From: Botryllus schlosseri
Taxonomy: Eukaryota
Direction of reading: 5' to 3'
Length of the DNA stretch: 64,000 bases
Assembly: GCA_051294905.1 (NCBI GenBank)
Contig: CM119371.1
Location: forward strand, 10,542,001 to 10,606,000
The notes under the pieces were generated by a model that was given only the letters and a program-made list of their open reading frames with translations, made no database searches and had not been told where the DNA came from. Below, one piece after another: positions 1 through 64,000 of the stretch. Every line of letters begins with the position of its first letter. The stretch's first letter is position 1. Made by a program: the position numbers and the translations under genes.

Positions 1-3000
1 GAGGTCTGCAACCCAAGGGTGTCTGCCCATACGGAAACGGCATAGGACCCCGATGAGAGAAGAATTCACGTCAGGGCCACTGAGCAGTTGGCTATTTAGA
101 CTGATACCGGAGAATTTGCGGCTTGCGTCGAAGACTATTCGCATCTTTTGTTGTCGGGTGTGAAAATGGACGAGGTAGAACGTTCGATCGGAGGAGGGCA
201 GCAGGTCTGGCGGAACAACTTGAGCGTACCCTCGAGATAGATACTCGTCGATTTTTTCTTTGTACTTTCGAAAGAACTCGGGATCTTTCGCGAATTTCAA
301 GCGCTGGGATTCGAGCGATTTCTCAGCAGCTGCTCTGTTGCACGGGAGCTTCACGTCTTTCGTCCGCCACGGAAGGCCTACCTGGAAACGACCGTTCAGT
401 ATGCGTGACGTGTCTTTCATTACGGCGAGCGCGCGCTCATCGTCGATCGAATGTTGAGTTTCGTAGGGGTCAACCCAAATGTCCGAAAAATCAGCGTTAC
501 AGCTAGAACACAATGGCAATGTACGCGAATCGAAATGCTTAGACATACGTGTATCAACGTGTACGAAATTAATATCGATAAAATTGGCACTATTAGGCTC
601 GGAATCGGAGCTCGCCATGGTATAATCTGAGCCCCCAAGACACCAACCAAAAACCGAAAGCTCGGCCCCGGGCAAGCCATTCTGAGGCTTGATAACTTCA
701 GTGCTGGGGTAGCGCATTAGGAAATCTTTCCCAATAACCAAGTCGACATCATTTGTGTCGGAAACCGGTATATTAATGTGGCTGAGGTGAGTGCATTTAG
801 AAATGGTATCAACATTTGGAGAGTGATTGAACACATCAGGAAAGTGGGGAGAGGCAAGCACCTCATTTAAATCAATCACCGTGCTCTGATCAAGGCCTCG
901 GACGGAAAGGGCCACCACTTCTACCTCCCCCTCGGCGGTGCCCGTAGCTGTTCTGGTTCGACAAGCAATACGATCACCATGTATATTTAATTTTTTGCGC
1001 AGGCGCTCTGTGCACAGTATAGAGCCACAGCCTGGATCTAGGAATGCGTTAGAGGTCACTCTAACTTTTGAATCGGGGGAGGTGATTATGACCGGTACGA
1101 CGGCTAACCGCACAGGATTCACTTTCCCGTTTAGCGAGGAGGACATCGTGTTGACGTCGGCGAATATTTTATTTTGGAAACCCCAGTGGAGTAGGGTGTG
1201 ATGCGATGAGTTGCAGCCGTCGATGTAGCACTTGCGTTCTGACTTGCATGTGCGGGGGTCATGCCCGTAATTCAGGCAGGTGGTGCAGATCCGCTTTTCT
1301 TCCACGCACTTTTTACGCTCGTCTGGGGTCTTTTTATGGAAGACATCGCATTTGTAGATCTGGTGTGCGCCATTGCAGAGATGACAGCGCGGTGGCGGCG
1401 CTCTTTGCGAATTGCTTTGTCGATGTTCGTTGGAGGCGCCGACGGGGCGCTCGACGGACGTTGCGTTCACTTTCACTTGCGTGGTGCATCTTGCGGCTCT
1501 GGCGGTCGGCATGTTGGCTACGAGTCTTCCCATGCGAGTTCTCCCGATATCGGCTGCACTCACGACAAAGTCGACGAAGTCGTCAAAGGTTGGTTCGATG
1601 CCGTTTTTCATCGTATCATTGTACTTGTTCGTGAATCTTGTCATAAAGTTTTTGGGGAAGCGCTTTACTATTTTGTCGAAAACGCCTGGCGCGTTCACTT
1701 GCGCTTTTGCTCTAAGTTGTGCAAGGACGTACCTGGCCGTTCTGAGCTCGTCAGATACTTTTTGAAGCGCCCTACTGTCGCTAGGTTCAACAGGATCATC
1801 TTGAGTTAAATTATCAATGAATGCATCAATAACGTAGTTTTCGCGGCCAAATTTATCGTACAGAATTTTGCGGGCATGCGAGTAAGCTTCCTCGTCATGC
1901 CGATTAGCACGACAGCCAGAAAGTGAAGACTTGGCATCACCAGTACAAAACGAGATCAATCTATTTAGCTTGGTTCGGGCTGAGTGCCTCTCACTAGGAT
2001 GCGCATTTACAGGCTCGAAAGCGGAATCAAATTCATCGATAAAACGGTAGTAATCTCGCGGGCTACCATCAAAACTTGAGATTGTTATGGTCTGTAGGTC
2101 CATCCCACGTTTCATGGAGCCTAACATACTGTTTAATGACATGGCACAAGGATCGTTATGCGAGTTCGCAGAACCGTACGGTGGAATAGAAGCGGCATGA
2201 TCCCCATGCGGGCGATAATAACTAGAATCGGTTTGGTCGCGTGAATGAGGACTGTGCCAAGTGTGCTCATATGGCGCGTAATGTCTATTGTCGGTTTGAT
2301 CGCGATAATAAGAGGTTGGATCGGCGTGCCCATATGGCACGGAATGACTATCGTCGGTTTGACCGTGGTAACGAGAGGTTGGATAGGTGTGCGTGTATGG
2401 CACGGCATGACTATCGGAGGTTTGATCGCGATAATAAGAGGTTGGATCGGCGTGCCCATATGGCACGGAATGACTATCGGCGGGTCGATCGCCATAGCGA
2501 GAGGTTGGATCGGTGTGCGCGTACGACACGGTATGATCGCGATAACGAGAATTGGGATCGGTGAGAGAGCGATCGCTCTGCCACTGTGGGGTACTTTGAG
2601 AATACGAGGGAGTGGCTGCCTCCGAACACGAATGAGCAGGCTGGGGCTGTGTGCCTATCTCTCGAGCCTGGCTACTAGGATCATCAGCTGCGAAACTGAC
2701 GGACAGCCGACTACTACGGATAGGGGTTTGTCTTAGATCATGTGCGACTTGTGTACCAGCCGATGCAGTTGACTGACGAGTGTCTGTCAACGATAGGGTT
2801 ACCGCCGGCTCGGTGGCGAGCCTCTGCCCAGCACTACTGACTGTTGCAGATGCAGGCGATCCCCAGGTAACGAAACTCGATGATTGAGTAGCGGGCAAAT
2901 CTAAAGGTTCAGTACTCACAGCTCCGCTGTCCACGTCGAGGACAAGTGGTGCCCGTGCTCCGACGGAACCACCTTCAGATTCTTCTTCTTCGGCGATTTT

Positions 3001-3597
3001 CAAGTTCGAAGTAGCTTCGAGAATCTCCAGATTTTCTTCAAGTTCAGCTTCGATGCTAGCTTCTTCGGCTTCGATTCTTGCTTTTCTGGTTTTTTCTTTA
3101 GCTTTTCTTGCTTCTTGTCTGAGTTTCACTTTTTCGAGCGCCAGTCTCGCATTGTGTGTTGCGGATGATTTTTTGGAAGACGTGACCGAATGAAGACTTG
3201 CCGGTGTTTCTGAAGTTCGAGGCTTAATGTAGTCAAGTGTGATATTGGAAGAAGAGTTTACGTTTACATCTCGGTAGTCTTGGAAAACGCGGAGGGCCTG
3301 ACGCTGACCCTGTACGACTGTCGACAACAGTCCTTGTATTTGCGAGACGCTCTCTTGCAGAGCAGGATCCATTTTTGCTTTTTTAATTAATCTGTAGAAC
3401 TCATCAAGGAGTTTATTGCATCGTCCGTCTAGTTCGGCGTTGCACTTGACAACGTTTTCAATGGAGGACGCATTCTGTATAGCTGAGGAGAAAGCGTGTT
3501 CAGCTTCCTCGTAAGCAATTCTGGAACTTTCCAGGACTTCGTCGATATGCTGCTTGTTCAACTCCTGTTGACCAACGGCTTCTCCAGTTCGATCCAT
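1..3597 (-). CDS. BEL/Pao LTR retrotransposon gag-pol polyprotein, 5' part (Gag, three Cys/His knuckles, aspartic protease, start of RT); runs off the left edge
   Basis: Manual minus-strand translation from ATG at 3597 (MDRTGEAVGQQ...) shows the Gag core (ISSFDGSPRDYYRFIDEFDSAF), knuckles CHLCNGAHQIYKC / CTTCLNYGHDPRTC / CYIDGCNSSHHTLLH, protease AFLDPGC, then GRFQVGLPW and the RT start (KMRIVFDAS...SLNSQLLSGPD...LCRFR...VADL). The ORF track lists nothing in this frame, consistent with no stop before base 1. Confidence 0.95.
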   Translation of the reverse strand, partial: MDRTGEAVGQQELNKQHIDEVLESSRIAYEEAEHAFSSAIQNASSIENVVKCNAELDGRCNKLLDEFYRLIKKAKMDPALQESVSQIQGLLSTVVQGQRQALRVFQDYRDVNVNSSSNITLDYIKPRTSETPASLHSVTSSKKSSATHNARLALEKVKLRQEARKAKEKTRKARIEAEEASIEAELEENLEILEATSNLKIAEEEESEGGSVGARAPLVLDVDSGAVSTEPLDLPATQSSSFVTWGSPASATVSSAGQRLATEPAVTLSLTDTRQSTASAGTQVAHDLRQTPIRSSRLSVSFAADDPSSQAREIGTQPQPAHSCSEAATPSYSQSTPQWQSDRSLTDPNSRYRDHTVSYAHTDPTSRYGDRPADSHSVPYGHADPTSYYRDQTSDSHAVPYTHTYPTSRYHGQTDDSHSVPYGHADPTSYYRDQTDNRHYAPYEHTWHSPHSRDQTDSSYYRPHGDHAASIPPYGSANSHNDPCAMSLNSMLGSMKRGMDLQTITISSFDGSPRDYYRFIDEFDSAFEPVNAHPSERHSARTKLNRLISFCTGDAKSSLSGCRANRHDEEAYSHARKILYDKFGRENYVIDAFIDNLTQDDPVEPSDSRALQKVSDELRTARYVLAQLRAKAQVNAPGVFDKIVKRFPKNFMTRFTNKYNDTMKNGIEPTFDDFVDFVVSAADIGRTRMGRLVANMPTARAARCTTQVKVNATSVERPVGASNEHRQSNSQRAPPPRCHLCNGAHQIYKCDVFHKKTPDERKKCVEEKRICTTCLNYGHDPRTCKSERKCYIDGCNSSHHTLLHWGFQNKIFADVNTMSSSLNGKVNPVRLAVVPVIITSPDSKVRVTSNAFLDPGCGSILCTERLRKKLNIHGDRIACRTRTATGTAEGEVEVVALSVRGLDQSTVIDLNEVLASPHFPDVFNHSPNVDTISKCTHLSHINIPVSDTNDVDLVIGKDFLMRYPSTEVIKPQNGLPGAELSVFGWCLGGSDYTMASSDSEPNSANFIDINFVHVDTRMSKHFDSRTLPLCSSCNADFSDIWVDPYETQHSIDDERALAVMKDTSRILNGRFQVGLPWRTKDVKLPCNRAAAEKSLESQRLKFAKDPEFFRKYKEKIDEYLSRGYAQVVPPDLLPSSDRTFYLVHFHTRQQKMRIVFDASRKFSGISLNSQLLSGPDVNSSLIGVLCRFRMGRHPWVADL
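2229..2560. repeat. 63-bp (21-aa) tandem repeat, about 5 units, inside Gag
   Basis: Unit starts at 2229, 2292, 2355, 2418, 2481 (CGGTTTGATCGCGATAATAAGAGGTTGGATCGGCGTGCCCATATGGCACGGAATGACTATCGT); reads e.g. PYTHTYPTSRYHGQTDDSHS in the gag frame. Confidence 0.9.
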
Positions 3598-3632
3598 ATC
3601 GAGGTCCGTCAGCTCTCGTAATTTTTAACTTA

Positions 3633-4054
3633 TGTCCTTGTTATTGACACAATCAGTCCTTCACAGCGACTGATACAACTCGACGGCGAGTTGGACTGGA
3701 GCAATCGTTGCGAGTAATGACTGGCTCAGTATGATTAACTGACTGCATATAGTCCAGACACAATAAGTTCCCCTTTGTGTGTATTGTAGAATGACGATCA
3801 AACAACCCAGACTATAGCATATCGTTAAAAATTACGTTGGCAAATACTCTAAATATGAGATCACAATAGTGACAGTTAGAATCAAGAACGACAAAAGACC
3901 CTGTTTACATTACGGCGACTACGGAAAGACTGAGCATGTGCTACTACACTTGCCCTCATGCGGCGAGGCGATCATGTGTGACGTTATCATAGATACGGTC
4001 TGAAAACTAACGTGACAAGCCTCTTTCCTGTGACAGTCGTAACTATAAACAACA
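3633..4054 (-). repeat. 5' LTR of the BEL/Pao element (inner boundary approximately 3633-3639)
   Basis: The minus strand begins TGTTGTTT at 4054. Beyond 4054 the sequence (GACGCAGCTTCTTCATGATCTCGGTTGGCAACTAA) matches the host repeat unit at about 9073-9107, which fixes the outer junction. Candidate CA ends lie at 3633 or 3639. Confidence 0.7.
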
Positions 4055-6080
4055 GACGCAGCTTCTTCATGATCTCGGTTGGCAACTAATGATTTTTAGA
4101 TAGATAGATACCTTGCAAACTGCAGCAGTGCTTGCCGGGAATTTGGCAAAGGGTTAAGGAGTGATGCGGCATCTCGACATCACATAGATCAGAGGTCGGA
4201 AACCTATGGCTCGTTAGCCATATATGACTCTTTTGATGATGAATTATGTCTCTTTGGCAGATTTCCAATTTTGCACATTATTCCCATCTTCTTTATAAAA
4301 ATTGTGTTCAGTCAATTTTTGTCCACGACTATGGCATTATTATTCTTGTGGTCGACGAGACAGTTTTGAGATCACTCGAGTCACCTTTTTCGTATGAATT
4401 GACTTGACTCGGCGCATCAGAAATGTGGATTGGCTCGTGAGTCGTGACTCGAAGCAAAATTCACGAGTCAATTTCAAGTCATCATGTAATCGGTGTCGAT
4501 AAAAATTAATGATCTTGGATATTTTCGGATTGTTCACGAAACTCTGGTGCAGGCCTAACCCGTGACAGCGACCCCTCAATGGCCCTCATTCAATGATCGT
4601 GCGTTTTATTCAGCCTTCATTGTTCCCTCGCAAATACATTGACCACAAACAAAGTGATCGGAGCTTACGGCTTACGTTCTCGAAAACTAGTACTAAAATA
4701 ATTTATTACCAAAATATCTTTCTCTGTTTTCTGTTCTTATCTTTTTCAAACCTCTTGTTTTATTCAAATTGATTTCGAATATCGCTTATATACTCGTTAA
4801 CCATTGGCGCAGGCTCGAATTGTATCGCATAAATATGTAGGTTTGTAATGTATTGCATCTTATCAATTCGTCTCTCTATTTAGGCTGGTAACTATATAAA
4901 ATGAGGCTATGCAATTACTTACGTGATTCAACAGTTTTGCAATGACGTAATCCTGCCTCATATACTTCGAAAAGGCAACTTGACATGAATTGTGACTTGA
5001 CTCGTGGCTTGACTTGACTTAACTCGAGTCACCTTCAAAAATCGAGTGACTTGACTTGAATCGAGTCACCTTCGAAAACGGATTGACTTAACTGGACTCG
5101 AGTCAAAATGTGCAATGACTCGGGATGACTTGTTACTCAAAGGTAGTGACGATACGGATCTTTATAAAGTCAAAACAGTGATGTATTTCCTGAAGGTGTA
5201 GCAGCTCAGAAGCTCAAATTCTTGAAATTTTTATGCTAACAAGTATTGGCTGTTGATGATTTCTCATACTTATCAATCCAATAAAGAGGCGGACAACTTC
5301 TTCAGTCGCCGGGCCTGATATGGGAAAATGCAGTCCTACTTGGCAGGGCCGGATTCCTGAATCGAAACATTAATCGCGTATTTATCCACTTATAGAAACG
5401 GACCACAATATTATATAAAGCCGGAAACTATCTGTGGGCCGCTGTATATTGCTCGTCCCTGGTCGAATATAATAGATTTTTCGATAATAGCGCAAATTCC
5501 CGGCCTCGAAGTTATTTAGTGAAATTTATCCGACAAATGTAATCCCTCCATTTCGATAAGAAGGTTCATAATGACAATAACAAAGTCGCTGCCAATATCT
5601 TATCTGATATCAAATTCCCCTGTACCTAATAGTGCACTGCACCTAATAATATCATCCGCGGTCACAGTCCGCCGCAATTCTCCACTGCTTACAGCCTACA
5701 ACTCCACAGCCTACGATTAATTCTATAGAGGTGGATGAATACGCGTTTAATGTATCGATTCGGAATCCGGCCGGCCACGTCATTGGCTTTCATACATCCA
5801 GCCCGCCGGCTGGAGAAGTTGTCCGCCCCCTTTTTTGACGGATAAAAATGAGAAATTATCAACAGCCCATATTTGTCATCAAAGATATCAAGAATTTGGG
5901 TTTCTGAGCTCCTACAATACACTTCAGGAAATAAATCACTGTTTCGACTTTATATAGACCCGTCACATCCACCACAAGAATAATGACACCACAGTCGTTA
6001 GGACAATTTATTAAACACAATTTTGATAAAGAAGATGGGAATAATGTGCAGAATTGGAAACTTATAAAAGGGACATATAA
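4055..6080. repeat. Third copy of the local duplication unit (upstream part only) plus an inverted partial copy (about 5720-6065)
   Basis: 4055-4366 and 5151-5640 align with about 9070-9500 and with 11400-11900 plus 12870-13430. 5720-6065 is the reverse complement of 4260-4360 plus 5151-5397. Contains Charlie-type hAT starts (CAGAGGTCGGAAACCTATGGCTC). Confidence 0.75.
4367..5150 (-). mobile_element. Non-autonomous DNA element with GACTCGAGTC/GAGTCAAGTC subterminal arrays (inverted, end-eroded copy of 22238-23176)
   Basis: Reverse-complement similarity to 22255-23150 along its length; absent from the paralogous units at about 9.4 and 11.7 kb. Confidence 0.8.
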
Positions 6081-6149
6081 TCTTATAATATTAGAATTAG
6101 TCTTTATTGTTAGGTTTGATTTCCAAATTCTATTCGATGATGTGATGAC

Positions 6150-7278
6150 TAGGGCAATTTTTTCGTACCTGAAAAACGGATGATCTGGTACCTAAATAAA
6201 CTAATTTCGACATTTTTCGACCTAAAAATAATTAATTTTTATCAGATTTTGACCTCGCATATGCAAATTAGGTGTTTTCGCACATAATGTTGAAATTGTA
6301 CTACTCATCTTCATTTATCGCTGGGACTGTCTGTCCTTGCTGAGAAGTTTGGGCTAAAAAACGTTTTTGACATAAAAACTGACAAATTTGTACCTGAAAA
6401 AACTTCATTTTACCGAAATATTGCCCTATGAAGAATTCCAGTAATCACACCACATATTATGGTAGAAATATTTAAAATTTGTTGTAGTACAACGGAAGAT
6501 ACGCTCCTACATTTTTGGGTAGAAAGTGTCTCTCCTTATCTAGTAGCTTGCCAAGAATGGAGAAAGAACGTTCAACAACAGCAGTTGTTGGCTGACAACA
6601 CTGAAGCTGTGCGTACGCACTGCTGGTGACACACCGTGTTGATTCATTCTGACAATGCTGTCTACATCACCGTTTTTCATCATGCACTTCCTGATATAAG
6701 AACCATGCAATGCCCAAGCAGTCTTGCTTCAGCTAGGATATTGCGGCACGTTGACCATAACACCATGTCAACCTACTTGTTTCATTGAAACGTTTGTTGT
6801 TGTTGTTTTTATTAACGCATATAATTGGCGCTTGCAACTCGTGGTTATTTGCGCCCACACAGTAAATTTCATAATCGCATAATGGCATGTCTTCATGAAC
6901 TTCAGTCTTTTTTCGGCTCATTTGCTGCCTCCTTTCACGAGTTCGGCTCTCTCGTCGTCTGGGCTTTTCAATGCGCTGTATTACAGCGGGTTCGGCGGTG
7001 AGGAGCCCAGATAAACCTCCGACACATAGAACCATGGCAGAGCCGAGACTCATTGAAACGTTTGTGATTCACAACGAGCAGACAATGGGCCGTCTACAAT
7101 GGTAGGCCTATAAAGTAGGCTACAAGCTGTAAAACAGCAAATATTAAGGTCACCGACAATTCAAACTTTACGATACAAACGAAAATAAGGGGTGAAAACA
7201 AAACTTGCAATTTTTGACCTAATACTTCCATTTTGACAAAATTTGGACTTATTTTTACATGTCAAAAACATCGCCCTA
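6150..7278. mobile_element. Non-autonomous hAT element
   Basis: Termini TAGGGC...GCCCTA; 8-bp TSD GTGATGAC/GGGATGAC (7/8). Related fragments at about 18020-18220 and, inverted, about 39040-39430. Confidence 0.75.
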
Positions 7279-7699
7279 GGGATGACCATGTTATGAAGTA
7301 AACGTTCAAAGAATCACCAAGTTTCATGGCGAAATCTTCACTGGTAGTTAATTTGAATTTAGAACCACTTCACAGATTCCCCAGAATGTATCTTTATCGC
7401 AAATCCCAACGGCTGCTGGATAATAGATATGATTACATCCAGTCTTCACGGTCTCAATTATGCCTTTGATGAATATGGGTTCAAAATATACTTTTTTCAG
7501 ATTTCAATGGCTACTTGATAAAATTGTTAGGTTGGTTAAAATAAATGCTGCACACCAACTTTGGCTCAATTCCAACAAGTAGAAGCAAGATTCTTGCAGT
7601 AGAAAGTTTTGAATTTATCATTACAAAATCTTCGGAATCTTCGGATCAATATCTTCGGAAGTCGTTGAGAATATCGATATTTACTGATGCTCATGATGG

Positions 7700-8181
7700 C
7701 TATCCCAATCCCCATTGCTCTTGTAGCAACCAAATTAGGCATCAAAGATGCTAGCCGCCTTGTGGCCAATGACATTGCTGTCGCTTTTCCTCTTTCATGC
7801 TAAGGAAACCAATTCACGGACACTAGCTGTGCTATCGGTATTATAACTCCGGTGGTGGAACCGGCTAGAAACATCCCAGCAACTAGGAGTCCGAATATTC
7901 TTAACAAAACTCCCGTTGTAACCTGAAGGGTGGCGAATCCATTCAAGACAGAAACTAGCAAAGTGATTTGTGGAAGGCTGATCCAACCACCGATCAGGCA
8001 GATCACTACAATGTATGGATTGATTCCGTTGACAAATGAGAATGATCCGTAACCGACGACATGCAATAACGTGATCAAACACACTATGGATGGATCTTTT
8101 CCACACGGCGCGGTGTCTTTTCCCCTTCAACAGGAACGTCTTGTAGGTTTCTGAATCACGAGCACTATCTTTAGACTTCAT
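7700..8181 (-). pseudogene. FLVCR/SLC49-like MFS transporter, N-terminal fragment, pseudogene (copy 1)
   Basis: ATG at 8181 gives MKSKDSARDSETYKTFLLKGKRHRAVWKR, then a frameshift near 8090, then hydrophobic helices ending ...PIAQLVSVNWFP*HERGKATAMSLA, which resembles the SLC49 'WF...ER.TATAI' motif. In-frame TAG at 7800-7802; truncated near 7700 by a foldback-arm fragment. Confidence 0.7.
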
Positions 8182-11100
8182 AGCAAACACTAGACCTGAT
8201 GTCTCTCACTCGGTTCAGTTTCAAAGAATTTTACGCAATGTCCAATCAATGCAGCAAACGAAATGTCCTATACCAAGTTACGCCAACGATTACTTGAGCA
8301 ATGGGCACGAGTAGGATTATTCGTGCCGAAACGGAAGGAAACAGAGATAACAGACGCTATGAATATTGATTGCTGTGATACTGGCCGATGATAGCATAGC
8401 GATGAGGATCGGTGCCATCTCCGCAGGCGGCCTGGGATCCAGTCATGCCTTCGGAGGTTCCTCTCGACTTTTCGTACCCGGTGTCCGTAGTTCCTACGGC
8501 TACCAAAAAGGGCATGCAAAACGATCCGATACCCGGGAAAATGATCGGATGAAGAAAGAAAAGAGCAAGGAATAATGTATAAAATGACATACTAACACAG
8601 ATCATCATGGAAATGATTGTAACCTCCTGCAGCAGGCCTAGGTGGATGCTTGATTAAGCGACCACAACTTGTTCAAAGCGTAAAGCTCACTGCTATATCC
8701 GCTATGAGTGATTGATTAACCCGAAATAATGACGGCTATGTATTATGAATTGTGGTAAATATTTTTAACAGCTACCAAGGTATTAGTCGGATTAATCTCG
8801 AAGCATTGCTAGTTGTTTTCTTTTATTTTCAACTTAACATATAGCTCATGATCATTATCTTGGTTAATTAAATGACTGAACTGCGGTTTTCAACCTCTCG
8901 GCCACGAGAAATTGAGAAAAAGCTGGTTGCTTTCAACATAAAATAGGAATTCAAGTCGTACTGCCCTATAAATAACATATGGTCTCAAATTTAAATTGGA
9001 AGTTGAAAACAATTTTGAAAACACCCTTTTCCCATTAAAAGTCGTAACTAATGAACATTTGTGGTATTGTAAGACACAGCTCCTAAATGATCTCGGTTTG
9101 CAACTAAAATTTTCAAGTACAACATCAAATATACAACAAAAACTGCAACAGTGAAGAAATGCGAGCCAGGAATTTGGCAAAGAGTTAGTAAATGATACAT
9201 CATCAGTTCATCACATATACCAGGACTCGGGAACCTATGGCTAATTAGCCATATATGGTTTTTTGATGGTAAATATGGCTCTTTGATAAAACTTTCCAAT
9301 TTGCCACATTATTCCCATCTTCTTTATTAAAAATGTTTTTAATAAATTGTCATAACGACTGACATCAATATTCTTGAGGTGGATGAGACGAGTTTTCATG
9401 ACGTCTAAACAGTAATGAATATCCTCAAGGGGGGGTTTAGGAGTTCAGAAACTCAAATCTTGAAATTAATGATGACAATCATTGGCTCTTGATAATTTGG
9501 TACTACTAGGTCAAGTTTTTGTTGCACTAAAATAGCAAGAAAGTTGCATTAAATTTCAACCAAAGTTGCAGTAGAAAGTTGCATTTATGATTTTTGTTGA
9601 ATTATTAGGGTATGAGAAATGCGAAAGGTTCCACTGTACAACCTTGTTCCTGCAGAGCTATCAAATTTGTTTCTTCGTCACCTAACGGTCTTACGAAACC
9701 TTCAAAATTACATTTTGGCCGGCACACAGCAAGAAAATTATGCAATGCGGGAATAATTTCCCTCAGTAACTCCTAGTAATTGATACACGTTAACGTCGGT
9801 TAATCACTTAGTCCACAAAGCTTTAAAACATATTTAATCTACAAGAGACTTTCGCTCTCGAAAGTGATACATAGTTCCTCTTTCTTCGATGTCCACACGC
9901 TGTGCGCTGCAGGATGCAATATCTAATTCGAACCATTTTGTTGAAAATCACCCTAACAGGCGTGATTGCAGTGTTTTAACGGGATTTTGTTGATCTAAAA
10001 GTACGCACAATTCATTTAACGTGAATTCTATTAATAATACCGTACACTTTGTGAGTCATCGTGAAAGCGTAGGCCTACATTATAAAAATCTCACGTATGG
10101 GCGATACGTTTTAGAGAAATACGACATCTTTCAACTCTCTTTTCAGGCTGTAAGTCGATGATGACTGCACGAAAGGCGTTTTTTTTTCGATTAGTGCTGC
10201 TCGATCATCAGCAGTTCGCCATGTTCGCAAACTGACGGCCTGTCAGACACAAAGCATTTTACCAAAACGCAACAAAACAAGGACATTAACGACAATGACC
10301 CGAATGCCGAAAGCGAAAATAATCCCAAAATCTGCGATCGATATTTTCGGAAGGCATTGAGGATAGCGATAATTGCATAAGCACACTAAGCCAGTCTACC
10401 GATGAGATTGGCGATTACTTGCAGGTCGTTCATGGCCGAAATATCTCGACGTGATATCGTTGACGAACGCCAACGGTCCAAAACCAAACACATCCAATAC
10501 AGTCATGAAACACACTAGCGATGAAATGCCCCATCATTTCCACACGACGAGGTGCCTTTTCCTCTCCAACAATAACGTCTTGTCGGTTTCTGAATCACGA
10601 CCAATTCGACTTCACAGCACAAACTCATAGCACACGCTCGACGCGATGTCTGTCACTCGGATCAGTTTCGAAGAATTTTTCGCAATGGCAAATCAATGCA
10701 GGAAACGAAATCTCGTACAAAGCTACACCAACGATGACTTGAGCAATGGGCCAGAGTAGGATAATTCGGGCCGATACCGAAGGAAACGGAGAGAGAGTAT
10801 AGACACAATGGATATTGGATATCGATTGCTGTGAAATTGGCGGACATTGACAGTTCAACATAGGAAGACTGTAACATCGGTCACTAGACCGAGGTGGATG
10901 CTAGATTAAGAGACCACAATATGGTCGTTTCGGCATCCTCCTATCTGTTCATTGCATCGCATTGTATATTGTGTGTATGTGTCTTGGGCAGATGAAAATA
11001 TGATCGGGCTATAATCGATTACTATTATTGATAATGCGACTAATATTAATAAGTGAATGCGTGAGAAGCATAAAACTCACCGCTAACCGCTATGATTGAT

Positions 11101-11840
11101 TCATCAACCTGAAATCATGATGGCCATGAATTGTGGTACATATTCTTGAACAGCTATACCTAAGAATCAGTCGGATGAATGTCGGATAATTGCTAGTTGT
11201 TTTCATTCATCTTCAACTTGGCATAGGCTCATGACCATTATCTCTGTTAATGCAATGATTGAACCAGTAGTTTTCAACCGCGTGGCAGCGAATGCCCAGA
11301 GGTTCCGCGAGAAAATGAGGTAAAGGTGGTTGTCGTCAACATAAAATTTGAAAACTGATCTTTTCCGATGAAAGTCGTAATTATAAACAGCTGTGGTATT
11401 GTAGGACACAGCTCTAAACTAAAATTTTCAAGTACAACATCATAGAAACACCTAAAACCGAAACAGTGAAGAAATGCGTGCCAGGAATTTGGTAAAGGGT
11501 TAGGAAGTGATGCATCATCACATAGATCAGGGGTCGGGAACCTAACCTATGGATCGTTAGCCATATATGGTTCTTTTGATGGTAACATATGGCTCTTTGA
11601 TAAGTCTCAACTTCTGTACATTATTACCATCATATTTATGAAAATAGTTTTTAATGGATTTTCATAGCGGCTGACATCATTATTCTTGTGGTGGATGACA
11701 CGAGTCGTCATGAAGTTTGACCATGAACAGTGATGTATATATCCTGAAGTGGGGGGTGAGGAGCTCAGAAACCCAAAATCTTAAAATTTAGGATGACAAA
11801 GATTGTCTGTTGATGATTTGACATTATTATCAGTTCAATA
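8080..11840. repeat. Diverged tandem segmental duplication (unit about 2.3-2.5 kb)
   Basis: 8080-8390 aligns with 10510-10845, and 8630-9500 aligns with 10885-11820 (shared GGTGGATGCT.GATTAAG, CCGCTATGA, TTGCTAGTTGTTTT, GGAATTTGG, etc.). Confidence 0.85.
10300..10615 (-). pseudogene. FLVCR/SLC49-like MFS transporter, N-terminal fragment, pseudogene (copy 2)
   Basis: Paralogous to copy 1, with the start ATG changed to GTG. Reads KRHLVVWK*WGISSLVCFMTVLDVFGFGPLAFVNDITSRYF...SSVDWLSV, similar to FLVCR TM1 and the 'INNI..YY.VS..AIDWLS' segment; contains stops and frameshifts. Confidence 0.65.
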
Positions 11841-13430
11841 CAATGGCGGACAACTTCTCTAGTCAGCGGGCCGGATATGGGAGAATGGAGTACTTGGTGG
11901 TAGGGATGGTGTGGACCAGAGGTCACGTTCGCGTTCTGTGTGTGGACCGCTGGAAGTTTGCGGTTCGCGTTCACAAACGACATTGGTAGATTCGGAACTG
12001 TGAACCTTTTTCGCGTGATACAATTTTTCACGTCAATATAACGTCTTTGGTTGGCATTCTTTGCATTCAACTTCGGATCTCTGTCCGCATCACGCTGGCA
12101 GCATGAAACGAAATTCAGTTTGCTGATTTCAAAAACTATTTGCTCGAAAGTTTGCTCGGAATATTCAGCTCGCCGTTGAGAATATATTTAGTTAGTAACT
12201 CTCTGATGTGAGCTTTGCCGCCAACAAACAATAGAATAGTACATTCATATTGAAATGAACCCGAATATTTTCGGCTGACACTCGTCAGGGGTAATCGTCA
12301 GCAACTAGTAGATAATTCAAAAGAACATCGTATACCAACAATCGTAGCACAAAATATGACGTCACCAGCATGAAATGTACTATTTTTAGACGATACACGA
12401 ACTCTTTTTGTTGACACAGCCTTGGCTGGTGTATTTTGATAAATGTCGACTCCAAGGCACACTAATTAAAGTGTTAACGACCCTTTCCGAGTATTCGAAA
12501 TCTGTCGTCTCGGTAATTTTTCGCACAGGCGGGATTATTTAACAAATGTTTACCAATTGCAGAATTTATGGCCTTTGATTGTTGCTCATCAATCTTGAGC
12601 GGATGAGAAATAGCAAGAACGAAGCACACTGCATGTAGGAAGTCAGTGAATTGTGCTTACTCAACCATTCAGTTATTTACATTATTGAATTGATATAAAG
12701 AATGCATCGATGTTTCGTGTAAAAAAATCTATCAGGCGTACGGGAATGCATGTAAGAAATTAGCAATATGACGCCATGTGACATCACAGGTTCACGTTCG
12801 TGTTCAGACAGAACCGTCGAAAAATGTTCACGTCTCCCGAACCAGAACCTTGACCATCCCCACTTGGTGGTCCGGATTCCTGAATCGAAACAGTACTTGC
12901 GTATTTAGTAATTTATAGAATGAATTGATGGTATTTAATTTATACTTTAACGTTAAAGCAAGGAGACCGAAAACAGTATTTAATGAATTTATTAACGTAA
13001 TATAGGCCCCCTTTAATAGCTGTTGAAGTGAATGAGACATCTGTGGTCCATCAAAAGTAGTCAACAAGTTCTTTGGACTGTGACTGCATGACGGAGGTGG
13101 AAACTCTTTGTCATTGATGCGCGTGAACGTCGGTTAAATTTGAACGCAGCTTTATCTCTATGCAACGTTGATGGTCGAAAATGTATGCTCGCAAATGTAT
13201 ACAGACCCGTGGATCACATTATAATGTACGACCGGAAACTATCTGCGGGCCATATATTGTCCGTCTCTGGTCTAATATAATAGATTTTCCGATATTAGCG
13301 CAAATTCCCTACCTTCAAGTCATTTAGTGAAATGTGCCAGGCAAACCTAAACGATGACAAGTTACATAATGGCAATACAAAGTCGCTGTCAATATCATAT
13401 TTAAAATCCTATTTCCTTGTATCCAATATT
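11841..13430. mobile_element. Decayed Charlie/SPIN-like hAT element carrying a transposase C-terminal fragment (minus strand, about 13030-13210)
   Basis: Start CAATGGCGGACAAC...GCGGGCCGGAT. The minus strand reads GSVYICEHTFSTINV...KLRSNLTDVH (hAT dimerisation domain); the same fragment occurs on + at about 55975-56190. Confidence 0.65.
11901..12862 (+). mobile_element. Non-autonomous hAT element (TAGGGATGGT family) nested in the Charlie-like element
   Basis: TIR TAGGGATGGT...ACCATCCCCA; perfect 8-bp TSD CTTGGTGG at 11893-11900 and 12863-12870; GTTCGCGTTC subterminal motifs. Confidence 0.9.
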
Positions 13431-14450
13431 GCATGCCTTGGCTTCTTGGACTTTACAATACATTGATTAATCAGAGAACAGCAGACATGGAGTCCCCCGA
13501 ATGATTTGCTAAGCTAAATTGTTCAATGATCAACCGCTGTTCTTCATTTCGTTGCAAGGTTTAAAGTAGGACAGGTGGTTGATTTGTGCGGCCGTTATGA
13601 CACACACACCGACTCATGCAGGTCGACGATTTTTTGCTCGTGAGAAAAGATTATACTAATGTGCATTTGAAGACAAATTAACGGAGTGTATTAATAGGAT
13701 TATCATGAATAATTTACAAGTATTTTCGATCACAGTGTCTCATCGGTACCACATCTCCCCTACCATAAAATTGTTCTTACATTCCATGATGAATTTTTTT
13801 TTGCTGATCAGTGTAATTAATTCGCGATCTATTCATAACATTTGTGGATTGGCCGGCATCCCTTGCAACCCCCCTCTCGTACATCAATGTACTGAGATGA
13901 CTAAAAAGCGCACCACCTGGCCATGGCCCTCATAAGGTTAGCCGTTTCACCAAGCTTGTTGTGTAACATACTTGAATACAGTAGCAGGAAACCACTACGA
14001 AATGAAATTTCGTTGAGTATATCTTACAGTAAAATGAATGCCAATTCTAGGAAATCATAAACAAATTTCGTTAATCAAGCAACGTATTTGTATGTCATTC
14101 TATGAATTGTGGTGGCATAAAGTCAAAGGATATCTGACAGGAGGCAGGAGAGCAAGCGCAAAGGCTACATCTGACTACATTACATGAACTTTGTCTTCCA
14201 GTCAGCAATAGCTAGAAAATTTAACATTGTGATTTTCGATTCTCCGACAGTGTTAATTAATTATTAAGGTATATATATGTCATCATGACCTTTCTTATAC
14301 TAATGAGTTCTCGATTTTGAACTTTGCAGCATTGCTATCGTATTGTAGAAACACATCAGATCGAAAATCGATATAGTAAATAGTGCATGTTTCGACGCCG
14401 GTGGGGTTGGTACACTTGCGTAGAACTAGAGTGAAACCAATGGCACATGG

Positions 14451-15436
14451 TGAGGATGGTGTGAACCCCTAAAAGTTCTGGTTTGTGTGAACGCGAACCT
14501 TTTTGTAAGATTCTATGAAACGCGAACGCGAACACGAGCCTAAGGCTTGACGTCATAGTGGTAATTCCAATTCTACATTACCGTAAAGTAATTGTTATAA
14601 TGCATAAGATACCTAGCGAAGGCTCAGATCACATTATGCGACAATGCTGAAGTAGGCCTACAATCTACATGCCGACTTTTTAAGCATCACCAAATGTGTA
14701 CCAACGATACTGCTCAAATGCTATAATAATTCAATAAAATCAAAATCTTCCGTCGCTTTGCCAACAATTTCAATGAGGACTTGTAAGTTTTCATATAAAC
14801 TTACGTCATAATGGTTTAGACTAGACCGGTATATGTATTCGTGAAGCGTCAGAATATTGCTATTGCTTGCTATTGCTATTTATCATAGTGAAAAGTGGTT
14901 TCTATACAGGCCTTCTTGCTACAGATACTCCCTCATAAACAGGTTATACATTAACGAACGACCCTATCGGACGGTTATGATATAATAAACATATCAAGAT
15001 GGATCCCGCACGCCTGCAAATTTTTTACATTAGACAACGACCCATTCTTTGGTAGAAAAAGCACTATTCGCTGACAACCTGCGTGTAGTCTATTTCATTC
15101 TTGATGCTGTGTGATTTCGCGCGAAGCAAATAGCTGATTATTTCGAGCAAACTTTTTAACAAAACTAATAACTTTTTTTAAATTGGCAAGATGCATGTTC
15201 ATTGTTCGTATCGTGCTGTGAATTTCTTTTCATGCTGCAAGCGCCATACACAGATTGGTCCGAAGTTAAAATGCAAACAATTTTAACCAAAGATGTTATA
15301 TTGACGTGAAGAATAGTAATATATGAAAAAATCACATTGCAGAACTTGTCAAGGCTCCTATGTAAACGCGAACCTACAAATTTACCAGGTTTGCACACAG
15401 AACGCGAACGTGAACCTTACACTCACACCATCCCTA
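14451..15436 (-). mobile_element. TAGGGATGGT-family hAT element, inverted copy
   Basis: Ends TGAGGATGGTGTG...CACACCATCCCTA; degenerate TSD GCACATGG/GCACATAA; reverse-complement similarity to 11901-12862. Ends 174 bp upstream of methyltransferase 1. Confidence 0.75.
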
Positions 15437-15610
15437 GCACATAAGCTAACTTCCCACATCACCGATACTGTTATGACGTATGCGTGAATAATCCTCGTTT
15501 GTACTCGATTCTATTCAAATCCCTACAGCTCCCGGTTTTGCCCGGCGCCAACTATTACCATAGTCGTAATATTCTCTATATTCAAAGTTTATTATAATCC
15601 TATCATAGCA

Positions 15611-16468
15611 ATGTCCGCTCCACCGAAAGTTATACATGAAGATGCATTCAACAAGGAGGAAACGGTGCAGAATTACATTCAAAGTAGACCACGTGCCTTG
15701 ATGGATATTCCGGTTCGGATTGTCATTGAGCGACTTAAGCAATTAGGGAAAGTAGGTCAACGGCCCGCATGCCTACTTGATGTGGGGTGTGGCAGTGGCA
15801 AATTAACCAGATTGTTGGCGAAAAACTTTGACCATACGATCGGAGTAGACGCAAGTGCTCCTATGATATCGTACGCCATTGCTTTCGATAGCGACAATTC
15901 AGAAATTGAGTTTAAAGTGGCAAATGCGGAAAAACTGCCTATTGAAGATAATTCTGTGGACGTTATTACAGCCATGTTTGTTGTACACCAAGCCGACCTC
16001 GAGAAGTTCATTCCCGAATGCAAACGAGTGCTAAAACCTGGTGGTGTCGCACTATTTTACCGGCACCAGATATCAAAAATAATGTCGGCTGAAGATGACG
16101 CTCTACCCATAATAGAGGGACCGGTAAAAATGATGATTCGACAGCTATTGGAAAAGGCGAGAGAAATGTCGCACCCGACCTTTCACACACATGAGCTCCA
16201 TCGAACGCAATTTGACGCGATCAGCTGGGAAAAGAAAAGCAGAGAGATAAATGAGCTGGAATTTGCGCCTGGTTCCCTATGGACTCTTGGCGCATGGTCT
16301 CGCTTCTATCATACCCTTCTGTTCCATCAAAAATTGCGTGAAAACGGCTTAAATCCACTGGCTGAGCTCGTGGAAGCTGTGAAAAATACCTGGTCGATGC
16401 AGGATAGGGGTTCCAACGACATCAAAATTAGAGTGGTGTACAAGACGGTAATGATTATTTTGGAATAG
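15611..16468 (+). CDS. Class I SAM-dependent methyltransferase (Methyltransf_11-like), intronless, 285 aa
   Basis: Motif I LLDVGCGSG, post-I IGVDAS, AEKLPIEDNSVDVIT (motif II) and ECKRVLKPGG (motif III); intact ORF with a gap-free paralogue at 34121. Confidence 0.93.
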   Translation: MSAPPKVIHEDAFNKEETVQNYIQSRPRALMDIPVRIVIERLKQLGKVGQRPACLLDVGCGSGKLTRLLAKNFDHTIGVDASAPMISYAIAFDSDNSEIEFKVANAEKLPIEDNSVDVITAMFVVHQADLEKFIPECKRVLKPGGVALFYRHQISKIMSAEDDALPIIEGPVKMMIRQLLEKAREMSHPTFHTHELHRTQFDAISWEKKSREINELEFAPGSLWTLGAWSRFYHTLLFHQKLRENGLNPLAELVEAVKNTWSMQDRGSNDIKIRVVYKTVMIILE

Positions 16469-18384
16469 CAACATGTTAAAACATTCAATGAAAAATGGAT
16501 AATGTCTTGCTCATCTCATAGTGTAAAATCATGAAAATGTTGTTTATAAAGTTTCCTGGAAGTGTAATGCGTGAAAAGAGATGAATACCACATCTCGAAA
16601 CATCATGTGTCATCATTTAAACCGGTGGTAGGCAAAATGTAGTCCTCCGGCCGTGTCCGGTTCACAAGGACTTCGTTACTGGCGAAGTATAAATGCTCGA
16701 ATACTTGCTTTAAATATCACGAGAAGATTCGGAATTGCAGTGGTGGAGATTGCCTAAAATAATTTAGATTATCTTAAAATTAAAAATTTAAACGGGTGTC
16801 GTTATTCGAAACATGTTACTTTTGAAATTATTAGGCCTATATGACTCCCTAATGATTGCAATGCAAAATAAAGGGTGTATGTAAGTCGTATGCCTCAACT
16901 ATGCATTTGCATATTGCATTTGATGATAAACTACAATTTGCGCGACAATATTGCGAATCGTAACCGTCAGAATTGTCGAATCAACAAAAGTCACAGTTAA
17001 TTTAAATTTCATATGGTTATTTTTCGGTCTTGGTTTAATATTCTGAATAGTTTTCTTGTCTCATCAGCAGCCCTATACGTTAAAGAGTAAAATCGGGACT
17101 ATTAACATGGATCGCGTATTCTGATTTTGATAGAGTAAATTCAAGGCAGCTCCGTGTCGAATAGACAGGAATTACAATCATGAAGAGTCCTATCCCCAGT
17201 TCCTAATTAACTCGTCACAACTTTTGTTCCCATTCCCATTTCTATGACCGCATCGTGGAACCGCACCGAAAAGCGGTTGCGATGGTGTTATTGAATTATT
17301 ATATAGTCGTGTACATGTGTTGAACTCCCATAATTTTTGATAGCTTTGCGGGTAGCTGGAAAAGGAAAGCGTTTTCACCGTAAGAGCTGTTCTGGTTTGG
17401 ATGGATCCTAGAGTCGGTTACCAGCAAACAATGCTATGGCAAATATTTTGTTTCATATTCTTTCTTTACGTTCATCGTCATACCGTAGTGCTAAGTAACG
17501 TGTCCAGTGGGTTTGATGTTGAGTTTGATTGGATTGCCTTCGTCAAAGGAAATCCATGGATATCCATTCCTCGTTCTCTCAATCAGGTTTCGCATCAGTC
17601 AAGTTAAATCGGCGACAAGAATGGCAACACCAAATACTGTTGTATGTGCGAGAACTGAAATAAAAATTATGTTTAAATGAAATAACACAAAGAAACACTT
17701 TCAACTTATTCACGTTGGCAGTATGAATTTCCATATATAGTAAATTCCTTCAAGAGTTCGACATTAATAGCATTTGTTTCAGTACGCTACGTTTCGCAAC
17801 ACATATACGATCGTCAGGCCCCGACCTCTCGACCGGCAAATAAAAACAATCCGGTGAGAGTTTGAACATAAAACGCAATCTTTTCCTGGTGTGCCTACTG
17901 ACTTCGTTGATGTTGGCAATATAGGTCGTCGCATTGTAGGCATTTGTGTTCGAGCAGAAAACAGGTTGTCGCTATTTCACTCCTCTTTTGTACAGCCGGT
18001 TTACCGTCATAACACTCAGTAGGGCGGTTATTTTTTTACCTAAAAACTCAATATTTAATTCATTATGTCATTTTTGACATTAAAAAACTTGATTTTGACA
18101 AATATTTGCCATGATGTATGTAAATTAGGCGTTTTGCACACAGTGTTAAAATCGTACTACTTTTCTTCGTTTCTGGTGTGAACTACCTGTCCTTACGAAG
18201 TAGCTTGACCAGAAAAAACTACTGTTTCGTTTGAATGTTTTAACGAGACTTGAGTAAAGATGAGTAATTTCATATATTGCAAAATGCTTGATCAATTCAA
18301 ATGCCGAGTAACCAAAATATTAAGAATTAGGAGATTACAACATAGCTGAAAGCTCATGTTCAAGCCGAAGTTCTGACGGTACTG

Positions 18385-21300
18385 CACTGTAAAAACTGTG
18401 GCCACCTTACAGAGGTGTTTCAAAAATCACCCAAAGGAGGTGGTATTTTCTCCACCCGTAAAGGGTGGTGGGCTCCCCCACCTATTTTAGGTGGAAAATT
18501 TTCCTCCCCTATGCTATCGGTAAACCACCTTATCAGCCTATCCAGATATCACCTCATCCTATCCGGATATCTTCGTCAAACGACGTAGATGCGCACAACA
18601 TCCAAATTAAATCTTCATAATTCACGTTGACATAAATCACAACATCGCCATTATTCCAAAACTTTATTTTCAAATTAGTCACAGATTTTACCGAGTTTGG
18701 TGCGAACGGCAGAACTCATCTCTTTCAACAGTGTGCTAGAACTGATATGAAAGTGAGGGAATTTCTGATGTTTGTCGAAAACTGTATGTCGAATATCCAG
18801 TAGACTGAAAGCATCACTGCAAATCCCTCATGGAAGCTGTTGATATCTCGGACTGTCTCCCCATCAAAGTAGATGGCCCACTCCTTCTTTTCCACAGCAG
18901 AACAAATTGTAAGGTGAGAGAGAGAGAGAGAGTCTTTATTTTTCATCAAACCAAAATACATAGGTAGGCTGATCTGGGCATCTGAAGAAAGGTTTGGTAT
19001 TGTGATACAGGTTAAACACACATATTGGCAGCGTATTATAACTATTCAAAAATACATGCTCACTTGAGTAGTATCAAAAGACTGTCAAACTACTTCTACT
19101 TGTAGCTGGTTTACAACATAACTCGTACCGAGTAAAATTATGTCTTCCTACTTCTACTTCAGTATAGCCTTGTTAACTGCGTTTAACGCCTCTGGCTCGG
19201 GCATACGAACATTAGATGGACTTGACAACCAGGTGTTAGTCAGCAGCTCACGCTGACACCAACTTTTTGTCGTCACCATGCCGACCTCTTTTTGACCGTC
19301 CAGTCCTGCGGGCTGGACACCCTCAAAGGTTTTTAAATTTTTAACTCTGTTTTACTGCAACTGTCATGTTATTACTCATATTGAGTAAGTTGCGAATATG
19401 CATCTATCGAGTTGAAAAGTGGCCACCTTCGAAATACAGCTAAAATTATGCGTTTAGTCCTACTTTTTGAAAAAGCTGTACTACTCAAGATGAAGTATAT
19501 AACACTAACATGGCTTGCAGATCACCACTTATATACTTGTGATCGCCTAAATATACGGCGTGATGATCTGAATCTTGGCCTAAAAATTAGGTTATCATTC
19601 ATGCTGCCAATTGAGTGTGTGGACACCCAGAAATTGCTTTGCGAAACGCCATTTGTACACCACTGCTTCACTGCGACTGCGATGAAAAGGGTGCACGGGC
19701 TTGTCAACAGCAGGGCGTTTGAGAAGGAGTAAATATTCAAATGCCCTTATCTGATCGTATTTCATCGGTTGCAGCTATAAAAAATATGACTGCTCTGCTG
19801 TCGAATTCCCAGCCAAATGATTAGTTATGAAAGGCTGCCAGACTAAAAACGATTTAATAGCAATGGGATGTATACCGTTGAAAAAATGTGTTTAAACTAC
19901 AATTACATAGTTGCTATAAAATGCAAAGTTCGACTAGGACTGTCGAATCGTTCTGACAGTCCCGAATTATGTATACTTCAAATCAAACAACTGCTTGATA
20001 ATATCGATAAATATTCGTACCTGATCAGACAGGAAGAAGTTTATTTTTGAGGAAAATGGCAGATCGCATCCAGTCCAGATCGTCAGATTCTGTAATACAA
20101 AATACAACTAACTTACAGAGCATAAGTGTGTTGTTTGCTATGGAGGCATTGGTGTAGATCAGGGTTGACCAACCTTTTTGCTATTCACGGCCTGATTTCC
20201 TAATATTAAAACAGCACGCGGCCGCATTCCAGCGCACAGTCGTAATGCACCAACTTGAAGCCAAATATCCGCATTAAATTGTCGATTATGTCCATTTATT
20301 TTATACTCCGAGCTCACCTATTTATTCATATCGGCTTCTAAGGCTACAGGTTGATCCCCCTGGCATAGATCAAAAACGGCACAAAAACTCATGGCAAGTC
20401 CTGATGTTGATTGCTGTACAATTGGACATGACTAATGAGTACATATGGCAAATAATGGATCACAATTAAATACTTGATTGCATAATTGACGAGATCGTAA
20501 GTTCTGTTAAAACCAACAGCTCAGTTCAAAATTTACTATAACTCACCAGAACTGTCGTTTTCGTCATGAGTACCTGGCGTCAAATTGAGGGCGATTTCCG
20601 ACAGCACATCCTATGGATCACTCATTTTCTCGGCAATGCAATATTTACCTGGGTAAAGAGATGTGTACTTATGGGATCAAGGAATACTGACGGAACCAAA
20701 ATTGGCTTTGCAGCATTGCCTTTCAAACTGTGAGATGGCATGCACTTGTGTGGATATACAATATGCAATATGCATATACTTTACTTTTGCGGGCGTGGAA
20801 TAATTCGAATTAACTTGATAGGACATTCAGTACAGTGACACCGAAACTTAGTCTTCATGAAGCATTTTTGAAAGCTGTTGGACGTGCGACACACCACCAA
20901 TCGTAGTTCTTAAACACAACAATGTTTTCTCGCACCAGCAAGAGTCAATGTACTATCAATATTACGCAATCAAAAGCAGGTATATGAGCAGACTAGGGGT
21001 GGCATTACAAAACAAGGAGCGTACTGCAGAATTCGGTCCTACAAAACATGTATACCGACGGGCCACGGCTACCAGTGAATTATACGCTGGATAAATTCGA
21101 CAATATAAATGTAACGACTATCGCACTAGAATTGGACAACTAAAAAATGTTCAGCTAGCAGCAAGTAAATGATGTGAATTCAGTGTGTGCTTACTTACAA
21201 TTACTTGACATATTGCAATGTCCTCTTTGAAGACGTCATCATCTCCGACATCCGCATACTCCAGATCTAGATACTGGCCTAATCTTCTGTCATAACACTG

Positions 21301-21772
21301 GATTTTGAAGTCACGGTCATGGAGTTCACCTTTGTGTATTTCCGAAACCTCTCTTCTTATCTCGGAAGCGTCGTCGACAGTAATCAGCGGACAATAATTT
21401 TTTTAGCTTAACTAACAATTTCATGGCTACCTAAACAGACAGATTGATTAGCAAATGTTCATGAATAGCTGGTATCTGGCCTGCACCGTCATGTGATGAT
21501 AATCTAAATGGCATCTGTAGCTGTTGCATGCCGTGGCAATGTGATTGCACGATCCAATTTCACAGCCGAAGACTTGACAGGCTGAGCAAGTATGTCCAAC
21601 ACGATAACGCATTTCTAATACAAGCATGACAACGCCAATCCATAATCCAAAGCCAACTATCTCCCTCTCGTATACTCCATGGACTCACAAAAACTCGCTT
21701 CTCTTACTACAAAATTTGTCGAAGACAACTGTGTTGTCGGCGCCATATTTTTACCACCCGAACTTTTTAGTG
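18385..21772 (-). mobile_element. Decayed EnSpm/CACTA (CMC) element with a spliced SAMD3-like accessory ORF
   Basis: Terminus CACTGTAAAAA at 18385 with CCACC/GGTGG subterminal repeats; possible eroded other end TTTTTAGTG near 21764-21772 (uncertain). Minus-strand exon 21424-21199 (MKLLVK...DFKIQCYDRRLGQYLDL, frameshifted, GTAAGT donor) and a C-terminal exon at about 18680-18980 (SFHEGFAVMLSVYWIFDIQFSTNIRNSLTFI). Confidence 0.6.
20160..20362. mobile_element. Short Charlie-like hAT MITE
   Basis: CAGGGTTGACCAACC...GGTTGATCCCCCTG; degenerate TSD GTGTAGAT/GCATAGAT. Confidence 0.55.
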
Positions 21773-22237
21773 ATACAACAACCAATCAGAAGCAGGCATC
21801 AGTCTGACGATTTCATTCACCGTTTGTATCATTCTGACGTCACAGTAAAAATCACAGACCTAGTAACTCGCACCGTAACAATGGCAACAACAAACTTCTA
21901 ACTATATACGGTAACGGCATATAACTAACATACGTAGTAACCTATATAGTAACGGACGAACTACTAGTACAGCGGACGACCAACGGACGATTGAATAATT
22001 GTTGATTCCAACACTTTCAAACTGAACATTGAACAAATATCTGCTCCCCGCAATGAAGATAGAGATTTTCATTCAATGATTATGTGCACGGTTGCGCGGT
22101 TGGCTTATAACTATTATCTCGCTGTCTCTGTGTACCGATATGAGGGTCACATATTACATACCAATGTCCTTCCGGCCTTCATATGTGTGTTTAACCAGCC
22201 ACCTTGGGCACACGCATTAAATTTCGCGACAACAACC

Positions 22238-23176
22238 CAGTGTTGGGATCAAGTCACTACCTTCGAGTCACGAGTCATTTCGAGTCATTGAACATTTTGA
22301 CTCGAGTCAAGTCAAGTCAATCGATTTTCGAAGGTGACTCGAGTCAAGTCAAGTCACTCGATTTTTGGAGGTGACTCGAGTCAAGTCAAGTCAAGTCAAG
22401 TCACGAGTCAAGTCACATTTCGAGTCAAGTTGCCTTTTCAAAGTATGAGGCATGCCTACATCATTGCATTTTGCTAGCTGTCTGCAATACAGATTGAGTG
22501 GTCATTGATTCTGAACCGATGAGCGAATATGAAGTTAAATATACACGCAAAAAGGTGCTGTATCGCATACATATATGTAGAAATGCTGAACAACGTAAGT
22601 AATTGCATAGCCTCACTTTATAGTTACCAGCCAAAATAGAGAATAGAGAAACGAATTGATAAGATATAATACATTACCCATTTACAAATTAATATGATAC
22701 ATTTCGAGCCTGCGCCAAGGGTTGAGGACTATATAAACTATCTTCGAATTCAATTTCTATAAAACAAGAGGTTTGGTTCAGGTAATAATACAGAGAACAG
22801 TAATATACATTTTTCTATGAAATTACTGTACTATACTAGTTAACGACGGCGTAAGCTTCGATCACTTCGTTAGCGGTCAATTTATTTGTGAGAGAACAAT
22901 AGAGGCTCAGTAAAACGCACGAGCAATGAATGATTGCTCGCTCTCACGGGTTACACCGGCGTTTCGCGAACAATCCGATTTCAAGATACAGCGATTTTTA
23001 TCGACATCGATTGCTTGAAATTGACTCACGAATTTTGCTTCGAGTCACGAGTCAATCCACATTTCTGATACGCCGAGTCAAGTCAAGTCTAGTCATTTTA
23101 GCGAAGTGACTCGAGTCAAGTCAAGTCATACGAAAAAGGTGACTCGAGTCTGACTCGAGTCAAGTCATGACTCCAG
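22238..23176 (+). mobile_element. Non-autonomous DNA element (probably hAT) with GAGTCAAGTC arrays
   Basis: Starts CAGTGTTGGG; dense GACTCGAGTCAAGTCAAGTC arrays at both ends; inverted copy at 4367-5150. Confidence 0.8.
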
Positions 23177-23933
23177 TATGTTGATAGTAAATTCTGCGAT
23201 ATTAGTTGGCTTCAATGCTATAATTTGTATTATCAAATTTGTAAAATGCGCATTGACGCGAAATACGAAAACTACTCAAATAGGACGTATTGGCGTCACA
23301 TCGATTGATACAACGCAAGGGTCAAGGCCTCTCGGGGAGCAGGGCTTGACTTCGCCGAGACGGTCAATGGCGTCACAATCGGTACCGTACCACACCAGAG
23401 TGGAATCGGTGGTAACAGCACGCGCAACCTCAAACCATACTGTCCTATATGGTGTTGACACAGGCAAATCTCACGCCTCAGTGAAATTGTATCACGTCAC
23501 AATTTCCATTTGGCTACAGGCAATTTGACAGTCATTTTTGACCGGCTTGCCGAGCATTAAATTTGGTAAAACGGGTATCAATCGAAAGCTGACTCTGCAC
23601 TGATTACGAAAATATAAATTTTATTCCACTCGTGGCCCTGGAACTCCCACAATCACCCTCGAATTTTTCATTGTTATGGAGATTGGCATTTGGACGCAAC
23701 AATGCTGTCTGGCGAAACGAGAGAGTAGCTCAGGAGAAAAAGAGCCAGACGGCATTGTTGCGTCTGCAGACTGGTTTGATTAAATTTTGCGCTCTGGTAG
23801 CCAGCGCTAAGATTAAACCTAGTAGGCTACACCAGTTATATCATATAATCTCCTACATGCTATGATACGAGACTGACTCATATACCGTAAGCATAATTTT
23901 TTAAACTTATTTGAATAACTGCAGAGGATCAAG

Positions 23934-24372
23934 TAAACTTACCATATTTTGGAAATCTAAAAAGAGGACACTTTTTCAGAAATTTGAGACTTGCAGAACC
24001 AGAGAAGAATTCTCAAAAATCGATGAATTTTTCCCCCTTTGTGATCGGTTGACTAAAAAAAAGGTCAACTTTCCGCTCAGATCTCAAAATACCATTTTCC
24101 TGTCCACACTGCTAGGTGGTTGACTAAAAAAAATGGTCAACTTTTAGCTCAGAGCTTAAATCACCGTTTTTCACTCCGAAATACCCACCGGAGCTTCACT
24201 TCTGTGCTAATTTATGGCATATCACTCGCATTTTGCTCTAATTGTGACCTAAATTTTCAAAAAAGAGGACAAAATCTCAAAAAAGAGGACAAAAGGGCGT
24301 CCTCCGACGACACTTTCAAAAAAGTCAAAAAAGAGGACAAATCCTCTTAAAAGAGGACGTATGGTAACCCTA
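23934..24372 (+). mobile_element. hAT MITE (GGTTACCATA / AAAAGAGGAC family)
   Basis: Ends ..TTACCATA / TATGGTAACCCTA; TSD GGATCAAG/TGATCAAG. Copies at 49226-49551 (inverted) and 52102-52910. Confidence 0.8.
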
Positions 24373-24729
24373 TGATCAAGCCATTCAGCAACTCATATAA
24401 GATACAGCCCGGTACGGTCACCACTGTCAGGGTGCAGTTATTTCTTCACGTAATCATAAACTAGGCAAATTCAGGCTTAGTGATTGTCCCTGATAACATG
24501 CAACATTACAATGTTATAGAAATAACTGAAAAGGCTAGTATTATTATTACAGCCACCGAAACAAAATACTGTACACTACAGGGTTTTCCTTCCCAATAAC
24601 ATATTACTCGCTAAACTATGTACCGTACTTCTAGTTTTTACCCACACCCCGTACCAGTTGCAATTCCAGCTTCCAGCATTTACCATACACAACTGCAACA
24701 AAATTACCAAACTGCAAACTCGCGAATGA

Positions 24730-24773
24730 CTATAGATAACTAAGGTAAACCGGTCTACCTTAGTTATCTATAG
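24730..24773. repeat. 44-bp near-perfect palindrome flanked by 5-bp direct repeat AATGA
   Basis: CTATAGATAACTAAGGTA-AACCGGTC-TACCTTAGTTATCTATAG with 18-bp perfect arms; AATGA at 24725-24729 and 24774-24778. Confidence 0.85.
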
Positions 24774-25205
24774 AATGACGCGCGTTTCAAATTTCTAGAA
24801 TAGTCCGGAAGTCACGCTTGGATAACCACTAGGGTTGTTCAAAATTTAGAAAATGTTTGGAATACTGCGTATCCATGGCTTATTCTGTAGATTATTGTTT
24901 AAAAAAAAACAATAATGGGCCTGAAAAAAGCTCGCAGGAAAGTCTAAATGTTAACGCCATGGTTCCTTGCAGCTTCGATGATATATTGTCTATTAGTTGA
25001 GTATCTCGGACATTTTAGCATGAAATGTTCCACTGATTCAGGCTGTGCGCACAATTCACATAATCCATTTTCATGGCATTCGGATTCGGGTGCTTCGCTT
25101 TACTAAATTGAAAGTCTGTTTTGTTGTGGTCGAGGCTGTTAGTAGAGGCTATGGTTCTGTTCAAGCGCGTTGTGGGTTGATGAATCATTAGTAGTACAGT
25201 AACTA

Positions 25206-25723
25206 TAGGGCTGGGCACAATGATTCGAGTACTCGAATCTGAATCGAGTATTAATTTTAATGATTCGAGTCGAGTAGTAAAAGACGATTTTTTCGAGTAC
25301 TGAAATTATACGCTTCTCGCAACTGCAAGTTAATTTACTAACGAGAATTATAGTTGCGATACTATTTTCCACTGAGGAAGCCTTGAAACCCTGATCGGCC
25401 GTGTTGCAGCATACCAGACATAGTGCAAAGCTACGAACGTTACTGAGAATACCACATTTCCGAAGTCATGATCATCGCACAACATTGTCAAGAAGTGCGA
25501 TGAAATCGGTAAGGTCGAAAAATACCAAAGTATCTTTAATTAATGTGACATATAACAGGCATTATGCCCTTTGTGGTGGCATCAACGGTACATATTTGAA
25601 CTTTGACATCGTACATTCTGTTGTGACGTCATAATGAGTGATGCTCGAATACTCGACTCGACTCGAATCATAATACGTGATTCAGAATCGAATCACTCAG
25701 GTACTCGATTTTGCCCAGCCCTG
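25206..25723 (-). mobile_element. hAT MITE (TAGGGCTGGGC family, TCGAGTA motifs)
   Basis: TIR TAGGGCTGGGCA...TGCCCAGCCCTG; closely similar inverted copy at 52381-52898. Confidence 0.88.
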
Positions 25724-25799
25724 TCAGTAACACGTGTTCTTTGAATGCTTTAGAGTCGATAGCAGTAGTTTATGATTTGGAGCAACAAAATTGCAGTCA

Positions 25800-28224
25800 T
25801 GGCAGAGGCAAAACGGCGAAAGATTGTACACATGCCACAGCAAAGAACAAGATCTAAATCTGAGCAGTGCCGTACTTGGTCGGATATACTTGCGATTACA
25901 TCTGTGGCTCGAGATTACCAACTATATGAGAAGTTATGAGTTACTTGCTGCATCTGAAAGAGCATTGTCCTCAGTCAACCCCTACTTGTAATGTGGTGGT
26001 GGATGATGTAATGACAGTGTGGAAAATGGCGCGGATTGCGATAATGCAGAAATCACATGTGGTGCGATCACTTCAAAACCTGCACGAAAGATGGCGTGAT
26101 CACATGGTATGCCCAGCTTAAGAAGAGCTTGAGGTGTCTTGATAGAAAACAGCAATTCAAGACTCTGACTATTCCAATATGTTTTAAAAGAACGAGCAGC
26201 AAAGACAGTTGATAACTTCAAGCTACTTCTGACCAGAAAAGGTTTCTTCACACGGGATGACTACAGACAATGTGTGACTATTGCTCTTGCTCTTCTCGGT
26301 GCAAGTGAAGATATAGTAGGGTTGCCATACGTCCGGAATTTCCCGGACATGTCCGGAATTTCATTGAAAAATCTGCGTCCGGGAGGAATTTCTAAAATAT
26401 GCCTAAATGTCCGTAATTTTGAAGGCTTCAAGCAGGCTCAATTTTATTTTAATAAATCAACATAAACAGTATTATTTTCAACCAGATTTACGCTATTTAA
26501 AATTTGTCTTCGCGCTGTGCGCGAGTTAATGCAACGTATGATGATATTAGTATGGGCACCTGGCACTACTCTCGCCGAAAATGCAATCAAAATAAATATA
26601 AATAAGCATCACTTACTGAAATAAGTCTGATTGTAACCGCAATTATAAGATAGAACGGTATATTCCTAGAGTTGGTTAAGGTCGATTGGATGCTTCGGTC
26701 ACAGACAGGGGTTCCAAATCTTGCGGTCGTTCGCCTTTATCTGGGGATCGCGATGATGTTGGACGTAATCGGCTTCCTGGGCCGTTAGATAAGTTTGGGC
26801 AAGCGGAATTTTTTTAGTAATCCGCTTATCAAGTCTTGAGCTTTGCCACGGAACATTTTCAAATGGGAAATGAGGTCACGACCATAAAAGGCTGGAAATC
26901 ACCGGATGTGCAACCTGTTGGTGCATTTTACAATGGCCTAATATATGGAAGAATCAATATTATTGAGGGAATTCATAGATGAAATTTAACAGCCAAATGC
27001 ATATAGTAAGTGCCCAACAAGTAACATCGACTACCCTATGGTGGCCCCAAGATCAGTGCTTTTTTGGACGGAAGGGGGGAGGGGAGAAAAAATGTTCTTT
27101 CGGACCTGATTAAAACACTTAAACAGATAACCGTACCAACCGCAGGGCTCTCAAACACAATCCTGACAGGCCAGACACGGCCCGCCAGATAATATCATCC
27201 GGCCCGTAGAGGAATCTATTGTAGACCCTAGCAAAAGTAATCACCAGATCTCACATTACAGATGGCCCAATTAATGACCTATGTTCCACTCCATTCCTGT
27301 ATAGTGTATACAGTCAATGGGCAATGGTTTGCTATTGTGACGTCACATTGACGGTCAACGTGGTACACCTCGTTTTAAAATCCGCTAGTGGGCGCTAAAA
27401 AGTGTCCGGAATTTGTTTCGCAAAATTATGGTAACCCTAAGATATACATCATCACAAACCTGGTGCAACACACCATGCAAGATGGATGGGCACAATTCTG
27501 TATGCTCAGAAGATGTTCATGTGGGCTTATAAGTTACATTACAAATCCGAAGCAGTGGAACTACTGGATAGCTTCAATTTGTTTTTAGTTCACTTTTATA
27601 TAGGCCTACATGACTGGGTTGATTCCAGCATCGGTCGTTATGCAGCCAGTAATGACTTGAGATTCGCCCAGGACATGTTGAGTTACAAGGAACATGATCA
27701 ACAAGTTTCCAAAGCTGCTTTACAACAGCTTTTAAAGTATGACTGGTATATCGTGAAGGAAACTGATGTATTCGCCAAGTGAAAGCATTGAAACCCGAGA
27801 AAATATGGCAAAGATGCTCTTGCAGGTAGAGCGACCTTCAAGTTTCAGAAGGGGCCCGGCCTTGTTAAGTGCAACTGTACAGATCAACAAGGACACTACT
27901 TTATCTGTTTTTTGGGGGGGCCACAGTCCTGGTACATATTTGATCTTTTTGAACGCGCTGGGGCGTGGCTAACTCAACTGCGGTTGATGTTTGGAACTTA
28001 TCAGATTCCGACACCAGAATGAGCTCCTACATCAATTCTGTCAAAGTTGTTAATGATGCCGCAGAGCGAGGTGTAAAGCTAAGCACAGACATGCTGCAAT
28101 CTTGACTGACAATGAACAACAAAGAGACAGTCTGCTTCAAGCTGTGGAACAGCATAGGAAGACAGGTGGAGACAGCAGGAAGTCAACTCTAATCAAAAGG
28201 CTGCAATCTGCAACTTGTGCCTGA
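25800..28224 (+). pseudogene. Decayed DNA transposase, hATm-like (CC8K15.2-like) type, split by a nested MITE
   Basis: After removing 26317-27439 the frame reads ...FTRDDYRQCVTIALALLGASEDI|HHHKPGATHHARWMGTILYAQKMF...NDLRF...KVVNDAAERGVKL...LLQAVEQHRK. RDDY, PGAxHHARWM and VVNDxAERGVKL are hallmark motifs. Several stops and frameshifts. Confidence 0.85.
26317..27439 (+). mobile_element. Non-autonomous hAT element (TAGGGTTGCCATA, GTCCGG motifs)
   Basis: TIR TAGGGTTGCCATA...TATGGTAACCCTA; TSD AGATATAG/AGATATAC; its removal restores the transposase frame. Sister copy at 47610-48999. Confidence 0.9.
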
Positions 28225-28589
28225 CAATTCAACACTGATCTTGCAGCGTACTTTCTTAATGTCTGTTGTAAATAGTGCTTTTTGCCTTCATTCAATCGTG
28301 AATAAAAGTGTAATATGCGTTTGTTTATTGGTGAGACGTCGACTAGACATAACAAGTAGGCTACTACTGAGATGTTGACTACAGGTGGGAAATTTTTGAG
28401 TTTCACTCACTGTCAGTAAGTTTTGGAAAGGTCGAAAACAGCAAGATGAATGCATCTAGTTTATTCGTATCTCAACTACGAGAGCACCTGTGCAATACAC
28501 AGTAACACTGTTACACACATTCTGCAGGTAGATAATAATAATTAAAAGGGGTTGCAATGTTGTACATGGACTTTCGATGACAACATTAA

Positions 28590-29080
28590 AGGGACACTGC
28601 GCTCTAAAAATGATGTGGTCTCAAATTGAAGGTAAAAACGAACAAAAATTTTTGGCCGCAGCCATTTCCTTCAGAACGCCACCGTAATGGAGCTGCAATT
28701 TATTGAAATTTCTACAAGACCAACTGCCGCGGCGGCTTAACCCGTTACATGTCACGATGTCTTCATCGTCGCACTTGCTCGACGCGATAAGGCAGTCACG
28801 CAGAGAACGAAACTTAGACATATTTCCTTCATAACATCGGCTGACAGCTATCTAAAATTCGTTCTCTGCGTGACTGCCTAATCGCGTCGAGCAAGTGCGA
28901 CGGTGAAGATATCGTGCCGTGTAACGGGTTAAGCAGCCGCAGCAGCTGGTCTTGTAGAAATTTCAATAAATTGCAGCTCCCCTTACGGTGGCGTTCTGAA
29001 GGAAATGGCCACCGCCAAAAATTTTTGTTCGTTTTTACCTTCAATTTGAGACCACATCATTTTTAGAGCGCAGTGACCCT
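28590..29080. mobile_element. Palindromic (foldback) MITE, Kolobok-like
   Basis: Inverted arms of about 230 bp with an approximately 32-bp spacer; TTAA on both sides (28586-28589, 29081-29084); termini AGGG...CCCT. Confidence 0.88.
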
Positions 29081-30399
29081 TTAACATAGGCCAGGGGTTC
29101 TCCGCCCTTTCTCGGCCGTGGCCCATTTTCCGGTTTGAAAATGGGCTGTGGCCCACCTCTTATCTTGAAGTCATAATCATGTTAAATGCGTGGTAATCGA
29201 CGGCGCCGATATGCCTGTTTCTGTAAACTATAGTCGCATTTTTCTCTTAATTTACTGATTGTAATTAAATGTAGACCTGTCGGCCCATGAAATCGCGCCA
29301 AGCGCGACGAAAATTTTCAAGTCGAATAACTATCCTCCATTAAACAACCAACGAAATATTCTTAAGCCACTTCGAACTCCCACAATTGGGGGTTTAGGTG
29401 CAGCAGTTACGACCCTGGTAGATCATAGGCTAAAACTCCTGTGTATATTATGATCGTCTGCTGCTCCATTCGCGTCACGAAACACAATGATCAAATGCAC
29501 GCATCCACTGTGTGATTGGAATTTTAGTTCCACTATTGTGAGGAATAATATAATCATTCTGGCTCAGCTTCAAACAATTCATTGGTGAATGGGGTACTAC
29601 AGAGAAGTGGAGAAAGAATTTTTTAAAGTGGTGTAAATTCACGATTTTTTTTAACAGTGAAGCAATGCACGGATTTTGATTTAAACTTGGTATTGATTCG
29701 AAACACATTTGAAACGGCCTATGCTCAATATGTGATTAAATGGAGATTGATTTCCGACAAGCTGTCACGTAATACATGATCGAAACAGTTCAAATACTGC
29801 GTAATGACACTTCTCGTGGAAAAATATCGACGGGCGTGCGATTCACGATCAAAGTAATGTCTCAAGATCCCCTCACGATTTTCAATACATCACAGACTAA
29901 ACAGCATTCTTCAAAACGCGTTATGAAATCAATTGCATTGCCCTCGAAGCTTGTCAACTAACGCCCATCAGCAACGAACGTCAGTAAATTGAGTACAGGC
30001 GGGTAATAAAATTTGAAATGTAGAAAGAATTATGTCGTTATAATGACAACTACACAAAATCGCGAATGGCCGATAACAACGTACAGTTACGGCATAACAG
30101 ACACAAATTCAGCTATAAAATAGTCGAGTAACAAAACATCAGAACATTATACCCTGGAATATTTCAATACTGTTCTGTTGGGTATTTTTGTTAGGGTATT
30201 TTATACCTGCGATTTGTGGCTGTTATACCGTAAGTGATTCGTGATTCTGTGTAGTTATTAACATAACGTCACAACGACAATATTATTTCCATATTTCGAA
30301 TTTGGCTTACCGCGTTTACTGACATTGGCTGCTGATGCTGCATGTTGCAGTCATGGGTTGTAATGTCAGTAAACGTGGTTAACCAAATTCGAAACGCGA

Positions 30400-31024
30400 A
30401 CCAACTCGAGTCGCGAATTTTGGTGAGTTGACTTGACTCGAGTCATTTTCGAATATATGGAAAATCACTCTACTACAGTTTGATTCGACTCGTACTCACG
30501 CATGACTCGACCAAGTCATATGACATGGAACTCGGACGACGACGGAAGGCATTTCATTGTAACTTCGAAGAATAGTAAGCTACCACAATATTGGTGTTGG
30601 AGGTTATCTAAGCTCATCCTCGCCATCTCATCCGTGTATGCGGTGTCTTGTAAAAGCCTAGAAGTGGGCCATGCTACAAGTCGGCAGCTACGGAATCAAA
30701 GTGAATAAAATTGGCCTCGTGTAAATGATCATAGTAGTCGACAAACACCATCAATATCACAAACAAAGAAACTACCTCATTATTGGTATTTCGTTTATCA
30801 CTACCGGTGTTTGTTAAATAGGGCCAGAAACTGCGTAAAGCGAGGAAAATTTTTATTTTATGAATGCGAGGCATTCAATATTTCTCAAACAGAGTTGGTA
30901 AAAGTGAGTTAACCAGAGTTGAACTCGAAAATGAACGCAATTACTTCGACTCGGACTCGGGACAAAACTAGAAATGTAGAATGGACCTATGACTCGGGAC
31001 CTTTTCACTTGGTTACAACTCTGG
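30400..31024 (-). mobile_element. Degenerate copy of the TAGGGTTGTAAC / GACTCGAGTC family
   Basis: Ends TTGGTTACAACTCTG; aligns with 60200-60723. Contains an inserted segment (about 30600-30780) that is repeated at about 31850-32035 (inverted) and 32730-32885. Confidence 0.6.
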
Positions 31025-31478
31025 TTGCAGTTTATCAAAAAGGTGGTAACATATGACCCACATATCAGACGACACAATTCATTAGTCTTTCGTCAATGGT
31101 CAACGTGTCAAAACGGATCTTATATGACATATCACTGTGAAAATAAAACGGTCGCTAGGGATCTGCTCTGCCGAAATCTGTATTGATCAATACCAAGCAA
31201 AGGATTTCAAATGCATCATCCCGTGCTTGACGATGCTCGCACACTACAATAAAGCCATGGAAACTACAATTGGGCTGCATCAAGTCACCCATATATAAAA
31301 TACGCAGATGTATTATTATTGTACAGAACAGTTGTGCTTATAGCATTCTTTCCACTCTCCCAGGATCTCTCGCTCGCGATTCATCGGATCGTTGCTGCCG
31401 ACTTGTAGCTCGGCTCACTGTGATTTCTGGGATTTTTAAGTCCCTGCAACTGCAGTGAAGAGACATAGAAATTAATCC

Positions 31479-31548
31479 AAACCGGGATTCGAACCACTGT
31501 CATTGGTGTCGTGACGCTGGTGCTTAGCCAACTGCGCCACTCGCTTCC
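31479..31548 (-). mobile_element. tRNA-derived SINE head or tRNA pseudogene
   Basis: Minus strand has A box TGGCGCAGTTGG and B box GGTTCGAATCC at tRNA spacing, but the acceptor and anticodon stems do not pair well. Confidence 0.6.
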
Positions 31549-32335
31549 CACGCAGATGTATGAGAAGTAGTAATATGTGTAATACAGCAGCTATTGCTCA
31601 AGATATCATTTATTAGATGTTCACTTCTATCACGTTGTCTAGTCAAGTTGTACGTGATCGAGTATGTTCAGATGCTTCTATTATCATCAATAATGGCAAT
31701 TTCGTGCGAAGATATCACGATCACGGTCACGGTGAGGTATCAAGACCCGCTCACGATTTGCTAGCACATAGCGAACGGCAAGGTTTTGCAGGAATCGAAG
31801 AACCAGGCGGTTGAATAGGTTCTGCGATTCACGCAGTGATAGGTATAGAAGTATTGGGTTGTTGTTGTTTTGTGGTATTTTTAGTGTTTGTCGACTACAA
31901 TGGTCTTTTATACCAGACCGATTTTCTTTATTTTGATTCCACAGCTGCAGACTTCCAGCACGGCCCAACTATAGGCTTTTTCAGGACACCGCATACGCGG
32001 ATGAAATGGCGAGGAGCCTAGTTAAACCTCCAACACTTAGGTAGAAATTCTGGAGTCGACCTTGGTAACGGCCGAACCGGTCATACTCATAGCATTGATG
32101 CGAAACGTGAATGAACTTGTACCGTTACAGCCACATTGTTTCCAGCAGCGCGATAGCTTCTATATAAAGACGCAGAGGTAGCTTGAGCTTATAAACATTC
32201 ATTCGTATGACTGGAATGTGGAAAGCCACGAAGTCTTTGCGTGATTTGCGTTCCACCATTTCAGAGATTTCTGATTAACTTCGACGTATTCAATTTAAAT
32301 AAACCGCCATATACTGGATGATTTCTAATTTTCAA

Positions 32336-32369
<34 letters not shown>

Positions 32370-32382
32370 GAGGATGATAGCA

Positions 32383-32493
32383 GGACAGCCACGGATACCA
32401 GTTTTCTAGTCGTTGGTCTGACCCAGCCGGGGATCGTACCCGTGAACTCCCGATCAAAAGTCGGACGCATCACCATTACGCTACCTTGCTCGG
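32383..32493 (-). mobile_element. Truncated tRNA-derived SINE (same family as 56401)
   Basis: Reverse complement CCGAGCAAGGTAGCGTAATGG...GATCCCCGGCTGGGTCAGACCAACGAC...TGGTATCC matches 56401-56510; abuts a (GA)n tract at about 32336-32368. Confidence 0.75.
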
Positions 32494-34120
32494 TGGAGAA
32501 TATAACCGTACTGGAAATAGTTTTATAGCAACTTGCGAATGTGAGTCTGTAATCATTATATTCACTATTATCTCCGTGCCTCGGGCTAATAGAACCGTTA
32601 TTACGAAAATTTGTTGATTGTTCTGATACAGAAATTCAATTTTACGCCATTTTCCCACGTGTCGCAGGCTCAGACAGGCTGATGCACTACTTGTCTCTGG
32701 GTTGCCTGCCAATACACCCGGTTCCGTCCTCCTCGCCACCTCGTCCACGTAAGCGTTGTCTCACAAAAAGCCTAGAAGTGGGGCGTGCGATAAGTCCACA
32801 GTTACGGAAGAAAAATGAAGAATATCGGTCTGGTGTAAATGACCATAGTAATCGACAAACACCATGAATACCTGAAAACAAGCAAACACCCGGTTCCGAA
32901 TCATACTTTTGCTTACGTTATAATTATAGTGCGCAAATAGCAATTTACTACGGCTGATGTGAAACAAAGTTATTGCAAAGTCTACGATCAGTGGTGCGTC
33001 GAAGGTCAAACATGATTTTACAATTGCGTCGCAACAATAAAAGTTAGGGAGACGCTGCACTTGAAATTCCTATTAGGTTTATTTGAATGATTCCACGTCA
33101 AAAAAGAAACAAATATTTACGATATTCATCCGCACCCATCCGTGTTTTCATTCGCACTCATCCGCACCACGTCTGTCATCCGCACTGTATTTTTTCGTCT
33201 GCACAATTGCTTACCATCCCACAGGGTGCAAGCACTGAATTAGAAGGTATCACGACTCAGAGTGCCCCGGGCAGGTCCTTGCATTACTCAACATAAACCG
33301 CGCTCAAACAAAAATCACTACAAATTTATTTCGTAAATCAACATAAAGTATTTGTACTTGAAATTTTATTTACGATTCACGTGACTTTGCATCGCTAGAC
33401 TTCTTTGAAGACTTTGGAATGATTTAGGTGGTTGTACGCAACTTGCGGGTCCATGAGTACGGCATCTCAGCTGTGGCAGTTACTGCTCCAAAACGCACCA
33501 AGTCATGTGAGGTTTCGGTCAACATGCAACTGTGGAAAGTGGGCAGTCTAAAAGATCGTCGGCCATAAAACCTTGGCCCAAATGATAAATGTCGAGATGA
33601 CCGGTGCGCAATACTCATGGCCTTGCAGGCTGATGCACAGAAATGATATATCATAATTTGAATGATGTGCACTTCACGAAAGTTTCATTTTAGTTTGGTG
33701 TGAGAGTTGTCAGCGGTTCCAATATCTTTGAGTATACTTGGCAGAAATATAAAATTGCTGCCACCCGCGGCCTCCGTTATATACAGCCTACTTAGGCTAT
33801 TTGTCAATGGTGTGATTATACCGGATAGGTTATAGCTACTGGGATATACGGGGTGTATGAGCATTGGTATATCTTACGCATGGATGGTGTTGATGAATTA
33901 ACCCGTATAAGAAAGCAGGCTGGGAGAAAAGCTGTCTATGAGTTTGTCAGATCACCACACGTGGGCCGAACAACAGCTTTTTCGAAAGGGAAGGGGCTGT
34001 CAACGTGTTATTACCGCCATGACCTTTATTACACTGTAAGCGTAATTATTATATCTATTATCCATTCATATTCTTCATATTCTTGTTCAAAGCAAAATTC
34101 ATCAGAAACCTATCACAATT

Positions 34121-34978
34121 ATGTCAGCTCGTTCCAAATTTAACTTAGCAAATGACTTCGATACGGAAGATACGGTGAACAAATTCATTCAGACGAGACC
34201 TTCTGGATTGATAGATATACAAGCTCGAGTCATCATTGATCAGCTGAAACAACTGAGAAAAACGGACCACAAGTCGGGCTGCCTACTAGATGTAGGGTGT
34301 GGCAACGGAGAAATAACCAGATTGTTGGCGAAAAATTTCCATCATACGATTGGAGTGGATCCCAGTTTTCCTATGATATCAAAAGCCATTGGCCCCGACA
34401 CGAAGTGTCCGGAAATTGAATTCAAAGTGACCCAGGCGGAGGAATTGCCCATAGAAGACAATTCTGTTGATGTTATTACCGGTATATCTATGCTAAACTA
34501 CGTTGACCTGCAGGCGTTCATTCCAGAATGCAAACGAGTGCTGAAATCAGGTGGAGTCGCACTGTTTTATCGCGATCAGATATCGAAAATGCTCTCTGCC
34601 GAAGACGACAGTCTTCCAGTAATCGACGCCCCGGTCAAGCTGATGATAAAACGCCTATTGGAAAACGCAAGGGAAATGTCGCATTCCAGCTATCACACGC
34701 ATGACCTTCATCAGATTCAATTTGACGGGATCAACTGGATTAATAAAAGCAGAATTGTAAATGAAATTGAGTTTGCGCACCCGTCGCTATCGACGCTCGG
34801 ATCTTGGTATCGTTTCTATTCTCATCTACCGTTCTACGAGAAGGTGGCCGAAAGCGGCGTTAATCCAGCCGCCGAACTTGTGCAATCCGTGAAAGAGAAT
34901 TGGTCGATGCAGGATAGGGATCCTGACGACATCAAAATTAAAGCAGTCTACAAAACTGTAATGATTCTGTTGCAATAA
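34121..34978 (+). CDS. Class I SAM-dependent methyltransferase paralogue 2, intronless, 285 aa
   Basis: LLDVGCGNG, IGVDPS, AEELPIEDNSVDVIT, ECKRVLKSGG; colinear with 15611-16468 without gaps, about 62% identical by manual count (177/285). Confidence 0.93.
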   Translation: MSARSKFNLANDFDTEDTVNKFIQTRPSGLIDIQARVIIDQLKQLRKTDHKSGCLLDVGCGNGEITRLLAKNFHHTIGVDPSFPMISKAIGPDTKCPEIEFKVTQAEELPIEDNSVDVITGISMLNYVDLQAFIPECKRVLKSGGVALFYRDQISKMLSAEDDSLPVIDAPVKLMIKRLLENAREMSHSSYHTHDLHQIQFDGINWINKSRIVNEIEFAHPSLSTLGSWYRFYSHLPFYEKVAESGVNPAAELVQSVKENWSMQDRDPDDIKIKAVYKTVMILLQ

Positions 34979-35317
34979 GACCTCACTAAACGGTAAATCA
35001 TGCAAAAACATTGGAATAATATATCCTCCGTATATGCTGTTGCGCATCTTGTGTTGGTTGATGAAATTATTTAGCTTTTGAGAAAACATATTCGTTGTTA
35101 CAAGCACCAAACCATGTTTTATTATTTCATTATAATAAGAATATCTTCATTGTCGAAAAGGATGAATTAGCTGATAAAGTTGCCGCAGTCTACTGGAATC
35201 AGGAAAACTTGATGTCGTGCCAAGAACCCAATAGTCATTCACGCAATGCACCGGAAACAGTATCATTGCTGACTGATGTTTTGAAAGTGAATGTCTAAAT
35301 TTTGTTTTCTTGATTAG

Positions 35318-35920
35318 TAGGGTTGTAACCAAGTCACAGGGCTCCGAGTCACAAGTCAATCTCACTTTTATATTTTTGACTCGAGTCAAGTCGAGTCATT
35401 TTCAATTCTCACCGAGTCAAGTCCGAGTCCAAGTCAGCGAACAGAGGATCGAGTCCGAGGCATGGTATTATGACTCGAGTCAGAGTCCAAGTCATTGTGT
35501 TGACTGCTCAGTTTCCAGTTAAAGTCTTCCCAAACCCACTTGTTTAACTCTGTTTGGTGATATTGAATGGTTCGCATTTATAATATATCAATTTTCCTCA
35601 CTTTTAGCAGTTTCTGGTCGCATTTTCAAGCACCAGTACCAGCAAACGAAATCCCAATAGTGTGTTGGCTTCGCAATTACAATGAAATGTCGGTCTTGGC
35701 CGTCTGAATCTCGAGTCAATGACTTGCTTCGAGTCATGCCCAATGACTCGAGTCCAAGTCGAGTCAATACACAGATTAACTCGAGTCGACTCGAGTCATT
35801 TCCGTATTTTTAGAAAATGACTCGAGTCGAGTCATCCGAAAATCGTGACTCGAGTCTGAGTCGAGTCGAGTCATCCGAAAATCGTGACTCGAGTCTGAGT
35901 CGAGTCATCACTTGGAAGTT
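35318..35920 (+). mobile_element. hAT-type MITE (TAGGGTTGTAAC, GACTCGAGTC arrays)
   Basis: Start TAGGGTTGTAACCAAGTC; reverse complement of 60117-60723; right end eroded. Confidence 0.8.
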
Positions 35921-36556
35921 ACCAGTTGTACTTTAGTAGACTACTAGAGATTTACCAAGATAGTAGATGGCAGAACGAACGACTAGATTGACAACCTTCA
36001 ATCACTACGGTCGTCTTTATCCGACAGGAATATCTCGTACAGGCTATTTTCAATGAGAAATATAGTTCTGATTATATTAGCGAATGAAAAAATCGGACCA
36101 TAATTATACTAAGTAGCCTAATTGAAATTGGTCAGGACTCTTGCAGTTAGGACTCTATGTCCTTGCGTTGTCAAGGTGATCCTGCTGGAATATTCGGCCT
36201 GCTCAACGTGGAATTATGTTAGCAAAATAGCCAACATAATCGGATCACAGTAACTAAACTGCGAGACACACTGCACTCGAAATTGCACATATCCGCATAT
36301 ACGTGGTCATTTGAAAAGTACATGGTAGTCATGCCTCAAGCTTGGATTTGATAGGAACGTGATAAATTAATAAACTTAGCAGTAACATTCCAAATCATCA
36401 CGTACTTGGAAGATATGGTGGAGTATATTCATTAAATCAGCTCGAGGTTGCACCCAGAACCGATCGATTTCTAATCTTTCCCACAATTATTTTTGAATAT
36501 ATAAATGGGGTTGAAGTAAAACGAAAGAGACAGAAAAGTGTTGGGGACCTCATGCA

Positions 36557-38388
36557 CAGGGCCGTAACAGCACTTCGTCAGCCCCCCCCCAAAACTTTGG
36601 TCTTGGGCCCCCCATATGGTTATAGACCGAACTTCTGGGGGGCTTCGCCCCCCAGACCCCCCCCTCCGGCGATACACTGTTTACCACTATTCATCATCAT
36701 CATTGGGAGTTTGTTTAGTGATTAAGCTTTTGTGGCCTAAGCGCGCGAAGCGCGGAAAATTTCTAGAATTCATGATTTCATCGGTCAGTATGATCGGGAA
36801 TTGCGTATTTAGTATAAATTTTTATCTTCTCTCTGCTGACGTAATCAGATTTGTCGGTAGAGCTGAGTGAGGTGTGTTTGAAAAGGTAGGACCACTCAAT
36901 AATAATTAAACATCTTCGGGCGTATACCCGTTGGCAGGAACGAAACAGCACCTCGTCAGGCCCTCATCACGTTGTTCGCGTTTGTCACTAAATTATCTGT
37001 ACTGTAATGTGAGCCGAGCCAGCGCGAAGCGCGAAAATTTTCGATAATTTATGATAAAATCGGTCAATCAGATCGGCGATTGCATATATATTATGCTATC
37101 AATTTATTGTCCTCCCTACTCACGTAATTAGATTTAACGGTAGAGCTGAGTGAAGTGTCTTGAAAACGGGAGGGCCCGTAAATATTGATTAAACATCTTC
37201 GGGCGGGCGGACCCGTTGATATGACTTCGTTACATGATGTTATTTCGTTACTTCCATAAAATGTTTTCCAGCGGGATGGTATTTGTCTTGTGAGGTTCAG
37301 ATTGCAAAGACAGGAACATCCGGCGCCAGTCATTCAGGCGCCTATGGACAATAGGGCTCTTCAAAAATGACTTTTTTTCTCAAATCGTATTGGCTACTTG
37401 ATAAAATTGTTAGGTTACCTAATTTAAGCCTACACACAAAATTTGATTCAATTCCAGCCAGTAACCGCTTTGCTACAGGTGAAGAAAGTTTCTATTTATT
37501 ATATAAAAATAAATAATAAAAAATTTGAAATTTTTCTGTTCACCCCATGAAACTGTTAGGCTGTCTATAGAAACTATGCTCACCAAATTTGGTTCAATTC
37601 CAACCAGTGGAAGCGGAGTTATTGCCGTCGAAAAATTTGGATTCGAATAAAATAGTATTTACGGTGAGCGATTCTTTGTTTATTTATTATAGTTCTGCTC
37701 ACCGTAAATACTATTTTATTCAAATCCAAATTTTTCGACGGCAATAACTCCGCTTCCACTGGTTGGAATTGAACCAAATTTAGTGAGCATAGTTTCTATA
37801 GACAGCCTAACACTTGCATGGGGTGAACAGAAAAATTTCAAATTTTTTATTATTTATTTTTATATAATAAATAAAAACTTTCTTCTCCTGTAGCAAAGCG
37901 GTTACTGGCTGGAATTGAACCAAATTTTGTGTGTAGGCTTAAATTAGGTAACCTAACAATTTTATCAAGTAGCCAGTACGATTTGAGAAAAAATGTAATT
38001 TTTGAAGAGCCCTAATGGACAATTAAACCAATCTGTATTTTATATAGCCTATATAACGAAGTTTTCTGTCTGCATAAGGGCATAGACCTTTTCGGCCAAG
38101 CTTTTCTCGCTGCCGATCGTTCTGGCACACTTCTTGGAGTCGCATGTTATATGGCCTAAAACTTGATTGTATGTCTTGGTGGGTCGTGGCGCGTTAATGG
38201 CCCAATACCCAATAATATAGCAAAACGGCTACTTGAATTCGCGCGCAGCGCGAAAAATTTTGAAAAAATTACATAAATTTTCAAAAAATACTCTATGATT
38301 TATGCTAATTCACGAAATAATTTTGGGCCCCTTTCGAGCTCGGGCCCCCCCCAATTGGGGGGTTTGGGGTGCGGCAGTTACGGTGCTG
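36557..38388. mobile_element. Composite hAT element hosting a foldback insertion
   Basis: CAGGGCCGTAAC...GTTACGGTGCTG with perfect TSD CTCATGCA (36549-36556, 38389-38396). Related inverted segments at about 43315-43700 and 61715-62620. Confidence 0.85.
37352..38014. mobile_element. Long-TIR foldback hAT MITE
   Basis: Inverted arms of about 318 bp (37352-37669 and 37697-38014) with a 27-bp spacer, TAGGG termini and perfect TSD ATGGACAA. Related single arms at about 7475-7610 and 57440-57730. Confidence 0.93.
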
Positions 38389-40357
38389 CTCATGCAGTTA
38401 CCAAAAACGTTAGCAATATATAATTGGGTCCTATAAAACCAAGCTGCCCATCTTCGTAACGAAGAATGTCGTGTTTATATATGTGCGTAGGCAGGATGTC
38501 ATGACATGAAACCCTAGTGAAATTAAAACATATAGTTCAGTTCGATACCATGAATCCACCGTCCCGTATATAGTTGTGCTTCTGTTAATGTTATGGCGTT
38601 TATACGCTCGATAAATTGATGTTTTGCGCCATGCTTTATATGATATTTATAAAACACTATGGTGTAGGCTCTGGGCTACTGTATGCCAGCGACAGATTGT
38701 TGATCGTATTGTCGTGAGCGATGGCTTGAGCTTCATAATGCGCAGTGGTACCATGTAGTAAAGTAACACACGCGTACCCATTGAATCTTAACAACCAGTC
38801 TGAGTGAAGTCATGCATTCGGGTATGTATTCGCTACGTAATGCGCGAAGATTACAACTATTTGATAGATTACACGCATGCTAAATGTTCAGATGGTGCTA
38901 CAAAAATATTTGGACAAATTATTACTCATTGACCGCGCCAAAGCCGATTCACGGAATCATGCAGTAGCGCATTGCAGCTTGACTCAAACGATGACTGCGT
39001 TGTAGTAAGTCTTTAACGTAATCGCTTTTAAGGTGATCATTATGGCGATTTGTTTTTGACATATCGAAATAATTCAAAATTTTGCCAAAATTGTAGCTTT
39101 AGGTCGAAAAATTGTCCAAAATGTTGATTAAAAAAAAAATTTCAGCCTGCATTTCCGTTGTATCGTAGATGTTTGCACTGTTGCGGATCTTATCATTTTA
39201 CATTTTGCAGCATGTAGCCTACTTTACAGGCGTACCGTTGTAGACGGCCGATTGTCTGCCCATTGTGGATCCTAAACGATCAAATGAAACAAATAGGTTG
39301 ACATGGTGTTATGCTGAACGTACCGCAACATCCTAACTGAAGCAAGACTGCGTGGGCATTGGTTCTTATATCAAGAAGCGCATGATGAAAAATTGTGATG
39401 TAAGTACAGACAACATTGCCAGAATGAAGCAAGTTGTAGTTATAGGATAGGTGATTGTCCTGCGTGCTGGTGTGGTTGTGTGTCTTGTGAACTCAAACAA
39501 ACAAGGCTCGGAAAAATCTGAAGTGGGGAATGAAGACAAAAAGATTCGGAGCCACTCGTCTATGGGCTTGCAACATGCGGATGCGGGACTATTATACAGA
39601 GGTATTTCGGAGTCAACCCTGTCTGGCCAGGACATTGGAATCATGAAGTTTTGAGCAATATGGGGTTGGGCAAAGTGTTGTGCCTAGAAAATCGGAGGCG
39701 ATAAAACCTTGGCCCAAAATGACGGTCGCGTGTTGGCCGACACCTTCGATATTGATATGTCCGATCGTCGAAATGATCGGCAACGAATATTATTCCCGAA
39801 TTCCCCTCAATTTGAAATCGCGTGCATCACGCGTTTTTCTTTAAACTGCGTTGCGTGTAACTGGTCGTATGCGCCTTTTCTCTTTCATATATGACCGTAA
39901 AACGTAGCGTAATAATTTTAAAAATACATGAGTTCGACGTGCGAGGCATGAGTCCCGAGATGACAATGAAACTCGGATTTTGGTCGCGGTATAAAAGATC
40001 TGAGAGCAACTGTTATACGGACTCGCGATTAAGACATTCGCTGTCTTGAACGCGTCCCTTTCATGACTGTCACTGTTTTGAACTCGATCAATCACATATA
40101 TGTTAAAATCTTACGTAGCATTAGTTCAAAAGCATATGCTGTGCAATGCGCACCCTAGGTCACAGACAATCGGCTACATCACTCAATTCGTCACGCTTAA
40201 TCTATTCAAGTATCGTCAGCAAAATGACTTAATAGCATCATATTTACAATGACATCCGGTATAGCGATTCTCAATCTACTCTATAGTCTATGTCACTAGT
40301 CAAAAGTTATTCGAGTATATCGAATTTGCAGTATCGAGGTAACCTATTATTTTAACC

Positions 40358-40993
40358 CAGTGGTCACCAACACGCGGCCAGCGGGCTGCATGCGGCCCGC
40401 GATCTGATTTGAGAGAAAAAACGATTAGTGAAGCATTCTGAAATAGAAAAATATGGATTTCTGTTTAAAAATAATGTTGTGGTGCAAAATAAGATATTCT
40501 CCTGTGGCGAACATCACTCGTCACTAGCTGTAACAGCTTCGGCGATGGCAACAGCCTTCCACCGAGGGAAAACCAGCTGATATTAATGTCACAGACACTG
40601 CCAAGCGACCGAGACGCCTAAAACGGCTTGGGGCTTCCTCACAAATTCAATAATTGCGAGCTGATAGTCTTCCAGAGTTCCAAGTCTCGATAGCCCCAAT
40701 ATCGATTCTTCAGTCGCTGAAAGGCGTTGTCAGGTATCGTGCGAGGCACATAGTTCAAAATAAAAGTGTCGATCATGATACTTTTTGTTGTATTTGTATT
40801 TCTTTATTAGAATATTATTTCTTTTGTGGTAACTGTGCCCGTCGCTCATGTTTGAGAGCACAGCGTTGTACTGACGTAAAGTTTTTAAAAACGATGTGGC
40901 CTATTTTTGTCGCAACATTGCATTCTTGCACCCCGCGCCCTTTATACTAAATTTGAAAAGTGGCCGTGTGCCGTTTTGGGTCGGCAACCCCTG
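40358..40993 (+). mobile_element. Charlie-like hAT MITE
   Basis: CAGTGGTCACCAAC...GGCAACCCCTG; GCGGCCCGC motifs; TSD TTTTAACC/GTTTAACC. Related copy at about 44243-44890. Confidence 0.75.
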
Positions 40994-42377
40994 GTTTAAC
41001 CCATGCGAAAATATATTCATGTGATTGGAGTCCACATGGCCAAGGAGTGATAGTTATATATTCCGAAGTTACCAGTCAGTGAGCTAGTGAATGGTACGTG
41101 AAGGCAGTTGGGTTCATCGATTAAGACCATAGGTCTGATGAGAATCGACCAGGGACATCCATGGGATCCTCGCACAGAATTAATCGTACCTTGTGGCAAA
41201 GCCCATCGACCAGCTGAAAGCTGACTAAATACTGCAACGCAAGAAGCGAGAATATCAGCTACTGTTCTAGCTATAGCTACGTCATGTACGGGTTAAATGA
41301 ACGACAGCAACCGGTAGTGGTCGACATTTTACTAGACGTCGGTTTCTCAACGTCATAGATCCGGTCAAAAGAAACCAACTTCATAACGGTGAGGCATAAT
41401 GATCTATCAGTAACATACGTCTAGTTGAGTAACTTCGCCCTCATATTGCTAAGCAGTTTCACTGGTACGCAGTCACAGAAGTGCTATATTGACAGTAATT
41501 ATTTTTTCTTACAATGGATTTCAATGAAGAGATTTTCGCTTTTCGTAGCAGTCTATACCTAGATGTTTTACGATTATGGCTGTACGCAATCGCGCATTTA
41601 GACATATCAAGGAAGTGGACGTCCTCGCTCATGGTTAATCATATGCGATAGGTTCATCGAAAGGGAGTGACAGTTCAATAGATAAACTTCCAATAGAAAT
41701 GATCGCGATTCTCCGAAATTGTGATTTCAATAGTCACGGCATTCGTAAATCGGACGAAGGTTATTAATCCACCCTGACTGGATATGCGAGGTCAAAACGA
41801 GATATGGATAAATATATAGGATGGGTATATAAATACATACGATAAGGAGATATAGTCAGCATACGTACCAATCTTTGTAGGTGTAAAATGAGATTTGAGC
41901 AACGAAAAAATAATCAGATTTAAAGTAGCATATTTGATATATCAAGTACAGAATATTTGATCTTGCAGAAATGTAGACATCTACATTTGCAAACATGACT
42001 TACTGCTTTGAAAGATTGGCCGTAGAATAATATTGATATGTCAAAATTGGTTACACAGAGTCATACAATTGAATGAAATATAACCACTGAGTTGGGAGCG
42101 GATATAGTTTTACGTCTCGTGGTATTGCTCGAACTTTACTTTAGTCTAGTATTTTGCCAAATCTATTACGCCTGTGTTTTGATGAATACGCGAATTTTGT
42201 AAGTCCGCAACGCTATAAGTATCATATCGAAGTGTCAATAGTCATATTGAAAGCTATGACCGCATTAATATCGCATTTCTCTCCCTACCCTCCGAGTCAA
42301 ATCATTTTATTTGCATTTCATACGGAAGATCGTTATGCGACATAGTACACACCATGCCTGTACAATGTACAATGTGC

Positions 42378-44220
42378 TAGGGATGGTGTGAACGTGAGGT
42401 TCACGTTGGCGTTCTGTGGGTGAATCTCAGAAATTTAAAGGTTCACGTTCGCAAACGAACCTTCGTCGGTTCTGCACTCTGAACCTTTTTTATATATTAC
42501 AATTTTCACTTCATTATAACATCTTTGTTGAAATTTATTGCATTTTAATTGCAAGCCACTCTATCAATGGGCTGGCAGCATGAAAATCAACACTCAACTA
42601 GCATTTACTTTGACAATCGAAAAAATTTTACTTGAGTGTGTTACAAACGTTTGCTCGAAGTATCCAGCTTTCCGTTTGTGAATATTTAAAGACTCTCTGC
42701 TGTGAGCTTGACCCGCAATCACACAACATCAAGAGCGAAATACACTGCATGCAGGTAGTCATCAGATGACGCTCATTCAACCAATCAATGAAGTTGAAAT
42801 CGTTGTCTGATGTAAAAATTGTAACAGGCGTACGGGGTCAATCTTGATTTCATAACTATTGTATGATAAAAACCAAATCCGTGCGATTGGGGTGTTGGTA
42901 CTGCTGTAAAACTTGTGAATGTGGAATTATCGGTAGCAAGTATAGAGACCCGTTTTACACTCTGCTCAATATCATCGTAGCAATACGCAAACGCCATAAA
43001 CATTGTCCGGTCCGGCCTGGACCGTTAGGGCGTAAGTTTATATTCCCTTACAAGCGATGGAAGATATTGATTTTATAACATTTGATTGCCCCAGTTTGTA
43101 CATTTGGCGACGTCGCTAGGTATCGTTTAAATCAGTGGTTCCCAACGTGGGCGATATCCCCCCCCCCCTTCCCCAGTGGGCGATTTGGCGGTCTAGGGGG
43201 GCGAAAATAACGAAGGGGGCGAAAGGGAGGCGAAAACGGACGAAGGGGCGATAGTGGGCGAAAACAACGAAGGGGGCGATGCCTCGTTAAAACAGCTATA
43301 TTGGAGTCAAGAACGTAACTGCCGCACCCCAAACCCCCAATTGGGGGGGCCGAACTCGAAGGGGGCCCAAAATTATTTCGTGACTTAACATAAATTATAG
43401 AGTATTTTATTAGGAATTCATGAAACTTTTTTAAAAAATTTCGCGCTGCGCGCGATTTAATATTGTCACGTATCTTGATTTTGGGGTACCCTTCACCCAA
43501 CAAAAATACGCATGATTTATGGAAATGGAGACTTCGGCGTCGACGCACCAATACATATGAAGGTATAGACCATGTAACATGCAACTCCGAGAAGTGTGCC
43601 AGAACGATCAGCAGCGAGAAGACCTTGGACGAAAAGGAATGCCCTTGTGCTGACCGAATACTTCGATATACATATATGTTTAATTGTCCTTATGCGCGCG
43701 TTTAGCGCGTTTAGGCGAAGTACGATTTCTCATCAAACAGTACATGAATTAGGGTATAGCTGATATGTAACGACAAAGAGCCCACTAGTTGAGGGGGACT
43801 GGAGTTTGGTTATCACCCTATCGGGGTCCAAGACCAAGGTTTTTTTTATGGGGGGGGGGGGCTGACGAAGTGCTGCTACGGTCCTGATGGGAGTCAAGTC
43901 GGAGAAATGACCTTTTTTTAGTCAACTCACGAACTTTTAGCTGTAGAAGTGTAATTTCGAGGTCGAGTCGAAAAGTTGACATTTTTTTATTAGTCAACTC
44001 GCCGTTAATCCCAGATTGTATGCCCATTTTTTAATTCCAATATTTGGGGGGGGGGGTGATCGGCGTGGAGCTTCAAAAGGGGGCGATGAGACGAAAAAGG
44101 TTGGGAACCAATGGTTTAAATTAATATAGGCTATTAATTCACTGAAATGTAGGATTGGAACTTGCAATATGACGTCACTGGACGTCATGAGGTGTACGTT
44201 CGCGTTCACACCTTCACACC
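42378..44220 (+). mobile_element. TAGGGATGGT-family hAT element with nested insertion
   Basis: Start TAGGGATGGTGTGAAC aligns with 11901 onward; right part GTTCGCGTTCACACC near 44200 is eroded. Confidence 0.7.
43133..44113. mobile_element. Charlie-like hAT element nested in 42378-44220
   Basis: CAGTGGTTCCCAAC...GTTGGGAACCAATG; perfect TSD GTTTAAAT; GGGGCG motifs. Confidence 0.88.
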
Positions 44221-44988
44221 AAAAAGAAACATTATATCTAGATCTGGGCTAACCAACACGCGGCCCGCGACGTAATATTCTTCGGCCCGCGACATGACTT
44301 GACGTTGATAAAGAACGCTTAGTAAAGCATTTCAAAATGCTGAAATAAGCTGTAATTTAAAAAAATTGTTGTTCTATAAAAGAAGCTATTCTTCTGCGCC
44401 AAACAACACGATTCCTCATTTTCTGATACGGCTTCGGCGGTGGTAATAGCTTTCTATGAAAGTTGACGGGGCACATTAACTTGACGTGCAATATCCCAGA
44501 CACTGCCAAGACTACGCGTAGAAAACAACCTGAGGCTTCTGCACGAGGTCAAGCCTTACAAAGAGATAGTTTTCCAGCAAGTATACCGTGCCTAGCTAAC
44601 CCCGATCTAGATTCTTTAGTCGCTGAAAAGTTCTTTCAGGTATTTTGCGCAGCTCATAGAATAACATAGAATGACAGAATTGATCATGATATTTTCGTTG
44701 GATTAGTTAATAAAATAATATTTTTTGTGGTAATTATGCCCTTCGCCCATGTTAGAGAACACAGCGTTGAGTCGAAGTAAAGTTGTAAAATAGTAGTTGT
44801 TAGACTATGTATGGCCTATTTTATCCCGATATTGAATTCATGCGGCCCGCGACCTATACTACAAGATTTTAAAAGTGACCCCTGTTCTAGACGTTGGCCT
44901 CATGCACAATGCACATCATAATATTCCTGCTTATAAAATTATTGGTTTGATTACTGAAATAGTCATAACACGTCACCAATGTTGAAGC

Positions 44989-46045
44989 CAGACTTGGACA
45001 ACTAGATAATTCTAGTTGTCTAATTTCACTAAATTAGAGCGAAATGCCAGTAATCTAATTCTAATCGAATTTGTGAATTGTTCTTATGCTCCAATTGTAA
45101 TTCTAATCTAATTTGTGAATTGTTCTTATGCTCTAATTCTAATTCTAATCTAATTTGTGGATTGTTCTTATGCTCTAATTCTAATTCTAATCTAATTTGT
45201 TAAATGTTCTTATGCTCTAGTTCTAATTCTAATCTAACTTGTGAATTGTTCTTATGCTCTAGTTCTAATTCTAATCTAATTTGTGAATTGTTCTTATGCT
45301 CTAATTCTAATTCTAATCTAATTTGTGGATTGTTCTTATGCTCTAGTTCTAATTCTAATCTAATTCGTGAATTGTTCTTATGCTCTAGTTCTAATTCTAA
45401 TCTAATTTGTGAAATGTTCTTATGCTCTAATTCTAATTCTAATCTAATTATTCGTTATCCTTCAAGTGCCTGTTTGACCTAGGTATTTTGCAGCGAGTTA
45501 ACAAGAATATTTCTCATGCACAGTAAAATAAAGTGCCAAGCCGCCATCGCATTACTTACACCGCTCAGAATTAGCAGTTATTGTGGGACGCATAATAACC
45601 ATGCTATCATATAGTAGCTTGTTTGTTGGCTTTATTGAACAATTGTGACGCTTATCGCCTAATCATGTTGTTTGCGCCATGATAATGAATGATGTAATAT
45701 GCATTGATCATTATTCGCGTTCTTCCAAATTCACAGATCAGATCGCTGGCAGCAAAATATGACCTCGCGGGTCGCGTGTTGATGACCCCTGGTATTGTGC
45801 AAAACGAGCAAAGCTTGGTATACAGACGTTAATCATTCTCATGGTTACGAGACTCCATTGTGATTTGATAGTAACTGAAATTTTTGCTGTATTTATTTCT
45901 AATTCACAATTTCATTCAATTTCCAAGTTTTTCCGAATTCAGTAATTCTGATTCTAATCGTAATCTAATTTGAAAAAAGCTGTAGCTGTAGCTCTAATTC
46001 TAATCTAATTCGAAAAAGCTCAATTTTTTTAGTTGTCCAAGTCTG
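44989..46045. mobile_element. hAT-type MITE containing a minisatellite
   Basis: Perfect 16-bp TIR CAGACTTGGACAACTA; perfect TSD GTTGAAGC (44981-44988, 46046-46053). Confidence 0.9.
45051..45448. repeat. 42-bp tandem array, about 9.5 units
   Basis: TGTTCTTATG recurs at 45079, 45121, 45163, 45205, 45247, 45289, 45331, 45373 and 45415; unit TGTTCTTATGCTCTARTTCTAATTCTAATCTAATTTGTGAAT. Confidence 0.95.
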
Positions 46046-46207
46046 GTTGAAGCAATCTGATTTCAGGCAATTCAATTACTAAAGCATGGTGAATGATACA
46101 ATTCACGGTACCGTTCATTCTTTATTCCAATGTGCAAGTATCGACTTGGTTGATGTTGATTTTTGGCTATATTGCTAAATCACGAATCATATATATAGGC
46201 CTATATG

Positions 46208-47582
46208 CAGGCCGTGTTATTTTTGGCATTTCAGGAGCCAGATGCCAAAACTGCCAAAAATAAAAATTTGAAAATGCCAAAAATAAACAATTTTTGGCAT
46301 ATGCCAAAAATAAAACGGCCTGCCAAATAGTGTATTTCGTTCATGGTGTTGTGTTAACAGGACCGCGTTACAAGCGAGAAGAGCGTTTGTGAAAGGCAGG
46401 TTTCTTAATCTGGGTCCAGCCCACCCATTAGGGGTGAAAGCATGGTGTCATAAATGGTGTGGGCATAGCGAGATTGAACGGCTGACTGCATTTGGTTTAC
46501 CTCATACTTTCCATTTGTCCAAAGGCTATTTTACGACCATTTTTGACCGGCTTGTCTAGCGCTAAATTTGATAAAACGGGTATCAATGAGAAGCTGCCGC
46601 ATTAATGATTATTAAAATATAAATTATATTCTGCTCATGGAACTGAAACCCCCAAAATCAACCACGATTTTTGCATTGTGATCGAGTTGAACATTGTGAC
46701 GCAACAAACTGTCTGGCTATTTCTGAGCTGAATAGTCTCGTTTTGCCAGACAGTCTTGTTGCGTCAATGTTCTTAAACCAGCTAACCTTCCCAGGACTCT
46801 TCCATGCGAGTTTGTAATATTAAAGCCACCTGAAGTGAATATATCAGTAGACTGAAGGAGAAATGATATTCGGGCTACTAAATAGAATGTGTTGAGAGAC
46901 AACACAGGAAACTCCTGGAAAAGGATCGGGAAGACAATTAATTCCGCGACGAGATCGATGGCACTGGCGAAGTGATCTCATTTCATGATGCATGGAAGCC
47001 GGTTCGGCCCTCCAAAGATTTTGAAGCTCTGAAAACCTTTTGTGGGTGACTGGCAACATTCTTTCCCTAAACGGCTACTGCTGAAACCGACATTTCCCAG
47101 ATTCTCTGGGCGAGAAATGAATTTAGGAGAAACTTAGCTGACCTGAGTTTGGAAGCACTGTTACAGTGCAAACGATTTAAGTCTATTCAACAGTTGTAAC
47201 AATCAGCTGTTGAGCGCGTTTGTTAGGCTTTTCTTTCTTTTTTTTTTCGCTTATTGGCACCGATTCCGATGAATCTGCACTTTTTATGGTCTGAATCTGC
47301 ACTTACTGCACATTTTGTGGTTTTGTTTGATATTATTAACCTATGAAATCGTTAGGTTTTTTCTTCTTCCTATTGTATGTTGGCACTGATTATAAGTGGA
47401 TGCTGCACATTTTGTGGTGTCTTTTGACAAACTAGCCCAAATAAAGCGTTTTTGTGACTAATTCGAGGCTGAAACTATCTATTTAGAGGACGATGCCAAA
47501 ACTGCCAAAACTAAAAATCGAAAAATGCCGAAAATAAGTTATTTTTGGCGGTTTTGGCATATGCCAAAAATAACACGGCCTG
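46208..47582 (+). mobile_element. hAT-type element with a transposase C-terminal remnant and an internal duplicate right end
   Basis: Perfect 22-bp TIR CAGGCCGTGTTATTTTTGGCAT; perfect TSD CCTATATG; 46241-46322 duplicates 47492-47582. Confidence 0.9.
46784..47199 (+). pseudogene. hAT-like transposase C-terminal fragment
   Basis: LPRTLPCEFV...IECVERQHRKLLEK...ISFHDAWKPVRPSKDFEALKTFCG*LATFFP*TATAETDISQILWARNEFRRNLADLSLEALLQCKRF; resembles the hAT dimerisation region (T..xE..FS...R..L....LE.LL). Confidence 0.7.
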
Positions 47583-47609
47583 CCTATATGCGATTTGTTA
47601 TCGCTAAGA

Positions 47610-48999
47610 TAGGGTTGCCATACGTCCGGAATTTCCCGGACATGTCCGGAATTTCACTGAAAAATCTGCGTCCGGGAGGAATTTCTAAAATATGCCTAAA
47701 TGTCCGGAATTTTGAAGGCTTGAAGCAGGCTCAAAAGTTTTTCGTAAATCAACATAAACAATATTATTTTCAAGCACATATATGCTATTCAAAATTGTTC
47801 TTCGCGCCCCGCGCGAGTTCTTGCGACGTATTATGATATTAGTATATGCACCAGGCACCACCCTAGCCAAAAATGTAATCAAAATAAATATAAATAACCA
47901 TCACTTACTGAAATAAGTCTGATTGTAATCGCAATTTTAAGCTAACGGTCTATTCCTAGAGTTGGTTAAGACCGATTGGATGCTTCAATCACAGACAGTG
48001 GTTCCAAATCTTGAGGTCGTTCGCCTTTATCTGGTGATTGCGATGATGTTGGACGTAATTAGTTTCCTAGGCCGTGAGTAAGTTTGGGCAAGCTGAATTT
48101 TTTTATTAATCATGCAGCTGATCAAGATTTGAGCTTTGCGACGGAACATTTTGTAGTCGACAAACGCCATGAATACCCCACACAAACAAAACAAACAATA
48201 CATAGTAACGAAGTGACCACTGATCATTCTTGAGAATAGCATAAAAGCCTATTATTCAAGTAGTAATTGGGAAGACTTTTATTTATTCAAAGCGAATTCT
48301 GAAGCTAAATATATTGAAATACTTGGTGGTGTCTTACAAATCTGCGCTTTCGATTTGATTTAAACGAGTGTTGAAAATCTGTCTCCACAAACAGAGGTGG
48401 TGGCAAATGTAATAATAACGCGTAACGCTTGCGACGACAGATTTGGGTACGATCGCAACAAATAGGGCATCAAAATTGAAAAACTAATTTATTTCATTGA
48501 ACATATAACGCCAGGCCTGGACATTTCCATCAAGCAGCTCATATTGAAACTATTATGGAAAACAGTTATGGTTATCACAGTAGAAAATGGATTTTTATAA
48601 ACATTACGAAGTCACCGTGATTGTTGAATCCAACTTTTTAATTTTACACAATCCCTAACAAATCACCTCTATACAGCAAAATATTTGTATCAGTAGGATA
48701 TTGACAATTTAGCAACTAAATTGAGTCAGCACAGTAGGATATGTCATCTCAGACGGCCATTCTGTTCATGTGAGTTCTACTAGTAATGAAGCGAAACAGC
48801 CTCGTGATTTTCCTAATTAAAAATAAAAATGAGGTTATCAACTATTTTGTAAATTTAGAGGCTTCGCGGACCCCCGGTTGAGAACCCTTTGTGTATGTGA
48901 CGTCATATTGACGGACAATGTGTCAACCCTCATTTTAAAAGCCGCTAGTGGGCGCTAAAGAGTGTCCGGAATTTGATTCACAAAAATATGGTAACCCTA
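47610..48999 (+). mobile_element. Non-autonomous hAT element, sister of 26317-27439
   Basis: Same TIRs; perfect TSD CGCTAAGA; the first roughly 520 bp and last roughly 110 bp are highly similar to the 26317 copy. Confidence 0.92.
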
Positions 49000-49225
49000 C
49001 GCTAAGAAAAGTAGGATATCTTAGAAACGAAGACTAATATATACAATGAATAACAATACACGATAAGAATGTGCTGTTAACAATGACAGGAAGTATTGTG
49101 CCTAATGCAGGATAATATTTCTCCGCAATAATATATCTTGTATGTTCCACTCAATAATTATATTCCCAAGGTGGCGCTCGCGGATCAATTGCGCATCGTG
49201 GTTAATTTTTATCAGACATATTAAG

Positions 49226-49551
49226 TATGGTTACCATACGTCCTCTTTTAAGAGGATTTGTCCTCTATTTGACTTTTTTGAAAGCGTCCTCGGAGGACTC
49301 CCCTTGTTTTCTCTTTTGAGAATTTTGGTCGAATTCGCGGCCAAATTCGACTGATATGCCGTAAATCAGCAGCGAAGTACGCTTCGGCGGGTATTTCGGG
49401 AGCTGAGCCAGTAAGTTGACCTTTTTTCTTAGTCAACCGACCACGAACTGTCAAAGATTTACCATTCTTTCGGGATTTTCCTCCGGTTTTGCAAGTCTGT
49501 AAATTCTGAAAAAGTGTACTCTTTTCAGATTTCCAAAATATCGTAACCCTT
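49226..49551 (-). mobile_element. hAT MITE (23934 family), inverted
   Basis: TATGGTTACCATACGTCCTCTTT...GTAACCCTT; perfect TSD ATATTAAG. Confidence 0.85.
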
Positions 49552-50002
49552 ATATTAAGCGTTTGTGATGAAACGGTTCGTACCGTTGCTCACAGGCAAG
49601 CTAGGACGGAAAAAATCAAATGTCCATAGATAACATTTTAAATCAAATGCAGAATACTGTTGATCATCATTTCTTTTCGCACGTCGCGGTATTCACTGAA
49701 ACTCAATTGTTTATCGTTCTGACGGTAAAAGAAACATCGTTGTAATTTACTCATATATCTATGTATAATCTATATACTTTGACTGCGAAATTCGTCCATA
49801 ACAAACTGTTTGTATTCTTGCGGACTGCAATTATACCAAGCTGAAAAATAGTCATTTGGTACTTTCTATTCATATATAACTTAATAGGTTATACGTCCAT
49901 TATACGAAACTACTAAAGATGTTTTGGAATCAGGAATTTAGAGTTGTACACTGTTTTCCAATACTTCTTTCATAACTGCACCACCGCGAATTTGATTTTT
50001 AG

Positions 50003-50134
50003 ATTTATACAAAACCACTCTAACATGAAGACTATACGCATATGCGAGAACAAGAGCGGTGACATTGCATGCAATTCCAGCCAGATTTTGCACATCGTAA
50101 GAGCAAATTACGGGGGATATGCTGGAACTACGAC
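50003..50134 (+). CDS. RBL/SUEL-lectin membrane receptor, first identifiable coding exon (N-terminal half of the lectin domain)
   Basis: TTTTTAG acceptor; FIQNHSNMKTIRICENKSGDIACNSSQILHIVRANYGGYAGTT (CE...C...ANYG motif); GTACGT donor, phase 2. Confidence 0.85.
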
Positions 50135-50359
50135 GTACGTGCGTGAATTTGTTTCGTTAAATTACTTTTAATAGCATAATCGCTCGTGTAGCCTATAGCT
50201 TTCCACAGTAGGCTATGTACAGGATTCTGTTCATACGCCGCTTCAGTTTGATGTATGGGTATGTAATCTAGATTACTGCAAATACCCGAGATAAATGGTA
50301 AATAAGGCGAGAACCATACAGCTTACCGACTACGCAAATCAGCTGCCTAGCCTACATAA

Positions 50360-51088
50360 AAACGGACGGAGCGTTTTAAATATGATGTGGTCTAAAATTG
50401 AGTTGAATTTCGGAAGACATTTTGGCAGCAGCGATTTTTCTCAGAAGGTCACCATATTCGAATTGCAGCTAAAAGATTCAAACGAAAAGTGCTATTTGAG
50501 TAATCGATCATAGTGATAGGGAGGAAACGTCACCACTTCTTAACCTTATGAGAAATTCCTGCCGCTGATTGCTTGACTGTTGCCATTTCTCGACGCGATC
50601 GAGGCAGAGAAATAGATAGCTGTCATCCGATATTTGATGTGAGTGTGCCCTACGAACCACAACGCTTCAGTTCAAGTGAGTAGGCGCACGGTGCCGGTGG
50701 TCGTCGGACGATGTTACAACGAGGACTATAAGCAGTGGTTGATAACGGTACGGGTATGACGCTTCACAGAATCATGCCTGACTGATCGTTGTCCAATGTC
50801 CATTGTATCGGCTGAGAACTCGTTCTGTCTGAAATTTATTCTCTGGGTCGAGTGCAAAAGTGAAGAAATTGGTGTCATAAATAACGCCAAGGGTTACAAA
50901 GCCATGACGCGTCATCTCGACTTTGCAAAGATTGATTACTGGAATAAACTTTCGGTGGAAATCTTTGAGAGCCGGTTCGGAATTCGTATGCGATGGCTTT
51001 CTGGGCAATGTGACTGCTTCCAAACTCTTTTTCAAACTCTCAATCGCAATTCGAGATCACATCATATTTATAGCACAGAGCCCCTTTA
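50360..51088. mobile_element. Degenerate relative of the 28590 Kolobok-like element (intronic)
   Basis: ATGATGTGGTCTAAAATTGA...CTCGACGCGAT resembles the 28590 arm; right end CACATCATATTTATAGCACAGAGCCCCTTTA. Confidence 0.55.
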
Positions 51089-51204
51089 GGTCATTTTCCT
51101 AATGACGACTGTGATATTGAGATAGTGCGCGGTCTTACATCGGCTGACACTCTTTAACGTGCACATCGTGATTATGCAATATGCATGAATCTATAGATCT
51201 ATCT

Positions 51205-51920
51205 CAGGGCCAGCCAACCCGTGGCCCGCGGGCCACATGTGGCCCGCGAGAAGGTTTTGAGTGGCCCGCGAGGTAATTTCCGAAATTTCTAATATCATCA
51301 AAAATGGATTGCACAGATTGTCAACTTGCAAGGCCAACCAAAATTTTGATTAGTCTGGCCGCAACACTTGAGATGTGATGACTAAAATATCAGTTTCGAC
51401 TCATTGACAGATCCATCAAACATTCACATATTGGTAGCCTATATCTTCGTACACGACAATAAAGCAGAATAATTTGCGATAGATCTATCAAAGGCAAGCT
51501 TAGCGCAATATGTTGTCACTCGATTTCTTGTTTTTAAAATTGTTGCCCTTTTGTGAAAATTGAAGAATACCCAATGTATCAGATTGAGTCTAACTATATT
51601 CGCGACTACGAGACAAAGTGTCGTTCAACATATGCGACCTTGCGTTTGCGCTCGCAGTAAGACCGTCGACTATGAAACCTAGGCACGAAATGGTTGACGC
51701 ATGCTGGTCGCAGCTTTCGATATCGATATGTCCATGCGCCGAATAGCCCAGCCCTCGCAAACTTAGTCCAACGATATACAGCAGGCCCGCAATATAGTCA
51801 AGTGACAATATTATTGACCTATGAACTTCAAAAAATTTTCGCGCCTCGCGCGGATAGTGGCCCGCGCAAAAGTTCGTCAATCGAATGTGGCCCTTTGGCT
51901 GAAAAGGTTGGCCACCCCTG
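51205..51920 (+). mobile_element. Charlie-like hAT MITE (intronic)
   Basis: CAGGGCCAGCCAACC...GGTTGGCCACCCCTG; GGCCCGCG motifs; perfect TSD ATCTATCT. Confidence 0.88.
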
Positions 51921-52101
51921 ATCTATCTGCTGTTTTCATCACAATGGGCAAACATAGACGAAAATTACCATGCTCGACATTAGTTCTGTATTGTGAGATG
52001 CGCAATCATGGTCAACTTGGAATATGCCTTTCACCAATATGGTTAAAGTATTTTGGCTACTGAATTCACGACATGATGCAGATTCCGGATGCTGAATATA
52101 A

Positions 52102-52910
52102 CACGGTTACCATATTTTGGAAATCTGAAAAGTGGACACTTTTTCACAATTTTCAGACTTACAGTACTGGAGTAAATTCCGGCTCCAGAAATGAACACTT
52201 TTGTTGAAATCTCCGTTAGTTGACTAAAAAGGGGACTACTATCCGGCTCAGCTCCCGAAATAACCTCCGCAGCTACTTCAGTGCTGATTTACTGTATCTC
52301 AGTCGAATTTTACCCTATATTTAACCAACATTCTCAAAAATAAAGAGGAGAAATCCTCTCAAAAGAGGACGTATGGTAACTAGGGCTGGGCAAAATCGAG
52401 TACCTGAGTGATTCGATTCTGAATCACGTAATATGCTTCGTGTCGAGTCGAGTAATCGAGTATCACTCATTATGACGCCACAATAGAATGTACCATGCCG
52501 AAGTTTAAATATGTACCTTTTATGCCACCGTAAAGAACATAATGCCTGTTATCCGTCACATTAATGATACTTTGGTATTTTTTCGACCATACCGATTTCA
52601 TTGCACTTCTTGACAATGTTGTGGGATGATCATGACTTCAGAAATGTGTTATTTCCAGTAACGCTCGTAGCTTTGTACTATGACTGGTATGCTGCGACAC
52701 GGCCAATCAAGGTTATCGGGCTTCCTCAGTGAAAAAAATAGTATCAAAACTATAATTCTCGTTGGCAAATTAATTTTCAGTTGCGTGGAGCATATACTTT
52801 CAGTACTCGAAAAAAATCGTCTTTTACTACTCGACTCGAATCATTGAAATTAATACTCGATTCAGATTCGAGTACTCGAATCATTGTGCCCAGCCCTGAT
52901 GGTAACCCTA
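52102..52910 (+). mobile_element. 23934-family MITE with a nested TAGGGCTGGGC MITE (52381-52898)
   Basis: Outer TSD GAATATAA/TAATATAA; the inner element is flanked by perfect ATGGTAAC, which is part of the outer TIR. Confidence 0.88.
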
Positions 52911-53079
52911 TAATATAATGCATTATCAACTGGAAATGTGCATTGTGCTATAGTAAACTAATGATATAATTGCAGAGGTCGTTGGGTTGATACAGTCACA
53001 GACGGTCCAAAATAGTGTCCGGAAACGACGTACAATAACGTCGTGGTGTCGAGTTGAACGAATCTATATTTTCCGCAAG

Positions 53080-53255
53080 GTGTGGCTTTTCGTCGAGAAG
53101 GAACTGCACAGCATCGACATCTTTTGGAAAAGTAAGAGATTCATGTCAGAATCAATCTTCGTGTCGACTCACTGCATCGAATAGCGAGTTTGATTGCGAT
53201 CCCTGCCCCAGAATATATAAATATCTGGAGGTTCAGTACAGCTGCCTTCTAAAAG
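53080..53255 (+). CDS. RBL receptor exon: C-terminal half of the lectin domain
   Basis: TTTTCCGCAAG acceptor with matching phase 2; CGFSSRRNCTASTSFGKVRDSCQNQSSCRLTASNSEFDCDPCPRIYKYLEVQYSCLLK (DPC and KYL motifs); GTAAC donor, phase 1. Confidence 0.9.
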
Positions 53256-53986
53256 GTAACGTTGCATTGTTTATACAATTACTCAAACACAGATCAAAAC
53301 CATATGCATATGAGCCTTGAATTATTACAGTAACCTTACCTTTCTTTCTATTTTTTGTTTGTTTATGTTAGCTATATGCTGTCTTTCGGGGACAATGACC
53401 ATATATACGAGTCCGATATACCTTATTATGATTCCGTATTTGTCGACTTCCAGGTTTAGCGCGACTCACTGTTAGGCTCTTATCAAGACAAGGCTCACGC
53501 CGATCAAATGGCGACAAGACGTCTAGATTAACCTCCAACAGTTTGAGGGAATTCAAGTCGACTTTGGTCGAACTCGAACACGCAACCTATTTGCGTTGCA
53601 GCTGTGGATAGCCTACTACCGCTATGTTATCTCGCCAACCGATAGTTTTGGTGTAAACAGTCATTCGGTTGCTGCCAACCGTGAATATCTTACATGCTAT
53701 TCAGGAACCTATTAAAAAGTCTTACAACGTCTAGGCGAAAACGTATTTCAGCTCATTGGTGGAATGATGGCCGTTCTGTAGTACAATGTATATGCAAGAA
53801 TACAATAGCAAGTAAATATAAATATATTGCTAGGTCTTGGCGGGAACATGTGCCACAAATAATCAGATCAGTTACAGGTGGAATCGCTTAATTGAATATA
53901 GGATTATGATCGTTGAACAACTTCTATCGAGCTTCTGAAACTGCGAGCAATCCATACCCTCTGTATTGTTCTTTCTGGATTATTAG

Positions 53987-54091
53987 AAACAACAAGATCT
54001 GACACCACTACTGAAAACCATATCACAACCTACAGTCATGGGTACGGGAATTCCACCGCTACATCGACCGAAGGAAATATAACTCCAGGAG
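53987..54091 (+). CDS. RBL receptor exon: Thr/Ser-rich stalk
   Basis: TTAG/GTAATT boundaries, 105 bp, phase 1-1; ETTRSDTTTENHITTYSHGYGNSTATSTEGNITPG. Confidence 0.8.
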
Positions 54092-55032
54092 GTAATTAGG
54101 CTTGATTAGATAATTGCCGGCAGAGCATTATATTTTCTAAACCGTCTTCACGTGTCGTTTATCATTGTAACACACAACTGCCGACAAGTGTAACGCCTGC
54201 ACAACGAAGACGTTGCGTAGCCACTCAGTAATCATATTTTACAAGCATCCCAAAATCAAGACCACTTGCCACGGATTGTTGAAAATAGGCACGTGCCGCA
54301 GCGAACGTCCTAAGAGTGTGGCTCTGCAGTCTCCCTGGGAGTGGCATTCTACAAAATATGTTGGTCCATTATTATTATATAAGTATTCCAGGAATGGATA
54401 GTTTGACGCTGTAAATAACTTTGTTGATTAAATTCCCAATGAATATTATGAGACGTGTTCGCATAAGGAAATGATTACAACGCAATTGTACGCCGTTATA
54501 CGCAGCCATGGGTACAAACTACACAAGTATCAGTCAAAATAAAGCATTGGCGAATTCGGTACAGCAAATCGAAAAACCAAGATGCCGCATATTGGTGTTA
54601 TTGAACAGTTTGAAGTTTCAATACAGACTCAAATTCATTCCCTCATAAATAATGCATCACCAGTCTCAAAATTATAAGCACCTTCTTTAGATTCCCCGCC
54701 ACAACAACCACTGCAGCATTAGACTGTGATATATTTCAGATTCAAAAACAACGTAAATTAATTTGGTGTAGTTGGGTTCAAGACATAGAATTACGTCGTT
54801 CAAAACTGTGCATCGAAAGTGCTCACTGCTTTCATTTTGAACAAGAACAGGTGGCCAGCATTCCCGGTATACTACTTATGAGATATCACATTTATGCCTT
54901 CGATGTGATGTTTTATCTCGCTACTCTTTGATTGGATTAATCGTGCTACCGATAGTCATGATGCCAGTTTTGCGAATTAGCCTGAAGTTCTCACTGACTT
55001 CCTCTCGCAAATAACTATAAACTTTATTTCAG

Positions 55033-55129
55033 ATGTCAAATCGTTGGAACCAGGCATTATAGCTGGCATCGTGCTGTGTGCGATGTTCGTTGGCCTGGCA
55101 TTTGCGGTCTTCCTAATTCAGTTGAGAAA
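55033..55129 (+). CDS. RBL receptor exon: transmembrane helix
   Basis: TTTATTTCAG/GTAAGG boundaries, phase 1-2; DVKSLEPGIIAGIVLCAMFVGLAFAVFLIQLRK. Confidence 0.88.
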
Positions 55130-55523
55130 GTAAGGAAACATTCTGTTTTTCATCGATATTCTGCGATGTTTATATCGATCCAATAGTACAACATGTGATT
55201 GTTTAGTATGTAAGCCAAAGATGTCTTCCTATAAACTTGTATCAGTCGATATGTCGTATTGAAATTGACTGACTAACGCGTGAACGTCCGGTGATGATGT
55301 GTTCTATGAACATTCTCAACATTTAGTGTCTTGAAGGATTAGATAATGGAGTTATTTCATACTAGAAAACTAGCATTTGTTAGAAATGTGCTGGATAATA
55401 CAATCATTTTTCAATCGACTCGCAGTTGCTTTGTAGGCCGGACGTAGGCTAATTGGCTGACGGGCCGTATATTACACACCCCTGACATAACTCTAGCCGG
55501 ATATCGTTACTGGCATATTCCAG

Positions 55524-55758
55524 AAATCGCGACGGAAAAAGCAATGAAGAATCTGGTGCGGGAGGCAAAGAAAAAGCTATCTATGTGATGAGCGATACGT
55601 ACCAGGGTGATGCCAGTGACGCTGGCGCAACCGATGCGACATATTATTCAACCATAACCGATGCAAATCAGTTCACATCAGAAAACCCATACGATTTCGC
55701 CGAACACGAAGACAATACAGGAACGATGACGGATAATATTATCTACGCATCTTTTTGA
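55524..55758 (+). CDS. RBL receptor last exon: tyrosine-rich cytoplasmic tail
   Basis: TTCCAG acceptor with matching phase 2; NRDGKSNEESGAGGKEKAIYVMSDTYQGDASDAGATDATYYSTITDANQFTSENPYDFAEHEDNTGTMTDNIIYASF then TGA. Confidence 0.85.
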
Positions 55759-55883
55759 GCTTGCAATTTGATTGGATGTGGACCAGCTATTGATTATGTC
55801 CTGTGGTATTTTCTCTCCTGTATGCAATTGTGAATTTTTCATGACGATGGTTTGCTTAACATCATGACTTGTATGACTTCGAT

Positions 55884-56330
55884 CCAGGAGCGGGCAACAT
55901 ACGGCCCCGACAAGATTTTCATCGGCCCGCAGAGAGGTTCTACCCAGCAAGTGAAATTCTAATGTGAAGGTATTGACAAATTTTATCCCTCACAGAATGA
56001 ATGCAAATTTTCCAACACGTGAAAGATGGTCATTGGTCATGAAACTACTTGTTGTGTTCGGGTGTTTACATATACATTTGCAAGCAAACATTTTCGACCA
56101 TGAACATTAACAAGATAATGCTGCGTTTCAATCTAACTGCCGTTCACGTGCAGTCTTTGCCAAGGGTTTCCATATCCGACAAAAAACCAAAGAACTTGTT
56201 GACAACTTTGATCGACTAGAGATATCTGATTGACTTCAACAGCCATTGAAGTACATTAGCTTGATCAATTTAATAAATACTGTTCTGGGCTATATTGTGC
56301 TTTACATATTTACAGTTAACATTATATACG
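55884..56330 (+). mobile_element. Charlie-like hAT remnant with a transposase dimerisation-domain fragment
   Basis: CAGGAGCGGGCAACATACGGCCC start; KFYPSQNECKF...MKLLVVFG...YICKQTFSTMNINKIMLRFNLTAVHVQSL. Confidence 0.65.
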
Positions 56331-56400
56331 ATTTTTACCTTGTATAGGCAGATAAATACTCGATTCATGTAACGATTCTGTCATAGGTGCCGACTTTTAT

Positions 56401-56590
56401 CCGATCAAGATAGCGTAATGGTTAAGCGTCCGGCTTCTTGATCGGTAGGTCGTGGGTTCGATTCCCGGCCGGGTCAGACCAAAGACCTGAGTAGTAACTC
56501 TGGTATCCATGACTTCCCTGCTTGGCGCTCATGCATTACTGGGATAGCATGGAGGGGTGGTGCATGACTTAGAAAGTCGTAACGGCTATA
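56401..56590 (+). mobile_element. tRNA-derived SINE, possibly with a Meta-type central domain
   Basis: A box TAGCGTAATGG, B box GGTTCGATTCC, then GGGTCAGACCAAAGAC...TGGTATCC...CTTCCCTGCTTGGCGCTCA; second copy at 32383-32493. Confidence 0.78.
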
Positions 56591-59500
56591 TCTGCACTTT
56601 CTTGTCCAGCAGCATATGCACATCATGCACTCATGGTATGCATATGCGCTGATCGTGTGTATGTATATCATGAGTCGGTGTATAATATACGTACACTGTA
56701 TATGCCGCAAAAAAATATCAAGGACAAAAATAAACTACGTCCTTTCCTTTCCTTTTATATTTGCATGGGGTGGCGGCAGGCGCGTAGCCAGGGGGTGTCG
56801 AAACCCCCACCTTTTTAAACGCAAAACCCCTTCCTTTTGAAATGACCATTCTGACGCTAATATTCAGTTGCAATTCAACAAGCCGTGTTATCAGTGTTAC
56901 GCCGGGCCAATTAGCGAGATTATTCTGTGCACGCACATCGCATCACACAGTGTAACGCGACGCGATCTCCCACTGAGATGATTGGGAATGTAGGTGATTG
57001 ATCGTCACGCACTCGGCATTCGTCGCTGGACTGAGCACTGAGCAGTAACACGGCGCGACAATTCTGGAACACGAAAGACAGGCAAGAATGATGATCACAA
57101 ACGCGCGCGGCCAATCAGCAATTATTATCCCTTACCGCAATGGGTTTTTACTTAGTAATTATGGGCACTGGAATAAATTCCAACTAGCAGGCACACACAA
57201 TAAAACACTGTTCAAGTTTGGACACAAAAATGGTTCACAAAATATTTTAAACGCGGCTTGCGGCCCTCAACGATGCAAATAATGCACTTTAATTTGTAAA
57301 AGGTGAACGTATATTTGGTCGTCAAATCGCGATAGTAGATGGCGTTTCTCAGTGCGGGCGATGAAATCTACGTTTCTAGCGATGTGGTCGAATTTGTACA
57401 ATGTAGGATAATCAAGCGCAATCAAGGATAATCCAAGAATTGTCATCGAAAAACTCGAATAACTCCGCTTCTAGGGCTTGGAATTGAGTCAAATTTGTTT
57501 TGCATCATTATTGAAGACAGCGCAACAATTTTATGGGGTTGAAAGAAAAATTTGAAAAAATTTTTTTTTTGCATTCATAGGCAAATTCGAAATTTTCAAA
57601 CTCTACGAAATCCGCGAATATTGGTTGGAATGAATTCAAATTTGGTGTGCGTCGTTTTTTAAGGCAACCTAGCGATTTAATCACGTAACCCGCAAGATTC
57701 AGGAAAAAAAGTTATTTTTGAACAGCCCTACTGTACATCTAATAGGATTGTCAGTTTGCTGAAATCAGCACCAGTACGCTGTGCGAAATACATAGTATTG
57801 ATCAATTTGATCGGACTGTACAATCGGCCGGCAAGGTTGCGCTGATAACGAAATTGCACTCATGCCGCAAACCTTCAATAATTACAATTACAGGGTGCGC
57901 TAGTCATATACCTAAATACCCAGATTCGGCAATGACAACGAGCACAATTTGTTTCGACGCGGGCATAAGTTTTAATCAAAAAGATACATAGACACTAACA
58001 ATATTACATTAAGAGATTGTTACTGTTTGGCGAAAGTGATTCTGCAGACGGTAGTAGGCCTGCATGCGGGGCGCTAAATCATACCGCCGCCGATAGTACC
58101 AATGAGACATCGATGACCCATTTCGTATACAAATTATTCTCACTAATTTTCAGTACGCAGCATCGATAATACGAATTTGTGAATTGGCATTTCACAAGGA
58201 TTGGAATTCTAGTTTTGAATGAGAAACTTACTGGCTAGGCACCTAGGATTTTAGTACCGACAACGCGCTGGTTATTCAGCCCGGGACATACGGCAGACGC
58301 AAGTCCCGATCAGCCAATCGAATTTGATCGTGAAATGATACGATTTTAATTATCGAGGTGTTATTGCTGCAAGAGCATTATTGCTGCACATGCCGCAACC
58401 TTATCAATAGAAATACAAATCCAGATGGTTTGAAATTCGATCGTCGACATAGTTGTGTCCGTTAGAGTCCGTCCAGCAATGATGTTTATTGAAACTTAAA
58501 AAGTTGACGCTGAAAATAATCGAATAAATTCATAATTTCCGCCACCCAGAATCTCTTGTTGCATCAATATATGACAACATAATTCAACATGCACTGCACA
58601 ATGGACAGTGTTAAGATCAAACACTGATAAGTGTCTTCGAGGGAATACTAGTGTGTAAAGCAGACAAGAATTAGTAGCCTGATGATAGCAAAACGAGAAA
58701 GCGCGCATCTAGGCCTAATCAGTAATTCCTCAACTTGCGTATGGCACAATGGAGTTCCGAGTCTGACATCGGGGCAATTCTTTGCAATTGAATATGCGCA
58801 CTTGGCGCAGGAATGACTTTCAATTCGCAGGAATGCACAAACACACTGTCCTATTTCACGGTCCAATTAAATAGGCTATATGACGACACTCACACAAGAA
58901 TTATTTTGTAAACGAATATGCGTGCAAATACAATTTAATTGAGAGAAGTATAACGTGAATTCGCTCGTCCGGTAGAGAGAGCTGATGTTTCTGAGAGCAC
59001 GCGTGTCGAAATCGACGTCGTAAACGAGGTCGCGTCGATTGCATGATTATTAATCACGGATTACAATTTATTTGGCCGTTAAGCAGTTAAGCACTAGTTT
59101 AAGCTGCGTATACAATGAGTCGCGCGCGTATCGGTTAATAGTAAATAGTTGGCATTTACGCGATAATCACAGACTCGCTAATTGACAGCACAGACGGCGG
59201 GCGTTTAAGCATTTTGTATGGGGTGGCCGCAACCCCATAATTATGTCATGGGGTGGCTGCGTCACACCATCACCACGTAACTCGGGGCCTATGGATTCTG
59301 TAATCCGGCCCGCCAACTACTTTATTTTCCCATGACAAGCTCGCCGACCGGTGAAGTTGCCCGCGCCTCTTTAATCTGCTAATTTAGCTGTATAAATTTC
59401 CAACTGCATACAGATTGATGGCTTAAATGCTAGCAAATCTTGACAGGATATGTAATGGAAGTATAAACCAATACTCACAAAATGCTCGAAATAATTTATA

Positions 59501-59949
59501 TACAGCAGCCCAGCTTATACGCACGCGGTGCTGGTTTGAATGTTATCGCGTAATATTGCTCACTTGAGGAAGGTGTTTTGGTTATTCAGTAAGTCTTGTT
59601 GTTTATTGGTTATTACAGTTCGCCCGATTCAATTTTGGCGTTTTTCTCAACGGCTATTCATGCGATCTATCGGACGGTAAAAACTCACCATGCAGCATTT
59701 GTATAGTTTCTGTCATCAGTTGTTATGTTTTTTTGTGTTCTCATGTATTCTTCTTTAATTTTCATTTCGCCGGTGTTTGAACTGTTAATTACTAGGCCTA
59801 TTATTAAAAGTTGTCAGGGGCACTTATCACCCGTTAAGGTATTGTGTGCCACGGACGCAAACAAATTCATGAAAATGGCAATCAGATTATTCCATAGATA
59901 GGCTACATAATATGAATAGAACAACGGCAGCAACAGTGGGTGATAGCGC

Positions 59950-61050
59950 GGGTTAAGAACACATCAAGCAGATTAAAATTAAGGTCGAGTACACTCGACG
60001 CGCACAAATGTGCGATGAAATTGATGTTCCGGACATACAATAATGAAATGGTACGTCGTTTCGGGTATATGACAACTTGATCAGGTTCACACCATATCTC
60101 TTATGACAACGTTCACCAGGTTTCTAATGACACGAGTTATGACTCGACTGAACTCAAGTCCGACTCGATTCATGATTTTCTGATGATTCGACTTGACTCG
60201 AGTCATTTTCTCAAAATACGGAAATGACTCGACTCGACTCGAGTTAATCTGTGTATTGACTCGACTTTGACTCGAGTCATTGCGCATGACTCGAACCAAG
60301 TCACATGAATCGAGACTCGGACGGCCAAAACCGACATTTCATTGTAATTTCGAAGAATAGTGAAGTATAACCACACTATTGGGATTTCGTCTATTGGTAC
60401 TGGTACTTGAAAACGCAACCACAAACTGTCAAAAGTGGGGGAAATTAGTATAATATAAATTCGAACCATATGATATCAGCAAATAGAGCTATAAAAAGTG
60501 GGTTTAATAAGACTTCAACAGGAAACTGAGCAGTCAACACAATGACTTGGACTAGGACTCGAGTCATAATACCACGACTCAGACTCGACCCTCTACTCGC
60601 TGACTTGGACTAGGACTTGACTCGGCGGTGAATTGAAAATAACTCGACCTGACTCGAGTCAAAACTATAAAAGGGAGATTGACTTGTGACTCGGAGCCTT
60701 TTGACTTGGTTACAACAACCCTGACGTTCACAAAAGAGGCAGTTCACAACCGACTTTGAACAGATAAACTTCAGCTTGCAGTGTCCAGTGCGGATCCGGA
60801 ACATGATGGAATCGAAAAGACGGTTGGAGAGCATCGGTGATCAGTTCTGACAAAGCTCCAACAAGATTATTTCTCGCTACGTTACCATTACCAAAAACTT
60901 GAAACTTGCGATAACCAGCAAACAGCTTTTCTATAAGGGTTTACGATAGCAAAGCAGTGAAAGAGGATCAGTAATGTCAAAAAACGCATCGCGAGGGCCA
61001 ACCAACATCATTCTGCAAAACGGATTAGTCAGTAAAATACGCCATAAGTA
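59950..61050 (-). pseudogene. 3' remnant of a non-LTR retrotransposon ORF2 (post-RNase H Cys/His knuckle), split by a MITE
   Basis: After removing 60117-60723 the minus strand reads ...DSIMFRIRTGHCKL...SSCHIPETTYHFIIVCPEHQFHR (with a frameshift), matching the R.RTGH..L / C..C...ET..H....CP.....R pattern. Confidence 0.55.
60117..60723 (-). mobile_element. hAT-type MITE (35318 family), inverted
   Basis: Perfect TSD ACGTTCAC (60109-60116, 60724-60731); GACTCGAGTC arrays. Confidence 0.88.
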
Positions 61051-61217
61051 GCAGAAAAACTGAGGATATCATCATATGGGCTCTTTGCGGCGTCTCTTAA
61101 TTGTTTGGATATCGCACTTTCAATGATGTGTGCGCATTACAAAATAACAAAAATAGCCGTCCTGGATACGTAGGTATAGACCTAGTGTACAAAACAACAC
61201 TTCAAATACATCACAGT

Positions 61218-62729
61218 CAATGTTCCCTCTAAGCTGCGCACGTGCGCAAATGCGCAGTGCTGAAACGGTCTCTGCGCACAGAAAATCTACGCTGCGCACA
61301 AAAAATCAGAAAAGATGTTTTTTTTTTTATAGTTGTTGCGCCCTGTTGGCCAATGGACCACGCAGGTGCGCAGATTCGTGAAAATTAGAATGTAACATTG
61401 CCAAGGCCAAATAGTGTTATCGCTGAAGTCTGAAACCGAGGTACAAGTGCGTCCCGCAAAGGTAAATATTGCGCTCCGTGCAGAAATTATAGTGCACAAT
61501 CACCTGCGCCTCACCGAAGTTATTTCTTTATTATGGCCTCGTACACGTGAGCGATACTGATATCATTTCAATAGCGCATTATTTTCTGGGAATGGCGAAA
61601 TAACATGGTTTAACAAAGTTATAAATAACAATGGGCTAGCTCGAAGTTAATCTGCGAGAAACTAACGAATGATAGTCTTCCTCGCGTGGCATGAACATTG
61701 CGTAAGATTTACTCAGTACCGTAACTTTCGCACCCCAAACCCCCCAATTGGAGGGGCCGAGCTCGAAGGGGTCCAAAATTATTTCGAGAATTAACATAAA
61801 TCATGGTGTATTTTTTGAAATTTTTCAAGAATTTTTTTTTCGCGCTACGCGCGTTTCATTATTGTAAGATACCTCATTATTGGGTATACCCTTTCCCAAT
61901 CAAAAATTAGGCATGATTTATAGAAATGGGCAGTTGGGCATCGGCCATTACCGCACCATGACGCGCCAAGACATATGAAGCTAAAGGCTATGTAACATGC
62001 GAATCCAAGAAGTGTGCCAGAACGATCAGCAGCGAGAAAACCTTGGGCGAAAAAGACTGCCCCGGTGCTGACCGAAAACTTCGATATATACAAATATATG
62101 TGTAATTGTCCATGTCCATGGGTGCCGAAATGGCTGGCGTCGAATGTTCCTGTCCTGGCGATCCGAGTCCCGCAACAAGACAAATGCCATATCGAGGGAA
62201 CATTATTTTCCAGTTAAGAAATAGCAATTTGAAATCGTGTACGTCTTTTACTTCAGTACGCTTTGGCGATTTCAATATCTTTTGACATAGCAGATAGGTG
62301 GTCATGAAATAGCATCATGTAACGAAGTCATTATATCAACGGGTACGCCTGAAGATATTTCATTATCATTTAGAGGGCCTATCTATTCCAACACACCTCA
62401 CTGGATCAGCTATACCGGTAAATCTGAATATGTGAGCAGGGAGAGGATAAAAATTGATAGCGATATATATGCAATTCCCGATCATATTGGCCGATGCAAT
62501 CATGAATTAGAGAAATTTTTTCGCGCATGGCGCGTTCGACGCTGCTACTAAATGGGCACCCAATGTACATGATAAGTACCGGAAGAAGCCAAGAGCCGTA
62601 GGGGGGTCTGGGGGGCGAAGTAGTTGGTTTTATCACCCTATTGGAGGGTGGTTGCGCACTGTTGTCCGAGGGCCTGCGCAGTGAGTTGGCGTGTTTGCGC
62701 AGACTCTTGAAAAATTAGAGGGAACATTG
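61218..62729. mobile_element. hAT-type element (CAATGTTCCCTCTAA TIR) with a nested 36557-family segment (about 61715-62630)
   Basis: 15-bp TIR CAATGTTCCCTCTAA...TTAGAGGGAACATTG; TSD ATCACAGT/TTCACAGT; TGCGCA subterminal motifs. Confidence 0.85.
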
Positions 62730-64000
62730 TTCACAGTTATAAACTGATAAAACCATGGTTCTAACGATGATATAAGTTGGTATATTTCTATGCTCCCTCC
62801 CTTTGTTTTAATGTCAGGATATATTGGCATCAACCCTGCGTAGTGCGTATGCGTTGTGACTTGTGAGGAATGCAAAAGATTTTAACTGTTACGTTGGAAT
62901 AGCGTATGCTTCATATTATTAAATCGCGATTAGGGTTGCTCTCGAGGCGGATGACCTCATTTCCACGTAACCTGCATACAAGGGCTTCGCATTGGCGTTT
63001 TCGCTTCTGTGAATAACTATAGTTTTTGGTCTGTAAAATGAATTCGCACTTTCTTGCCTTCTCGGAATTGGGTGTCAATGTTAGCGACCTGCTCCTAATG
63101 GTGACTAGAAACCACAACAGCGAAGTCGGGGGGTTTGTGGTGGCCCATGAACATCCTCGACATGTGCTGTCTTGAGGGACTATTTAATCAAAGTATTTCT
63201 TGCTAAAAATCTCAACATTTGGTAGAAATGTGCGGGATAATCCATGCATTTTTCAATCAACGCAGAATTGCTTCGTGGGCCGGATGAAATCATCAGGCCG
63301 GCCGTATGTTTGACACCCTTGTCCTAGCGACTCTGCACAGTTCATAGTGTGTACCAGTAATCTATTATAATGTATAGGCGCGTATTCAGATGTGTATAGT
63401 GGTCGACTTGAGGTTCCACGGCGAAGGCTTGCTGATTAGCTCTTAAGTGTTCCCCGAGTTAGTAGGCTAAAGGTTAGGAAGCTCTACTCTAGATTCAATT
63501 GAAAAGTTTAAAGTGACTAAATTTACGATAAGAATATATTGATGTGGTTAATTCTCGCTACCAGAGGCCAGTCAAGAACGATCAACCCGCAAACTACAGA
63601 AACAGCGGATATTGAATCGAGGCATGCAACTCTCAAACGAAAGCAAATACAGTGATGTCATATAATGCTGGTTGTTCACCAAAAGAGAGGTCGGCTACTC
63701 GGTGGCCGCAATCTGGTTCAGGACTGCAGTAGGAGCAGGATTTCATCGAATTTTAATGAAGCCGAACTGGATCCGGATTTTGAATTTGCTTTGAATGTTG
63801 CATTATATAGCAGGATTTTCCGCTATAATATGACAAATTTACTTATGGTTTTAGCAGGAATATTTCCGACACTGAATTGGTAAATTGACTGCCGGATCCT
63901 TTCGGACTCTGAATTGCAAAATGGGAATTTCCGCATATCAGGGGTCACCAGCCTCTTTCAAACAAAGAACTCATCTTGGGGATTGATTAATGCGACGGGG

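Follow-up and report, generated by a model that had tools for sequence, protein, structure and literature searches.

The window analyzed here, a 64-kb stretch of Botryllus schlosseri DNA, carries on its plus strand five predicted exons that together encode a SUEL/rhamnose-binding lectin (RBL) domain, a stalk, a transmembrane (TM) helix and a tyrosine-containing tail. AG precedes all five exons and GT follows exons 1 to 4. Joined, they give one 247-codon frame with a single terminal stop, whereas the other two frames contain 11 and 12 stops. The first-pass annotation had proposed five AG/GT-bounded exons with compatible phases (2|2, 1, 1, 2), a model borne out by this one open frame, and the domain order it described, including a tail of about 79 residues with six Tyr, is seen in the joined translation. 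The features are:

50003..50134, plus strand: exon 1, the first identified, internal and opening in phase 2; N-terminal half of the SUEL/RBL domain
53080..53255, plus strand: exon 2, C-terminal half of the SUEL/RBL domain (Pfam PF02140 match)
53987..54091, plus strand: exon 3, Ser/Thr-rich stalk, 105 nt (frame and splice signals only)
55033..55129, plus strand: exon 4, transmembrane helix (hydropathy)
55524..55758, plus strand: exon 5, acidic cytoplasmic tail with six Tyr and the stop codon (open frame)
55639..55656, plus strand: TYYSTI, ITSM-consensus motif (pattern match)
55735..55755, plus strand: C-terminal NIIYASF, with a terminal YxxPhi (pattern match)
56272..56277, plus strand: AATAAA, candidate polyadenylation signal 514 nt 3' of the stop (sequence only)

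An Rfam scan of 48-58 kb returned no match, and ARAGORN found no tRNA gene.

The lectin domain and its relatives

Exon 2 scored well above the curated cut-off of Pfam SUEL_Lectin (PF02140; E=2e-15; 57.3 bits against 31.4), in agreement with the domain assignment made earlier, and it also matches solved RBL and latrophilin domains. A profile that we built from 289 SUEL domains detected the exon-1 frame in a six-frame scan of the whole window (E=5e-5), and with the same profile the joined exons 1 and 2 form one continuous SUEL domain (70 bits). All eight canonical cysteines align to conserved columns, the Cys-Glu pair lies at 50043-50048, and E15, Y36 and K91 align with the columns of the rhamnose-contacting Glu, Tyr and Lys of latrophilin-1 (Lat-1 E42, Y63 and K120; PMC2430599).

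The domain also has atypical features that the first-pass annotation had missed. YGR, a motif of RBLs for which natural variants exist (PMC3269628), reads ANYGG here (50103-50117), so that Arg is replaced by Gly; at this position Arg occurs in 481 of 487 non-gap domains and Gly in none. The Arg is described as buried and as stabilizing a loop (PMC2430599). The DPCx(G)T(Y)KY(L) motif is recognizable from its DPC and YKYL (53216-53227) but has G replaced by R and T by I; Arg in place of the Gly after DPCx is found in 4 of 499 non-gap domains. A ninth Cys is inserted before DPC (FDCDPC, 53189-53206), and loop 1 is about six residues shorter than in secreted rhamnose-binding lectins. The lost YGR Arg, the ninth Cys and the short loop 1 make it uncertain whether the domain binds sugar, and on this sequence we put the chance that it binds rhamnose or galactose at slightly below even. 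The Arg-to-Gly change could also signal a poorly folding or decaying domain.

Among 120 matching database proteins, the eight best are 41-49% identical to the SUEL domain. Twenty-nine of the 120 were flagged as hydrophobic after the DPC motif; 23 of these were dropped, having further lectin domains after the hydrophobic stretch, and six of the 120 have SUEL domains followed by a C-terminal TM helix and tail. These six uncharacterized proteins (P0022, P0079, amphioxus P0068, P0074, P0083 and P0085) have one C-terminal TM helix, as here, but are 584-1801 aa long, with SUEL domains in several copies and, in most cases, further domain types; an ITIM or ITSM occurs in none of the six tails. One RBL domain combined with an ITSM tail was absent from the literature searched and from the 120 database matches. 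A metagenome scan yielded six loci, of which two resemble latrophilins, three are of a generic RBL-like kind and one (L006) is a chance match; no close relative is among them. Exon 2 alone gave one candidate, which did not score, and no phage match. No second SUEL exon was found in the 64-kb window; as the model is open at its 5' end, one might lie outside the window or be too diverged for detection.

Secreted rhamnose-binding lectins (SUEL, CSL3 and ascidian BsRBL) share the PF02140 domain but lack a membrane anchor or tail, both of which the present gene has; SUEL itself forms homodimers through a disulfide linkage (PMC3269628). Latrophilins (ADGRL) and PKD1-like proteins likewise carry an RBL domain attached to a receptor, but they are multi-pass, multi-domain proteins, whereas the present gene has no 7TM or other such domain. 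C. elegans EVA-1 and human C21orf63 (EVA1C) are single-pass proteins with an extracellular RBL region and a short tail (PMC2430599, PMC4133157). In view of these and of the six database proteins, the claim that membrane forms of RBLs have other architectures was overstated.

The protein might be a co-receptor or adhesion molecule of the EVA-1 kind: through its SUEL domain it would capture a protein or heparan-type ligand for presentation to another receptor, and its tail tyrosines would be incidental or serve as scaffold. RBL domains attached to receptors have in many cases lost the ability to bind sugar, and it is argued that their ligands are often proteins or other non-carbohydrate molecules (PMC2430599); EVA-1 requires its tail for function and uses its lectin-like domains to bind MADD-4 (PMC4133157), and the loops of the present domain are altered. 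EVA-1, however, has two RBL domains without the key sugar-binding residues, whereas the present gene has a single SUEL domain within the window and retains the Glu and Lys on which sugar binding depends, together with the Tyr. The literature consulted on EVA-1 mentions no ITSM role, whereas the present tail fits the ITSM consensus. A characteristic membrane and tail region (EVA1/FAM176-type) is a feature of the EVA1 family, but exons 4 and 5, scanned separately, gave no EVA1-family Pfam match at E<=1. We consider this explanation unlikely, if the strongest of the alternatives.

The membrane anchor and the tyrosine tail

The stalk is 36% Ser plus Thr and contains two N-glycan sequons. It leads into an uncharged helix (about 55056-55118) that starts with GxxxG and is followed by basic residues, with a 19-residue Kyte-Doolittle mean of 2.78. 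In a heuristic screen of our own, exon 4 was the only TM-like exon among 109 open candidates on both strands (2/109 matched, both being exon 4), and the single membrane pass predicted in the first-pass annotation is upheld. Adaptor-type coupling is not expected of a TM helix without a charged residue, and hence not of this one.

Six tyrosines in a tail of 79 residues exceed an assumed frequency of 3% (P=0.03), and every one of them follows an acidic residue at a distance of no more than five positions. TYYSTI fits the ITSM consensus TxYxx(I/V), as had been proposed. In 20,000 shuffles of the tail, the chance rate was 4.3% for TxYxx[VI] and 9.0% for the extended ITIM/ITSM consensus; the latter value is not a strong one, but it passes the 25% shuffle-odds filter of PMC11460946 and falls among the values given there for receptors known to be inhibitory. 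ENPYDF and NIIYASF, the other motifs singled out earlier, are both present, but the readings given to NIIYASF fell away. As an ITIM it fails, since IxYxxF ends in Phe and the consensus is (V/L/I/S)xYxx(I/L/V) (PMC11460946); strict and broad patterns alike found no canonical ITIM in the tail. As a PTB-type NxxY site it is of a kind that occurs in 38% of shuffles, and NPxY is absent from the tail. Neither a hemITAM nor the paired [A/D]VYxxV core-2 motif was found in it.

Homology searches with the tail gave 37 candidates, none scoring. Against 1.84 billion representatives there were six weak matches, all in 5-10 stretches, and no homologue; one of the six was inspected and rejected as a simple repeat protein. 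The Atlas search returned no usable match.

Two of the six tyrosines lie in YxxPhi motifs, YSTI and the terminal YASF. YxxPhi is a sorting signal for adaptor proteins, and both copies, left unphosphorylated, could serve an endocytic or sorting lectin receptor that internalizes its ligand. At least one YxxPhi is found in 56% of shuffles; a terminal one, a pattern picked after the sequence was seen, is found in 0.9%, and this placement at the extreme C terminus, like the missing canonical ITIM, suits such a role. But NPxY is absent, both motifs are more than 40 residues from the membrane, and the four other tyrosines, in their acidic context, would be left unexplained, making an endocytic receptor improbable.

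Splicing, transcription and the 5' end

The donor of exon 1 (50135) is the weakest of the four, scoring 0.85 as compared to 3.5-3.8. Among alternative donors, by inspection, only the one at 50156 is also in phase, but it was rejected as it adds seven residues absent from the SUEL profile. Exon 3 is symmetric (phase 1-1), so in-frame skipping is possible.

Reads from 4 of 24 runs, sampled at about 6% and 13% for two raw RNA runs, were mapped to 45500-56500. Depth at the locus was about 1x or less, and at this depth the model junctions were absent from the 15 joints listed, for which at least three reads or a contig were required; 151 further joints lay beyond the listing. By bin arithmetic, exon 1 had zero reads in this sample of about 1x or less; in run X8 exon 3 had two to three reads' worth of depth, with at least one read apparently beginning in the intron; and exon 5 was partly covered by contigs from runs X1 and X5. 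The X5 contig, over 55522-55712, represents a copy of exon 5 with 91% identity. Several of the few reads at the locus are intronic.

The gene model lacks its 5' end, since exon 1 begins in phase 2, and the sequence upstream, from 30-35 kb to 50 kb, yielded no signal-peptide exon. A loose search for 5' exons gave 12 signal-peptide candidates, none convincing, stricter rules gave none, and 0 of 128 upstream plus-strand ORFs matched Pfam. We think a start at the Met at 50025 unlikely, because a disulfide-rich, N-glycosylated domain would then lack a signal peptide.

Several rare substitutions within one domain, a weak donor, a missing 5' exon and very few reads, several of them intronic, would fit a local family's duplicate that is decaying or hardly used, or lectin exons that are not spliced to the TM and tail exons, but 247 codons run without stop or frameshift, the splice dinucleotides and eight core cysteines are all intact, and, with one such exon in the whole window, a TM exon is unlikely to stand in the right phase by chance; we give this account little credence.

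A candidate signaling receptor

Together, the results indicate that this is very probably a real gene for a type I membrane protein, and sequence supports the architecture of RBL domain, stalk, TM helix and tyrosine tail with an ITSM. We regard a small type I signaling receptor with an ITSM tail as the best overall explanation (probability roughly 0.5). Whether it signals through its tail tyrosines is, judged from the motifs, an even call, and that it is specifically an inhibitory receptor is doubtful. Of the inhibitory or switch glycan receptor initially proposed, the architecture and the ITSM stand; inhibition leans on a single ITSM (9% of shuffles), and the binding loops are altered. "Glycan-sensing" in particular is weakened because the YGR Arg is lost, a Cys is inserted and a Gly-to-Arg change lies in the binding loop, and inhibitory glycan sensing can be called plausible. 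With single-pass RBL proteins already known in EVA-1/C21orf63, a single RBL domain with an ITSM tail would be a variant architecture. It is unlikely, though conceivable, that the gene represents a family of invertebrate germline-encoded receptors, so far undescribed and diversifying fast, that serve immunity or self-recognition, with a single SUEL/RBL domain of re-engineered loops over an ITSM-type tail.

Siglecs of the CD33 family, CLEC12A/B and PD-1 have a similar design, an extracellular recognition domain joined to a tail with tyrosine motifs, but their ectodomains are unrelated to the present one, and the present tail lacks a canonical ITIM. The fester co-receptors (FcoR) of Botryllus are likewise invertebrate chordate type I receptors with tyrosine-motif tails; they form multigene clusters with ITIM, hemITAM, core YxxI/L/V motifs and, in a preprint, one ITSM (PMC12582321, PMC11507803). 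Compared by description, FcoR belong to the immunoglobulin superfamily, whereas the present protein has a SUEL/RBL domain.

In the mechanism we envisage, the five exons would be spliced as the 3' part of a weakly expressed gene of a lineage-specific family, with a putative signal peptide encoded further upstream. A glycosylated Ser/Thr stalk would hold one diverged SUEL/RBL domain clear of the membrane, and the protein may dimerize through its ninth ectodomain Cys and GxxxG helix. Its ligand could be a glycan of the rhamnose/galactose type; the altered loops would also allow for another glycan or a protein. Ligand clustering would bring about phosphorylation of the tail by a Src-type kinase, and Tyr211 in the ITSM, possibly together with Tyr244 near the C terminus, would recruit an SH2 protein such as an SHP-type phosphatase, tuning cell activation.

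The present state is one partial gene model and one motif of modest statistical weight. RBL domains are known as secreted opsonins or protein-binding modules of guidance and adhesion receptors; if the model is right, an RBL domain that feeds into a phosphotyrosine tail of the same protein would enable invertebrate cells to sense a glycan or self ligand and alter their activation directly. The convergent ITIM/ITSM receptors would then gain a further class of ectodomain. On the less likely reading of a diversifying family, these genes would also be, beside Siglecs and C-type lectins, a further independent route to inhibitory or switch lectin receptors. The sialic acid receptor for the "do not eat me" signal of ascidian phagocytes is listed as unknown (PMC5465252), and on that same reading the family would possibly supply the missing glycan sensor of these cells.

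Exon structure and lectin domain

The first-pass annotation had assembled five forward-strand exons into a receptor carrying a rhamnose-binding lectin (SUEL/RBL) domain:

50003-50134, plus strand: exon 1, lectin domain
53080-53255, plus strand: exon 2, lectin domain
53987-54091, plus strand: exon 3, Ser/Thr stalk
55033-55129, plus strand: exon 4, transmembrane helix
55524-55758, plus strand: exon 5, tail of 79 residues with six Tyr

This placement was borne out: on inspection, AG precedes all five exons and GT follows exons 1-4, and splicing in silico yields a single open frame of 247 codons plus one stop, the other two frames containing 11 and 12 stops. The lectin assignment likewise held, since exon 2 matches Pfam SUEL_Lectin (E=2e-15); it also matches solved RBL and latrophilin domains. 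Exon 1 alone has no Pfam match; when a SUEL profile built from 289 domains taken out of 120 database proteins was run against all six frames of the window, the exon-1 frame ranked second (E=5e-5; next best, E=2.1). Joined, exons 1-2 form one domain covering profile positions 3-95 of 95, with five N-glycan sequons inside or immediately before it. Of the 109 open candidate exons across the two strands, exon 4 alone looks transmembrane by our own splice and hydropathy heuristic. Exons 3 and 5 are placed by frame, splice signals and location in non-repeat sequence, in a region with near-zero depth in the contig sets and adjoining repeats that reach thousands. Given the domain matches and the unique transmembrane exon, the predicted structure goes far beyond what chance would give at exons 1, 2 and 4, and is reasonable at exons 3 and 5.

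Exon 1 starts in phase 2, and therefore either at least one further exon lies upstream or translation starts at the Met at 50025. Four upstream scans, one of which found no Pfam match in any of 128 ORFs, gave no convincing exon for a signal peptide or domain. No second SUEL exon was found within the 64-kb window, a stretch of intron- and repeat-rich eukaryotic sequence whose lectin gene is of animal type. Beyond the exon-2 donor the reading frame continues without a stop for ~21 codons of intron 2 (53256-53320, plus strand), so intron retention would yield a lectin-only form lacking the transmembrane helix; exon 3 is skippable in frame. Neither event has supporting reads.

Latrophilin-1 is described as contacting sugar through Glu42, Tyr63, Lys120 and the Gly117 backbone, with Arg65 and Lys120 buried and stabilising the two loops (PMC2430599). 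The equivalents of Glu, Tyr and Lys are retained here, as are all eight Cys. Among domains from the best 120 of 4,960 database matches, most of them tandem lectins of fish, echinoderms and cnidarians rather than receptor-attached domains, the Gly that replaces Arg in the YGR motif occurs in 0 of 487 non-gap domains (504 rows, 17 gaps; Arg in 481), the Arg at the Gly117-equivalent position in 4 of 499, and the CDPC motif, created by one additional Cys before DPC, in 1 of 289. The CE, DPC and KY columns are conserved by construction, because the 289 domains were picked by patterns containing them. Loop 1 is shorter by about six residues. By these comparisons the lectin domain is atypical, a point absent from the first-pass annotation. 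Because Glu, Tyr, Lys and the canonical Cys are kept but the Arg, the Gly117 position, the Cys complement and loop 1 are altered, sugar binding is possible but uncertain. SUEL is reported to be a linked dimer (PMC3269628), and a dimer of this protein could be joined in the same way through the ninth Cys.

Neighbouring features

1200-2700, minus strand: GC-rich stretch; repetitive ORF at 2133-2654 and, near 1207-1296, a Cys/His peptide resembling a zinc knuckle
7800-8653, minus strand: two hydrophobic ORF fragments without Pfam match
15611-16468, plus strand: intronless class I SAM methyltransferase ORF, 285 aa (Pfam Methyltransf_11, E=2e-25)
28586-29084: near-perfect long palindrome, 90% self-complementary
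34121-34978, plus strand: intronless class I SAM methyltransferase ORF, 285 aa (Pfam Methyltransf_11, E=6e-22)
37349-38017: near-perfect long palindrome, 95% self-complementary
45051-45449: tandem array, unit ~42 bp, ~94% identity between copies
56401-56498, plus strand: tRNA-like short repeat, with a related copy at 32409-32493

The methyltransferase ORFs are paralogues (DNA 74% identical over 701 bases), and neither had an exact sequence match in the protein collection searched. The palindromes are likely fold-back transposons. The minus-strand stretch at 1200-2700 looks like a retroelement gag-type region, with no Pfam match in the ORFs tried there, and the fragments at 7800-8653 may represent exons encoding a multi-pass membrane protein. 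The tRNA-like repeat at 56401, which drew no ARAGORN or Rfam call, is probably a SINE; in the raw RNA run X8, depth reaches ~700-fold per strand and a loose, adapter-like end precedes 56401, which suggests that an abundant small transcript family starts there.

Proposed receptor mechanism and its alternatives

The likeliest mechanism, to which we assign a probability of about one half, is that of a small type I receptor that would dimerise, be clustered by its ligand, whether glycan or protein, become phosphorylated on its tail Tyr and recruit an SH2 protein through its ITSM. Direct support extends to frame, domain, helix and motif presence; we infer all later steps.

TYYSTI (55639-55656) matches the ITSM consensus, as proposed. 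Among shuffles, 4.3% contain such a match as TxYxx[VI] and 9.0% contain one under the extended consensus; in the shuffle test described in PMC11460946, 41 of 51 known receptors fall below 5% and 10 between 5 and 25%. The ITIM-like and PTB-type readings of the C-terminal NIIYASF (55735-55755) were not borne out: the tail has no canonical ITIM, hemITAM or NPxY, and NxxY appears in 38% of shuffles. Sequence searches returned no homologous tail. The proposed glycan-sensing inhibitory or switch receptor is partly supported: it keeps its domain, helix and ITSM tail and loses its ITIM-like and PTB-type motifs, with sugar binding uncertain.

RBL domains are reported in latrophilins, PKD1-like proteins and single-pass EVA-1/C21orf63, which has two (PMC2430599, PMC3269628), and the short EVA-1 tail is described as needed for function (PMC4133157); a single-pass RBL protein is therefore of a known kind. 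An EVA-1-like co-receptor with a protein ligand is unlikely; family membership fails on domain number (two RBL domains there, one here within the window) and finds no Pfam support when exons 4 and 5 are scanned separately. SUEL domains with a C-terminal helix and tail occur in six of the 120 top-scoring database matches (of 4,960); none of the six has an ITIM or ITSM, and all are much larger than this gene's product. Botryllus FcoR, of the immunoglobulin superfamily, are described as type I receptors whose tails carry tyrosine motifs of this kind (PMC12582321, PMC11507803). Secreted RBLs are reported as ascidian opsonins (PMC5465252). Among the papers listed by literature searches, PMC9316650 and PMC8878817 included, none was seen to describe a single RBL domain above an ITIM/ITSM tail, which is weak evidence of absence because much RBL work sits in subscription journals outside that scope.

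The terminal YASF fits YxxPhi, a pattern chosen post hoc that falls at the terminus in 0.9% of shuffles, and could equally well be a sorting signal; an endocytic receptor working through YxxPhi signals is less probable still than the EVA-1-like co-receptor.

Reads from four of 24 runs were mapped, and none of the four exon junctions is among the 15 joints listed at a threshold of at least 3 reads or a contig, a listing that leaves out 151 more. In X8, a depth of ~0.9 represents few reads over the bins holding exons 3-5; near exon 1, bin arithmetic leaves one intronic read. The raw run X12 has zero depth in the bins of exons 1, 3, 4 and 5, a repeat swamps the exon-2 bin in both runs, and one contig of the X5 set reads through the end of exon 4 into intron 4 without splicing. 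The original observation is partly confirmed: it stands for frame, domain, helix and motif presence, and falls short on the junctions, none of which is among the joints listed, and on the 5' exon, for which no convincing candidate was found; a decaying duplicate, or exons joined wrongly, is about as improbable as the endocytic receptor.

One X5 contig (55522-55712) mismatches the tail exon at 17 of 191 letters, and another at 1 of 174. The divergent contig points to a paralogue of this exon or a second allele, with the ITSM included in its span. With more doubt than confidence, we consider that the gene may belong to a family of inhibitory or switch receptors that is built on RBL domains and is diversifying.
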